Shown here: positions 1 to 64,000 of the stretch, piece by piece
Position numbering within the stretch: the stretch's first letter is position 1
How the letters are laid out: every line of letters begins with the position of its first letter
Source of the DNA: Escherichia coli
GTDB taxonomy: Bacteria > Pseudomonadota > Gammaproteobacteria > Enterobacterales > Enterobacteriaceae
Assembly: GCF_003790525.1 (NCBI RefSeq)
Contig: NZ_CP033635.1
DNA: 64,000 nucleotides
Strand: one strand, 5' to 3'
Made by a program: the position numbers and the translations under genes
The notes under the pieces: generated by a model
Told to the model about the DNA's origin: nothing
Database searches by the model: none
What the model saw: the letters and a program-made list of their open reading frames with translations, nothing else

Positions 1-1010
1 ATTTTTTCACTGATGAACAACTTTCTCGCGCGGCGTGGATCTACGGCGAACGCGCCATTGCTGCGGCGCAAACAAAACTTCCGCCAGCGTTTGAACTGCC
101 AGGGGCAAAGCATATTTTGTTTCGTGGTCATTGCAGCGAAAGCGATGTACAACAACTGGCGGCTGAGTCCGGTGACGATCGCAGCGTGGTGATTGGCGTC
201 GGCGGCGGCGCACTGCTCGACACCGCGAAAGCCCTCGCCCGCCGTCTCGGTCTGCCGTTTGTTGCCGTTCCGACGATCGCCGCTACCTGCGCAGCCTGGA
301 CACCGCTCTCTGTCTGGTACAACGATGCCGGACAAGCGCTGCATTATGAGATTTTCGACGACGCCAATTTTATGGTGCTGGTGGAACCGGAGATTATCCT
401 CAACGCGCCGCAAGAATATCTGCTGGCGGGGATCGGTGACACGCTGGCGAAATGGTATGAAGCGGTGGTGCTGGCCCCGCAACCAGAAACGTTGCCGTTA
501 ACCGTGCGGCTGGGGATTAATAACGCGCAGGCCATTCGCGACGTCTTGTTAAACAGTAGCGAACAGGCGCTTGCCGATCAGCAAAATCACCAGTTAACGC
601 AATCATTTTGCGATGTGGTGGATGCCATTATTGCTGGTGGTGGGATGGTTGGTGGTCTGGGCGATCGTTTTACGCGTGTGGCGGCAGCTCATGCCGTGCA
701 TAACGGTCTGACCGTGCTGCCGCAAACCGAGAAGTTTCTCCACGGCACCAAAGTCGCCTACGGAATTCTGGTGCAAAGCGCCTTGCTGGGTCAGGATGAT
801 GTGCTGGCGCAATTAACTGGAGCGTATCAGCGTTTTCATCTGCCGACTACGCTGGCGGAGCTGGAAGTGGATATCAATAATCAGGCGGAGATCGACAAAG
901 TGATTGCCCACACCTTACGTCCGGTGGAATCCATTCATTACCTGCCGGTCACGCTGACACCAGATACGTTGCGTGCAGCGTTCGAAAAAGTGGAATCGTT
1001 TAAAGCCTGA
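1..1010 (+). CDS. ybdH: Hydroxycarboxylate dehydrogenase YbdH (iron-containing alcohol/glycerol dehydrogenase family), 5' partial
   Basis: Frame open from the window start (codons from position 3) to the stop at 1008-1010. The listed ORF 117..1010 matches remembered YbdH sequence, and the GGGALLDTAKA motif is typical of the family. Confidence 0.85.
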   Translation, partial: FFTDEQLSRAAWIYGERAIAAAQTKLPPAFELPGAKHILFRGHCSESDVQQLAAESGDDRSVVIGVGGGALLDTAKALARRLGLPFVAVPTIAATCAAWTPLSVWYNDAGQALHYEIFDDANFMVLVEPEIILNAPQEYLLAGIGDTLAKWYEAVVLAPQPETLPLTVRLGINNAQAIRDVLLNSSEQALADQQNHQLTQSFCDVVDAIIAGGGMVGGLGDRFTRVAAAHAVHNGLTVLPQTEKFLHGTKVAYGILVQSALLGQDDVLAQLTGAYQRFHLPTTLAELEVDINNQAEIDKVIAHTLRPVESIHYLPVTLTPDTLRAAFEKVESFKA

Positions 1011-1019
1011 CGTACATAT

Positions 1020-1217
1020 TTAGCAGCAGCGCGCGCCGCCTTTTCCACCGTAGCGCGCGTCCTGCCGCTCACGGAAAAACTCTTCGTAGGTCATCGGCGT
1101 TTGATCGGGATGGTTAACCCGCATATGTTCGACATAGTTGTCGTAATCAGGCATACCAATCATCAGTTTCGCCGCCTGACCTAAATATTTTCCGGCTTTT
1201 GCCAGTGAATCAAACAT
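1020..1217 (-). CDS. ybdD: Small DUF466 protein YbdD, co-transcribed partner of CstA
   Basis: 65-aa ORF immediately downstream of cstA on the same strand; translation matches remembered YbdD. Confidence 0.85.
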
Positions 1218-1329
1218 CTAAACCTCCGGTAATACAAATGCCCTCCTGAATTAAGAGGGCTTAATTGCTATCAACACGCTCGGGATGAGAGTAAGGGGAA
1301 CGCTCAGCACATTCCCCCTCACTCTGACT

Positions 1330-3435
1330 TTAGTGCGCGCCTTTCGCCTGCGCCACGATCTCCTCGACATTTTCCGGCATCGGCTCATACGGCGTTTCTT
1401 TCGCCGTTGGCTTCGGCTCTTTCAATGCCGCCAGTGCCGTCTTAATCGAGAACAGTGCCAGAACCACCACGACCACCATAAAGAAGATGGTTAACCCGGC
1501 ATCCAGACGGTTGTTGAACACCAGTTGCGCCAGCTGTGACTCGGTATACTGCGACGGAATATTGCCGCTGTCGATCATTGCCTGGAACTTGTTAGCAATC
1601 GCCAGGAAGCCGACTTTTGCATCCAGGCTAAACGCTTTCTGCCAGCCTGCGGTCAGGGTACAAATCAGCAGCCAGGCCGTTGGTACCAGCGCCACCCAGG
1701 CGTAACGTTGACGTTTCATTTTGAACAGCACCACAGCACAGAGCATCAGCGCCATCCCTGCCAGCATCTGGTTGGCAATACCAAACAGCGGCCACAGAGT
1801 GTTAATACCGCCCAGCGGATCGACCACGCCCTGATGGAGGAAGTAGCCCCACGCCAGCACGCACAGCGCCGTTGCCAGCAGGTTAGCAGGCAGTGAATCG
1901 GTCCGTTTCAGGCCCGGAGACACCACGCCCAGCAGATCCTGCAACATAAAGCGCGCAGCACGCGTACCTGCATCCACCGCCGTCAGAATAAACAGTGCTT
2001 CAAACAGAATGGCGAAGTGATACCAGAACGCCACATCCATCATGCCGCCCAGCGCACCGTGCAGAATGTAGGCCATCCCCACCGCCAGGGTCGGCGCACC
2101 GCCCGCACGGGAAATGATCGACTGTTCCCCCACTTCGCTGGCAATCTGATTTAGCGTATCCGGGGTAATCGCAAAGCCCCAGCTACTCACCACCTGCGCG
2201 GCAGAAGCGACTACATCCGCCGTCCCTGCCGGAGCCAGCACTGCCATCGGGCTGTTCATAGCGAAGTACACACCTGGATCGATGATACAGGCGGAAACCA
2301 GCGCCATAATCGCCACGAAGGATTCCATCAACATCCCACCGTAGCCGATAAAGCACGCCTGCCCTTCGTTCGCCAGCATCTTCGGTGTGGTGCCGGAAGA
2401 GATCAGCGCATGGAAGCCAGACACCGCGCCACAGGCGATGGTGATAAACAGGAACGGGAACAGGTTACCGGTCCATACCGGGCCAGTGCCATCGACAAAT
2501 TTAGTTAGCGCAGGCATGGTCAGCGTCGGGCGCATAATCAGAATGCCTACCGCCAGACCGACGATAGTCCCGATTTTCAGGAAGGTTGAGAGGTAGTCAC
2601 GCGGGGCCAGCAGCAACCACACCGGCAGCACCGCCGCCACGAAGCCGTAACCCACCAGCATCCAGGTCAGCTGCACGCCGGTAAAGTCAAAGTACGGTGC
2701 CCAGGTCGGGCTTTCTGCCACCCAGCCGCCAGAGATAATGGCGAAAATCAGGAATACCAGGCCAATCACCGACACTTCCCCAATACGCCCCGGACGCAAA
2801 TAGCGCAGGTAGATCCCCATAAACAGCGCCAGCGGAATGGTGAACGCAACGGTATACGTTCCCCACGGGCTATGAGTCAGGGCTTTCACCACGATCATCG
2901 CCAGCACGGCAAGGATAATGACCATGATCATAAAGCAGGCCACCAGCGCTATCACCCCGGCGGTTGGCCCCATCTCTTCTTTGACCAGCTCACCCAGCGA
3001 GCGACCGTCACGGCGCGTAGAAACAAACAGCACCATGAAATCCTGCACCGCACCGGCGAGAACCACCCCGGCGAGCAGCCAGATCATCCCTGGCAGGTAA
3101 CCCATTTGCGCCGCCAGTACCGGCCCCACCAGCGGGCCAGCTCCGGCAATGGCCGCAAAATGGTGACCGAACAGCACTTTCTTGTCCGTCGGCACATAGT
3201 CCAGCCCGTCGTTATGGCGCACCGCTGGCGTCATACGCGTCGGATCAACCGCCAATACATTTTTGGCGATATAAAGACCATAAAAACGGTAAGCGATCAG
3301 ATAGATACAGACCGACGCCACTACAATCCACAGCGCGTTGATCTGTTCCCCACGATTTAAAGCAATGTATCCCAGAGCAAATGCTCCCATTATAGAGAGC
3401 ACTGTCCAGACGAGGTATTTCCCTGATTTGTTCAT
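1330..3435 (-). CDS. cstA: Carbon starvation protein A (peptide/pyruvate transporter)
   Basis: 701-aa polytopic membrane protein ORF, ATG at 3435-3433; sequence recognised as CstA. Confidence 0.95.
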   Translation of the reverse strand: MNKSGKYLVWTVLSIMGAFALGYIALNRGEQINALWIVVASVCIYLIAYRFYGLYIAKNVLAVDPTRMTPAVRHNDGLDYVPTDKKVLFGHHFAAIAGAGPLVGPVLAAQMGYLPGMIWLLAGVVLAGAVQDFMVLFVSTRRDGRSLGELVKEEMGPTAGVIALVACFMIMVIILAVLAMIVVKALTHSPWGTYTVAFTIPLALFMGIYLRYLRPGRIGEVSVIGLVFLIFAIISGGWVAESPTWAPYFDFTGVQLTWMLVGYGFVAAVLPVWLLLAPRDYLSTFLKIGTIVGLAVGILIMRPTLTMPALTKFVDGTGPVWTGNLFPFLFITIACGAVSGFHALISSGTTPKMLANEGQACFIGYGGMLMESFVAIMALVSACIIDPGVYFAMNSPMAVLAPAGTADVVASAAQVVSSWGFAITPDTLNQIASEVGEQSIISRAGGAPTLAVGMAYILHGALGGMMDVAFWYHFAILFEALFILTAVDAGTRAARFMLQDLLGVVSPGLKRTDSLPANLLATALCVLAWGYFLHQGVVDPLGGINTLWPLFGIANQMLAGMALMLCAVVLFKMKRQRYAWVALVPTAWLLICTLTAGWQKAFSLDAKVGFLAIANKFQAMIDSGNIPSQYTESQLAQLVFNNRLDAGLTIFFMVVVVVLALFSIKTALAALKEPKPTAKETPYEPMPENVEEIVAQAKGAH

Positions 3436-3615
3436 AGTTGTTATCCGTGTGCGTGTCCATAGAGATGTTACATTTTGTTTCTATAACATCTTTGTACAAT
3501 TTAACAACACAGCAACCATATAAATCAGAGTTAAAACCAATATTTAACTTAACAACGTTAACTCGATCACTCCGTTAACCGAATTTTCCTGCAATCTCAT
3601 TTTATTCTGTCGGGT

Positions 3616-4777
<1,162 letters not shown>

Positions 4778-4778
<1 letters not shown>

Positions 4779-5635
4779 TATTTCACCTCGCGGGAAAGTA
4801 GCTTCCACCAGGCGTCGATGGTCGGGTTTTTCGCCAGCATGACAAAGTCGATATCGCCATGCACTTTGCGCCAGCGCGCCGCCAGCGCCATCATCCGCAC
4901 CGAATCCAGACCGTAGTCGATCAGGTTGTCGTCATCGAACGGTTCATCGGACTCGTCCAGCAACGGCAGGATCACCTCACGCAGCGCCGCTTTGCTGGCG
5001 GGGATAGGTGCTGGCAGCAATTCTTCGGTCATCACCACCCGACCAGAACGTCCGGCCACATATTTCAGCGACATCAAATGCTCGTCACGGCTGAAATCGG
5101 CCAGCGCATCCGCCACCATAAACGGTTTAATATCGCGCATAAATGCGTCCGTTGCGGTGGTCATACAGCCAATGTGGGCATATACCCCGGTAATAATCAG
5201 CTGGTTACGTCCACTCTCTTTCAGCATTTGCTCCAGCGGGGAACGATGAAACGCGCTGTAGCGCCACTTCACCAACACCGTGTCGTCAGCATCTGGCGTC
5301 AGGCGATCCACCACCTTTTGCTGTTCCGGCGAACGGGTCAGGCCTGGCCCCCACATATCATTCAACAGCGCCCGATCTTCATCGCTCTGCTCTTTCGGCT
5401 GGGCGGTGTAATAAACCGGGATATTGTGCTGTTTGCAGTAGTCGCGTAGTGCCGCAATATTCGCGATCACCTGCTCCATCATCGGGCAGTTCTCACCCCA
5501 GAAGCTGACAAAATAGTCCTGCATATCATGGATTAACAACGCGGCACGTTGCGGTTCAAAGGCCCAGTCGACTTTATTCTGCGGAATATCGTGAGAATCC
5601 GGCAGTGCGTAAGCCTGTAATTTTGGAATAGCCAT
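4778..5635 (-). CDS. entB: Isochorismatase / aryl carrier protein
   Basis: 285-aa ORF; matches remembered EntB. Confidence 0.95.
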
Positions 5636-5648
5636 CGTGTTCTCTCCT

Positions 5649-7259
5649 TCAGGCTGATGTGCGTGACGCCAGCCACTGACGTAATTGTTTTTTATCGACT
5701 TTCCCGACCGCCGTCAGCGGAAGTGAATCCACACACTCCACGCGATCCGGTAATTTAAATTCGGCAATACCCTGTTCACGCAGGAAACGACGCACCTGCA
5801 CCGCGCGCAGCGGCTCTTTTACCACCAGATAAGCACAGCTTTTTTCGCCCATCAGCTCATCTTCCATGCTCACCAGTGCGGCGTAGATCACCGCCGGGTG
5901 GCGCAGCAGCAGGTTTTCGATCTCTTCGGCAGCGATCTTCTCGCCGCCACGGTTGATCTGATCTTTCTCGCGCCCCTGCACGGTGATGTAACCCTCTGGA
6001 TCAATAGAGATCAGATCGCCGGAACAGTAAAAACCGTTGGCATCAAAGGCGCTGGCATTGTGCTGCGGGCTTTTGTAATAGCCACGGAAGGTGTACGGCC
6101 CGCGCGTCATCAGGCGTCCAACTTCCCCTTGCGGCAGTGGATTTCCTTCGGCATCGGCAACCCATACTTCATCGTCCGGGCACATTGGGTAACCCTGGGT
6201 ATGGATAATTTTCTCCGCACTATCATCAAGACGGGTGTAGTTCACCAGCCCTTCCGCCATGCCAAACACCTGCTGCAACTGGCAGCCAATCTCAGCGGGA
6301 ATACGCGCCGCAAGCGTGGCAGAAAGACGTGCGCCGCCGACCTGTAACAGTTTCAGCGAGGCAAGCTGCGCCCGGCTTTCGCCTTCAGCCAGTGCCTGCA
6401 ACCACAGGCTGACTGCTGGCGGCACCAGCGCGGTGACGTTCACCTGATGTTTTTCAATCAATGGGAAGCAAAGCGTGGCGCTGGGGTCGGCAGCCAGAAC
6501 GACAGTGCCGCCAGCGAGAAAGACGCCCAGCGATCCCGGTGAACTCATGGCGTAGTTATGAGCCGCCGGGATCGCGCACAGGTAGCGCGTCTGTTGTGTG
6601 AACTGACAAATCTCGACGCTACGACGCACGCTGTAGTAGTAGTCGTTATGAGTGCGCGGGATCAGTTTCGGAGTGCCGGTGGTGCCGCCGGAAAGCTGGA
6701 AATAGGCCACTTCATCAGCAGGAGATGGCGTGGCAGTAAAATCCTCAGCCGGATGGTTAATCGCATCCTGCAAGTTATGCTCACCGCTGTCGTTGAGCAG
6801 CTGCACCACGCGAATGGAAGAATGCTCTGCAACAAATGTGTTGAGGAAATCATCTCCGCTAAACAGCGCATGCTGGCGATCGGCAATCAGTAACGCCGGT
6901 TCAATCTGGCTGGCGTAGGCGTTCAGTTCACTACGCTGATGGCTGAACAGTGCCAGCACCGGCGCAACGCCCAGTTTCAGCAGCGCGAAAAAGGTAATGT
7001 AAAGTTCAGCGACGTTACCCAGCTGTACCAGCGCGGTTTCACCAGGTTTAATGCCCTGACGGCGCAAACTACACGCGAGGTTATCCGCCGCCTGATTCAG
7101 CTCCCGATAACTCAACTGCCGCTCGCCGTCGATAACCGCGATGCTGTCGCTTGCGGCATGACGGGTCAGAATGTCGGTCAGCGGCAAATCCTGCCAGTAG
7201 CCTTTTTCCCGATAGCGACGGGCAAACTCTTCCGGCCAGCGGGTGAATGGAATGCTCAT
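5649..7259 (-). CDS. entE: 2,3-dihydroxybenzoate-AMP ligase (adenylation enzyme)
   Basis: Protein starts MSIPFTRW two codons inside the listed ORF (MRMSIPF); matches remembered EntE. Confidence 0.93.
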
Positions 7260-7268
7260 CCTCACTCC

Positions 7269-8444
7269 TTAATGCAATCCAAAAACGTTCAACATGGTAG
7301 AAAGTTTGACGCCCGTTTCGCGCCACTCACCCAACGGTGACGACGCAGGCACAATCCCCGCTCCGGCAAACAGACGCACCTGATTTTCCCGCAGCTTCGC
7401 GCAGCGGATGGTCACAACCCATTCGCCGTTACCTTCGCTGTCACACCAACCCACAATGCCGCCAAACAGTTCGCGGTCGAACGGCTCCAGTTCAGCAATA
7501 ACCTGGGTCGCGGCCTGATGCGGGAAACCGCTCAGCGCGGGGGTCGGATGCAGCAGACAGGCCAGAGTCAGTGCGTTTTCTTGCGAATTCGCTTTACCTT
7601 CAAAGGGAGTTGCGAGATGCCACAGCGTCGGCGTGGTAATCAATTGTGGAGAGGAAGGAACGTTTAACTCACTGCTGCGTTCTCGCAGTACCTCTTTCAT
7701 CGCCTGAGTCACCAATTCATGTTCATGACGATCTTTTTCTGAGGCCAACAGACGATTACCCGCTTCGCGATCGAGCACTTCATCCGGCTGACGACGCGCG
7801 GAACCGGCTAACGGAATGGAGCTAAAACGCTCGCCGTCTTTACGTAGCAGCAGCTCCGGGCTGGCCCCCAGCAGAACGCCACCATCAGCCAGCGGGACAT
7901 GGAAGTTGTAACTAACCGGGTTTTGTGCAATCAACCGTTCCAGCAATACGCCACTATCAATGGCGGCGTCAGTGGTGATATCAATCAACCGTGACAACAC
8001 CACTTTGTCGACCTGCGGCGTGGCGGTAAGTGCGGCGGCGCGGGCAACCATCTGTTCAAACGTGGCTTGTTGCGGAATTGCCTGACGTTCCACCACGTTC
8101 AGCGACTGGCTGCGGGTGAAACGGCGTGCGGAAGCTTGTTTTTCCTGACGGGAGAACGACAGCCAGGATTCGGGAATATACAGCGACGAAGGCTGACGTG
8201 GATCGAAGGGAATCGCCCCGACCATCACCGGATTTTTGATGCCCTGCGCTTTGGCATCGGCAAACAACGCGGCGAGTTTTTGCTGGAAGGGACTGTCGGG
8301 CGAATCCCCGTTCACAGCCGGTTCATCGAAGCGGGCGAAACATCCTGACGTCGTAAAACTGCGGTACGGCGACATAAAGAAAAAGCGATTGGGCGCAAGT
8401 GTTGCCATGGTCTGCTGTACTTCCTCAGCCAGTGACGTATCCAT
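7269..8444 (-). CDS. entC: Isochorismate synthase
   Basis: Protein starts MDTSLAEE four codons inside the listed ORF; matches remembered EntC; first gene of the entCEBAH operon. Confidence 0.93.
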
Positions 8445-8471
8445 ATCATCCTCCACAAAATGATAAAGGCT

Positions 8472-8492
8472 TTAATAATGATTATCATTTAT
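8472..8492. promoter_or_regulatory. Fur box in the divergent entC / fepB promoter region
   Basis: Sequence TTAATAATGATTATCATTTAT closely matches the Fur consensus GATAATGATAATCATTATC and lies between divergent iron-regulated genes. Confidence 0.7.
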
Positions 8493-8632
8493 ATTTTCGG
8501 TCGCTAACCTAAAAGCAAACGCGCACTATGTCAACTCTTGAGGTAACGCAATCTGCAACTCGGGGTTGCATCTGTTTGTGATTACAATGAAAATGAGAAG
8601 CATTAACTCTATTAATAACAGGAAGCTAATTT

Positions 8633-9589
8633 GTGAGACTCGCCCCGCTCTACCGCAACGCCCTTCTATTAACAGGACTTTTGCTTTCAGGAATAGTCGC
8701 AGTTCAGGCCGCCGACTGGCCGCGTCAGATTACTGACAGCCGGGGCACTCATACCCTGGAAAGCCAGCCGCAGCGTATTGTTTCCACCAGCGTCACCCTG
8801 ACTGGCTCACTGCTGGCGATTGATGCTCCGGTGATCGCCAGCGGCGCGACCACGCCGAATAACCGCGTCGCGGATGACCAGGGCTTTTTACGCCAGTGGA
8901 GCAAGGTGGCGAAAGAACGCAAACTGCAACGGCTCTATATCGGCGAACCGAGTGCAGAAGCCGTTGCCGCGCAAATGCCGGATCTGATTTTAATTAGCGC
9001 AACCGGCGGGGATTCGGCGCTGGCGCTGTACGATCAGCTTTCTACCATCGCCCCAACATTAATCATCAATTACGACGACAAAAGCTGGCAGTCGCTGTTA
9101 ACGCAGCTTGGCGAAATTACCGGGCATGAGAAACAAGCGGCAGAGCGGATTGCACAGTTTGATAAGCAACTGGCGGCGGCGAAAGAGCAAATCAAATTAC
9201 CGCCGCAGCCGGTCACTGCCATTGTCTATACCGCCGCTGCACACAGTGCCAATCTCTGGACGCCGGAATCAGCACAAGGGCAGATGCTGGAACAACTCGG
9301 CTTTACGTTGGCGAAATTGCCCGCAGGGTTAAACGCCAGCCAAAGCCAGGGCAAACGCCATGACATCATTCAGCTTGGTGGAGAAAATCTGGCTGCAGGG
9401 TTAAATGGCGAGTCACTATTCCTGTTCGCTGGTGATCAGAAAGATGCCGATGCGATTTATGCCAATCCACTGCTCGCGCACCTGCCCGCAGTACAAAACA
9501 AGCAGGTTTATGCGCTGGGAACCGAGACGTTCCGCCTGGATTACTACAGCGCCATGCAAGTGCTGGAACGACTTAAGGCGCTGTTTTAA
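8633..9589 (+). CDS. fepB: Periplasmic ferric-enterobactin binding protein
   Basis: 318-aa ORF with a signal peptide and apparent GTG start; matches remembered FepB. Confidence 0.92.
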
Positions 9590-9592
9590 GCA

Positions 9593-10843
9593 TTAACTGT
9601 CGGACGCTGTCATCTGCGGCGGCGTCTGGCGAAAACGTCGCAACTCCACCAGCACCAGCAATAACAACACGCCGATAATCAACAAACCAAAACCGCTCGC
9701 GCTTGCGGAAGCAACCGGTGTCATCATCGCGCCCAAACCGCCCAGCAGCGCTGCGCCTATGGCATCGCCCGTCACGTTTTGCGCCGTCCACAAACCGTTA
9801 ATCCGCCCTAACATCGCTTCCGGGGTTTGCGTTTGCAGCATTGTATATTGCAGCAACGAACTAACCGCGCTCAACCAACCGAACAGCGCCAGGCAAACCA
9901 CGCCTAAAATCCACATCGGCATCAGGCCAAACAGACCAATGGCAAGGAACGATCCCAGCGTGGAGAGCAGCATCAATAACCCTGGTCGCGCACTATGTGC
10001 CAGCTTCCCGCTGGTTAACGCGCCAATAGCCGCGCCGAGCGGAATCGCCGCATAGAGAAAACCAATCTGTGCCGCCGACATCTGCCAGTTGTCAGCCAGC
10101 GCCGGATACAGGACCCGCACCGCGCTCGCCATCGTCAATAAACCACCCAGCAACGCAATCCCTCCCACCAGCGGGCTGGCGAGTAGAAAACGAAATCCTG
10201 CCAGTAATGATTTCAACGGATGCTCACGCGGCTGCGGCGGTGGTGGCAACGCCGGAAGGCTTAACAACGGTAGCAAGGTAATAAACGTGCCCGCCGCCGC
10301 CAGTCCGTAGTTCCAGGCTACGCCTCCGGTCGCCAGCAATAAACCGCCAATCATGGGCGAAATCACCGATCCCAGACGCACGGTCAACATGGTGATCGCC
10401 CCGGCCTGCATTAAGTTTTCACGCCCTACCAGTGCAGGTGTCGCCGCCAGTAGCGCCGTAACGCCAAGCGATGCGAAAAAACCATCCCATAAACCAAGTA
10501 AATATATTGCCAGCAATGACGGCTCCGGCAGCAGCGCGTTCAGGCACAGTCCAATGAAGCCAATGCCACAGGTGCCGCGCGCCAGCAAAATCACTTTTTT
10601 GCGCTCATAGCGATCCGCCAGCACACCGCCGACCATCAAACCGACAAACATCGCCCCGCCGGTCAGCGTCACCGAAAGCCCCACCTGCCAGGTAGAATGC
10701 GTCATCATCTGGATCTGCACCGGCACCGCGACGCCGAGCAAACCCAGAGAAACAATAGAGATAAAACGAGCGAGGAATACTGCGCGAAACGCCGGGTGCG
10801 TTTTCAACAGGCTGAGGTTAAGCAGCCAGGATTGTTTATTCAT
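9593..10843 (-). CDS. entS: Enterobactin exporter (MFS)
   Basis: 416-aa polytopic membrane protein; matches remembered EntS (YbdA); convergent with fepB. Confidence 0.93.
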
Positions 10844-10914
10844 TACAATGCCTTGCCATCAAATATTTTAAATACCTATTCTTAGGCTGCACATGCTAAC
10901 ATATCCAAATAAGA

Positions 10915-10941
10915 TCGATAACGATAATTAATTTCATTATC
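10915..10941. promoter_or_regulatory. Fur box in the divergent entS / fepD promoter region
   Basis: GATAACGATAATTAATTTCATTATC directly upstream of the fepD start; Fur-consensus-like hexamer repeats. Confidence 0.6.
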
Positions 10942-10953
10942 ATGGAAGTTCGT

Positions 10954-11958
10954 ATGTCTGGTTCTGTTGCCGTGACACGCGCCATTGCCGTGCCCGGATT
11001 GCTGTTATTACTGATTATCGCGACGGCATTAAGCCTGCTCATTGGAGCAAAATCACTCCCCGCTTCCGTAGTGCTGGAGGCCCTCTCCGGCACCTGCCAG
11101 AGCGCCGACTGCACCATCGTGCTCGACGCACGACTGCCGCGCACCCTTGCCGGTTTACTGGCAGGCGGTGCGCTTGGCCTTGCCGGGGCGTTAATGCAAA
11201 CCCTCACCCGAAACCCACTTGCCGATCCTGGTTTGCTTGGCGTGAACGCCGGTGCCAGTTTTGCCATTGTGCTGGGTGCGGCGCTGTTTGGTTACTCTTC
11301 CGCACAGGAACAACTGGCGATGGCCTTCGCCGGGGCGCTGGTGGCCTCGTTGATTGTTGCCTTTACCGGCAGCCAGGGCGGCGGGCAGTTAAGTCCGGTG
11401 CGTTTAACCCTGGCGGGCGTGGCGCTGGCGGCGGTGCTGGAAGGGCTGACCAGCGGCATCGCCCTGCTTAATCCTGACGTCTACGATCAACTGCGTTTCT
11501 GGCAAGCCGGTTCACTGGATATTCGTAATTTACACACCTTAAAAGTGGTGCTGATCCCGGTGCTGATCGCCGGAGCAACTGCGTTATTACTGAGCCGTGC
11601 ACTGAACAGTTTGAGCCTTGGCAGTGACACCGCGACGGCGCTGGGCAGCCGCGTGGCGCGCACACAGTTGATTGGTCTGCTGGCGATTACCGTGCTTTGT
11701 GGTAGTGCGACGGCGGTAGTTGGCCCGATTGCCTTTATTGGCCTGATGATGCCGCATATGGCGCGCTGGCTGGTAGGTGCCGATCATCGCTGGTCGCTGC
11801 CCGTCACGCTACTTGCCACCCCTGCCCTGCTGCTGTTTGCCGATATCATCGGGCGGGTGATTGTGCCCGGCGAGTTACGCGTTTCTGTGGTCAGTGCGTT
11901 TATTGGCGCACCGGTGCTGATCTTCCTCGTGCGACGTAAAACGCGAGGTGGCGCATGA
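10954..11958 (+). CDS. fepD: Ferric-enterobactin ABC transporter permease
   Basis: FecCD-family permease. Start taken at MSGSVAV (334 aa) as I recall the K-12 annotation; an in-frame ATG at 10942 (MEVRMSG) is the alternative. Confidence 0.9.
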   Translation: MSGSVAVTRAIAVPGLLLLLIIATALSLLIGAKSLPASVVLEALSGTCQSADCTIVLDARLPRTLAGLLAGGALGLAGALMQTLTRNPLADPGLLGVNAGASFAIVLGAALFGYSSAQEQLAMAFAGALVASLIVAFTGSQGGGQLSPVRLTLAGVALAAVLEGLTSGIALLNPDVYDQLRFWQAGSLDIRNLHTLKVVLIPVLIAGATALLLSRALNSLSLGSDTATALGSRVARTQLIGLLAITVLCGSATAVVGPIAFIGLMMPHMARWLVGADHRWSLPVTLLATPALLLFADIIGRVIVPGELRVSVVSAFIGAPVLIFLVRRKTRGGA

Positions 11959-12947
11959 TTTACGTCTCTCGCCGATTAATCATCACCTGTTTGCTGCTAA
12001 TTACCGCCTGTGTGGTTGCAGGTATCTGGGGATTACGCAGCGGTACCGTCACGCTGGAAACCTCGCAGGTATTCGCCGCGCTGATGGGCGATGCGCCGCG
12101 CAGTATGACGATGGTGGTCACTGAATGGCGTTTACCACGCGTGCTGATGGCGCTGTTAATTGGCGCGGCTCTGGGCGTCAGCGGCGCGATTTTTCAGTCG
12201 CTGATGCGTAACCCGCTCGGTAGCCCTGACGTAATGGGCTTTAACACCGGGGCGTGGAGCGGCGTGCTGGTGGCGATGGTGCTGTTTGGTCAGGACCTGA
12301 CGGCTATCGCGCTGGCAGCAATAGCGGGCGGCATTGTCACCTCGCTGCTGGTCTGGCTGCTTGCCTGGCGTAACGGTATCGACACCTTTCGGTTGATTAT
12401 TATTGGTATCGGCGTTCGCGCCATGCTGGTGGCCTTTAATACCTGGCTGTTGCTGAAAGCGTCTTTAGAAACGGCGCTAACAGCGGGTTTATGGAATGCC
12501 GGATCGCTCAACGGCCTGACGTGGGCAAAAACCTCGCCTTCCGCACCCATCATTATATTGATGCTAATTGCCGCCGCCTTACTGGTACGCCGGATGCGCT
12601 TGCTGGAAATGGGCGATGATACCGCGTGTGCGCTGGGCGTCAGCGTCGAACGTTCGCGGCTGTTAATGATGCTGGTCGCCGTAGTGCTTACCGCAGCTGC
12701 CACTGCCCTGGCGGGGCCGATTTCCTTTATTGCTTTAGTCGCGCCACACATTGCCCGCCGCATTAGCGGCACCGCTCGCTGGGGGCTGACCCAGGCGGCG
12801 CTGTGCGGGGCGTTGTTATTACTGGCGGCCGATCTCTGCGCCCAACAACTGTTTATGCCGTATCAACTTCCGGTTGGCGTCGTTACCGTCAGCCTCGGCG
12901 GTATTTACCTTATCGTCTTGTTAATTCAGGAGTCTCGCAAAAAATGA
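11955..12947 (+). CDS. fepG: Ferric-enterobactin ABC transporter permease
   Basis: 330-aa ORF; its ATG overlaps the fepD stop (ATGA). Confidence 0.93.
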   Translation: MIYVSRRLIITCLLLITACVVAGIWGLRSGTVTLETSQVFAALMGDAPRSMTMVVTEWRLPRVLMALLIGAALGVSGAIFQSLMRNPLGSPDVMGFNTGAWSGVLVAMVLFGQDLTAIALAAIAGGIVTSLLVWLLAWRNGIDTFRLIIIGIGVRAMLVAFNTWLLLKASLETALTAGLWNAGSLNGLTWAKTSPSAPIIILMLIAAALLVRRMRLLEMGDDTACALGVSVERSRLLMMLVAVVLTAAATALAGPISFIALVAPHIARRISGTARWGLTQAALCGALLLLAADLCAQQLFMPYQLPVGVVTVSLGGIYLIVLLIQESRKK

Positions 12948-13759
12948 CCGAATCAGTAGCCCGTTTGCGCGGCGAACAGTTAACCCTCGGATATGGCAAA
13001 TATACCGTTGCGGAGAATCTGACTGTAGAAATACCTGATGGTCACTTCACGGCAATTATCGGGCCAAATGGCTGCGGTAAATCCACTTTACTGCGTACTT
13101 TAAGCCGCCTGATGACGCCTGCTCACGGGCATGTCTGGCTGGATGGCGAGCACATTCAACATTACGCCAGTAAAGAAGTTGCCCGGCGGATTGGTCTGTT
13201 GGCGCAAAATGCTACCACGCCGGGCGATATCACCGTGCAGGAGCTGGTGGCGCGTGGGCGTTATCCGCATCAACCGCTGTTTACCCGCTGGCGGAAAGAA
13301 GATGAAGAGGCAGTCACAAAAGCGATGCAGGCCACGGGAATCACTCATCTGGCAGATCAAAGCGTGGATACCCTTTCTGGCGGACAACGCCAGCGAGCGT
13401 GGATAGCAATGGTGCTGGCCCAGGAAACGGCAATTATGCTGCTCGACGAACCCACGACCTGGCTGGATATCAGTCATCAGATTGATCTCCTGGAACTGTT
13501 AAGCGAACTGAACCGCGAGAAAGGCTATACCCTGGCGGCGGTGCTGCACGATCTTAATCAGGCCTGTCGTTACGCCAGCCATTTGATTGCATTGCGGGAA
13601 GGGAAAATTGTTGCTCAGGGAGCGCCGAAGGAGATTGTCACTGCTGAACTGATTGAGCGCATTTATGGTCTGCGCTGCATGATTATTGACGATCCGGTTG
13701 CCGGAACGCCGCTCGTGGTGCCGCTCGGACGAACGGCACCTTCAACTGCCAAGATTTAA
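12944..13759 (+). CDS. fepC: Ferric-enterobactin ABC transporter ATP-binding protein
   Basis: 271-aa protein starting MTESVARL with Walker A GPNGCGKST. The listed ORF carries a 47-codon upstream extension overlapping fepG, judged an artefact; the ATG overlaps the fepG stop (ATGA). Confidence 0.93.
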   Translation: MTESVARLRGEQLTLGYGKYTVAENLTVEIPDGHFTAIIGPNGCGKSTLLRTLSRLMTPAHGHVWLDGEHIQHYASKEVARRIGLLAQNATTPGDITVQELVARGRYPHQPLFTRWRKEDEEAVTKAMQATGITHLADQSVDTLSGGQRQRAWIAMVLAQETAIMLLDEPTTWLDISHQIDLLELLSELNREKGYTLAAVLHDLNQACRYASHLIALREGKIVAQGAPKEIVTAELIERIYGLRCMIIDDPVAGTPLVVPLGRTAPSTAKI

Positions 13760-14889
13760 ACTAAGTGCTCTTCCATCACGGCATCCTGTTTTCTGGATGC
13801 CATCGCATGGCGCAACAGCACGCCACCACAAGCCACCATCCCGCCGATCATCGCAGAAAGGATCACAATAATCGCCTTACCCGGACCGTCTTTTTTCACT
13901 GGCAATGACGGGCTTAACTGATATTTAAACGGCGTAAAATTCACATCGTTGATATTTGCTTTTGTTAGCTGCTCAACAAGATACTGACGATTACGTAATT
14001 CACCGTTCAATTCCGCAACGTCAGTAACCGCTTTTTCAATTTCCAGTTTGCGTTCAATACCGTCTGCGCCGAGAGAAATAGAGAAATCGGGGTCATCTTT
14101 AACGGCCTGACCATTACTGTAAACGGGCTTTTTAATTCCTGCCGCGTTGGCAATGTCGAGTGAATAATTGAGGCGCTGAATGTTTGCATCAAGTTGATTT
14201 TTCGTTTTAATGCGATCCTGAGCCAGTTTTTCTTTTTCAAACTGGGTTTTGATCTCCAGTTTATTACGGACGTTTTCTATCGACTCTTTCACCACCAACG
14301 CAGATATATAATCGATATACCCGCTCAAAACGGTCTGCGCCTCTTCACTGGTTGGCGCGGTAAAACTTTGCGTCCAGGAGGTATACAGTGACGGTTCATC
14401 TTTTTTCTTACTGGCATTGTCATCAACCGCTTTCATTTTTTCGCTCAATGCGACGATAGCTCGATGCAAATCCAGTTCGTCGATTTTCGCCTCTTTTAAT
14501 TGGTCCATCACATAAGGTGATGAACGCAGGTACTCTTCCAGCAAGCTAACCGACTGAAACTTCTTGATAAACAGGTTAAATGCTTCTGTACGATCAATTT
14601 TGATATCCAGATCCAGCACACGAAGCTTAGTGAATGTTTTCTCCAGTTCTTGCCACTGAACAGGTTCTGGAGGCGTGACAACCGCCGCGCTGGTCCATTT
14701 TTGCGGCAGGATGAAAGAGATCAGCAATCCTGCGCAGGCAAACGCAAAAATGACCGCCATGACCGTTTTTTTTGCCCGCCATAAAACTTCGATTAGATTA
14801 AGTAAATCAATTTCATTATTACTGGGCGACGCCAGAGGATACTCGGGAAAATGAGCGTCACTTCCCTGTTTAATATTCAGTGATGACAT
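13756..14889 (-). CDS. fepE: Polysaccharide co-polymerase (Wzz family) FepE
   Basis: 377-aa protein starting MSSLNIKQ, 17 codons inside the listed ORF; stop codon overlaps the fepC stop on the opposite strand. Confidence 0.9.
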   Translation of the reverse strand: MSSLNIKQGSDAHFPEYPLASPSNNEIDLLNLIEVLWRAKKTVMAVIFAFACAGLLISFILPQKWTSAAVVTPPEPVQWQELEKTFTKLRVLDLDIKIDRTEAFNLFIKKFQSVSLLEEYLRSSPYVMDQLKEAKIDELDLHRAIVALSEKMKAVDDNASKKKDEPSLYTSWTQSFTAPTSEEAQTVLSGYIDYISALVVKESIENVRNKLEIKTQFEKEKLAQDRIKTKNQLDANIQRLNYSLDIANAAGIKKPVYSNGQAVKDDPDFSISLGADGIERKLEIEKAVTDVAELNGELRNRQYLVEQLTKANINDVNFTPFKYQLSPSLPVKKDGPGKAIIVILSAMIGGMVACGGVLLRHAMASRKQDAVMEEHLV

Positions 14890-15103
14890 GGGGTATAACC
14901 TGAAATGGGTCCAATAAGAGTAAATCTCCACGGCGCTCACTTTACCAGTTGGTGAGAATTATCCGAAGCTGAAGTTTGTAAATTCCTTCCACTGAATGCA
15001 ACATTCACTCTATTTAAGAGAAATATCCACCAAACTTATAAATTAAATAAATGATAAACCCATAATTATTTCCTGTAATTATGGGTTTATAGATAATATT
15101 AAT

Positions 15104-18100
15104 TTACCTGTTTAGCGTAGCGCGAATAATCGGCCCAATTTTTTCAAACGCCCCTGGAGAGATAATATCCACATGCGCACAATCCTGACGATAGATATCC
15201 AGCTCCGTAATCCACGGCGACCAGGCGCGTTCGGGATTCATACCTTCCTGAAGCGTGCGTTCAGCAACAAACAGCGTCGCTTTACCTTCAAACGGTACGC
15301 TATGAGCAGTCGTCAGCAGGCGCACAGCATCAGCGTAGTTGCCTTCAATGGTGGTAAACAACTCCGTTGAAGTACTTCCCTGCTGTGCCGCCAGGAAGGC
15401 CTCGCGCTCGCGGTTAATCTCCGCCAGCACTTCCGGGTCCAGGCCATTAGCCTCTTTTTCCTGCCAGTTTTGCGTTTCTGGCGGCCAGGTATCCAGCAAG
15501 CCAAGAAATGCCACCTGTTCGCCACGGGCACGCAGCCGCGCCGCAATACCCTGCGCCAGCGTACCGCCCAGCGAATAACCCAGCAGGTAATAAGGGCCGT
15601 GCGGTTGATGCTCAAGTAACGTTGCCAGATGCGCTTCGCAGACTTCATCCAGATTTGCCGCGGTCTGCATGGGGCCATTGGGGCGCGGCGACTGAATGCC
15701 GATAATCGACCATTGTGGATCGAGATAACGCGAGAGCACGCTGAACTGCCAGGCAAAACCGGAGGCCGGATGGAAACAAAACAGCGTCGGGCCATTACCT
15801 TCACGCAACGGCAGAATGGTTTCGAATCCCATGCGCCGGGAGCTGTCTTCTTCACCATCAATAATCGTTGCCAGTTTGGCGACAGTTGACGCGACCATCA
15901 CTTGCCCCGGCGTCACCTGTCGGGCAAACTGCCGACTTAACTGCGCAGCCAGTTTCATTGCCAGTAGCGAATGACCGCCAAGCGCAAAGAAATCAGCATC
16001 GGCATCCTGCACGTCACAACCCAGCAACGACGAGAATGCCGCGGCGATAATCGTTTCACTGCCCGCTTTCGGCGCACGCCCAGGCGCTTGTGCCTTCAGT
16101 TCAGGCAACGGTAAGGCTTTGCGATCCAGCTTGCCGTTGGCGCTAAGTGGTAACTGTGGAAGTTGCAGCAGAACCACCGGTACCATATGTGGTGGCAATG
16201 TTTCACGAAGCTGCGCCTGTAATGCGCTGGTATCCAACGGCAGACCTGATTGCGACACCAGATAGCCCACCAACTGACGCGCATCACCACCAGTGGCTGC
16301 CGCCTGGTTAATCACACAGGCGTGGGTAACGGCTTGTTCGACATCCGGCAGCGCCTGCATCACGCGATCAATTTCGCCCAGTTCGATACGCTGCCCGCGA
16401 ATTTTTAGCTGATCGTCACTGCGCCCGAGGTACTCCACTGCGCCGTTATCCAGCCAGCGGGCCACATCGCCGGTACGGTACATCCGTTCACCTGGGGCAA
16501 AAGGATCGGCAATAAAGCGGCTGGCGGTCAGATCGGGTCGTCCAAGATACCCCTGCGCCAGTTGAATACCGGTGAGATAGAGATCTCCCGCCACACCCGG
16601 CGGCACCGGATGCATCATCGCATCGAGAATGCGCAGGCCCGTATTCCACACCGGATAACCAATCGGCACACTGCTGCCGCGCACCTCTGCCAGTTCCTCG
16701 CCAAAAGCCGGATACCAACTGACATCTACCGCCGCTTCCGTCGGGCCATATAGATTATGCAACGGCGCGCCGGTTAACTGTTGCCATTCGCGGCATAAAT
16801 CAGCCGGTAAGGCTTCACCACTACAGAAAACCTGTTTCAACGTCGCGCAACTCTGGCGAGCGGTTTGCGGCGTCAGCGATGCAACAAATGCCGCCAGCAT
16901 CGACGGCACAAAGTGCGTGGTCGTTACGCCATAATCAGCAAAAAAATGCTGCATAGCGAGCGGGTCGCGGTGCGCTTCCGGTTCAGCCATCACAAGTTTC
17001 GCCCCGGCAATAAACGGCCAGAAAAACTCCCACACCGAGACATCAAAACTGCATGGCGTTTTTTGGGCAACGACATCTTCGCCTGTAAGCGGGTAATGGT
17101 TTTGCATCCAAAGCAGGCGATTAACGATAGCCGTCTGCCCGACCATTACCCCTTTTGGTCTGCCGGTGGAACCGGAGGTGAAGATGATATAAGCCGTGTG
17201 GTGCGGTTGTGAAAGCTGCAGCGGCGCACTGCCCTGTGGTGTAAGCGGGGCGTTATAGCAAAGGCGGGTTAAATCTGGAACATCGGCAAAGCGCGGCAGT
17301 TGATCGTCGGTGGTGATTAACAGCGACGGACGCGCATCTTCCAGCATCATTTTCAGGCGATCGTCCGGATAGCCGGTATCCAACGGTAGCCAGGCCGCAC
17401 CAGCTTCAACAATCGCATGTAGCGCCAGGGTCAAAAAGACCGAGCGCGGTAATGCCACCGCCACGCTGTCGCCTGGTTTAACGCCGCGCTCACGCAGCAG
17501 ATTCGCCAGCGCCACCACCTGTTCGCGCATTTCCCGATAGCTGAACTGGTAACGCGCATCAACCAGCGCCGGAGCATCCGGTGTTTTTGCCGCTTGTTCT
17601 GCCACCAGCGCGCTCAGCGTGGTTTCTGGAATCTCAACCTGAGTGGCGTTGATCTGCGCCAGCTGCGCATACTCGCCTGGCAGCATAATATCGACATCGC
17701 CGCACAACAGCGACGGATCCGCGGCGAACTGCGCAATCAGCATTTTCAGGCGTTCAGCATGCTGGATTAACGTTGGCTCAGCGTAACGCTGTTTATTGGC
17801 GATGATCTCAATACTCAAATCACCGTGTTCATCCGGGAACAGGGCCAGCTCAAGGTCATTAACCGGACCGGTTGCCAGGGTATGGGTTTGCGCCTGAACA
17901 CCAGGAATATCCAGTTGGTAATCAAATACCTTGATATTGAGTACCGGACCGAACAGCGGTTCCTCTCCTGCCGCTCGCCCACTGTCACGGACAATTTGTT
18001 CGGCGTCGTAGCGTTGATGGCGGCGCATTTTTTTCAGTTGAGCCGCCAGTCGGGTTGCCAGTTGCGGCAGCGTTTCTTGCGCCGCAATGTGAATACCCAA

Positions 18101-18985
18101 CGGCAAAACGTTGAGCACGGGTCCGGTAGCCGTCAGCGCCGCCGAGCCCAGTCGACGCATAAAGATAAATCCGGCAGCGTAGTCCATGCGGTTGCACAAT
18201 CGCCCCAGCCACAAAGCTGCCAACGCAAGGGCTAAATCGGTACGCTGCACACCTGAAAGTTGCGTAGCCAGCTGGCGGAATTCCCCGTCGGTAAATTCCA
18301 GTTTCAGGCGCAAAATATCTGCCGAAGCGCTGCGCCACGGTAAAGGTGCCGGAGAAAGTGACGCGGGCGGTGGCAGTTGACGACGCTGTTCCGCCCAGAA
18401 TGCCGCATCACGCTGCCAGGCTTCACTTTCGCGGTACTGCTGATACTCTTCCACTACATCAGCGAAAGGCGTAAACGGCGAAGCAGGCGTTGGTTCGCCA
18501 CGCAGCCATGCGCAGTAAATATTGGCGATCTGGCGTGTAATGGCCGGGAAACTGAAGCCATCGACCAGCAAATGGTGATAACGCTGATACCAGTACCAGC
18601 GGTTATCCGCCACCTGTATCAGCTGATGAAAGACCAGTGGTTTACCACTATCGACGCGCAGATCTTGTTGCAAATCCGCCTGCATTAATGCCCGCGCAGT
18701 ACCGTGCGGATCAATGTTGGTTCGCAGGTCGATAATTTCTGGCAGTTCGAACGTCTGCGCATCATCGACCCACTGCCAGACTTCGCCGTTATCTTCCGTA
18801 AAACGCATCCGCAACGTATCTGCTTGCGCTAGTCCGGCAACCACCGCGCGGGCCAGTAGTGGCGCATCAACCTCTCCGGTTAACTCAACGTAATGCGCCA
18901 CGCTCCAGGCGGAGGGTAAATCCGACAGTTTTTCTGCCATCCAGATGCCGGGCTGTGCGGCGACCAAAGGTAAATGCTGGCTCAT
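15104..18985 (-). CDS. entF: Enterobactin synthase component F (NRPS: C-A-PCP-TE, serine-activating)
   Basis: 1293-aa protein starting MSQHLPLVAAQPGIWMAEKL; condensation, adenylation, PCP (GGHSLLA) and thioesterase (GYSLGG) motifs visible. The listed ORF has a 46-codon upstream extension overlapping ybdZ. Confidence 0.95.
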   Translation of the reverse strand: MSQHLPLVAAQPGIWMAEKLSDLPSAWSVAHYVELTGEVDAPLLARAVVAGLAQADTLRMRFTEDNGEVWQWVDDAQTFELPEIIDLRTNIDPHGTARALMQADLQQDLRVDSGKPLVFHQLIQVADNRWYWYQRYHHLLVDGFSFPAITRQIANIYCAWLRGEPTPASPFTPFADVVEEYQQYRESEAWQRDAAFWAEQRRQLPPPASLSPAPLPWRSASADILRLKLEFTDGEFRQLATQLSGVQRTDLALALAALWLGRLCNRMDYAAGFIFMRRLGSAALTATGPVLNVLPLGIHIAAQETLPQLATRLAAQLKKMRRHQRYDAEQIVRDSGRAAGEEPLFGPVLNIKVFDYQLDIPGVQAQTHTLATGPVNDLELALFPDEHGDLSIEIIANKQRYAEPTLIQHAERLKMLIAQFAADPSLLCGDVDIMLPGEYAQLAQINATQVEIPETTLSALVAEQAAKTPDAPALVDARYQFSYREMREQVVALANLLRERGVKPGDSVAVALPRSVFLTLALHAIVEAGAAWLPLDTGYPDDRLKMMLEDARPSLLITTDDQLPRFADVPDLTRLCYNAPLTPQGSAPLQLSQPHHTAYIIFTSGSTGRPKGVMVGQTAIVNRLLWMQNHYPLTGEDVVAQKTPCSFDVSVWEFFWPFIAGAKLVMAEPEAHRDPLAMQHFFADYGVTTTHFVPSMLAAFVASLTPQTARQSCATLKQVFCSGEALPADLCREWQQLTGAPLHNLYGPTEAAVDVSWYPAFGEELAEVRGSSVPIGYPVWNTGLRILDAMMHPVPPGVAGDLYLTGIQLAQGYLGRPDLTASRFIADPFAPGERMYRTGDVARWLDNGAVEYLGRSDDQLKIRGQRIELGEIDRVMQALPDVEQAVTHACVINQAAATGGDARQLVGYLVSQSGLPLDTSALQAQLRETLPPHMVPVVLLQLPQLPLSANGKLDRKALPLPELKAQAPGRAPKAGSETIIAAAFSSLLGCDVQDADADFFALGGHSLLAMKLAAQLSRQFARQVTPGQVMVASTVAKLATIIDGEEDSSRRMGFETILPLREGNGPTLFCFHPASGFAWQFSVLSRYLDPQWSIIGIQSPRPNGPMQTAANLDEVCEAHLATLLEHQPHGPYYLLGYSLGGTLAQGIAARLRARGEQVAFLGLLDTWPPETQNWQEKEANGLDPEVLAEINREREAFLAAQQGSTSTELFTTIEGNYADAVRLLTTAHSVPFEGKATLFVAERTLQEGMNPERAWSPWITELDIYRQDCAHVDIISPGAFEKIGPIIRATLNR

Positions 18986-19200
18986 TGTGCCTCCTGCAAC
19001 TGGGTGAAATTCGCCGGTGTCAGAGTACGCCAGTGGGCTTCCAGCCACTGCTGGCAGGACGCCTGTGACTGCGGCTGACACACAACGTCCCAGCCTGCCG
19101 GTAAGGCGCATTGTTGCGGCCACAGACTGAATTGCCCCTGCGCATTGCGCAAAATGTAAAACGCTCCCTGTGGATCATCGAAGGGATTACTGAATGCCAT
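18982..19200 (-). CDS. ybdZ: MbtH-like protein, activator of the EntF adenylation domain
   Basis: 72-aa protein starting MAFSNPFDDP with conserved MbtH tryptophans; its stop overlaps the entF start. Confidence 0.9.
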   Translation of the reverse strand: MAFSNPFDDPQGAFYILRNAQGQFSLWPQQCALPAGWDVVCQPQSQASCQQWLEAHWRTLTPANFTQLQEAQ

Positions 19201-19202
19201 AT

Positions 19203-20405
19203 TCAACTCCTGTCATGGAAAAGTGGTTGCCAGAGGTCGATTAGCCCCTGCATCAAGCCACCGCGCCAACAAAGCGCATCATGTCCGCCGTCAACCTGAC
19301 GCCAGAAAATGGATTCTTTTAGGGGGTGTAATTGCGCATACAGCGCCTGATTGGCCTGCATGATCATCGGCTCGCGAACACCCGCTTCCAGCACAATGCG
19401 CAGACCTTCGGCGCTAACTTCACCAGTATTTAGCTGTTCAAGTAACATGCCCTCTTGGTGCCCGCCCCGATGCGGCCACCAGTACGAGCCTGACTGGCTT
19501 AATACACAGCCAAAGCGTTCAGGCCAGTGCAGTCCGGCATACAGCGCGGAAAGCCCACCAAAACTCTGTCCGGCGACCACGGTGCGATCGGCGCGATCGC
19601 TAAAAGGGGCAATAGCTTTCACCTGGGGTAATAACTCTTGCTGTACTGCCAGCCAGAAATCCGCATTACACGGCAGTTCGTGGGCGCGGTGCGTGGTGTC
19701 GATAGCGTCGATCAACACATACACGGCGGGCGGAAGTTGCCGACGATGGGTCAGCGAAGTCAGCGCAGGCCAGACGGGCATACTCTGCGCCCAAAATTCG
19801 CCATCAAGCAAAACTGCCAGCGGGCGTTCTTCTGCTGTTGCATCGCCGGTGGTAAAAATCCATACACGGCGTGAATTTTTCAACCGTTCACTTTTCCAGA
19901 TAATTTCTTTGGCAGGCGTTTCTGGCGCTTGCGGACAATCCCATCCCGGTTGCAGAGGCGCTTGCGGCATTTCGAGTGCAGAAACAGCGTGCCCTCGCCC
20001 GCCTTTCCAGCTTTGTGGATTCAGCGGATCGGCTATCGCCTGGGGTAATAGTTTTCGCCAGCCTTCGCGTAATTCGAGGCGATCGGGGGATGGTGCAGAA
20101 AAAATGTCATCGCGTTCGGTAGGAATAAAGCAGTAGCTGCCGCGCCAGTTGGCATTGAGTTGTGTCGTCCACTGCCAAACATCGGTTCCTGCAATTCGCT
20201 GCATCGACCGGGGCTGGCTGTTCTGATGGTGATCGGTCATGCCAGTGATATAGACCCATACGCGCTTTATCGTCGAGTGGCCTTCAGAACCTTGTGGATC
20301 ACGCCACCAGAAAGTGACCTCAAACATTTCGTCATTCAGACGTTGCCATTCCGGGCCATGTTTCGACTGCCACCAGCTCTCACTTCCTACTTTTAACGCC
20401 GTCAC
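19203..20405 (-). CDS. fes: Enterochelin (ferric-enterobactin) esterase
   Basis: 400-aa ORF with an esterase GQSFGG motif; matches remembered Fes. Confidence 0.93.
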   Translation of the reverse strand: MTALKVGSESWWQSKHGPEWQRLNDEMFEVTFWWRDPQGSEGHSTIKRVWVYITGMTDHHQNSQPRSMQRIAGTDVWQWTTQLNANWRGSYCFIPTERDDIFSAPSPDRLELREGWRKLLPQAIADPLNPQSWKGGRGHAVSALEMPQAPLQPGWDCPQAPETPAKEIIWKSERLKNSRRVWIFTTGDATAEERPLAVLLDGEFWAQSMPVWPALTSLTHRRQLPPAVYVLIDAIDTTHRAHELPCNADFWLAVQQELLPQVKAIAPFSDRADRTVVAGQSFGGLSALYAGLHWPERFGCVLSQSGSYWWPHRGGHQEGMLLEQLNTGEVSAEGLRIVLEAGVREPMIMQANQALYAQLHPLKESIFWRQVDGGHDALCWRGGLMQGLIDLWQPLFHDRS

Positions 20406-20450
20406 ACCATAACCCCATGTTTACTGTGCAATTTTTTATTGATTGCAGAA

Positions 20451-20490
20451 ATATATTGATAATATTATTGATAACTATTTGCATTTGCAA
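20451..20490. promoter_or_regulatory. Fur-binding region of the divergent fes / fepA promoters
   Basis: ATATATTGATAATATTATTGATAACTATTTGCATTTGCAA contains overlapping GATAAT-type Fur hexamers between divergent iron-regulated genes. Confidence 0.65.
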
Positions 20491-20647
20491 TAGCGTAATG
20501 GCGCGCCGTGGGAAGCGCGGACATTAATTAATCAGCTGCACTGCGTGTCTTTCAGGATCAAAGGTTTTCGCGGTAGCGGGATGCGTCGTGTTGATGACGA
20601 CCATGCCCGACAGTTGCAATTCGTGGCAAAAATGCAGGAATAAAACA

Positions 20648-22888
20648 ATGAACAAGAAGATTCATTCCCTGGCCTTGTTGGTCAATCTGGGGATTTATGG
20701 GGTAGCACAGGCACAAGAGCCGACCGATACTCCTGTTTCACATGACGATACTATTGTTGTTACCGCCGCCGAGCAGAACTTGCAGGCGCCCGGCGTTTCG
20801 ACCATCACCGCAGATGAAATCCGCAAAAACCCGGTTGCCCGCGATGTATCGGAGATTATCCGTACCATGCCTGGCGTTAACCTGACCGGTAATTCCACCA
20901 GTGGTCAGCGTGGTAATAACCGCCAGATTGATATTCGCGGCATGGGTCCGGAAAACACGCTGATTTTGATTGACGGCAAGCCAGTAAGCAGCCGTAACTC
21001 AGTGCGTCAGGGCTGGCGTGGCGAGCGCGATACCCGTGGTGATACCTCCTGGGTGCCGCCTGAAATGATTGAACGTATTGAAGTTCTGCGTGGTCCGGCA
21101 GCTGCGCGTTATGGCAACGGCGCGGCGGGCGGCGTGGTTAACATCATTACCAAAAAAGGCAGCGGTGAGTGGCACGGCTCCTGGGATGCTTATTTCAATG
21201 CGCCAGAACATAAAGAGGAAGGTGCCACCAAACGCACCAACTTCAGCCTGACCGGTCCGCTGGGCGACGAATTCAGCTTCCGCTTGTATGGCAACCTCGA
21301 CAAAACCCAGGCTGACGCGTGGGATATCAACCAGGGCCATCAGTCCGCGCGTGCCGGAACGTATGCCACGACGTTACCAGCCGGGCGCGAAGGGGTGATC
21401 AACAAAGATATTAATGGCGTGGTGCGCTGGGACTTCGCGCCTCTGCAGTCACTCGAACTGGAAGCGGGCTACAGCCGCCAGGGTAACCTGTATGCGGGTG
21501 ATACGCAGAACACCAACTCTGACGCTTACACTCGCTCGAAATATGGCGATGAAACCAACCGCCTGTATCGCCAGAACTACTCGCTGACCTGGAACGGTGG
21601 CTGGGATAACGGCGTGACCACCAGCAACTGGGTGCAGTACGAACACACCCGTAACTCGCGTATTCCGGAAGGTCTGGCGGGCGGTACTGAAGGGAAATTT
21701 AACGAAAAAGCGGCACAGGATTTTGTAGATATCGATCTTGATGACGTGATGCTGCACAGCGAAGTTAACCTGCCGATTGATTTCCTCGTAAACCAAACGC
21801 TGACGCTGGGTACAGAGTGGAATCAGCAGCGGATGAAGGATTTAAGTTCCAACACCCAGGCGCTCACCGGGACGAATACCGGCGGCGCTATTGATGGTGT
21901 GAGTGCCACCGACCGTAGCCCGTATTCAAAAGCAGAAATTTTCTCGCTATTTGCCGAAAACAATATGGAGCTGACTGACAGCACCATCGTAACGCCGGGG
22001 CTGCGTTTCGATCATCACAGCATTGTTGGCAATAACTGGAGTCCGGCTCTAAACATATCGCAAGGTTTAGGTGATGACTTCACGCTGAAAATGGGCATTG
22101 CCCGCGCCTATAAAGCGCCGAGCCTGTACCAGACTAACCCGAACTACATTCTCTACAGTAAAGGTCAGGGCTGTTACGCCAGCGCGGGCGGCTGCTATCT
22201 GCAGGGGAACGATGACCTGAAAGCGGAAACCAGTATCAACAAAGAGATTGGTCTGGAGTTCAAACGCGACGGCTGGCTGGCGGGCGTGACCTGGTTCCGT
22301 AACGATTATCGCAATAAGATTGAAGCGGGCTATGTGGCTGTAGGGCAAAATGCGGCTGGCACCGATCTCTATCAGTGGGATAACGTGCCGAAAGCGGTGG
22401 TTGAAGGTCTGGAAGGATCGTTAAACGTACCGGTTAGCGAAACGGTGATGTGGACCAATAACATCACTTATATGCTGAAGAGTGAAAACAAAACCACGGG
22501 CGACCGTTTGTCGATCATCCCGGAGTATACGTTGAACTCAACGCTGAGCTGGCAGGCACGGGAAGATTTGTCGATGCAAACAACCTTCACCTGGTACGGC
22601 AAGCAGCAGCCGAAGAAGTACAACTATAAAGGTCAGCCAGCGGTTGGACCGGAAACCAAAGAAATCAGCCCGTACAGCATTGTTGGCCTGAGCGCGACCT
22701 GGGATGTGACGAAGAATGTCAGTCTGACCGGCGGCGTGGACAACCTGTTCGACAAACGTTTGTGGCGTGCGGGTAATGCCCAGACCACGGGCGATCTGGC
22801 AGGGGCCAACTATATCGCCGGTGCCGGTGCGTATACCTATAACGAGCCGGGACGTACGTGGTATATGAGCGTAAACACTCACTTCTGA
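20648..22888 (+). CDS. fepA: TonB-dependent outer-membrane ferric-enterobactin receptor
   Basis: 746-aa protein starting MNKKIHSLALLVNLGIYGVAQA (signal peptide) with a TonB box and a C-terminal aromatic residue. The listed ORF has a 20-codon upstream extension. Confidence 0.95.
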   Translation: MNKKIHSLALLVNLGIYGVAQAQEPTDTPVSHDDTIVVTAAEQNLQAPGVSTITADEIRKNPVARDVSEIIRTMPGVNLTGNSTSGQRGNNRQIDIRGMGPENTLILIDGKPVSSRNSVRQGWRGERDTRGDTSWVPPEMIERIEVLRGPAAARYGNGAAGGVVNIITKKGSGEWHGSWDAYFNAPEHKEEGATKRTNFSLTGPLGDEFSFRLYGNLDKTQADAWDINQGHQSARAGTYATTLPAGREGVINKDINGVVRWDFAPLQSLELEAGYSRQGNLYAGDTQNTNSDAYTRSKYGDETNRLYRQNYSLTWNGGWDNGVTTSNWVQYEHTRNSRIPEGLAGGTEGKFNEKAAQDFVDIDLDDVMLHSEVNLPIDFLVNQTLTLGTEWNQQRMKDLSSNTQALTGTNTGGAIDGVSATDRSPYSKAEIFSLFAENNMELTDSTIVTPGLRFDHHSIVGNNWSPALNISQGLGDDFTLKMGIARAYKAPSLYQTNPNYILYSKGQGCYASAGGCYLQGNDDLKAETSINKEIGLEFKRDGWLAGVTWFRNDYRNKIEAGYVAVGQNAAGTDLYQWDNVPKAVVEGLEGSLNVPVSETVMWTNNITYMLKSENKTTGDRLSIIPEYTLNSTLSWQAREDLSMQTTFTWYGKQQPKKYNYKGQPAVGPETKEISPYSIVGLSATWDVTKNVSLTGGVDNLFDKRLWRAGNAQTTGDLAGANYIAGAGAYTYNEPGRTWYMSVNTHF

Positions 22889-22927
22889 TGCTAACGTCAG
22901 ATTGTTGACAAAGTGCGCGTCGTTCAT

Positions 22928-23025
22928 GCCGGATGCGGCGTGAACGCCTTATCCGGCCTACAAAAATCTTGCCAATTCAATATATTGCAGGATAGTGTAG
23001 GCCTGATAAGCGTAGCGCATCAGGC
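22928..23025. repeat. BIME: two inverted REP palindromes between fepA and entD
   Basis: GCCGGATGCGGCGTGAACGCCTTATCCGGCCTAC (22928-22961) and the inverted GTAGGCCTGATAAGCGTAGCGCATCAGGC (22997-23025) are canonical E. coli REP sequences. Confidence 0.75.
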
Positions 23026-23062
23026 AGTTTTGCGTTTGTCATCAGTCTCTAATATGGTCGAC

Positions 23063-23683
23063 ATGAAAACTACGCATACCGCCCTCCCCTTTGCCGGAAA
23101 TACGCTGCATTTTGTTAAGTTCGATCCGGCGAGTTTTTGTGAGCAGGATTTACTCTGGCTGCCACACTACGCGCAACTGCAACACGCTGGACGTAAACGT
23201 AAAACAGAGCATTTAGCCGGACGGATCGCTGCAGTTTATGCGCTGCGGGAATATGGCTATAAATGTGTGCCCGCAATCGGCGAGCTACGCCAACCTGTGT
23301 GGCCTGCGGGGGTATACGGCAGCATTAGTCACTGTGGGACTACGGCATTAGCCGTGGTATCTCGTCAACCGATTGGCATTGATATTGAAGAGATTTTTTC
23401 TGCGCAAACAGCGGCAGAATTGACAGACAACATTATTACGCCAGCGGAACACAAGCGACTCGCAGACTGCGGTTTAGCCTTTTCTCTGGCGCTGACACTG
23501 GCATTTTCCGCCAAAGAGAGCGCATTTAAGGCATGTGAGAGACAAACTGATGCAGGATTTCTGGACTATCAGATAATTAACTGGAATAAACAGCAGGTCA
23601 TCATTCATCGTGAGAATAAGATGTTTGCTGTGCACTGGCAGATAAAAGAAAAGATAGTCATAACGCTGTGCCAACACAATTAA
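23063..23683 (+). CDS. entD: 4'-phosphopantetheinyl transferase for EntB/EntF
   Basis: 206-aa protein starting MKTTHT; an alternative start MVDMKTT lies at 23054. The listed ORF (from 22913) reads through the REP element and is judged an artefact. Confidence 0.9.
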   Translation: MKTTHTALPFAGNTLHFVKFDPASFCEQDLLWLPHYAQLQHAGRKRKTEHLAGRIAAVYALREYGYKCVPAIGELRQPVWPAGVYGSISHCGTTALAVVSRQPIGIDIEEIFSAQTAAELTDNIITPAEHKRLADCGLAFSLALTLAFSAKESAFKACERQTDAGFLDYQIINWNKQQVIIHRENKMFAVHWQIKEKIVITLCQHN

Positions 23684-23794
23684 TTGACAATATCTGGTAC
23701 GATTCGCCCGCAGCCATCACTGACCACGGGCGAAAGTGTAAAGCAGGTGCCTTACCATCCTGACCTGACAACCGGATATGCGGGGATTGCTCCC

Positions 23795-25130
23795 ATAAGC
23801 GCTAACTTAAGGGTTGTGGTATTACGCCTGATATGATTTAACGTGCCGATGAATTACTCTCACGATAACTGGTCAGCAATTCTGGCCCATATTGGTAAGC
23901 CCGAAGAACTGGATACTTCGGCACGTAATGCCGGGGCTCTAACCCGCCGCCGCGAAATTCGTGATGCTGCAACTCTGCTACGTCTGGGGCTGGCTTACGG
24001 CCCCGGGGGATGTCATTACGTGAAGTCACTGCATGGGCTCAGCTCCATGACGTTGCAACATTATCTGACGTGGCTCTCCTGAAGCGGCTGCGGAATGCCG
24101 CCGACTGGTTTGGCATACTTGCCGCACAAACACTTGCTGTACGCGCCGCAGTTACGGGTTGTACAAGCGGAAAGAGATTGCGTCTTGTCGATGGAACAGC
24201 AATCAGTGCGCCCGGGGGCGGCAGCGCTGAATGGCGACTACATATGGGATATGATCCTCATACCTGTCAGTTCACTGATTTTGAGCTAACCGACAGCAGA
24301 GACGCTGAACGGCTGGACCGATTTGCGCAAACGGCAGACGAGATACGCATTGCTGACCGGGGATTCGGTTCGCGTCCCGAATGTATCCGCTCACTTGCTT
24401 TTGGAGAAGCTGATTATATCGTCCGGGTTCACTGGCGAGGATTGCGCTGGTTAACTGCAGAAGGAATGCGCTTTGACATGATGGGTTTTCTGCGCGGGCT
24501 GGATTGCGGTAAGAACGGTGAAACCACTGTAATGATAGGCAATTCAGGTAATAAAAAAGCCGGAGCTCCCTTTCCGGCACGTCTCATTGCCGTATCACTT
24601 CCTCCCGAAAAAGCATTAATCAGTAAAACCCGACTGCTCAGCGAGAATCGTCGAAAAGGACGAGTAGTTCAGGCGGAAACGCTGGAAGCAGCGGGCCATG
24701 TGCTATTGCTAACATCATTACCGGAAGATGAATATTCAGCAGAGCAAGTGGCTGATTGTTACCGTCTGCGATGGCAAATTGAACTGGCTTTTAAGCGGCT
24801 CAAAAGTTTGCTGCACCTGGATGCTTTGCGTGCAAAGGAACCTGAACTCGCGAAAGCGTGGATATTTGCTAATCTACTCGCCGCATTTTTAATTGACGAC
24901 ATAATCCAGCCATCGCTGGATTTCCCCCCCAGAAGTGCCGGATCCGAAAAGAAGAACTAACTCGTTGTGGAGAATAACAAAAATGGTCATCTGGAGCTTA
25001 CAGGTGGCCATTCGTGGGACAGTATCCCTGACAGCCTACAAAACGCAATTGAAGAACGCGAGGCATCGTCTTAACGAGGCACCGAGGCGTCGCATTCTTC
25101 AGATGGTTCAACCCTTAAGTTAGCGCTTAT
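23795..25130 (+). mobile_element. Insertion sequence IS186 (IS4 family)
   Basis: Perfect 22-bp terminal inverted repeats (ATAAGCGCTAACTTAAGGGTTG at 23795-23816; reverse complement at 25109-25130), flanked by a 12-bp direct repeat GGGATTGCTCCC (23783-23794 and 25131-25142). Exact ends are ambiguous by 1 bp because the target is palindromic. Confidence 0.9.
23849..24960 (+). pseudogene. insL: IS186 transposase InsL, interrupted by an apparent 1-bp frameshift at a G5 run
   Basis: An N-terminal frame (MNYSHDNW..LAYGPGG, stop at 24080-24082) and a C-terminal frame (MSLREVTAWAQ.., 24010..24960) overlap and switch frame at GGGGG 24005-24009. Together they reconstitute a single IS4-type transposase of about 370 aa. 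Confidence 0.7.
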
Positions 25131-25152
25131 GGGATTGCTCCCCGCACAACGG

Positions 25153-25305
25153 CTACTTCTTCGGTTCGTAAGCGAGAACAGCCTTAAACTCAATATTACG
25201 TTCCTTCACCGTAAACTCACACAGCGAGTCTCCGACCAGAAGCGTAAATCCCAGCACCGTCAAACACAGCACTATGACTGCCACAAGGGCATATTTCGTC
25301 AGCAT
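25153..25305 (-). CDS. hokE: Hok-family type I toxin (small membrane peptide)
   Basis: 50-aa peptide [50 protein letters not shown], typical Hok/Gef. The listed 88-aa ORF is an in-frame upstream extension. Confidence 0.85.
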
Positions 25306-25737
25306 GTTTATATTGCCTCCATGCGAAGAAGGGACTACCATCCAAATTGTTCGGGTTTGGAGTGGCAGCCCCAGGGTTGATAGAAATATCTCCTGGGGCT
25401 TCATCTTTCCAGACCTCAAAGTTAACCTGAAACCGGAAAGCTTCAGGCACCCGCCGTTATCTTACCCTTCCTCAACAAAATAGCTGTTTATTTATACAGT
25501 AAATCCTGTTTCGGACTTCTCACTCCCCATTTGATCAACTGAAGCTGAACCCGTTTTTATCTGCACGCCTCAATCGTCAAAATTCTTCGCCGCCAGCCAA
25601 CTATGACGCAACTGGTCACATTGCAAAATGTAGCCAATTTGCTTCAGTCACCATCACCAAAAAAAGAAATATTCCAGAACTTCCGCATCTCGCCCAGTCG
25701 CTCCCACTTCTATACTGAATAGAAAACGCCAACATAA

Positions 25738-26865
<1,128 letters not shown>

Positions 26866-26930
26866 GCCGGGAATTGCCTTACAGAAGAATATCCCTGACA
26901 ATGGTGTTTTAACTTACATTTAACAATGTT

Positions 26931-27179
26931 ATGAAACACCCTTTAGAAACCTTGACCACCGCAGCAGGCATTTTGCTGATGGCTTTCCTCTCTTGCCTGC
27001 TGCTTCCCGCCCCCGCATTGGGGCTGACGCTGGCACAAAAACTGGTGACCACGTTCCATCTGATGGATCTTAGCCAGCTTTACACTTTATTGTTTTGTCT
27101 GTGGTTTTTAGTGCTGGGCGCTATTGAGTATTTTGTTCTGCGCTTTATCTGGCGACGCTGGTTCTCGCTGGCGGATTAA
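26931..27179 (+). CDS. ybdJ: Small inner-membrane protein YbdJ (DUF1158)
   Basis: 82-aa hydrophobic ORF at the conserved position between ybdK and ybdF. Confidence 0.8.
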
Positions 27180-27243
27180 ACGTCGATTATCGCCGAACTT
27201 CGCGGCATACTTTGCTTATTCTCCTTCGCCTAAAGGAACGTTT

Positions 27244-27627
27244 ATGGATAAGCAATCACTGCACGAAACGGCGAAACGCCTGGCTCTTGAGTTACCCTTT
27301 GTCGAGCTTTGCTGGCCTTTTGGCCCGGAGTTCGATGTTTTTAAAATTGGCGGCAAGATTTTTATGCTGTCGTCGGAGCTGCGCGGCGTCCCCTTTATCA
27401 ATCTGAAGTCCGATCCACAAAAATCCCTGCTAAATCAGCAAATATACCCAAGCATCAAGCCAGGGTATCACATGAATAAAAAGCACTGGATTTCGGTGTA
27501 TCCCGGCGAGGAAATCTCCGAAGCGTTACTTCGCGATCTGATCAACGATTCGTGGAATCTGGTGGTTGATGGTCTGGCTAAACGCGATCAAAAAAGAGTG
27601 CGTCCTGACTCAACCGTAAATCAATAG
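27244..27627 (+). CDS. ybdF: Uncharacterised protein YbdF (DUF419-like)
   Basis: Protein starting [21 protein letters not shown]; the listed ORF has a 40-codon upstream extension overlapping ybdJ. Confidence 0.8.
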
Positions 27628-27705
27628 CGCATTTTTCTCGCTTACCATTTCATCTCGATCCTTGTAATCTGCTGGCACGCAAAATTACTTTCACATGGAG
27701 TCTTT

Positions 27706-28359
27706 ATGGATATCATTTCTGTCGCCTTAAAGCGTCATTCCACTAAGGCATTTGATGCCAGCAAAAAACTTACCCCGGAACAGGCCGAGCAGATAAAAAC
27801 TCTACTGCAATACAGCCCATCCAGCACCAACTCCCAGCCGTGGCATTTTATTGTTGCCAGCACGGAAGAAGGTAAAGCGCGTGTTGCCAAATCCGCTGCC
27901 GGTAATTACGTGTTCAACGAGCGTAAAATGCTTGATGCCTCGCACGTCGTGGTGTTCTGTGCAAAAACCGCGATGGACGATGCCTGGCTGAAGCTGGTTG
28001 TTGACCAGGAAGATGCCGATGGCCGCTTTGCCACGCCGGAAGCGAAAGCCGCGAACGATAAAGGTCGCAAGTTCTTCGCCGATATGCACCGTAAAGATCT
28101 GCATGATGATGCAGAGTGGATGGCAAAACAGGTTTATCTCAACGTCGGCAACTTCCTGCTCGGCGTGGCGGCGCTGGGTCTGGACGCGGTACCCATCGAA
28201 GGTTTTGACGCCGCCATCCTCGATGCAGAATTTGGTCTGAAAGAGAAAGGCTACACCAGTCTGGTAGTTGTTCCGGTGGGTCATCACAGCGTTGAAGATT
28301 TTAACGCTACGCTGCCGAAATCTCGTCTGCCGCAAAACATCACCTTAACCGAAGTGTAA
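27706..28359 (+). CDS. nfsB: Oxygen-insensitive NAD(P)H nitroreductase
   Basis: 217-aa [26 protein letters not shown]; recognised as NfsB. Confidence 0.95.
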
Positions 28360-28418
28360 TTCTCTCTTGCCGGGCATCTGCCCGGCTATTTCCCCTCAGA
28401 TTCTCCTGATTTGCATAA

Positions 28419-29714
<1,296 letters not shown>

Positions 29715-29716
29715 TT

Positions 29717-29760
29717 AAAAAAACCGCTCTCATCGCATGGATGAGAGCGGACATCGTTTT
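29717..29760. terminator. Bidirectional intrinsic terminator between convergent ybdG and pheP
   Basis: Perfect 11-bp stem CCGCTCTCATC / GATGAGAGCGG (29724-29734 and 29740-29750) with a 5-nt loop, preceded by an A-run and followed by a T-rich tract. Confidence 0.6.
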
Positions 29761-29781
29761 GTCGGATGTGGCGTGAATGCC

Positions 29782-31158
29782 TTATTTCCGACGCAGCGTT
29801 TTAAATGCCACAAACAGGAATACAATCCACACCGGCAGCAGAATCGCTGACAAGCGCATATCATCCATCGTGCACATCAGCAGCAAAATCATGCCGAGGA
29901 AGGCGATGCAGAGATAGTTGCCGAACGGATAGAGCAGCGCCTTAAACTGTGTTTCACGCCCCTGACGTCGCATCGCTGCACGAAAACGCAGATGTGCCAG
30001 ACAGATCATAATCCAGTTCAACAGCAGCGTTGCTACCACCAGCGCCATCAGCAGACCAAACGCTTTTTGCGGCAGCAGATAGTTGATTAACACCACCAGC
30101 GAAGTGATCGCTCCGGAAAGCATCAGCGAGTTAATCGGCACACCGCGACGGCTGACGCGAGTCAAAAACTTCGGCGCATTACCCTGCACAGAAAGGCCAA
30201 ACAGCATGCGGCTGTTAGAGTAAACCCCGCTGTTATACACCGATAATGATGCTACCAGAATGACGAAGTTCAGCGCAGAAGCTACCACGTTGCTGTCGAG
30301 ATTATGGAAAATCATCACAAACGGGCTACTGTTAGATTTCACTTCCACCCACGGATAGAGTGCCAGTAAAACCACCAGTGAACCGATGTAAAACAGCAGG
30401 ATGCGATACACCACCTGATTCACTGCTTTCGGGATGCTTTTTTCCGGAGCGCGCGCTTCAGCGGCAGTAATCCCAATCAGCTCCAGCCCGCCGAAGGAGA
30501 ACATAATCACCGCCAGCGACAAAATCAGCCCATTCCAGCCGGTGGCAAAAAAACCACCGTAGCGCCAGAGGTTATCGATACTGGCTTTCTCGCCGCCGTG
30601 ACCAGAAAACAGCAGCCACAGGCCAAAGCCGATCATACCGATGATCGCCAGCACTTTAATCAGCGCAAACCAGAACTCGGTTTCGCCATATAAGCGCACG
30701 TTCACCAGGTTAACGGCGTTGATGATAATAAAGAAGGCGGCAGCCCAAATCCACGTTGGAACATCCGGGAACCAGTACTGCATATAGATGCCCGCAGCGG
30801 TCAGCTCTGCCATTCCCACCAGCACGAACATTACCCAGTAGTTCCAGCCAGAGAGGAAGCCCGCAAACGGTCCCCAGTATTTATAGGCAAAGTGGGCAAA
30901 TGAACCGGATACCGGCTCCTCAACCACCATTTCGCCGAGCTGGCGCATAATCAGGAAAGCGATGATCCCGGCGACGCCGTAGCCCAGCAATACAGCCGGA
31001 CCCGCCATCTGAATCGCCGGGCCAATGCCAAGAAACAGACCAGTACCAATTGCGCCACCCAGCGCAATCAGTTGAATATGACGGTTATGTAATCCGCGAT
31101 GAAGCGTCGGCTCTTGATTCGACGCAGTATCTTCCGATACGGTTGACGCGTTTTTCAC
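29782..31158 (-). CDS. pheP: Phenylalanine-specific permease (APC family)
   Basis: 458-aa protein with a GTG start (VKNASTV); the listed ORF extends 12 codons upstream; matches remembered PheP. Confidence 0.92.
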   Translation of the reverse strand: MKNASTVSEDTASNQEPTLHRGLHNRHIQLIALGGAIGTGLFLGIGPAIQMAGPAVLLGYGVAGIIAFLIMRQLGEMVVEEPVSGSFAHFAYKYWGPFAGFLSGWNYWVMFVLVGMAELTAAGIYMQYWFPDVPTWIWAAAFFIIINAVNLVNVRLYGETEFWFALIKVLAIIGMIGFGLWLLFSGHGGEKASIDNLWRYGGFFATGWNGLILSLAVIMFSFGGLELIGITAAEARAPEKSIPKAVNQVVYRILLFYIGSLVVLLALYPWVEVKSNSSPFVMIFHNLDSNVVASALNFVILVASLSVYNSGVYSNSRMLFGLSVQGNAPKFLTRVSRRGVPINSLMLSGAITSLVVLINYLLPQKAFGLLMALVVATLLLNWIMICLAHLRFRAAMRRQGRETQFKALLYPFGNYLCIAFLGMILLLMCTMDDMRLSAILLPVWIVFLFVAFKTLRRK

Positions 31159-31259
31159 GCCTTTCCCCTGTGTGTCTTTTTTGTTGAGGGGCACCTTTTA
31201 ACATTTAGTGCCCATCGTCGCAAGACACAATCCACACGGTTAAACGGGGTATCCTGCTT

Positions 31260-34200
31260 TTATTTCCGTACCCGATGTCGGTGCAGCCACATCAGCTTAT
31301 ACGCCGCCGGGATAATAAACAGCGATAGCAAAGGCGCGGTGATCATGCCGCCAATCATCGGCGCGGCAATCCGGCTCATCACCTCTGAACCTGCTCCCGT
31401 TCCCCACAGAATCGGCAGCAGACCGGCGATAATCACCGCCACCGTCATCGCTTTCGGGCGCACGCGCAGGACCGCGCCGTGATACAACGCCTCATCCAGC
31501 TTCTGCTCGCTGAATGTTTGCGGATTATTCAACGACGGCTCGGCCTCTATGGCGTGACGTAAATACATCAGCATCACCACGCCAAATTCGGCGGCGACCC
31601 CGGCAAGGGCAATAAAACCGGTGCCCGTCGCCACGGAAAGATGAAAGCCCATCCACCACAGCAACCAGATGCCGCCCACCAGCGCAAACGGTACGCTGCT
31701 GATAATCAGCAACGCTTCGCCCACCCGACGGAACGCCAGATACAACAGCACGAAGATGATCATCAGCGTCATCGGCACCATCAGTTTCAGCTTATGGTTG
31801 GCGCGCTCCAGTAGCTCGAACTGCCCGGAGAATGCCACGCTGGTGCCCGGTTTTAACTGCACTTTTTCAGCTATCGCTTTTTGCAGATCGTGAACCACCG
31901 ACACCATGTCACGATCGCGGGCATCGATATAAATCCAGCTCGTCGGGCGCGCATTCTCGGTTTTCAGCATCGACGGTCCGGTAGAGACTTTAACGTCGGC
32001 CACGTCTGCCAGGGTGATTTGCTGCTTCATCGGCGTGAGGATCGGCAACTGGCGCAGTGCCTGCGGGCTATCGCGCCAGCTTTGCGGATAACGCAGATTA
32101 ATTGGATAACGAGCAATCCCTTCCACCGTTTCGCCAACCATCGCCCCGCCCACCGCAGATGTCACAAACAATTGCACATCCGCCACCGTCATACCGTAAC
32201 GCGCGGCTTTTTCACGGTTAATCTCAACGTTGATATAGCGCCCACCTTCCAGCCGCTCGGCAAGAGCAGAAGCTACGCCTGGCACCGTTCGCGCCACTTC
32301 TTCAATTTGCTCCGCCATCGTGTCGATATCCGCCAGCACAGTGCCGGAAACTTTAATGCCGATAGGGCTTTTAATGCCAGTCGAGAGCATATCGATACGG
32401 TTACGAATTGGCGGCACCCACAGATTCGCCAGCCCCGGCAGACGCACGGTGTTATCCAGTTCCTCAATGATTTTGTCCATCGTCATGCCTGGCCGCCACT
32501 GATCTTGTGGCTTAAGCTGGATAGTCGTTTCTACCATCTCCAGTGGAGCTGAATCGGTGGCGGTTTCCGCTTTCCCGGTTTTGCCAAATACCCGCGCCAC
32601 TTCCGGTACGCTCATAATCAGCTTGTCGGTTTTTTGCAGCATGCTCGCCGCCTCTGCTGCGGAAATCCCCGGCAGCGTCGATGGCATATACAACAAGTCG
32701 CCTTCATTGATCTGCGGTAAAAATTCCCCGCCAACTTTATTGAGCGGCCAGAGTACCGTCAGCACCGAAAGCGCTGCCACCAACAGCGTGGTTTTCGGCC
32801 AGTGCAGTACTTTCAGCAACAGCGGATGATAAACACGAATCAAAAAGCGATTGAGCGGGTTACTGCTTTCCGGCGGAATTTTGCCACGGATCCAGTAGCC
32901 CATCAGGATCGGGATCACTACGATCGCCAGTAGCGCCGCGCCCGCCATCGCATAGGTTTTGGTGAACGCCAGCGGGCCAAACAGACGACCTTCCTGCCCT
33001 TCCAGGGTGAAGATCGGGATAAACGACAGCGTGATAATCAGCAGACTGATAAACAGCGCCGGCCCCACTTCAACAGATGCATCGGTAATCACCTGCCAGC
33101 GCGTTTTATTATCCAGCGTGGCGTCAGGATGCTGGTGCTGCCACTCTTCCAGCCGTTTATGCGCATTCTCGATCATGACGATAGCGGCATCGACCATCGC
33201 CCCGACGGCAATCGCAATACCGCCCAGCGACATAATATTGGCGTTCAGTCCCTGAAAGTGCATGACAATAAAAGCAATACACAACCCCAGCGGCAACGAA
33301 ATAATCGCCACCAGCGCCGAGCGCACATGCCAGAGAAACAGCGCACAGACTACCGCCACCACAATAAACTCTTCCAGCAACTTGCCACTGAGGTTGTCAA
33401 TGGCGCGGTCAATGAGCTGGCTGCGATCGTATGTTGTAACTATCTCCACGCCTTCCGGCAGACTGCTTTTCAGCGTTTCCAGTTTGTCCTTCACGGCAGC
33501 GATCACTTCACGGGCGTTTTTGCCGGAACGCAGGATCACCACCCCGCCCGCCACTTCGCCTTCGCCGTTCAGTTCGGCAATGCCCCGGCGCATCTCCGGG
33601 CCAACCTGGACCTTCGCAACATCACGCAGATAAACGGGCACGCCATTTTCACTGGCTTTTAAAACGATGTGATTAAAGTCGTCGAGCGTTTGCAGATATC
33701 CGCTGGCGCGCACCATATATTCCGCTTCCGCCAGTTCGATCGACGAACCGCCCGCTTCCTGGTTTGAAGCATCCAGCGCGCTTTTTACTTCGGCGAGACT
33801 GATGCCATACTGCGCCAGGCGCTGAGGATCGATAACCACCTGATACTCTTTCACCACACCGCCCACCGACGCCACTTCCGCAACGTCAGGGATGGTTTTT
33901 AGCTCATATTTGAGAAACCAGTCCTGCAATGAGCGTAAATCGGCCAGATCGTGCTTACCGCTGCGATCTACCAGTGCATATTCATAGATCCAGCCAACGC
34001 CCGTGGCGTCTGGCCCCAGCTCGGCGCTGACTCCCGCAGGCAGCTTCCCCTGTACCTGATTGAGGTACTCCAGCACCCGCGAGCGCGCCCAGTACGGATC
34101 GGTGCCATCTTCAAAAATGACATACACATAAGAGTCGCCAAACTGCGAGAAACCGCGCACTGTCTTCGCGCCAGGTACCGACAACATGGTGGTGGTTAGC

Positions 34201-34403
34201 GGATAAGTCACCTGATTTTCAACGATTTGCGGTGCCTGACCGGGATAGCTGGTTTTAATAATCACCTGTACATCAGAGAGATCCGGCAGCGCATCCACTG
34301 GCGTGTTAATGATGGTCCAGGTGCCCCAGATGCTCAGAAACAACGCGCCCATCAGCACCAGAAAACGGTTCGCCACCGAGCGACGAATAATCCATTCAAT
34401 CAT
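31260..34403 (-). CDS. cusA: Cu(I)/Ag(I) efflux RND transporter
   Basis: 1047-aa RND pump starting [24 protein letters not shown]; recognised as CusA. Confidence 0.95.
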
Positions 34404-34414
34404 TGGTTATTCCC

Positions 34415-35638
34415 TCAATGCGCATGGGTAGCACTTTCAGAGCGCATCCGCTCCAGTGCGCCAGAAATATTGGCTTCAGAATCAATCAGGAACAGGCCGC
34501 TGGAAACCACCTTTTCACCTTCCGCCAGACCAGAGCGTAACGCGGTGACGCCTTGCGATGCCTGGAAAACGGCAACGCGTTTCGGTACAAAGCGCCCGTC
34601 AGCATCAACGGTAATCACCCGCTGTTCGTTGCCGGTATCAATCAGCGCCTGTGACGGAATGAGCAGCATCGGTTCGCTGGCGGTATTGAGTTGCAACCAG
34701 GCGTTCATGCCCGGTTTTAGCGCCTCGTCGGCGTTGTCGACTTCCAGACGCAGTTGTAGCGTGCGGGTCGCGGCATCCACGCCGGGTAGCAGGGTCCATT
34801 TGCGAATGGTGAGTGTTTTATCCGGTCGCGCCGGAACGGTGAGGGTAAACTGCGAGGCATCTTTCACCAGCCAGGCGATGGACTCCGGGATCGCAGCAGT
34901 GACCCACACCGGGTCCATACCCTGAATTTTCGCGACCACGTTATCTTTGGCGATATTCATTCCCGCGCGCAGATCAAACGCGGTGATCACGCCATCAATG
35001 GGCGCTTTGAGCGTAAAGCGAGTCTGGATTTTTTGCGTGGCGATCAGGCGGCGAATATCCGCCTCCGGCATTCCCGCCAGTCTCAGCCGCTCAAGAATGC
35101 CTTCAGTCTGGGTCGCCGTACCGCCGGTTTCGCGCAGCAGTAAATACTCACTCTGCGCTTCCACCCAGTCGGGAATGGTCAGGTCGAGAAGCGGTGTGCC
35201 CTTTTGTACTTTATCGCCCACGGTAAGCGGATACACCTTGTCGATAAACCCGGCAGCGCGAGCCTGCACAATGGCATACTGATACTCGTTGTAACTGACA
35301 TTCGCCGGGAAACTCTGGGCAAAAGTCAGCGGCCCGCGCGTGACGGTCGCCGTTTTCACCCCCAGATTCTGCGTCTGGGTCGGGTCAATGCGTACACCAG
35401 ACGCAGAACTCTCTTCATCGGCATATTTCGGCACCAGATCCATATCCATAAACGGCGATTTACCTGGTTTATCGAACCGCGTATTGGGATACATCGGGTC
35501 GTACCAGAATAAGATTTTACGTTCTGCGGTCGGCGTTTTTTCTGCGGGCGGTTCAGCCTTTGCAAACCAGGTAAAACCTGCCGCAGAAATAATACCGCCC
35601 GCGATCATGCTGCCGATAATAAGCGCGATTTTTTTCAT
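34415..35638 (-). CDS. cusB: Cu(I)/Ag(I) efflux membrane fusion protein
   Basis: 407-aa ORF; recognised as CusB. Confidence 0.95.
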   Translation of the reverse strand: MKKIALIIGSMIAGGIISAAGFTWFAKAEPPAEKTPTAERKILFWYDPMYPNTRFDKPGKSPFMDMDLVPKYADEESSASGVRIDPTQTQNLGVKTATVTRGPLTFAQSFPANVSYNEYQYAIVQARAAGFIDKVYPLTVGDKVQKGTPLLDLTIPDWVEAQSEYLLLRETGGTATQTEGILERLRLAGMPEADIRRLIATQKIQTRFTLKAPIDGVITAFDLRAGMNIAKDNVVAKIQGMDPVWVTAAIPESIAWLVKDASQFTLTVPARPDKTLTIRKWTLLPGVDAATRTLQLRLEVDNADEALKPGMNAWLQLNTASEPMLLIPSQALIDTGNEQRVITVDADGRFVPKRVAVFQASQGVTALRSGLAEGEKVVSSGLFLIDSEANISGALERMRSESATHAH

Positions 35639-35653
35639 CTCATTAAACCTGGG

Positions 35654-35986
35654 TTACTGGCTGACTTTAATATCCTGTAATAAAGAAAGGTTGCCCTGCT
35701 GGACAAAATTAAACGCCACTTTGTCGCCGGTTTTAATTTCGCTCATTTTCGTCTGCGGGGTGATGGTAAAGCGCATGGTCATCTCCGGCCAGTTCACGGC
35801 AGCAATCGGATCGTGATGGATGGTGATTTTTTTGCTTTCCAGATCAACACCTTTTACCACGCCAGTGGCGCTAATAACCTGTGGCTGTGCTTCGCTCATG
35901 GATTCATGATGATGTTCGTTAGCCTGGGCATTAAAGCCAATAACGGTAAACAGACTAAACATTGCGACTTGCAGTGCTTTTTTCAT
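35654..35986 (-). CDS. cusF: Periplasmic copper/silver metallochaperone
   Basis: 110-aa ORF with a signal peptide and a His-rich N-terminus; recognised as CusF. Confidence 0.93.
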   Translation of the reverse strand: MKKALQVAMFSLFTVIGFNAQANEHHHESMSEAQPQVISATGVVKGVDLESKKITIHHDPIAAVNWPEMTMRFTITPQTKMSEIKTGDKVAFNFVQQGNLSLLQDIKVSQ

Positions 35987-36009
35987 TTATTCTCTCCTGG
36001 AGTTAAAAA

Positions 36010-37392
36010 TTATTGCTGCCAACCGCCGCCTAAGGCGGTATATAAAGAAATTTCGTTAACCTGACGGGCATAATTCAGGTCAAGTAAAGTTTGTCGGGTT
36101 GCAAATAAAGAACGCTCGGCATCCAGCACTTCCAGATAACTTACTGCGCCGTGCTGATATAATGCCCGCGCCCGTTGCAAAGTAATTTTCAGCGATGCCA
36201 GATAACGCTGCTGGGCGCTGATTTGATCGTTCAGGCTTTGACGTAATGCCAGCGCATCTGCCACTTCTTTAAAGGCATTCTGGATTTTCTGTTCATAATT
36301 CACCACCGACTGCTGCTGGCGAATTTCGGCGATATCCAGATTGGCCTGGTTGCGTCCGGCATTAAAAATGGGGATCTCAATTTTGGGTATAAAATTCCAC
36401 ATCCCGCTGCTGGCGTTAAATAATGACGACAGATCGCTACTGGCGGTCGATATTCCGCTGGTCAGGCTGATAGACGGGAAAAATGCCGCGCGTGCAGCGC
36501 CAATATTGGCATTAGCCGCCATTAACGCGTGTTCAGCTTCCATAATATCAGGGCGCTGCAATAAGATTTGCGACGGCAAGCCCGCCGGTAATTTAACGCT
36601 TTGCAGGCTGTCGCTGTTTACTGTCTGCGCTTGCGGCAGCTTGCCGTAGCTTCCCAATAACAGTTGCAATGCATTATTCGCCTGCGCCAGTTCCCCCTGA
36701 CGTTTAGCGATGTCGCTGCGGGTACTTTCTATCACCCCGCGAGCCTGTTCTAGCGCCAGAACATTGCTGCTACCGGTCAACAGTTGTTTTTCGACAAATG
36801 CATATGACTGCTGATAATTACGCAGCGTTTCTTCGGCTATTTGCAATTGCGCATACGCCAGTTGCTGATTGAAATAGCTTTGCGCGACATTAGAAACCAG
36901 CAGAATATGCACCGCGCGCTGAGCTTCCTCAGTAGCTAAATAATTTTGACGCTCGGCTTCGCTCATGTTCTTTAAGCGCCCGAAAAAATCGAGGTCAAAG
37001 CTGGCGTTAAGGCCGGTCGAAAACTCCCGTGTCGTGGCGGTATTCCCTTTAAGATTACCGCTCCAGCTGCCGCTGCCCTCGCCATTGAGCTGTGGGTAGC
37101 GGTCGGCATCGGTCAGACGATATTGCGCCCGTGCCTCCTGCACTTTCAGCGCCGCCATGCGCAAATCCCGGTTATTCACCAACGCCTCGCTAATCAGCGT
37201 CTTCACCTGATTATCAACAAAAAAGGTGCGCCAGCCCGCGTTCTGGTAGTTATCTGCTGCGTTAACCAGGCCGTTCTGGCTGAGTGAGAACTGCTGCGGC
37301 ACGGGCATTGCCGGACGCTGATAATCCGGTGCCAGTGAACAACCGGTTAGCGCAAGGGCCACACAAAATGGCAGAAGTTTACAAGGAGACAT
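36010..37392 (-). CDS. cusC: Outer-membrane efflux channel (lipoprotein) of the Cus system
   Basis: ORF starting MSPCKLLPFCVALALTGCSLAPDYQRP with a lipobox (LTGC); recognised as CusC. Confidence 0.93.
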   Translation of the reverse strand: MSPCKLLPFCVALALTGCSLAPDYQRPAMPVPQQFSLSQNGLVNAADNYQNAGWRTFFVDNQVKTLISEALVNNRDLRMAALKVQEARAQYRLTDADRYPQLNGEGSGSWSGNLKGNTATTREFSTGLNASFDLDFFGRLKNMSEAERQNYLATEEAQRAVHILLVSNVAQSYFNQQLAYAQLQIAEETLRNYQQSYAFVEKQLLTGSSNVLALEQARGVIESTRSDIAKRQGELAQANNALQLLLGSYGKLPQAQTVNSDSLQSVKLPAGLPSQILLQRPDIMEAEHALMAANANIGAARAAFFPSISLTSGISTASSDLSSLFNASSGMWNFIPKIEIPIFNAGRNQANLDIAEIRQQQSVVNYEQKIQNAFKEVADALALRQSLNDQISAQQRYLASLKITLQRARALYQHGAVSYLEVLDAERSLFATRQTLLDLNYARQVNEISLYTALGGGWQQ

Positions 37393-37462
37393 AGGCTCAT
37401 AATTTCTGGTGATTTTATGCCGCCAACTTTACTCGCCAGGCTCTGATTTTCCGGTGACAGGA

Positions 37463-37484
37463 AAATGACAAAATTGTCATTTTG
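37463..37484. promoter_or_regulatory. CusR operator (perfect palindrome) in the divergent cusC / cusR promoter region
   Basis: AAAATGACAAAATTGTCATTTT is a perfect inverted repeat located between cusC and cusR. Confidence 0.7.
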
Positions 37485-37548
37485 CCAATAAGCGATTGCC
37501 ATCTGATCCCGCTACTCTAGAATTGCCCGGGCAACATGCGGAGGAAAT

Positions 37549-38232
37549 ATGAAACTGTTGATTGTCGAAGATGAAAAGAAAACCGGAGAATACTTGACCA
37601 AAGGGTTAACCGAAGCCGGTTTTGTGGTCGATTTGGCCGACAACGGGCTGAATGGCTACCATCTGGCGATGACCGGTGATTATGATCTGATAATCCTCGA
37701 TATTATGCTGCCGGACGTGAACGGCTGGGATATCGTGCGCATGTTGCGTTCCGCCAATAAGGGGATGCCGATTCTGTTGCTTACCGCGCTTGGCACCATT
37801 GAACATCGCGTCAAGGGGCTGGAGTTGGGGGCGGATGACTATCTGGTTAAGCCGTTCGCTTTTGCTGAACTGCTGGCGCGGGTGCGCACTCTACTGCGGC
37901 GCGGGGCGGCGGTGATTATCGAAAGTCAGTTTCAGGTTGCCGATCTGATGGTCGATCTCGTCAGCCGCAAAGTCACCCGTAGCGGCACGCGCATCACGTT
38001 GACCAGTAAAGAATTTACTTTGCTGGAGTTTTTCCTCCGCCATCAGGGTGAAGTGCTGCCCCGCTCGCTTATCGCCTCGCAGGTGTGGGACATGAATTTC
38101 GACAGCGACACTAACGCCATTGATGTGGCGGTGAAGCGGCTACGCGGCAAAATCGACAACGACTTTGAGCCGAAGCTGATTCAGACCGTGCGCGGCGTGG
38201 GCTATATGCTTGAGGTGCCGGATGGTCAGTAA
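37549..38232 (+). CDS. cusR: Copper-responsive two-component response regulator (OmpR family)
   Basis: 227-aa [28 protein letters not shown]; recognised as CusR. Confidence 0.95.
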
Positions 38233-39664
38233 GCCATTTCAGCGCCCGTTTTCGCTGGCAACCCGTCTGACCTTTTTTATCAGCCTGGCCACCATCGCGG
38301 CGTTTTTCGCCTTTGCATGGATCATGATCCACTCGGTAAAAGTGCATTTTGCCGAGCAGGATATTAATGATTTAAAAGAGATTAGCGCCACCCTTGAACG
38401 GGTACTTAATCACCCTGACGAAACGCAAGCCCGACGCTTAATGACGCTGGAAGATATCGTCAGTGGTTATTCCAACGTGTTGATTTCTCTGGTAGATAGC
38501 CACGGTAAAACGGTGTATCACTCCCCCGGTGCGCCGGATATCCGCGAGTTTGCACGTGATGCCATACCCGATAAAGACGCTCGGGGCGGCGAGGTGTATC
38601 TCCTTTCCGGCCCGACAATGATGATGCCAGGCCACGGTCACGGACATATGGAACACAGCAACTGGCGGATGATTAACTTGCCGGTTGGCCCGCTGGTGGA
38701 CGGCAAACCGATTTATACGCTCTACATCGCGCTGTCTATCGATTTTCATCTTCATTACATTAATGATTTGATGAATAAACTTATTATGACCGCATCGGTA
38801 ATCAGCATTCTGATCGTCTTTATCGTGCTGTTGGCGGTACATAAAGGTCACGCGCCGATCCGCAGCGTCAGCCGTCAAATCCAGAACATTACCTCGAAAG
38901 ATCTCGACGTTCGCCTCGATCCACAGACCGTGCCCATTGAACTCGAACAACTGGTGCTGTCGTTCAACCATATGATCGAGCGTATTGAGGATGTCTTTAC
39001 CCGCCAGTCCAATTTCTCAGCGGATATCGCCCACGAAATTCGTACACCAATTACGAATCTCATAACGCAAACGGAAATCGCCCTCAGCCAGTCGCGCAGC
39101 CAGAAGGAGCTGGAAGATGTGCTCTACTCTAATCTCGAAGAGCTGACGCGAATGGCGAAAATGGTCAGCGATATGTTGTTTCTCGCCCAGGCCGATAACA
39201 ACCAGTTAATCCCCGAAAAGAAAATGCTCAACCTGGCGGATGAAGTCGGCAAAGTGTTCGATTTTTTCGAGGCGTTAGCGGAAGATCGCGGCGTGGAGTT
39301 GCGGTTTGTTGGTGACGAGTGTCAGGTTGCGGGCGATCCGCTGATGTTGCGTCGGGCGTTAAGCAACCTACTTTCTAATGCCCTGCGTTATACGCCAACC
39401 GGAGAGACAATTGTCGTGCGCTGCCAGACGGTCGATCACCTGGTGCAAGTTACCGTCGAAAACCCTGGTACGCCCATTGCGCCTGAGCACTTACCGCGAT
39501 TGTTTGACCGTTTCTACCGCATTGATCCTTCCCGCCAGCGAAAAGGCGAAGGTAGCGGTATTGGCCTGGCGATAGTGAAATCGATTGTTGTCGCGCATAA
39601 AGGCACGGTTGCGGTAACGTCAGATGCGCGGGGAACAAGGTTTGTTATCATATTACCCGCTTAA
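38222..39664 (+). CDS. cusS: Copper/silver-sensing histidine kinase
   Basis: 480-aa protein starting [10 protein letters not shown]; overlaps the cusR 3' end by 11 nt. Confidence 0.93.
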
Positions 39665-39813
39665 TCCTTCAGCAAACGGCAACTTTTATAACCAGTGTAA
39701 AAATAACGTGCCGCAATAATCCTACCTATTAATGATAAAAAGCTGTCACAATTCATAAAAAACTTTAATATACGCCACCCTAAACATAACCAGCGTTAAT
39801 GTAAGGTTTTTGT

Positions 39814-42051
39814 GTGGACTGGCTTCTTGATGTTTTTGCTACCTGGCTCTACGGCTTAAAAGTAATCGCGATAACGTTAGCGGTCATCATGTTCATCAGC
39901 GGGCTGGACGATTTTTTTATTGATGTCGTCTACTGGGTACGCCGCATTAAACGCAAGTTGAGTGTTTATCGCCGCTACCCGCGAATGAGTTACCGCGAAC
40001 TGTATAAACCAGATGAAAAACCGTTAGCGATTATGGTTCCGGCGTGGAATGAAACGGGCGTCATCGGCAATATGGCCGAGCTGGCGGCGACCACGCTCGA
40101 CTACGAAAACTATCATATCTTTGTTGGCACCTACCCCAACGACCCCGATACTCAGCGTGATGTTGACGAAGTGTGCGCTCGCTTCCCGAACGTGCATAAG
40201 GTAGTCTGCGCGCGTCCTGGCCCCACCAGCAAAGCCGACTGTCTGAACAACGTGCTGGACGCCATCACCCAATTTGAACGTAGCGCCAATTTCGCTTTTG
40301 CTGGTTTTATTCTGCATGACGCCGAAGATGTGATTTCACCGATGGAATTGCGTCTGTTCAACTATCTGGTCGAGCGTAAAGATCTGATTCAGATCCCAGT
40401 GTATCCGTTCGAACGCGAATGGACGCACTTCACCAGCATGACTTACATTGATGAGTTTTCAGAACTGCATGGCAAAGATGTTCCGGTGCGTGAAGCCCTC
40501 GCCGGACAGGTGCCCAGCGCAGGCGTCGGCACCTGTTTCAGCCGCCGCGCCGTGACCGCTCTGTTAGCTGACGGTGACGGTATTGCTTTCGACGTGCAGA
40601 GTCTGACTGAAGATTACGATATTGGCTTCCGCCTGAAAGAAAAAGGTATGACGGAAATTTTTGTCCGTTTTCCGGTGGTGGACGAAGCCAAAGAACGCGA
40701 GCAGCGTAAATTTTTACAGCACGCACGGACGTCAAACATGATCTGCGTGCGCGAATATTTCCCCGATACCTTTTCGACTGCGGTTCGACAAAAATCTCGC
40801 TGGATCATCGGCATTGTTTTCCAGGGCTTTAAAACCCACAAATGGACCTCCAGCCTGACGCTGAACTACTTTCTCTGGCGCGACCGCAAAGGGGCAATCA
40901 GTAACTTTGTCAGCTTCCTCGCGATGCTGGTGATGATCCAGCTTTTGCTGTTACTGGCGTATGAAAGTTTGTGGCCCGATGCCTGGCATTTCCTTTCTAT
41001 TTTCAGCGGCAGCGCATGGTTAATGACCCTGCTGTGGCTAAACTTTGGTTTGATGGTTAACCGCATCGTGCAGCGGGTGATTTTTGTCACTGGCTACTAC
41101 GGTCTGACGCAGGGGCTGCTATCTGTCCTGCGTCTTTTCTGGGGTAACCTGATTAACTTCATGGCCAACTGGCGCGCGTTAAAACAGGTACTTCAACACG
41201 GCGATCCGCGTCGAGTGGCGTGGGATAAAACAACGCATGACTTCCCCAGCGTGACTGGCGATACCCGCTCGTTGCGCCCGTTAGGTCAAATCCTGCTGGA
41301 AAATCAGGTCATCACTGAAGAACAACTCGATACAGCACTGCGTAATCGCGTCGAAGGTCTACGCCTGGGCGGTTCAATGCTGATGCAGGGGCTGATTAGC
41401 GCCGAGCAACTGGCACAGGCGCTGGCAGAGCAAAACGGCGTGGCGTGGGAATCCATCGATGCCTGGCAGATCCCTTCCTCGCTGATTGCCGAAATGCCGG
41501 CCTCCGTGGCGCTGCATTATGCGGTACTGCCGCTGCGTCTGGACAATGATGAGTTAATTGTCGGCAGTGAAGATGGTATTGACCCGGTTTCGCTGGCGGC
41601 CCTGACGCGTAAAGTCGGACGCAAAGTGCGTTACGTCATTGTTCTGCGGGGACAAATTGTCACCGGATTACGCCACTGGTATGCACGCCGACGCGGTCAC
41701 GATCCGCGGGCAATGTTGTACAATGCAGTTCAGCATCAGTGGCTCACGGAACAGCAGGCCGGTGAAATCTGGCGGCAATATGTGCCGCATCAGTTCCTGT
41801 TCGCCGAAATACTGACCACGCTCGGTCATATTAATCGTTCAGCAATTAACGTGTTGTTATTGCGCCATGAACGCAGTTCTCTGCCGCTCGGCAAGTTTTT
41901 GGTCACCGAAGGCGTTATCAGCCAGGAAACGTTGGATCGCGTCCTGACAATTCAACGCGAATTACAAGTTTCGATGCAATCACTATTACTCAAAGCAGGT
42001 TTAAACACAGAAAAGGTTGCGCAACTGGAGTCCGAAAATGAAGGAGAATAA
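39814..42051 (+). CDS. nfrB: Inner-membrane glycosyltransferase NfrB (phage N4 adsorption protein B; c-di-GMP-binding)
   Basis: 745-aa ORF with a GTG start, an N-terminal membrane/GT2 region and a C-terminal soluble domain; matches remembered NfrB. Confidence 0.93.
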   Translation: MDWLLDVFATWLYGLKVIAITLAVIMFISGLDDFFIDVVYWVRRIKRKLSVYRRYPRMSYRELYKPDEKPLAIMVPAWNETGVIGNMAELAATTLDYENYHIFVGTYPNDPDTQRDVDEVCARFPNVHKVVCARPGPTSKADCLNNVLDAITQFERSANFAFAGFILHDAEDVISPMELRLFNYLVERKDLIQIPVYPFEREWTHFTSMTYIDEFSELHGKDVPVREALAGQVPSAGVGTCFSRRAVTALLADGDGIAFDVQSLTEDYDIGFRLKEKGMTEIFVRFPVVDEAKEREQRKFLQHARTSNMICVREYFPDTFSTAVRQKSRWIIGIVFQGFKTHKWTSSLTLNYFLWRDRKGAISNFVSFLAMLVMIQLLLLLAYESLWPDAWHFLSIFSGSAWLMTLLWLNFGLMVNRIVQRVIFVTGYYGLTQGLLSVLRLFWGNLINFMANWRALKQVLQHGDPRRVAWDKTTHDFPSVTGDTRSLRPLGQILLENQVITEEQLDTALRNRVEGLRLGGSMLMQGLISAEQLAQALAEQNGVAWESIDAWQIPSSLIAEMPASVALHYAVLPLRLDNDELIVGSEDGIDPVSLAALTRKVGRKVRYVIVLRGQIVTGLRHWYARRRGHDPRAMLYNAVQHQWLTEQQAGEIWRQYVPHQFLFAEILTTLGHINRSAINVLLLRHERSSLPLGKFLVTEGVISQETLDRVLTIQRELQVSMQSLLLKAGLNTEKVAQLESENEGE

Positions 42052-45010
42052 CCTTAATCGCGTCATCGGATGGTCTGGTTTACTGCTGACGTCTTTATTG
42101 AGTACCAGCGCACTCGCAGACAATATCGGCACCAGCGCAGAAGAGCTGGGGCTGAGCGATTATCGCCATTTTGTTATTTATCCCCGTCTCGACAAGGCGC
42201 TGAAGGCACAGAAAAATAACGACGAAGCAACCGCCATCCGCGAATTTGAATATATACACCAACAGGTGCCGGATAATATTCCACTAACTTTATACCTTGC
42301 GGAAGCCTATCGCCATTTTGGTCATGATGACCGGGCGCGGCTGTTGCTTGAGGATCAACTGAAACGTCACCCAGGAGATGCCCGACTTGAGCGCAGTCTG
42401 GCGGCTATTCCAGTTGAAGTGAAAAGCGTTACGACTGTTGAAGAACTGCTTGCCCAGCAAAAAGCGTGCGACGCTGCGCCGACCCTGCGTTGTCGCAGTG
42501 AAGTTGGGCAGAATGCCCTGCGGCTGGCACAATTACCTGTCGCCAGAGCGCAACTGAACGATGCGACGTTTGCTGCATCGCCGGAAGGAAAAACGCTGCG
42601 AACCGATCTGCTGCAACGCGCAATCTACCTGAAACAATGGTCCCAGGCAGATACGCTATACAATGAAGCACGCCAGCAGAACACATTAAGCGCGGCAGAA
42701 CGCCGCCAGTGGTTTGATGTGCTTCTTGCCGGGCAGCTGGACGATCGGATCCTGGCGCTGCAATCACAGGGGATCTTCACCGATCCGCAGTCATATATTA
42801 CTTACGCGACCGCGCTGGCTTATCGTGACGAAAAAGCACGCCTCCAGCGTTATCTCATTGAAAATAAGCCGCTGTTTACCACGGACGCACAAGAGAAAAG
42901 TTGGCTCTATCTGTTATCTAAATACAGCGCCAACCCCGTTCCGGCGTTGGCGAATTATACGGTACAGTTTGCCGATAACCGCCAGTATGTTGTTGGCGCG
43001 ACGCTACCGGTGCTGTTAAAAGAAGGTCAGTACGACGCAGCGCAAAAACTGCTCGCCACCCTCCCCGCCAATGAAATGCTTGAGGAGCGTTATACCGTTA
43101 GCGTAGCGACCCATAACAAGGCTGAAGCTCTGCGTCTGGCACGATTGCTGTATCAGCAAGAACCGGCAAATCTTACCCGCCTGGATCAACTGACCTGGCA
43201 ACTGATGCAGAACGAGCAGTCACGCGAAGCTGCCGATTTATTGCTGCAACGCTATCCTTTCCAGGGCGATGCGCGTGTCAGCCAGACGTTAATGGCGCGA
43301 CTGGCGTCTCTGCTGGAAAGTCATCCTTACCTGGCAACGCCGGCGAAGGTGGCGATTTTATCGAAACCCTTACCGCTGGCGGAGCAACGTCAGTGGCAAA
43401 GTCAGTTGCCGGGTATTGCAGATAATTGCCCGGCTATAGTTCGCTTGCTGGGCGATATGTCGCCTTCCTACGATGCCGCCGCCTGGAACCGTCTGGCAAA
43501 GTGTTATCGGGACACGCTACCCGGTGTGGCGTTGTATGCATGGCTTCAGGCCGAACAACGACAACCGAACGCCTGGCAACATCGTGCGGTAGCCTATCAG
43601 GCGTATCAGGTTGAGGACTACGCCACCGCACTGGCGGCCTGGCAGAAAATCAGTCTTCACGACATGAGCAATGAGGATCTGCTTGCTGCTGCCAATACCG
43701 CCCAGGCGGCAGGAAATGGCGCAACTCGCGATCGCTGGCTTCAGCAGGCAGAACAACGTGGGCTGGGAAACAATGCCCTCTACTGGTGGCTGCATGCGCA
43801 ACGTTACATTCCTGGTCAGCCGGAACTCGCACTGAACGATCTCACGCGCTCAATCAATATTGCGCCTTCTGCCAACGCTTACGTTGCGCGGGCGACAATT
43901 TATCGCCAACGTCATAATGTCCCGGCGGCGGTGAGTGATTTGCGCGCCGCGCTGGAACTGGAACCGAATAATAGCAACACCCAGGCAGCGCTCGGTTACG
44001 CCTTGTGGGATAGCGGTGATATCGCACAGTCGCGGGAAATGCTCGAACAGGCGCATAAAGGGCTACCGGACGATCCGGCACTTATCCGACAACTGGCCTA
44101 CGTGAACCAGCGTCTGGATGACATGCCTGCGACGCAGCACTACGCCCGGCTGGTGATTGATGACATTGATAATCAGGCGCTGATAACCCCACTGACCCCA
44201 GAGCAAAATCAGCAACGCTTCAATTTCCGCCGTCTGCATGAGGAGGTCGGTCGCCGCTGGACGTTCAGTTTCGATTCTTCTATCGGCTTGCGTTCCGGCG
44301 CAATGAGTACCGCTAACAATAATGTCGGCGGCGCAGCGCCAGGGAAAAGCTATCGTAGCTACGGGCAACTGGAAGCCGAGTATCGCATCGGACGCAATAT
44401 GCTGCTGGAAGGCGACCTGCTCTCGGTTTACAGCCGTGTATTTGCCGATACCGGAGAAAACGGGGTGATGATGCCGGTGAAAAATCCGATGTCCGGCACC
44501 GGTCTGCGCTGGAAGCCGCTGCGCGATCAGATCTTTTTCCTCGCCGTCGAACAGCAGTTGCCGCTGAACGGCCAAAATGGTGCATCCGATACCATGCTGC
44601 GCGCCAGCGCCTCATTCTTTAATGGCGGCAAATACAGCGACGAATGGCACCCGAACGGTTCAGGCTGGTTTGCCCAAAACCTGTACCTCGATGCAGCGCA
44701 ATATATCCGCCAGGATATTCAGGCGTGGACGGCAGATTATCGCGTCAGCTGGCATCAGAAGGTAGCTAACGGACAGACTATTGAGCCTTACGCTCACGTT
44801 CAGGACAACGGCTATCGTGATAAAGGCACTCAGGGCGCGCAGCTTGGCGGTGTCGGGGTCCGCTGGAATATCTGGACCGGCGAGACGCACTACGACGCCT
44901 GGCCGCACAAAGTCAGTCTCGGCGTCGAGTATCAACATACCTTTAAGGCGATTAATCAACGTAACGGAGAGCGCAACAATGCGTTTCTCACCATTGGAGT
45001 GCACTGGTAA
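42038..45010 (+). CDS. nfrA: Outer-membrane TPR-rich protein NfrA (phage N4 adsorption protein A)
   Basis: 990-aa protein starting MKENNLNRVIGWSGLLLTSLLSTSALA (signal peptide); overlaps the nfrB 3' end by 14 nt. Confidence 0.93.
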   Translation: MKENNLNRVIGWSGLLLTSLLSTSALADNIGTSAEELGLSDYRHFVIYPRLDKALKAQKNNDEATAIREFEYIHQQVPDNIPLTLYLAEAYRHFGHDDRARLLLEDQLKRHPGDARLERSLAAIPVEVKSVTTVEELLAQQKACDAAPTLRCRSEVGQNALRLAQLPVARAQLNDATFAASPEGKTLRTDLLQRAIYLKQWSQADTLYNEARQQNTLSAAERRQWFDVLLAGQLDDRILALQSQGIFTDPQSYITYATALAYRDEKARLQRYLIENKPLFTTDAQEKSWLYLLSKYSANPVPALANYTVQFADNRQYVVGATLPVLLKEGQYDAAQKLLATLPANEMLEERYTVSVATHNKAEALRLARLLYQQEPANLTRLDQLTWQLMQNEQSREAADLLLQRYPFQGDARVSQTLMARLASLLESHPYLATPAKVAILSKPLPLAEQRQWQSQLPGIADNCPAIVRLLGDMSPSYDAAAWNRLAKCYRDTLPGVALYAWLQAEQRQPNAWQHRAVAYQAYQVEDYATALAAWQKISLHDMSNEDLLAAANTAQAAGNGATRDRWLQQAEQRGLGNNALYWWLHAQRYIPGQPELALNDLTRSINIAPSANAYVARATIYRQRHNVPAAVSDLRAALELEPNNSNTQAALGYALWDSGDIAQSREMLEQAHKGLPDDPALIRQLAYVNQRLDDMPATQHYARLVIDDIDNQALITPLTPEQNQQRFNFRRLHEEVGRRWTFSFDSSIGLRSGAMSTANNNVGGAAPGKSYRSYGQLEAEYRIGRNMLLEGDLLSVYSRVFADTGENGVMMPVKNPMSGTGLRWKPLRDQIFFLAVEQQLPLNGQNGASDTMLRASASFFNGGKYSDEWHPNGSGWFAQNLYLDAAQYIRQDIQAWTADYRVSWHQKVANGQTIEPYAHVQDNGYRDKGTQGAQLGGVGVRWNIWTGETHYDAWPHKVSLGVEYQHTFKAINQRNGERNNAFLTIGVHW

Positions 45011-45901
45011 ATGCGTAAGTTCATTTTCGTATTGCTGACACTGCTTTTGGTCAGCCCTTTTTCCTTTGCGATGAAAGGTATTATCTGGCAACCACAAAAC
45101 CGTGATAGTCAGGTTACCGATACCCAGTGGCAGGGGCTGATGAGTCAGTTACGTTTGCAAGGCTTCGATACCCTGGTTTTGCAATGGACTCGTTACGGCG
45201 ATGCATTCACCCAGCCAGAACAGCGCGCGTTATTGTTTAAGCGTGCCGCAGCTGCGCAACAGGCTGGCCTGAAGCTGATTGTCGGGCTGAATGCCGATCC
45301 GGAATTTTTTATGCACCAGAAACAGTCGTCTGCAGCGCTGGAAAGCTATCTTAACCGCCTGCTGGCTGCCGATCTCCAGCAAGCCAGATTATGGAGCGCC
45401 GTACCTGGCGTAACGCCGGATGGCTGGTACATCAGCGCGGAAATTGACGACCTGAACTGGCGCAGCGAAGCCGCCCGTCAGCCTTTGCTAACATGGTTAA
45501 ACAACGCGCAGCGGTTGATTAGCGATGTTTCAGCAAAACCGGTTTATATCAGTAGTTTTTTCGCCGGAAACATGTCGCCCGATGGCTATCGCCAACTGCT
45601 GGAACACGTTAAAGCAACCGGCGTTAATGTCTGGGTACAGGATGGCAGCGGCGTGGATAAACTGACCGCTGAACAGCGTGAACGCTATCTACAGGCCAGC
45701 GCCGATTGCCAAAGCTCCGCCCCAGCAAGCGGCATTGTTTATGAACTGTTTGTCGCCGGCAAAGGCAAAACCTTTACAGCGAAACCGAAACCGGACGCAG
45801 AAATTGCCTCGCTGTTAGCGAAACGTTCCTCTTGCGGTAAAGACACGCTCTATTTCTCTCTGCGCTATTTGCCCGTCGCGCACGGCATTCTCGAGTATTA
45901 A
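45011..45901 (+). CDS. ybcH: Periplasmic protein YbcH, third member of the nfrB-nfrA-ybcH unit
   Basis: 296-aa ORF with a signal peptide; its ATG directly abuts the nfrA TAA stop. Confidence 0.9.
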   Translation: MRKFIFVLLTLLLVSPFSFAMKGIIWQPQNRDSQVTDTQWQGLMSQLRLQGFDTLVLQWTRYGDAFTQPEQRALLFKRAAAAQQAGLKLIVGLNADPEFFMHQKQSSAALESYLNRLLAADLQQARLWSAVPGVTPDGWYISAEIDDLNWRSEAARQPLLTWLNNAQRLISDVSAKPVYISSFFAGNMSPDGYRQLLEHVKATGVNVWVQDGSGVDKLTAEQRERYLQASADCQSSAPASGIVYELFVAGKGKTFTAKPKPDAEIASLLAKRSSCGKDTLYFSLRYLPVAHGILEY

Positions 45902-46083
45902 ATCTCCTCCAGGTAAGTCGGGTACGACCTGGCTTACCTCTTTCGCTCTCGTCAGAATTCCATCAAGATTAATTGCTAAAAAGCGTGCTAAAGAAAGAAG
46001 ATCGTTATCGGCGAACGGGCCGATCACTCATGCAGGAAGCATAGATCCTTTGAGCGGAGTTTCTGATATCTGAGGAGTGCGAA

Positions 46084-46845
46084 ATGCAATTGAGCAGCAG
46101 TGAACCTTGCGTGGTGATCCTGACCGAAAAAGAGGTAGAGGTAAGCGTCAATAACCATGCTACGTTTACCCTTCCGAAAAACTACCTGGCCGCCTTCGCG
46201 TGCAACAATAACGTCATTGAACTCTCAACGTTAAATCACGTATTAATCACCCACATCAACCGTAACATCATCAACGATTATCTGTTGTTTTTAAATAAGA
46301 ACTTAACCTGTATAAAGCCCTGGTCGCGGCTGGCAACTCCGGTTATCGCTTGTCATAGCCGTACACCGGAAGTGTTCCGGCTAGCCGCCAACCACAGCAA
46401 GCAGCAACCCAGCAAACCCTGCGAAGCGGAGTTGACGCGCGCATTGCTTTTTACCGTATTGTCTAACTTTCTTGAGCAATCGCGGTTTATTGCCCTACTG
46501 ATGTATATCTTACGCAGCAGCGTCCGCGACAGCGTCTGCCGCATTATTCAAAGCGATATTCAGCATTACTGGAATCTGCGAATTGTCGCCAGTTCGCTAT
46601 GTTTAAGCCCCAGCCTGCTCAAAAAGAAATTAAAAAACGAAAATACCAGCTATAGCCAGATTGTCACAGAGTGTCGTATGCGTTACGCCGTACAGATGTT
46701 ATTGATGGATAACAAAAATATCACTCAGGTAGCGCAATTATGTGGCTATAGCAGCACGTCGTACTTTATCTCTGTTTTTAAGGCGTTTTACGGCCTGACA
46801 CCGTTGAATTATCTCGCCAAACAGCGACAAAAAGTGATGTGGTGA
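46084..46845 (+). CDS. envY: AraC-family transcriptional regulator of porin thermoregulation
   Basis: 253-aa ORF MQLSSSEPCVVILTEKEVEV with a C-terminal AraC helix-turn-helix; recognised as EnvY. Confidence 0.9.
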   Translation: MQLSSSEPCVVILTEKEVEVSVNNHATFTLPKNYLAAFACNNNVIELSTLNHVLITHINRNIINDYLLFLNKNLTCIKPWSRLATPVIACHSRTPEVFRLAANHSKQQPSKPCEAELTRALLFTVLSNFLEQSRFIALLMYILRSSVRDSVCRIIQSDIQHYWNLRIVASSLCLSPSLLKKKLKNENTSYSQIVTECRMRYAVQMLLMDNKNITQVAQLCGYSSTSYFISVFKAFYGLTPLNYLAKQRQKVMW

Positions 46846-46890
46846 AGGGCAAAGCGGAAACGGATAAGACGGGGATAAATGAAGAAGAAA

Positions 46891-58594: not shown

Positions 58595-59104
58595 ATGTCT
58601 TCCCGCAATAATCCGGCGCGTGTCGCCATCGTGATGGGGTCCAAAAGCGACTGGGCTACCATGCAGTTCGCCGCCGAAATCTTCGAAATCCTGAATGTCC
58701 CGCACCACGTTGAAGTGGTTTCTGCTCACCGCACCCCCGACAAACTGTTCAGCTTCGCCGAAAGCGCCGAAGAAAACGGTTATCAGGTGATTATTGCGGG
58801 CGCAGGCGGCGCGGCGCACCTGCCAGGTATGATTGCCGCCAAAACGCTGGTGCCGGTGCTGGGCGTGCCAGTACAGAGCGCCGCACTGAGCGGTGTCGAT
58901 AGTCTCTACTCCATCGTACAAATGCCGCGCGGCATTCCGGTGGGTACGCTGGCGATTGGTAAAGCTGGCGCGGCAAACGCGGCGTTACTGGCAGCACAAA
59001 TTCTTGCGACTCATGATAAAGAACTGCACCAGCGTCTGAATGACTGGCGCAAAGCCCAGACTGACGAAGTGCTGGAAAACCCGGACCCGCGAGGTGCGGC
59101 ATGA
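58595..59104 (+). CDS. purE: N5-carboxyaminoimidazole ribonucleotide mutase
   Basis: 169-aa protein starting [20 protein letters not shown], with AGGAG upstream; the listed ORF has a 9-codon extension. Confidence 0.95.
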
Positions 59105-60168
59105 AACAGGTTTGCGTCCTCGGTAACGGGCAGTTAGGCCGTATGCTGCGTCAGGCAGGCGAACCGTTAGGCATTGCTGTCTGGCCAGTCGGGCTGGACG
59201 CTGAACCGGCGGCGGTGCCTTTTCAACAAAGTGTGATTACCGCTGAGATCGAACGCTGGCCGGAAACCGCATTAACCCGCGAGCTGGCGCGCCATCCGGC
59301 CTTTGTGAACCGCGATGTGTTCCCGATTATTGCTGACCGTCTGACTCAGAAGCAGCTTTTCGATAAGCTCCACCTGCCGACCGCACCGTGGCAGTTACTT
59401 GCCGATCGCAGCGAGTGGCCTGCGGTGTTTGATCGTTTAGGTGAGCTGGCGATTGTTAAGCGTCGCACTGGTGGCTATGACGGACGCGGTCAATGGCGTT
59501 TACGCGCCGATGAAACCGAACAGTTACCGACTGAATGCTACGGCGAATGTATTGTCGAGCAGGGCATAAACTTCTCTGGTGAAGTGTCGCTGGTTGGCGC
59601 GCGCGGCTTTGATGGTAGTACCGTGTTTTATCCGCTGACGCATAACCTGCATCAGGACGGTATTTTGCGCACCAGCGTCGCTTTCCCGCAGGCCAACGCG
59701 CAGCAGCAGGCGCAGGCCGAAGAGATGCTGTCGGCGATTATGCAGGAGCTGGGCTATGTGGGCGTGATGGCGATGGAGTGTTTTGTCACCCCACAAGGTC
59801 TGCTGATCAACGAACTGGCTCCGCGTGTGCATAACAGTGGGCACTGGACGCAAAACGGTGCCAGCATCAGCCAGTTTGAGCTGCATCTGCGGGCGATTAC
59901 CGATCTGCCGTTACCACAACCGGTGGTGAATAGTCCGTCGGTGATGATCAACCTGATTGGTAGCGATGTGAATTATGACTGGCTGAAACTGCCGCTGGTG
60001 CATCTGCACTGGTACGACAAAGAAGTCCGTCCGGGGCGTAAAGTGGGGCATTTAAATTTGACCGACAGCGACACATCGCGTCTGACCGCGACGCTGGAAG
60101 CCTTAATCCCGCTGCTGCCGCCAGAATATGCTAGCGGCGTGATTTGGGCGCAGAGCAAGTTCAGTTAA
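59101..60168 (+). CDS. purK: N5-carboxyaminoimidazole ribonucleotide synthetase (ATP-grasp)
   Basis: 355-aa ORF; its ATG overlaps the purE stop (ATGA). Confidence 0.95.
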
Positions 60169-60185
60169 TTGATGCTCATTTTCTT

Positions 60186-60370
60186 GCCGCATGCGGCGTG
60201 AACGCCTTATCCGGCCTACCGTTCCAACACCGACTGTAGGCCTGATAAGATGCGCCAGCATCGCATCAGGCATGGTGTGCCGATTGCCGGATGCGGCGTG
60301 AACGCCTTATCCGGCCTACCGTTCCGACACCGCCTGTAGACCTGATAAGACGCGCCAGCATCGCATCAGG
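60186..60370. repeat. BIME: four REP palindromes in alternating orientation downstream of purK
   Basis: REP units at about 60186-60219, 60235-60270, 60286-60319 and 60335-60370, i.e. an approximately 100-bp unit repeated twice (GCCGGATGCGGCGTGAACGCCTTATCCGGCCTAC and GTAGGCCTGATAAG..CATCAGGC). Confidence 0.75.
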
Positions 60371-60400
60371 CTAGATGTGCCAATTGCCTGGTGCCCATCA

Positions 60401-61294
60401 CTACAGCGAAATACAGGTCCCCGCTTCGCCCGCCAGCGTCTCTTCAATTCGCGATAACGCCCCAATCCACGCGGGTTTACCACGGCTTCTGACATAGCCA
60501 CTCACTGCCGTTACCTTCGGCCCCATCGAACCATCGGCTTTGGCAAGTGGCGCTAACTCATCCGGTGTGGCATGGCGAATGGCACGTTGCTGCGGCGTTC
60601 CCCAGTTTTCATATACCGCATCAGCATCGGTGAGGATCACCAGTCCATCGGCATTAATCTGCTCGGCGAGCAACGCAGCGGCGAGATCTTTATCAATCAC
60701 TGCTTCACTCCCTACTCCGTCATCCGTCACAGGCACACCGCCGCCGCCACTGCAAATCACCACATGCCCCTCTTTGAGCAACAACTCGATGGCTTCGCTG
60801 TCGAGAATATTACGCGGTTGCGGAGACGCCACCACCCGGCGCAAATATTTACCATCACGTTTCATCTGCCAGCCGTAAGCAGCTTCCAGTGCCTCTTGTT
60901 CTTCTGGCTGATAAACCGGACCGATAAACTTCTCTGGCTGCAAAAACGCCGGATCATCAGGCGAAACCTCAATGCGCGTCAGCACCGTCGTGACAGGCGG
61001 CATCTGCGGCTGTGCGCTCAAGCTCTGCACCAGCATATAGCCAATCATCCCCTGGCTTTCCGCCACCAGCACATCCAGCGGATACGGTTCTACCTCTTTC
61101 CACGCCAGATTCTGTAACGCCAACAGCCCCACCTGTGGCCCGTTGCCGTGAACAATCGCCAGCCGATAAGAACGGGCCAGGCGCGCCAGCGCGGGTACAG
61201 CACTGGCAATATTGCGATATTGATTTTCTGCCGTCAGCGCCTCACCGCGCTGGAGTAAGGCGTTGCCCCCAAGAGCCACAACCAGTGTTTTCAT
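60401..61294 (-). CDS. ybcF: Carbamate kinase-like protein (ArcC family)
   Basis: 297-aa protein starting [18 protein letters not shown] (amino-acid kinase fold); the listed ORF has a 38-codon extension overlapping ylbF. Confidence 0.88.
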
Positions 61295-62106
61295 GGTTTT
61301 CCTTGTAATAATTGTTGGCCAAGCCAGAACCCCAGCAGCGTATCGGCCCCTGACGTATGCCCCAGCGCCAGCAGCGAATCGATCGCCGCTGCGGTACGTT
61401 TCGGGCAACTCAGAGCATGAACAAAGTGCAGGAGTGGCGAGGCGAAATATCCTTGCGCGGCATAACGTAAATAACTGACGCTCACCGCTGTGGTAACGAG
61501 TTGAAGATTGTCGGAACAGGCAAAAAACGGGCGACCGGAGCGCGCATCTAAAGCGCCATAATACCAGGCCGCCAGCAGCATTCCGCTCAGCGTGTCATCA
61601 TGACTTGGCGTTAATCCTGGGCCTTTACCCAGCCAGTGCCGCCAGTCGGTCTTAACGCCATTGAGCGCGGCCTGAAAACAGTGACGAAACTGGCGTAACT
61701 CAGCAGGCAGCGGATCGCTTGCCGCCATCGCCAGTGGCCCGAAAAGCCCGGTTTCCTCCGCGCGTTGCATCCATGCAGCTGCAAGCGGTTGAGGATGCGC
61801 AGGCGGCGTAATACGCAGCAAACAATAACGCTGTGGCTGTTTAACCGTGAAACGTCCGAGGCGAATGCCTTGAGCCACAACCTGTGGTCGTTCATTGCCG
61901 CATAATCCACCGCATAACGCATCGAATTGCGCGCGGCGAAGCACCCATCCTCCGGGGCCGAAACCACTCCCCTGACGATGCAGCGTTAACAGTTCGCCGC
62001 TTTCCGTCATCAGGTTAATCGCCCGCCGCCAGATGCCCGCTAACCGCCAGGACTGGCAATAATTCGGTGCACTACGGCTGGCAAGCAGAGGATGGATGAT
62101 CGTCAT
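61291..62106 (-). CDS. ylbF: DUF2877 protein YlbF
   Basis: 271-aa protein starting MTIIHPLL; its stop overlaps the ybcF start (ATGA on the coding strand). Confidence 0.85.
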
Positions 62107-62116
62107 TGCGCGTTCC

Positions 62117-63376
62117 TCAACCAATACCCATGCTTTCAGCCAGAGCTTCCAGCGCCTGTTCAAAGCACGCCAGCGGTGCCCGCACGGTGCCTGCACCAAT
62201 CTGCCCGATCCCCGCCTCTTTATGGGCGATACCCGTATTGATGAGTGGTGTAATGCCGGTTTCTACCACGCGACGAATATCCAGCCCCAGACACGCGCCC
62301 TGGAAATCCCAGCCAGGGATCTGCAACTGCATATTGCGTTCAAGGAAGATTTCTGCCATCTCTTCAGATACTGCTCTGGCTGCTTCCATACCACCCGCAC
62401 CGACAAAGCGTGTTACGCCAGGGGCGGCGATCATTGCCGCACCACCGATACCAAAGGTTTCGGTAATCGCGCTATCGCCCATATCCGGGTTCGCCTGCTC
62501 CTGCGAGAAGCCGGTGAAAAACAGACCTTGCGGAGTGTTTACAGGCGCAGTAAACCAGCGCTCGCCCAGCCCACTTACCCGAATCCCGAACATATTGCCG
62601 TTGCGGGTCATAGCCGTAACGATGCTGCCCGCGCGGATCATCGCGCCTGCATCCATCGCCGCCTTGCAATAGGCCATCGCGAGGTTGAGGAAGAACTGAT
62701 CGGTCACGCTGAGGAAATCCATCACTTCCGCGATGTGCTGTTTATCGTGATTGAGGCGAGCAATTTGTGGGGCCAGCGCGCGCATCAACAGTGCTGAGGA
62801 TGCAATGTTGCGCTGATGGAACTCATCGCCCATGGTAATGCCCTGTGCCATCATCGCGGTGAGATCGATACCGCGCTCCATGCGCCCCAGCGCCGCGCTT
62901 AATACTGGCATTAACACATCGCGCATCCAGCGATGGCGAGTCAGGACATCTTCGCCGTAAGCGCCAAAACGCATCACTTTGCCGATACCTTCGTTGAGGT
63001 TGCAGTAGGCCCGGTTGCCGTCGGTCACGTTCTCGACCACCAGCATCGGCATACTGGCAGAAGTAATGCCACCCATTGGCCCGACGGCATTCACATGGTG
63101 ACAAGGAATGAAGTTCACTTCCCCCTGCTCCAGCATCGCCAGCGCCTGCGCTTCATCTTTCGCCCAGCCTTCGAACAGACATGCGCCCACGCACGCCCCT
63201 TTCATGGGTCCGGTCATCTCCTGCCAGCGCATTGGCGGCCCGGCGTGAAGCAGTGTTTTGCCCTTGTTTAGTTCGCTGATAAGTGAAGAAGCCGGTTGCA
63301 CATCCAGCCAGTGTGGACGAGCGCGACGAATTTGTTCGATAACCGCAGCATTGGCTTGCGCCACTGATGTAAACAT
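62117..63376 (-). CDS. ylbE: DUF1116 protein YlbE (intact reading frame)
   Basis: Uninterrupted 419-aa ORF starting [26 protein letters not shown]. Confidence 0.85.
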
Positions 63377-63385
63377 GGGAACCCC

Positions 63386-64000
63386 TTATTGCAAACGTTC
63401 TAATAAACGAGCCAGTTTTTTATTGCCGCCGGCGACTGGCGACCATTGGTAATGCACAACCGGTTTGCTGGCGCTTTGTAGCTCCAGCGCAAAGCTGCGT
63501 AATCCGATGTTAATCACGGCGACGTTTTCCAGTAATGACGGTGTGTGTTGCTGTGTGGCAGGCGAGAGCGGATGAATTAACGCCGCCGCCAGCAAGGTGG
63601 CTTCCGGTAGCGAACTCACTACCGCGATCCCCGCATCTTCCAACGTGGCGATTTGCTGCGCGCGGCATTGCGGGTCACGTTCAGTGCCTGTCACCGTGGC
63701 AATGGCATACAGTGGTTGATTGTCTGAACGCGCGGCACAGGCTTTTTGCCAGGCGCTCACCAGCGAGGCGGCAGGATCGGCGGTCGCACCGAAGCCAATC
63801 ACGACATCAAGCAGCAACACGCGCACTTGCGGTTTAGCGCCGAGATCGGCAATTAACAGGTTGCGTAAGGTCGGGTCGATCATCGGATGGGGACGCCCGA
63901 CGGTGTAAAAATCATCGCCCAGGTCGAGGATCTGATGTCCGTCGGCGTCCAGCATCATGCCATGTTGATGGGTATCGTCGGCTTCCACGCCAAGGTGTCC
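63386..64000 (-). CDS. fdrA: FdrA (acyl-CoA synthetase/succinyl-CoA synthetase-like) protein, C-terminal part; gene continues beyond the window end
   Basis: Frame open from the window end (64000) to the stop at 63386-63388; the 200-aa visible segment matches the remembered FdrA C-terminus. Confidence 0.8.
   Translation of the reverse strand, partial: GHLGVEADDTHQHGMMLDADGHQILDLGDDFYTVGRPHPMIDPTLRNLLIADLGAKPQVRVLLLDVVIGFGATADPAASLVSAWQKACAARSDNQPLYAIATVTGTERDPQCRAQQIATLEDAGIAVVSSLPEATLLAAALIHPLSPATQQHTPSLLENVAVINIGLRSFALELQSASKPVVHYQWSPVAGGNKKLARLLERLQ

Follow-up and report, generated by a model that had tools for sequence, protein, structure and literature searches.

A BIME-2 array of strain-variable length between purK and ybcF, a BIME-1 element between fepA and entD and a probable REP remnant at the end of pheP in Escherichia coli

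The 64,000-nucleotide stretch of Escherichia coli DNA analyzed here (the window) very probably holds a BIME-2 array in the shared 3' region of purK and ybcF, a BIME-1 element between fepA and entD and a decayed Y REP at pheP, with roles that would be those of the repeat family at large; the array would be a dispensable modulator. REP and BIME elements are among the longest-known bacterial repeats, and all elements of the window are of already known kinds, conforming to two textbook classes. Beyond correct annotation, their importance is little.

Gene positions were taken from the RefSeq annotation of the identical sequence of strain SMS-3-5, and for purK also from the list of open reading frames (Table 1); the K-12 RefSeq feature table gives no REP features. 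The window is 100% identical to SMS-3-5 (NC_010498.1) over positions 25131-64000 and 99.987% identical over 1-23794, the sole structural difference being a 1,338-bp IS between entD and hokE. This insert (23794-25131) has the termini CATAAGCGCTAACTTAAGGG...CCCTTAAGTTAGCGCTTATG and lies between 10-bp direct repeats GGATTGCTCC (23784-23793 and 25132-25141). It is annotated in other genomes as an IS4-like IS421-family (IS186) transposase, and the site is occupied in 1,051 of 5,426 genomes. Nearby, at 25297-25452 on the minus strand, Rfam detects the sok antitoxin RNA that belongs to hokE (81.4 bits). Rfam also places a tRNA at 46894-46967 (minus strand; tRNA-Arg in the SMS-3-5 annotation), followed directly by envY, ybcH and nfrA; in K-12, this tRNA is the site of the DLP12 prophage, which the window does not have.

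Table 1. Positions of the repeat elements and their neighboring genes in the window (CM, covariance model).
Feature	Position	Strand	Evidence or remark
fepA	20648-22888	+	SMS-3-5 RefSeq
Y REP of BIME-1	22928-22961	+	0 mismatches; CM 57.6 bits
L linker, 35 nt	22962-22996	+	Rfam ES036 44.4 bits vs gathering score 37.6; IHF-like core
Z1 (short) REP, 29 nt	22997-23025	-	0 mismatches to 29-nt consensus; hairpin -11.5 kcal/mol; CM 42 bits
entD	23063-23683	+	SMS-3-5 RefSeq
ybdG	ends 29714	+	SMS-3-5 RefSeq
Y REP remnant	29761-29792	+	CM 13.3 bits, E 0.28; alignment with strain A3 allele
pheP	29782-31158	-	SMS-3-5 RefSeq
purK CDS	59101-60168	+	ORF list and SMS-3-5 RefSeq; 3' UTR enters array
Y REP no. 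1	60186-60219	+	1 mismatch to Y consensus; 32/34 to REP325 Y; CM 53.3 bits; hairpin -14.4 kcal/mol
16-nt short linker, copy 1 (CGTTCCAACACCGACT)	60220-60235	.	Between CTAC and GTAG feet; S position of BIME-2; sequence reading
Z2 REP no. 1, inverted vs Y	60236-60271	-	33/36 to REP325 Z2; hairpin -19.1/-20.0 kcal/mol; CM 52.4 bits
naRNA4-matching stretch (inverted Y, linker, Z2)	60239-60316	-	One BIME-2 unit in ybcF sense; 83.1 bits
14-nt inter-unit linker (ATGGTGTGCCGATT)	60272-60285	.	Sequence reading
Y REP no. 2 = consensus	60286-60319	+	0 mismatches; hairpin -21.3 kcal/mol; CM 57.6 bits
16-nt short linker, copy 2 (CGTTCCGACACCGCCT)	60320-60335	.	Sequence reading
Z2 REP no. 2	60336-60371	-	33/36 to REP325 Z2; CM 49.2 bits; hairpin -12.4/-17.5 kcal/mol
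Terminal linker (TAGATGTGCCAATT) and vestigial third Y start (GCCTGGTGCCC)	60372-60396	.	Comparison with BL21 and O157 alleles
ybcF (carbamate kinase)	60401-61294	-	SMS-3-5 RefSeq; convergent with purK; 3' UTR enters array from opposite side

The REP foot CTTATCMGGCCTAC, allowing two mismatches at most, has 6 matches in the 64-kb window against 0.5 expected, and a scan with three consensus sequences (Y, Z1 and Z2) returned 8 matches where 0.02 were expected by chance. The six full REP units differ from their Y, Z1 or Z2 consensus at 0 to 2 positions, carry the CTAC (GTAG/CTAC) foot without exception (6/6) and are all extragenic, lying in the purK-ybcF and fepA-entD spacers. When compared to REP325 of K-12, the sequence of which was taken from the yjdM-yjdN spacer, the Y units of the purK-ybcF array are identical at 32/34 and 33/34 positions, and its Z units match REP325 Z2 at 33/36. 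A covariance model of 14 REPs, run unfiltered across the whole window, ranks the same six units first (42 to 57.6 bits); five of the six were in the training set, so these top matches are not independent evidence. No further credible REP was found by the covariance model in the 64 kb beyond the six units and the pheP remnant. The ungapped consensus scan missed this remnant as well as a 37-nt Z2 variant (with a TTGAC loop) of K-12, BL21 and O157, and both were recovered by eye and with the covariance model. Queries containing REPs matched a median of at least 35-39 places per genome, indicative of dispersed, high-copy sequences. Hence, the earlier note, which had assigned the palindromes to the REP family as BIMEs, is supported by the alignment of the units to the Y, Z1 and Z2 consensus and to REP325.

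Each of the six REPs folds as a canonical bulged hairpin of -11.5 to -21.3 kcal/mol, in which the internal loop is 2x2. In longer RNAs, folding predicts that the 3' arm of a Y can pair with the adjacent inverted Z to form one long composite hairpin. In the alignment of 14 REPs, 99.3% of the cells are paired, 4 pairs vary on both sides, and one stem position shows G-C, U-A, A-U and C-G.

The spacer between the convergent genes purK and ybcF is 232 bp long and holds two 100-bp units, each of which runs in the order Y on the plus strand, 16-nt linker, inverted Z2 on the minus strand, 14-nt linker. Tandem Repeats Finder reported a tandem repeat at 60184-60388 (period 100, 2.0 copies, 91% matches), and a repeat search of the window gave two 100-nt copies with 91% identity plus the hairpin arms within each REP. 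Four REPs of alternating orientation, in a unit of about 100 bp repeated twice after purK, had been claimed from a first inspection, and the repeat finder and the consensus scan agree on them; of the limits then given, 60186-60370, the start is correct and the end falls short, since the last REP ends one base further, at 60371. After the terminal linker (60372-60385), the left arm of a third Y restarts (TTGCCTGGTGCCC) at about 60386-60396, and the array stops inside this arm; the vestige reads TTGCCGGATGC in the BL21 and O157 alleles. The first Y carries a G-to-C change at 60190, which places a C-C mismatch in the outer stem, makes a perfect mini-palindrome GCCGCATGCGGC and weakens the hairpin to -14.4 from the -21.3 kcal/mol of an intact Y. 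Position 60190 is G in CFT073 and APEC E14033, both of which share the leader haplotype of the window. BIME-2 elements are defined as y and z2 units with short linkers, in tandem copies the number of which varies among strains (PMC3333891), and by this definition the array is a BIME-2 as judged from its sequence. Linkers of BIMEs vary among loci and are conserved inside one locus (PMC3333891), a remark that fits the array, the linkers of which are unlike those of REP325.

The spacer between fepA and entD measures 174 bp and separates two genes on the same strand, which are known to form an operon. A two-REP unit at 22928-23025 had been proposed there, and its coordinates proved exact. The consensus of ES036 corresponds approximately to the L linker plus GTAGGCCT. 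Inside the linker, ATTCAATATATTG (22975-22987) matches 12 of 13 positions of the IHF core consensus WATCAANNNNTTR, a low-information motif. The L linker of BIME-1 often carries an IHF site (PMC3333891). With one Y, a long conserved L with an IHF-like site and one Z1, all in single copy, the fepA-entD element is by composition a BIME-1. A promoter-like match in the linker (22969-22996, 9/12) was rejected as being at chance level, since 0.4 such matches were expected and 1 was seen. Read in the direction of fepA, Z1 leads into a U-rich AGTTTTGCGTTTG; the window reads AGTTTTGCGTTTGTC at 23026-23040, with 8 T in 14 nt. Judged by these letters, entD may be preceded by a weak intrinsic terminator or an attenuator made of Z1 and its T-rich tail. 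The terminator scan called no intrinsic terminator in 22700-23300, and Z1 at 23025 escaped it because the REP stem is bulged. Literature searches found nothing that links bacterial interspersed mosaic elements with fepA and nothing relevant on ES036.

The REP-like palindrome that the earlier note had placed at the 3' end of pheP, at 29761-29792, is real, folding at -12.8 to -14.1 kcal/mol, but it is not an intact REP. It is the 7th-best match of the covariance model in the window, which alone is not significant, and it fails the consensus scan at a 30% mismatch limit. In place of the CTAC foot it reads GCAG, and it overlaps 11 nt of the coding sequence (the last three codons and the stop codon), meaning that it is not extragenic. 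The pheP stop codon (29782-29784, minus strand) falls in the REP-derived CTTAT. How such a remnant arose can be read from a pheP allele that is 96 bp longer and present in 6 of 40 sampled rows (~15%). In strain A3, this long allele (locus extract L016, 155-312) contains GTCGGATGCGGCGTGAACGCCTTATCCGACCTAC, which is a variant Y, intact and with a T-A pair that is compensatory; another REP-like unit comes after it in inverted orientation, and PheP ends in RRKVN; the window and K-12 proteins end in RRK, two residues shorter. In the window and K-12, the left two-thirds of the A3-type Y is joined straight to TTTCCGACG of pheP, and this fusion makes PheP end in RRK with a stop codon supplied by the REP CTTAT. 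The simplest reading of the two alleles is that the pheP palindrome is a deletion derivative of a Y REP fused to the end of pheP, which would make it a small, clean case of a REP-adjacent deletion rewriting a stop codon. One pheP Arg codon differs synonymously between the window (CGG) and A3 (AGG), and this difference completes a 6-bp stem, GTCGGA/TCCGAC. The true terminator of the convergent ybdG/pheP pair is a hairpin at 29724-29750 with A/T runs; Harris et al. (2026 preprint, supplement) include it, under ybdG:pheP, among bidirectional terminators. K-12-type genomes (L015) have 13 extra bases, GTTTCGGATGGTT, right after this hairpin; their absence at window position 29750-29751 shortens the T-rich stretch on the ybdG side.

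A comparison of REP copy number across E. coli genomes, which the earlier note had proposed as a check, revealed strong polymorphism at purK and none at fepA-entD among 39 same-locus rows. The purK-ybcF query consisted of the two coding flanks only, which were joined in 5,413 of 5,426 complete E. coli genomes. Spacer lengths were taken from an evenly spaced sample of 59 genomes, and unit content from representative alleles read directly, with the 126- and 128-bp alleles left out. Spacers of 126-138 bp with one unit are found in 25 of the 59 genomes (~40%), and 20 have the K-12 type of 194-204 bp, with an internal deletion in the second Y. The two-unit type of the window (232-233 bp) occurs in 4 genomes, five units (532-533 bp) in 6 and six units (632 bp) in 1; 2 genomes have a REP-less spacer of 152 bp, and 1 has a spacer of 119 bp with a Y and then an unrelated palindrome. 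The unit number across strains is therefore 0, 1, ~1.6, 2, 5 or 6. A single leader haplotype, TTGATGCTCATTTTCTT, is seen with 1 unit (CFT073), 2 units (the window) and 6 units (APEC E14033), indicating repeated change of copy number. In the 119-bp allele (JNE070796, locus extract L012, 251-369), a Y-like REP runs into the palindrome CCTGTGGAAACAGTGATATTTCCAGG instead of a linker and Z2. The REP-less allele is carried by 238 of the 5,426 genomes (4.4%); in MS7163 (locus extract L011, 251-402), a 152-bp sequence containing CCCTCACCCTAACCCTCTCCCCACAGGGGCGAGGGGAC stands in place of window 60169-60400. A core of ~50 nt of this allele is present elsewhere in other genomes and is thus another short dispersed repeat, which may resemble the boxC repeat.

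In SK0189 (locus extract L018, 3751-5300), the first Y after purK is interrupted in its loop by an IS1397-family element, with the junction GCCGGATGCGGCGTGA|TGAACTGC, so that the role of an IS target, one of those first suggested for the repeats, is directly seen at this locus. IS1397 inserts specifically into the palindromic units of BIMEs, according to the title of a reference cited in PMC3333891. The opposite end of the element abuts a Z2 loop near gsk, and ybcF and its neighbors are no longer next to purK, suggestive of a rearrangement between two IS copies; the arrangement indicates an IS-mediated deletion or inversion.

Does such turnover matter to the neighboring genes? The repeats might be purely selfish or neutral, kept only by the REP-associated transposase and recombination, with their neighbors unaffected. 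As an account of the elements as a whole this is possible though rather unlikely, and for the purK array it is a serious alternative. Presence/absence and copy-number polymorphism at purK-ybcF, decay at pheP, the internal deletion of the second Y in K-12 and the IS1397 insertion in SK0189 all support it, as does the finding that TnpA-REP cleaves and recombines BIMEs in vitro (PMC3333891). Against it stand the compensatory changes that keep the REP hairpins paired, and the BIME-1 of fepA-entD: of 39 same-locus rows sampled, 38 have the same span of 571 bp and one is a partial, 552-bp match, and in 5,345 of 5,426 genomes a single place accounts for 80% or more of the query. An array that is absent, single or six-fold across strains implies that any role it has is modulatory and dispensable. 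It is conceivable, although we consider it unlikely, that strains inherit, in the number of purK-ybcF units, a dial that sets local 3'-end processing or termination of purEK and ybcF, or the supercoiling between these two convergent genes; the variation in length would then show in the phenotype and would not be neutral. The hypervariable purK-ybcF spacer is a candidate typing marker, or a natural allelic series for effects of REP copy number.

The array could also be a simple bidirectional intrinsic (Rho-independent) terminator, which is improbable. It is the only strongly structured element between convergent purK and ybcF, with folding energies of -100.5 (z -5.0) and -105.9 kcal/mol (z -3.9) for the 251-nt region, and 78 REPs lie inside predicted bidirectional terminators (Harris et al. 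2026 preprint). However, the scan found no intrinsic terminator, namely a G+C-rich hairpin with a T-run, on either strand of 59900-60700, and most REPs lack a U tract, so that any termination they cause is partial and depends on Rho (Harris et al. 2026 preprint). Since the purK-ybcF spacer has no intrinsic terminator, the REP hairpins are the obvious 3' structures for both transcripts.

Very unlikely is a third possibility, in which the array would encode small nucleoid-associated RNAs of the naRNA4 kind that bind HU and help condense the chromosome. The Rfam naRNA4 model (RF02564) exceeds its gathering score of 59.5 on the minus strand and scores 59.5 bits on the plus strand, and naRNA4 from REP325 is reported to bind HU and restore nucleoid condensation (Qian et al. 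2015, PMC4550694). However, the model is a single BIME-2 unit, taken from REP325, so any Y-Z2 pair matches it, and the match speaks for membership of the repeat family, not for function. Absence of the array from 238 genomes and its 1 to 6 units elsewhere also argue against such a gene, and even for REP325 the role in nucleoid compaction has come into dispute (Harris et al. 2026 preprint). Both Rfam matches in the window, to naRNA4 and ES036, are repeat-family matches and not dedicated sRNA genes. Finally, a miniature CRISPR or other non-REP tandem repeat, to which the regular 100-bp spacing and a weak Rfam CRISPR-DR48 match (20 bits where the gathering score is 50; E 0.54) might point, is ruled out by the alignments of the units to the REP consensus and REP325. 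Successive repeats also face opposite ways, both units share identical "spacers", and no cas genes occur in the annotated neighborhood.

For the preferred reading, a BIME-2 array and a BIME-1 element of ordinary kind, we infer the functional roles at purK-ybcF and fepA-entD from other members of the family. As RNA, the REP hairpins would lie where the purEK and ybcF transcripts end, blocking 3'-to-5' exonucleases and giving partial, mostly Rho-dependent, termination, and between fepA and entD the action of the hairpins would favor fepA over entD. As DNA, the Y units of the BIME-2 would be preferred sites of gyrase binding and cleavage, and the L linker of the BIME-1 would bind IHF. The units would also be substrates for the REP-associated transposase and REP-specific IS elements, with tandem units expanding or contracting via recombination or slippage. 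The roles of mRNA stabilizer, terminator-like pause site and IS target suggested in the earlier note are those given to the family in PMC3333891 and by Harris et al. (2026 preprint). In the latter work, REP325 is a partly Rho-dependent terminator and a stabilizer of upstream mRNA; across the genome, expression is biased to the upstream gene where REPs separate tandem genes, and both genes tend to be more highly expressed where REPs lie between convergent ones, the location of ~60% of REPs. These associations have a large variance, and half-lives are not globally affected (Harris et al. 2026 preprint). One K-12 RNA-seq table in the supplement of the same preprint gives, in a first numeric column that seems to hold mean counts, 348 for fepA and 67 for entD. 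After correction for gene length, this difference is only ~1.4-fold. An effect of the BIME on the entD:fepA ratio is plausible.

Newbury et al. reportedly described REP mRNA stabilizers in operons, of the malE-malF type, in 1987. In stabilizers of this type, REP hairpins lie between cotranscribed genes, and the fepA-entD element could likewise protect the upstream mRNA. Like BIME-1 elements in general (RIB/RIP), it consists of Y, L and Z1, is single-copy and shows no length polymorphism in the sampled genomes. It departs from the class in nothing that was found, and its location is inside an operon, not at the end of a transcription unit.

The purK-ybcF array can be compared with BIME-2 elements that are cut by gyrase. 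BIME-2 elements have an excess of gyrase cleavage sites, greater in y than in z2 and independent of transcription, and cleavage falls on the loops and mismatched stem regions of y-type REPs in a subset of BIME-2 clusters only (PMC6379681). The strongly cleaved BIME-2 elements of sucC-sucB and tldD-yhdP in that study have the same Y plus Z2 composition as purK-ybcF. No gyrase cleavage at purK-ybcF is reported in the main text or text supplements of PMC6379681, and the text supplements have no purK, ybcF, fepA or entD entries.

The closest comparison is with REP325, the BIME-2 of the yjdM-yjdN spacer in K-12 and the source of naRNA1-6, in which 12 palindromic units, Z2 and Y, alternate (Harris et al. 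2026 preprint). The purK-ybcF array likewise has alternating Y and Z2 with a 100-bp period, lies in a 3' UTR and matches naRNA4. REP325, however, has 6 units between tandem genes of one operon, whereas the array has 2 units between convergent genes. Their linkers differ as well, being 16 nt (CGTTCCRACACCGMCT) in the purK-ybcF array and 17 nt (AAATTCCCGCACCCTCC) in REP325. The short linker of the array, ATGGTGTGCCGAT, is like ACGGTGCCGAC of REP325 but is turned around with respect to Y and Z2.

Follow-up and report, generated by a model that had tools for sequence, protein, structure and literature searches.

The four genes on the minus strand at the end of the window, the 64,000-nucleotide stretch of Escherichia coli DNA analyzed here, are almost certainly the known E. 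coli allFGHK operon (old names fdrA-ylbE-ylbF-ybcF), which encodes a three-protein oxamate carbamoyltransferase together with a carbamate kinase, enzymes of the final, ATP-yielding part of anaerobic allantoin degradation. An earlier sequence-only reading had arrived at these gene names, at a single operon and at an oxamate carbamoyltransferase paired with an ATP-recovering carbamate kinase; family tests, identity to K-12 and published experiments all agree with it. Its caution that most of the biochemistry came from gene context is out of date, since experiments on the K-12 system have been published (PMC9843812, PMC11326118). Work on K-12 between 2022 and 2025 described the operon together with its products and how it is regulated, and the finding is therefore correct but ordinary.

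In the window allK (ybcF) occupies positions 60401-61294 (297 residues, ATG start, TAG stop), allH (ylbF) 61291-62106 (271 residues, ATG start, TGA stop), allG (ylbE) 62117-63376 (419 residues, ATG start, TGA stop) and the 3' part of allF (fdrA) 63386-64000, where the window end cuts the gene and leaves 204 codons of its 3' end plus the stop codon (63386-63388). The full-length allF encodes 555 residues and lies at 15286-16953 of the matching record L001; its start and its promoter fall past the end of the window. The former families DUF1116 and DUF2877 now carry the Pfam names AllG and AllH. On one side the operon adjoins the divergently transcribed allD-allC-allE genes and on the other purK, the same neighbors as in K-12. 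All of the gene starts agree with the RefSeq annotation; that of allK is backed by the alignment of NF006926 (model positions 1-296 on protein residues 1-296) and that of allH by homologues beginning at the same methionine. In-frame TTG codons farther upstream, at 62199 for ylbF and at 61408 for ybcF, were dropped as starts in favor of the annotated ATGs, which have Shine-Dalgarno motifs and family-alignment support, and long antisense open reading frames from the mechanical list, e.g. 62096-62797 on the plus strand, gave way to the annotated genes.

The window matches E. coli SMS-3-5 at 100% identity, a strain in which an IS1 is inserted in the nearby transporter gene ybbY, and the four proteins are 98.2-98.8% identical over full length to their K-12 counterparts (fdrA b0518, ylbE b4572, ylbF b0520, ybcF b0521; Kim & Kim 2022, 2024, 2025). 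Genes, order, junctions and neighbors are the same as in K-12, from which the window shows strain-level differences alone. Of the 5426 complete E. coli genomes, 5401 contain 80% or more of the 3.9-kb stretch. Between K-12 and SMS-3-5 each gene carries 22-48 nucleotide changes (2.5-3.8%) and merely 5-10 amino acid changes, a disproportion that points to purifying selection on allFGHK.

The three gene junctions, all on the minus strand, are as tight as the sequence-only reading had stated. The allF-allG junction (63377-63385) is a 9-nt spacer, GGGGTTCCC, between the fdrA TAA and the ylbE ATG, with a Shine-Dalgarno-like AAGGGG overlapping the allF stop; the allG-allH junction (62107-62116) is a 10-nt spacer, GGAACGCGCA, between the ylbE TGA and the ylbF ATG, with GAGGA overlapping the allG stop; and at the allH-allK junction (61291-61294) stop and start share the 4 nt ATGA, with AAGGA 5 nt before the ATG. 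These motifs lie 5-7 nt 5' of the respective starts. All three junction sequences are identical in K-12, and the Salmonella genes are laid out alike, their gaps measuring 9, 11 and 3 nt. Such junctions have the structure of translationally coupled gene pairs, namely a short spacer or overlap and a ribosome-binding site in or abutting the upstream gene. Since each ribosome-binding site falls within the 3' end of the gene before it or directly beside it, translation across the allFGHK junctions is, to judge from their sequence, probably coupled, through re-initiation or linked recruitment of ribosomes.

The further step from tight spacing to stoichiometric co-expression of the subunits goes beyond the evidence. 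In the purified K-12 preparation AllF and AllG are present in similar amounts and AllH is less abundant (PMC11326118), and E. coli operons commonly have gaps of no more than 10 nt. Spacing this short occurs in 17 of the 38 same-strand adjacent gene pairs of the window, and the ent and fep operons in the same window show similar runs of at least two tight junctions (entE-entB is 13 nt). The allFGHK spacing is thus typical of E. coli operons, weak evidence for a complex and no proof of equimolar subunits.

That the four genes form one transcription unit has been established in K-12, where RT-PCR across all junctions, a check that had been proposed from the sequence, yields a single four-gene transcript (PMC9843812). 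The mapped promoter lies upstream of allF, where AllS and ArcA bind and activate it, and lacZ fusions demonstrate that it drives the operon (PMC12535856). When the four genes and the sequence on either side were scanned for consensus signals, 3 sites resembled promoters and 5 resembled terminators; the shuffled-sequence expectation was 3.3 and 5.9. None of these sites lies at a gene junction, although weak internal promoters may escape so simple a scan, and the promoter-like sites on the coding strand are solely upstream of fdrA; the scan gives no support for independent expression of the four genes. At the other end of the operon, two tandem 100-nt repeats of the REP/BIME type (60184-60383, unstranded) lie where allK and purK converge, inside an intergenic spacer of 232 nt (194 nt in K-12). 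The two copies form a direct repeat of 91% identity. The Rfam family naRNA4, which is REP-derived, matches this spacer at 83 bits; at a permissive threshold Rfam gave naRNA4 matches in the spacer and no other family, with no match at the junctions, and no intrinsic-terminator-like site was seen in the spacer. The operon transcript likely ends in this repeat region.

Evidence for the enzyme itself comes from experiments on K-12 genes and proteins, which are 98.2-98.8% identical to those in the window. Deletion and complementation show that oxamate production requires allF, allG and allH: deletion of allF alone abolishes it, and deletion of allH lowers oxamate from 17.7 to 1.2 mM, with restoration by plasmid-borne allH (PMC11326118). 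Plasmids carrying allFG alone or allGH alone restore 7% and 16% of production (PMC11326118), and the necessity of each subunit in vivo is by this partial rescue not absolute. A purified AllF-AllG-AllH preparation has oxamate carbamoyltransferase activity in the reverse direction, from oxamate and carbamoyl phosphate to oxalurate, with Km values of 1.3 mM for carbamoyl phosphate and 36.9 mM for oxamate; the oxalurate product was detected by LC-MS and NMR, and the activity depends on Mg2+ in an assay mix that contains neither CoA nor nucleotide (PMC11326118). The carbamoyltransferase activity that had been predicted is thus borne out, although not by the oxalurate to oxamate assay that had been suggested; only the reverse direction was assayed because oxalurate cannot be purchased, and the forward direction rests on the mutant phenotypes. 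YgeW, formerly proposed as the oxamate enzyme, is inactive with oxamate-related compounds (PMC11326118).

The best reading of the operon is as follows. One promoter upstream of allF is switched on through AllS with allantoin as nitrogen source and through ArcA under anaerobiosis, and gives rise to a single four-gene mRNA. From oxalurate and phosphate, AllF, AllG and AllH jointly produce oxamate and carbamoyl phosphate (EC 2.1.3.5); AllK transfers the phosphate of carbamoyl phosphate to ADP, giving ATP and carbamate (EC 2.7.2.2), and the carbamate decays to ammonia and CO2.

Co-purification of the three carbamoyltransferase proteins, another check proposed with the sequence-only reading, succeeded in part: untagged AllG co-purifies with doubly His-tagged AllF and AllH, but AllF and AllG are washed off when AllH alone bears the tag (PMC11326118), so that a stable three-subunit complex is not demonstrated. 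AllF and AllG appear to form the core of the enzyme and AllH a looser partner, since other organisms have the two as a fusion and AllG is purified by way of AllF. AllG scores 325.6 bits against Pfam PF06545 (gathering cut-off 27) and AllH 102.9 bits against PF11392 (gathering cut-off 25), and the folds of both are without a characterized structural relative.

A stronger form of this asymmetry, in which AllH is not a stoichiometric subunit but assists, activates or regulates a core enzyme made of AllF and AllG, is the alternative that survives best, and it is still unlikely. The loss of AllF and AllG from tagged AllH, the lower abundance of AllH and the residual 7% of oxamate production by allFG speak for it, as does the pace of AllH evolution, much faster than that of AllG: AllH homologues in further enterobacterial genera, Citrobacter among them, show 60-68% identity, and Salmonella AllG shows 93%. 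AllF-AllG fusions or pairs also occur in three distant loci (L005, L008, L014) with no recognizable AllH gene nearby, and were AllH non-stoichiometric, the tight gene spacing, common as it is in the window, would be uninformative on the stoichiometry of the complex. Against it stand the steep fall in oxamate upon allH deletion with its rescue by a plasmid copy, strictly conserved Asp, His, Ser and Thr motifs in AllH that are typical of an active or ligand-binding site and may represent one, and the placement of allH directly 3' of allG in E. coli, Salmonella, Proteus, Gilliamella and two metagenomic relatives. The paralogous yah module of K-12 likewise retains a DUF2877 gene.

The full-length AllF protein, of which the last 204 residues alone are inside the window, scores 1036.6 bits against the NCBIfam FdrA model NF004760 (cut-off 433) and contains the CoA_binding (PF02629, 48.4 bits) and Ligase_CoA (PF00549, 121.9 bits) domains that it has in common with succinyl-CoA synthetase alpha chains and NDP-forming acyl-CoA synthetases; a second Ligase_CoA domain lies at residues 336-491. 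A crystal structure, 3DMY, comprises residues 82-555 of K-12 AllF. In BLASTP, AllF residues 118-290 align to SucD residues 66-238 (E 1e-9), and the similarity ends there, just short of the phosphohistidine loop (GHAGA, His246). The succinate-CoA ligase alpha models stop correspondingly, TIGR01019 at position 236 of 286 and NF004230 at 209 of 291, with scores of 47-53 bits that are far under the cut-offs of 336-353. A MAFFT alignment placed the SucD GHAGA on GHLGV at AllF residues 352-356, a candidate rejected because long gaps bridge the alignment and AllF homologues do not conserve His353. BLASTP found no significant similarity of AllF to SucC, so that the second domain of AllF is tied to the succinyl-CoA synthetase fold by the Pfam Ligase_CoA match alone, and Pfam finds no ATP-grasp domain in AllF, AllG or AllH. 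AllF has an extra N-terminal domain (Pfam HMA_AllF_N in homologues) and a conserved motif of its own, DLGDDxFTxG(K/R)PHPMIDP. Conserved residues include His389 and His373 of AllF for this motif, Asp170, Asp171 and His250 of AllH, and His187, Arg189 and Lys238 of AllG. AllF would thus be a succinyl-CoA-synthetase-like scaffold that has neither the ATP-grasp partner nor the phosphohistidine loop.

The same domains, and the significant similarity to succinyl-CoA synthetase alpha chains, underlie the proposal that FdrA is a true acyl-CoA synthetase, e.g. an oxamate:CoA ligase as put forward in the 2012 CanOE analysis (PMC3364942), with the carbamoyltransferase residing in YlbE and/or YlbF only; the RefSeq product name is still "acyl-CoA synthetase FdrA". 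This is very improbable given that deletion of allF alone abolishes oxamate production, that allGH restores just 16% of it, and that the purified proteins act with neither CoA nor nucleotide present. The truncated SucD similarity, the partial family matches below cut-off, the lack of an ATP-grasp domain in AllG and AllH and the AllF-AllG fusions of other organisms count against it as well.

With AllF read as a subunit of the carbamoyltransferase, the AllFGH chemistry appears to differ from that of the classical transcarbamylases, because the AllF scaffold is without ATP-grasp partner and phosphohistidine loop and the activity is Mg2+-dependent. The reaction type is that of the ATCase/OTCase superfamily, transfer of carbamoyl between carbamoyl phosphate and an amine or amide nitrogen, but AllFGH has no sequence or domain similarity to it: neither OTCace_N nor OTCace is found by Pfam in AllF, AllG or AllH at E <= 1e-3. 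The arginine deiminase pathway, with the catabolic ornithine transcarbamylase ArcB and the carbamate kinase ArcC, shares the logic of the operon, a ureido compound being phosphorolyzed to carbamoyl phosphate, which yields ATP via carbamate kinase. AllK belongs to the kinase family of ArcC, whereas AllFGH is unrelated to ArcB and needs three gene products and Mg2+.

AllK scores 615.8 bits against the NCBIfam carbamate kinase equivalog NF006926 (cut-off 416) and 423.7 bits against TIGR00746, the arcC equivalog (cut-off 358.25), matches the Pfam AA_kinase family of the amino-acid kinase fold, and is matched by solved carbamate kinases at E values from 3.5e-89, that of the closest, 8CRV, to 2e-37. 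It is 98.3% identical to K-12 YbcF, which when purified makes ATP from carbamoyl phosphate and ADP with measured carbamate kinase kinetics (PMC9843812). Deletion of ybcF in K-12 has no detectable effect on allantoin degradation or on the carbamate kinase activity of crude lysates (PMC9843812), and for this reason the in vivo role of AllK is derived from its membership in the operon and its activity in vitro.

A second set of the same four protein families (DUF2877/AllH, FdrA-like, DUF1116/AllG and carbamate-kinase-like) is found elsewhere in the K-12 chromosome as yahE-yahF-yahG-(yahH)-yahI-yahJ. This cluster is also tightly packed, yahE and yahF overlapping by 11 nt and yahF and yahG by 1 nt, but its order is H-F-G as opposed to F-G-H, yahH separates off the kinase gene, and an amidohydrolase gene, yahJ, is attached; identity of the yah proteins to AllH, AllF, AllG and AllK is 24, 38, 45 and 38%, respectively. 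Given this paralogous set, the four-gene transcript, the arrangement in 5401 of 5426 E. coli genomes and the F-G-H order kept in Salmonella, Proteus and Gilliamella, it is hardly conceivable that unrelated, independently expressed genes came to lie side by side by chance.

Farther afield the module loosens. Among nine distant AllG contexts that were sampled (32-57% identity), AllF is adjacent or fused in five, AllH is present in two and an amino-acid-kinase gene is nearby in one, a count on which a universal link of the AllG family to carbamate kinase was rejected. The four-gene string typifies the enterobacterial clade and not the AllG family as a whole; it has also been reported from some nitrifiers (PMC12625717). 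Fusions of AllF and AllG are represented by nine proteins of ~1000 residues, each from a separate 50%-identity cluster, that contain Ligase_CoA and AllG in one chain, six of them with CoA_binding as well. One AllG-AllF pair adjoins a ring amidohydrolase of the cyanuric-acid/barbiturate type, and other AllG and AllF-AllG genes lie close to creatininase or CoA-metabolism genes.

For the window itself these results add little, and what stays worthwhile about AllFGH is its mechanism. In urease-negative enterobacteria, allFGHK fills what was the final orphan step in the anaerobic salvage of nitrogen from allantoin (purine), and breakdown of oxalurate through the module yields one ATP per oxalurate. 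Beyond this, and tentatively, AllFGH may be the mechanistically unexplained founding member of a large enzyme class, whose relatives would phosphorolyze other ureides or N-acyl compounds and pass carbamoyl phosphate to carbamate kinase for ATP. This possibility is raised because AllF has no ATP-grasp partner or phosphohistidine loop, because the AllG and AllH folds match no characterized protein, and because relatives occur in other genomic settings, such as yahEFG-yahI, the AllF-AllG fusions and neighborhoods of amidohydrolase, creatininase and CoA-metabolism genes.

Direct reading of window positions 59800-64000, together with the ORF list, places four genes on the minus strand: ybcF (60401-61294, 297 aa), ylbF (61291-62106, 271 aa), ylbE (62117-63376, 419 aa) and fdrA (63386-64000), the last of which is cut by the window end to its final 204 codons. 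These are the RefSeq names; fdrA, ylbE and ylbF have been renamed allFGH (Kim & Kim 2024, PMC11326118) and ybcF has been renamed allK (Kim & Kim 2022, PMC9843812). The fdrA/ylbE junction reads TAA-GGGGTTCCC-ATG (gap 9 nt), the ylbE/ylbF junction TGA-GGAACGCGCA-ATG (gap 10 nt), and ylbF and ybcF share an ATGA overlap, exactly the co-directional arrangement described in a sequence-only reading that did not mention the minus strand, the fdrA truncation or the position of the fdrA promoter outside the window. Shine-Dalgarno-like AAGGGG, GAGGA and AAGGA lie 5-7 nt before the ylbE, ylbF and ybcF starts, respectively, in or against the 3' end of the preceding gene. A consensus scan found coding-strand promoter-like sites only upstream of fdrA and no promoter- or terminator-like sites at the junctions, with no excess over shuffled sequence.

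In the RefSeq annotation the operon is flanked by the divergent allD-allC-allE operon on one side and the convergent purK-purE pair on the other. The 232-nt convergent allK-purK spacer is filled by two tandem 100-nt REP/BIME-type repeats (window 60184-60383, 91% identical) and is matched on both strands by the REP-derived Rfam naRNA4; no intrinsic terminator for allK or purK was detected in it, and the K-12 spacer is 194 nt with other REP content. Elsewhere in the window, an argU-type tRNA-Arg(UCU) gene (46891-46967, minus) is followed within ~46 bp by envY, whereas K-12 carries DLP12, a cryptic prophage of 21.3 kb, between them, along with emrE, appY and ompT; the attachment site is thus unoccupied and ompT is absent at this locus. 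The hokE type I toxin gene (window ~25153-25542; NC_010498.1 610059-610448), between ybdK and entD, overlaps a frameshifted hypothetical pseudogene. Outside the window, in the allantoin cluster of E. coli SMS-3-5 (L001 21669-23747; NC_010498.1 563754-565832), an IS1 splits a uracil/xanthine transporter gene between allB and glxK, and both halves are annotated as pseudogenes.

The tight spacing of allFGHK is not by itself special. Across the window as annotated in RefSeq, neighbours on the same strand are separated by a median of 12.5 nt, and 17 of the 38 such pairs lie no more than 10 nt apart; the ent and fep operons contain comparable series of tight junctions, and junctions in cus and sfm measure 10-30 nt. 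It is ordinary operon architecture, compatible with translational coupling without proving it, and the significant aspect of the arrangement is its conservation. The 3.9-kb stretch with these genes is 100% identical to SMS-3-5 (NC_010498.1), and of 5426 complete E. coli genomes, 5401 contain at least 80% of it. Junction sequences are identical to those of K-12. Each gene differs from its K-12 counterpart at 22-48 nucleotides but at no more than 5-10 amino acids, which points to purifying selection. In Salmonella the genes stand in the equivalent setting, 9, 11 and 3 nt apart; Proteus retains the gene order less tightly packed (12, 36 and 46 nt); in Gilliamella F-G-H is tight (12 and 3 nt) and the kinase-family gene, on the opposite strand, lies ~4 kb upstream of allF. 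AllH evolves much faster than AllG, being 60-68% identical in other enterobacterial genera (e.g. Citrobacter) in contrast to 93% for Salmonella AllG. Many database AllH entries are truncated (e.g. a 217-aa Shigella sonnei form) or fused, including AllG-AllH and AllH-AllK read-through products, a pattern that would fit sporadic decay of allH.

The proteins encoded here are 98-99% identical to those of K-12. The ylbE and ylbF products match Pfam PF06545, presently named "Oxamate carbamoyltransferase subunit AllG" (325.6 bits, cut-off 27), and PF11392, "subunit AllH" (102.9 bits, cut-off 25); that of fdrA matches NCBIfam FdrA NF004760 (1036.6 bits, cut-off 433) and Pfam CoA_binding and Ligase_CoA. 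The ybcF product exceeds the cut-offs of the carbamate kinase equivalogs NF006926 and TIGR00746 (615.8 and 423.7 bits) and matches solved carbamate kinases, best 8CRV (E 3.5e-89).

The allFGHK system is not new and has been characterised by experiment, its context-based functional prediction dating to the CanOE study of 2012 (PMC3364942), and every check proposed in the sequence-only reading has been attempted on the K-12 proteins. The operon was borne out by RT-PCR across the junctions: all two-, three- and four-gene combinations were amplified from cDNA of K-12 grown anaerobically on allantoin (PMC9843812). Anaerobiosis with allantoin gives a 38-fold induction that requires AllS and ArcA; their binding sites span -203 to -144 and -142 to -83, counted from the allF start (Kim & Kim 2025, PMC12535856). 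In keeping with the proposed ATP-recovering kinase, YbcF in purified form uses carbamoyl phosphate and ADP to generate ATP (Km 0.47 and 0.43 mM); ybcF deletion is without phenotype and leaves crude-lysate kinase activity unaltered (PMC9843812). Oxamate production is abolished by deletion of fdrA or ylbE, is nearly abolished (1.2 mM) by that of ylbF, and is fully restored only by all three genes together, plasmid-borne allFG or allGH alone giving 7% and 16% (PMC11326118). Purified His-AllF, untagged AllG and AllH-His form oxalurate from oxamate and carbamoyl phosphate (Mg2+-dependent, optimum pH 9, Km 1.3 and 36.9 mM), so that carbamoyltransferase activity is established in the reverse direction only, not from oxalurate to oxamate as had been proposed. 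Untagged AllG is purified along with tagged AllF; when only AllH carries a tag, AllF and AllG are washed off. AllH appeared substoichiometric (PMC11326118). The observation is therefore confirmed and the oxamate carbamoyltransferase plus carbamate kinase interpretation supported; given the reverse-only assay, the ybcF null phenotype, the AllH wash-off and the residual 7% and 16%, the stoichiometric multi-subunit enzyme is only partly demonstrated.

Residual production with allGH or allFG only could come from the K-12 yahE-yahF-yahG-yahH-yahI-yahJ module (L011 3926-10508; NC_000913.3 335925-342507), which is paralogous to allFGHK and encodes DUF2877 (yahE), FdrA-like (yahF), DUF1116 (yahG), carbamate-kinase-like (yahI) and amidohydrolase (yahJ) proteins, with overlapping yahE/yahF/yahG junctions and 24, 38, 45 and 38% identity to AllH, AllF, AllG and AllK.

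With regard to mechanism, Pfam searches found neither an ATCase/OTCase nor an ATP-grasp domain in AllF, AllG or AllH. AllF residues 118-290 align to SucD 66-238 (E 1e-9), ending just short of the phosphohistidine loop, and succinate-CoA ligase alpha models match it, far under cut-offs, to position 236/286 (or 209/291); AllF is an incomplete relative of succinyl-CoA synthetase alpha. Seven diverse AllF-type sequences share DLGDDxFTxG(K/R)PHPMIDP, with His389 invariant. No solved structural relative of AllH was found; its invariant motifs are GxGxGLTPSxDDxLxG and GH(T/S)SGxDxLxG.

At least nine of the top-scoring 50%-identity cluster representatives are single-chain Ligase_CoA plus AllG proteins of ~1000 aa (P0123, P0130, P0131, P0133, P0135, P0143, P0159, P0238 and P0243, from several divergent clusters); six also carry CoA_binding, and P0135 has an extra C-terminal ChrR-type cupin domain. 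Fusion genes lie at loci L004 (2123-5134) and L014 (8001-11087), the former overlapping a downstream allH by 17 nt with no carbamate kinase gene nearby. From the fusions, this overlap and the purification of AllG with tagged AllF rather than tagged AllH, we infer that AllF and AllG form a core to which AllH is more loosely attached.

At E <= 1e-3, the AllG family comprises 3122 cluster representatives. Among nine distant AllG contexts sampled for neighbours, AllF is adjacent or fused in five, AllH is present in two and an amino-acid-kinase gene in one; further neighbours are an AtzD/TrzD ring amidohydrolase, enoyl-CoA hydratase, Asp/Glu racemases, CoA-transferase and creatininase. In ammonia-oxidising archaea and comammox Nitrospira, allFGHK is reported to lie beside biuret and triuret genes (2025 metagenomic study, PMC12625717). 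Distant AllG (DUF1116) genes occur in non-allantoin settings (L005 1494-5773; L008 897-4669; L009 5867-9730; L010 3143-6401; L013; L015), for example beside the ring amidohydrolase, enoyl-CoA hydratase, racemases with CoA-transferase and creatininase, a PaaA/PaaC-like gene or a molybdenum hydroxylase cluster, several with no AllH or AllF gene nearby, and these settings suggest that the AllG family has other substrates.

Follow-up and report, generated by a model that had tools for sequence, protein, structure and literature searches.

An uninterrupted ylbE frame in Escherichia coli raises the question of whether it is an unusual, possibly functional copy of a gene that is broken in K-12, or simply the normal state of the gene. 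We analysed such a frame in a 64,000-nt stretch of E. coli DNA (the window; positions are counted from its first letter). A preliminary description of this DNA had reported an open 419-codon ylbE frame at 62117-63376 and had taken ylbE of strain MG1655 to be a frameshifted pseudogene. Our analysis indicates, with a probability of about 95%, that 62117..63376 on the minus strand is an ordinary intact allG (ylbE), the second of the four genes of allFGHK, from an E. coli closely related to strain SMS-3-5. Publications already describe the gene, the operon, its function in the enzyme and how the K-12 "frameshift" came about, and there is nothing unusual in the copy in the window.

The allG reading frame and its MG1655 counterpart

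The ORF listing of the window recovered the frame at the same coordinates and placed it on the minus strand, which the preliminary description had not given. The CDS runs without a break from an ATG start through 419 codons to a TGA stop, and the predicted product is an oxamate carbamoyltransferase (OXTCase) subunit. Past the upstream in-frame stop, the earliest possible start is the ATG at 63376. A Shine-Dalgarno-like AAGGGG motif lies 5' of this ATG, and the stop codon of fdrA is located 9 nt upstream of it. The translated sequence matched Pfam PF06545 with an E value of 1.7e-97 and 325.6 bits (cut-off 27), and the profile was covered completely (positions 1-215 of 215) by residues 87-302. 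PF06545 is the former DUF1116, the family to which the frame had been assigned at the outset, and its current Pfam name is "AllG, oxamate carbamoyltransferase subunit". The Pfam OTCace_N / OTCace fold, with its carbamoyl-phosphate-binding and Asp/Orn-binding domains, was not found in AllG, and the NCBIfam profile search gave no match for either AllG or AllH.

In the MG1655 record NC_000913.3, ylbE (b4572) is annotated at 548357..549616 as a 1260-nt CDS encoding YP_009029994.1, and it carries no pseudogene flag. The view of the MG1655 gene as a frameshifted pseudogene is thus outdated. The genes of the window and of MG1655 are both 1260 nt long and have no internal stop; they differ by 48 substitutions (96.2% nucleotide identity), 43 of which lie in codons with an unchanged amino acid, and the dN/dS was 0.032 (Nei-Gojobori). 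An indel between the two was sought by an ungapped, position-by-position comparison, and none was found. The alignment proposed in the preliminary description for locating an indel therefore has nothing to locate in MG1655, since the indel exists only relative to strain W3110. The preliminary description had also considered that the MG1655 gene might turn out to be intact and identical to the window copy; it is intact though not identical, and in substance this refutes the supposed contrast with MG1655. The copy in the window is not a rare functional form of the gene.

At the protein level, 414 of the 419 residues (98.8%) were identical without gaps, and the changes from the window to MG1655 were K38E, M81I, N209D, F344Y and G355S. 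The MG1655 AllG has the same length of 419 amino acids, and its gene likewise stands between allF and allH, is followed by allK and has purK, purE, lpxH, ppiB and cysS in its neighbourhood. It differs by these five conservative or variable-site changes, from which a functional difference is not expected. One could argue that the five substitutions make the AllG of the window functionally different from that of K-12, e.g. in kinetics or complex stability, and K38 is indeed unique to the window sequence among 25 aligned homologs. However, each of the five sites falls in a variable column of this alignment, in which identity goes down to 45%, and the other four residues of the window recur in homologs. 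The low dN/dS also speaks against a functional divergence. Furthermore, SMS-3-5 and at least 23 further complete genomes carry exactly the ylbE DNA of the window (100% identity), so the allele is found unchanged in at least 24. We consider a functional difference between the two proteins very unlikely, and take the copy in the window as an ordinary allG.

The five-G run and the K-12 "frameshift"

The site of the historical frameshift is a homopolymer of five G at 63121..63125 (minus strand; gene nt 252-256). The window and version 3 of the MG1655 sequence, where the run occupies 548608-548612, both carry GCAGGGGGAAG at this run. In the W3110 record NC_007779.1, ylbE is listed with 1259 nt and as "frameshifted". 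Comparison of the W3110 gene with that of MG1655 version 3 showed only two differences, namely a silent G/A at nt 114 and a run at nt 252-256 that is one G shorter. When one G was removed in silico, the frame reached a stop at codon 87, and an open remainder of 344 codons was left in another frame, which explains the old "C-terminal fragment" annotation. The legacy pseudogene allele (U00096.2, W3110) thus lies at the same locus, and its frame ends at codon 87 with four G as opposed to the five G of the window. Neither the G deletion nor the stop at codon 87 is present in the window, whereas the W3110 record has GGGG.

The two W3110 differences are exactly the "mutations" that have been reported against the old reference (table in PMC5460176; PMC4404585), and both reported ylbE sites convert to the new coordinates by one common offset of 776. 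For NCM3722, the ylbE change was described as one that "restored an intact ancestral gene" (Lyons et al., PMC3045373). EcoGene 3.0 stated that errors in U00096.2 had been confirmed and that the correction was due in U00096.3 (PMC3531124), and the frameshift was attributed to a sequence error by both CanOE (PMC3364942) and EcoGene (PMC3531124). An error in the old reference that was corrected in U00096.3 is the view of the literature (PMC3364942, PMC3531124, PMC4404585, PMC3045373).

We surveyed ylbE in 5,426 complete E. coli genomes. The gene was found in 5,420 of them, and at least 80% of it was present in 5,417. The integrity of the gene was estimated from these coverage statistics and from a sample of 60 evenly spaced records rather than by translating all 5,420 matches; in this sample, 59 of the 60 records gave a gap-free match of exactly 1260 nt. 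The 1260-nt gene is also present in DH5alpha, DH1, C600, J53, NCM3722, NCTC86 and many independently sequenced MG1655 derivatives. When the W3110 allele was used as the query, the 60 best-matching records contained four with 100% identity over 1259 nt (W3110, CIT, LIM and CAR; 4 of 5,420). The near-universal presence of a full-length gene indicates that the open frame is the species-wide norm and that the four-G state is essentially confined to legacy records; the frequency of ylbE pseudogenes among the 5,420 genomes is expected to lie well under 1-2%. Separately, the ylbE of AR_0085 (NZ_CP029741.1, 3803131..3803569) is disrupted: only query nt 822-1260 (35%) match, adjoining fdrA, so that this strain belongs to the very few with a complete genome in which the ylbE locus is genuinely disrupted.

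These results bear on the reading from which the question arose, i.e. that MG1655 ylbE is frameshifted and non-functional and that the window holds an unusual intact, possibly functional copy. The "frameshifted" flag that the W3110 RefSeq record still attaches to its 1259-nt ylbE would agree with it, as would studies that mapped reads to the old reference and listed a ylbE pseudogene "repaired" by +G (PMC5460176, PMC3045373). However, the CDS in NC_000913.3 is intact, nearly all E. coli carry the full-length gene and only 4 of 5,420 match the frameshifted allele, and the frameshift has been ascribed to a sequence error (PMC3364942, PMC3531124). In addition, MG1655 wild type produces oxamate and MG1655 DNA was the source for cloning the active enzyme, according to the data given in PMC11326118 that are described below, so MG1655 is not ylbE-defective. 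A broken MG1655 gene is hence extremely improbable.

Homopolymer runs are classic sites of slipped-strand frameshifts. The five-G run could accordingly be a real slippage hotspot that switches allG off and on, with the four-G state in W3110, CIT, LIM and CAR as biological variation, and an identical 1259-nt allele is indeed common to these four records. However, for phase variation five G make a short run, and the ylbE coordinates of the four records are the same or nearly so (547581/547582), as would be expected of a putative legacy inheritance, e.g. through reference-guided assembly. Moreover, the 60 best-matching records include no further K-12 derivative with four G, and in the evenly spaced sample the match measures exactly 1260 nt in all records but one. 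We therefore regard a slippage switch as very unlikely.

The K-12 "pseudogene" is most likely a one-base undercount of the five-G run in U00096.2, with no biological loss; this conclusion is based on secondary citations and on the record survey. The W3110 RefSeq sequence (2582..3840 of the extracted locus) and those of CIT, LIM and CAR (NZ_CP026026-CP026028) retain the 1259-nt, four-G ylbE, which probably goes back to a legacy sequence or to reference-guided assembly and does not reflect real biology. Caution is warranted, as annotation based on U00096.2 or W3110 still spreads a spurious ylbE pseudogene, and resequencing studies based on the old reference list the "repair" of ylbE as an evolved mutation (e.g. 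PMC5460176).

The allFGHK operon and its surroundings

Upstream of allG, the 3' part of allF (fdrA) occupies 63386..64000 (minus strand) and comprises the last 204 codons and the stop, as the gene is cut at the window end. This portion matched Pfam PF00549 (CoA-ligase) and NCBIfam NF004760 (FdrA) at profile positions 357-555 of 555, and the SMS-3-5 annotation agrees. The first 351 codons of allF and the allF promoter fall beyond position 64000. Downstream, allH (ylbF) lies at 61291..62106 (minus strand; 271 codons), as indicated by a match to Pfam PF11392 (AllH, 102.6 bits) and by the SMS-3-5 annotation (locus positions 1895-2710). Its ATG is located 10 nt past the allG stop, with the junction TGAGGAACGCGCAATG. 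It is followed by allK (ybcF), encoding the catabolic carbamate kinase, at 60401..61294 (minus strand; 297 codons), which was identified by NCBIfam NF006926 (615 bits, cut-off 416) and by annotation, and whose start overlaps the allH stop by 4 nt (ATGA). The longer frames for ylbF (302 amino acids) and ybcF (335 amino acids) were rejected, as both are mere mechanical extensions to an upstream TTG.

On the minus strand, the four genes allF-allG-allH-allK thus follow one another head to tail, the first two junctions measuring 9 nt and 10 nt and the third being a 4-nt overlap, consistent with the narrow spacing typical of a translationally coupled operon. The order fdrA-ylbE-ylbF-ybcF given in the preliminary description is borne out by the Pfam and NCBIfam domains and by the SMS-3-5 annotation. 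When 60000-64000 was scanned for promoter and terminator consensus sequences, there was no promoter-like site and a single terminator-like site, which lies within ybcF, and neither count exceeded that expected from shuffled sequence; the absence of promoter-like sites in this range fits genes that are internal to an operon. The four genes were reported by RT-PCR to form a single transcript, and YbcF was reported to be a catabolic carbamate kinase with enzyme activity in K-12 (PMC9843812). Under anaerobiosis with allantoin, AllS and ArcA act as activators of the operon (PMC12535856). In the SMS-3-5 record, which is identical to the window over 32001-64000, allE-allC-allD lie just past the window end.

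On the other side of the operon, the end of allK and the convergent purK are separated by a REP/BIME-type repeat spacer at 60169..60400, made of tandem palindromic units (GCCTGATGCGA...CTTATCAGGCCTACA and GTAGGCCGGATAAGGCG). An Rfam naRNA4 match (RF02564, 83 bits) was found within it at 60239..60316 (minus strand). Compared to the 194 nt of MG1655, the spacer of the window, with 232 nt, is 38 nt longer.

Positions 32001..64000 of the window correspond to the reverse complement of SMS-3-5 NC_010498.1 at 571601..603600 with 0 mismatches. The possibility that the whole window is SMS-3-5 sequence was rejected, since the left half contains an extra 1,336-bp IS4-family element beside hokE and 3 SNPs. 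These differences indicate that the strain of the window is a close relative of SMS-3-5. The closest matches of the left half were strains 702/18 and EC332.

The extra element lies at 23795..25130 and is flanked by a 12-bp direct repeat, and it is absent at the corresponding SMS-3-5 site. It is annotated elsewhere as "IS4-like element IS421 family transposase" and is of the IS186 type. Its longest ORF encodes 316 amino acids (24010..24960, plus strand), and 2,220 of the 5,426 E. coli genomes carry the element, in a median of 3 copies. Directly beside the insertion, hokE (25153..25305, minus strand) is intact, with 50 codons within an 88-amino-acid ORF. In SMS-3-5, a short ORF annotated as "hypothetical protein, frameshifted; internal stop" overlaps hokE (about 25274..25542 of the window), which is the usual hok/mok-type arrangement. 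Past the right end of the window, ybbY of the SMS-3-5 allantoin cluster, a putative uracil/xanthine family purine transporter gene (1..1608 of the extracted locus), is split by IS1.

Function of AllFGH and AllK

The preliminary description had referred to a recent report linking this run of genes to oxamate transcarbamylase in anaerobic allantoin catabolism. This report is Kim & Kim 2024 (PMC11326118), which assigns this activity, the step that splits oxalurate, to fdrA-ylbE-ylbF, renamed allFGH. MG1655 wild type formed 17.7 mM oxamate from 19.5 mM allantoin, and the deletion mutants of allF, allG and allH formed 0, 0 and 1.2 mM, respectively. In the triple mutant, only the allFGH plasmid gave full rescue (37.5 vs 38.3 mM, from 40 mM allantoin; Table 3), while allFG and allGH reached 7% and 16% of the oxamate made by the wild type. 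The allFGH genes were amplified from MG1655 DNA, with allG given as 1,260 bp and 419 amino acids. His-AllF (62 kDa), untagged AllG (46 kDa) and AllH-His (31 kDa) were co-purified as an active preparation, which formed oxalurate from oxamate and carbamoyl phosphate in an Mg2+-dependent reaction with an optimum at pH 9. The KM values were 1.3 mM for carbamoyl phosphate and 36.9 mM for oxamate.

When allG was supplied on a plasmid to the allG deletion mutant, oxamate was still zero (Table 1 of PMC11326118), presumably due to polarity on allH. The tables considered here contain no construct with allF and allH only. That AllG itself is required is indicated mainly by its being part of the active preparation and by the failure of two-gene combinations to rescue completely, and this requirement is not cleanly separated from polarity.

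In MG1655, AllF, AllG and AllH together catalyze the reversible conversion of oxalurate and Pi to carbamoyl phosphate and oxamate, with Mg2+ and an optimum near pH 9, and AllK then uses carbamoyl phosphate and ADP to yield ATP, NH3 and CO2. The 98.8% identity, the location of the changes in variable columns, the strong purifying selection and the intact operon partners lead us to infer that the AllG of the window is an OXTCase subunit. Judged from its sequence and from the partners that are intact within the window (allF only in part), it would do the same job as AllG of K-12. Speculatively, AllG may contribute substrate-binding or catalytic residues from among its invariant His/Cys/Asp/Glu, which include H44, C92, H93, D184, E185, H187 and H385, in a complex with the succinyl-CoA-synthetase-like AllF.

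The only structure resembling the AllG fold is PDB 3CLQ from Enterococcus faecalis V583 (about 40-45% identity), an entry from structural genomics for a conserved protein with no assigned function or ligand. An analogous transfer of the carbamoyl group to or from carbamoyl phosphate is carried out by the classical transcarbamylases of the ATCase/OTCase fold (PyrB, ArgI/ArgF, YgeW). How the three subunits of AllFGH transfer the carbamoyl group without the transcarbamylase fold is a question for the family as a whole, which the copy in the window does not advance.
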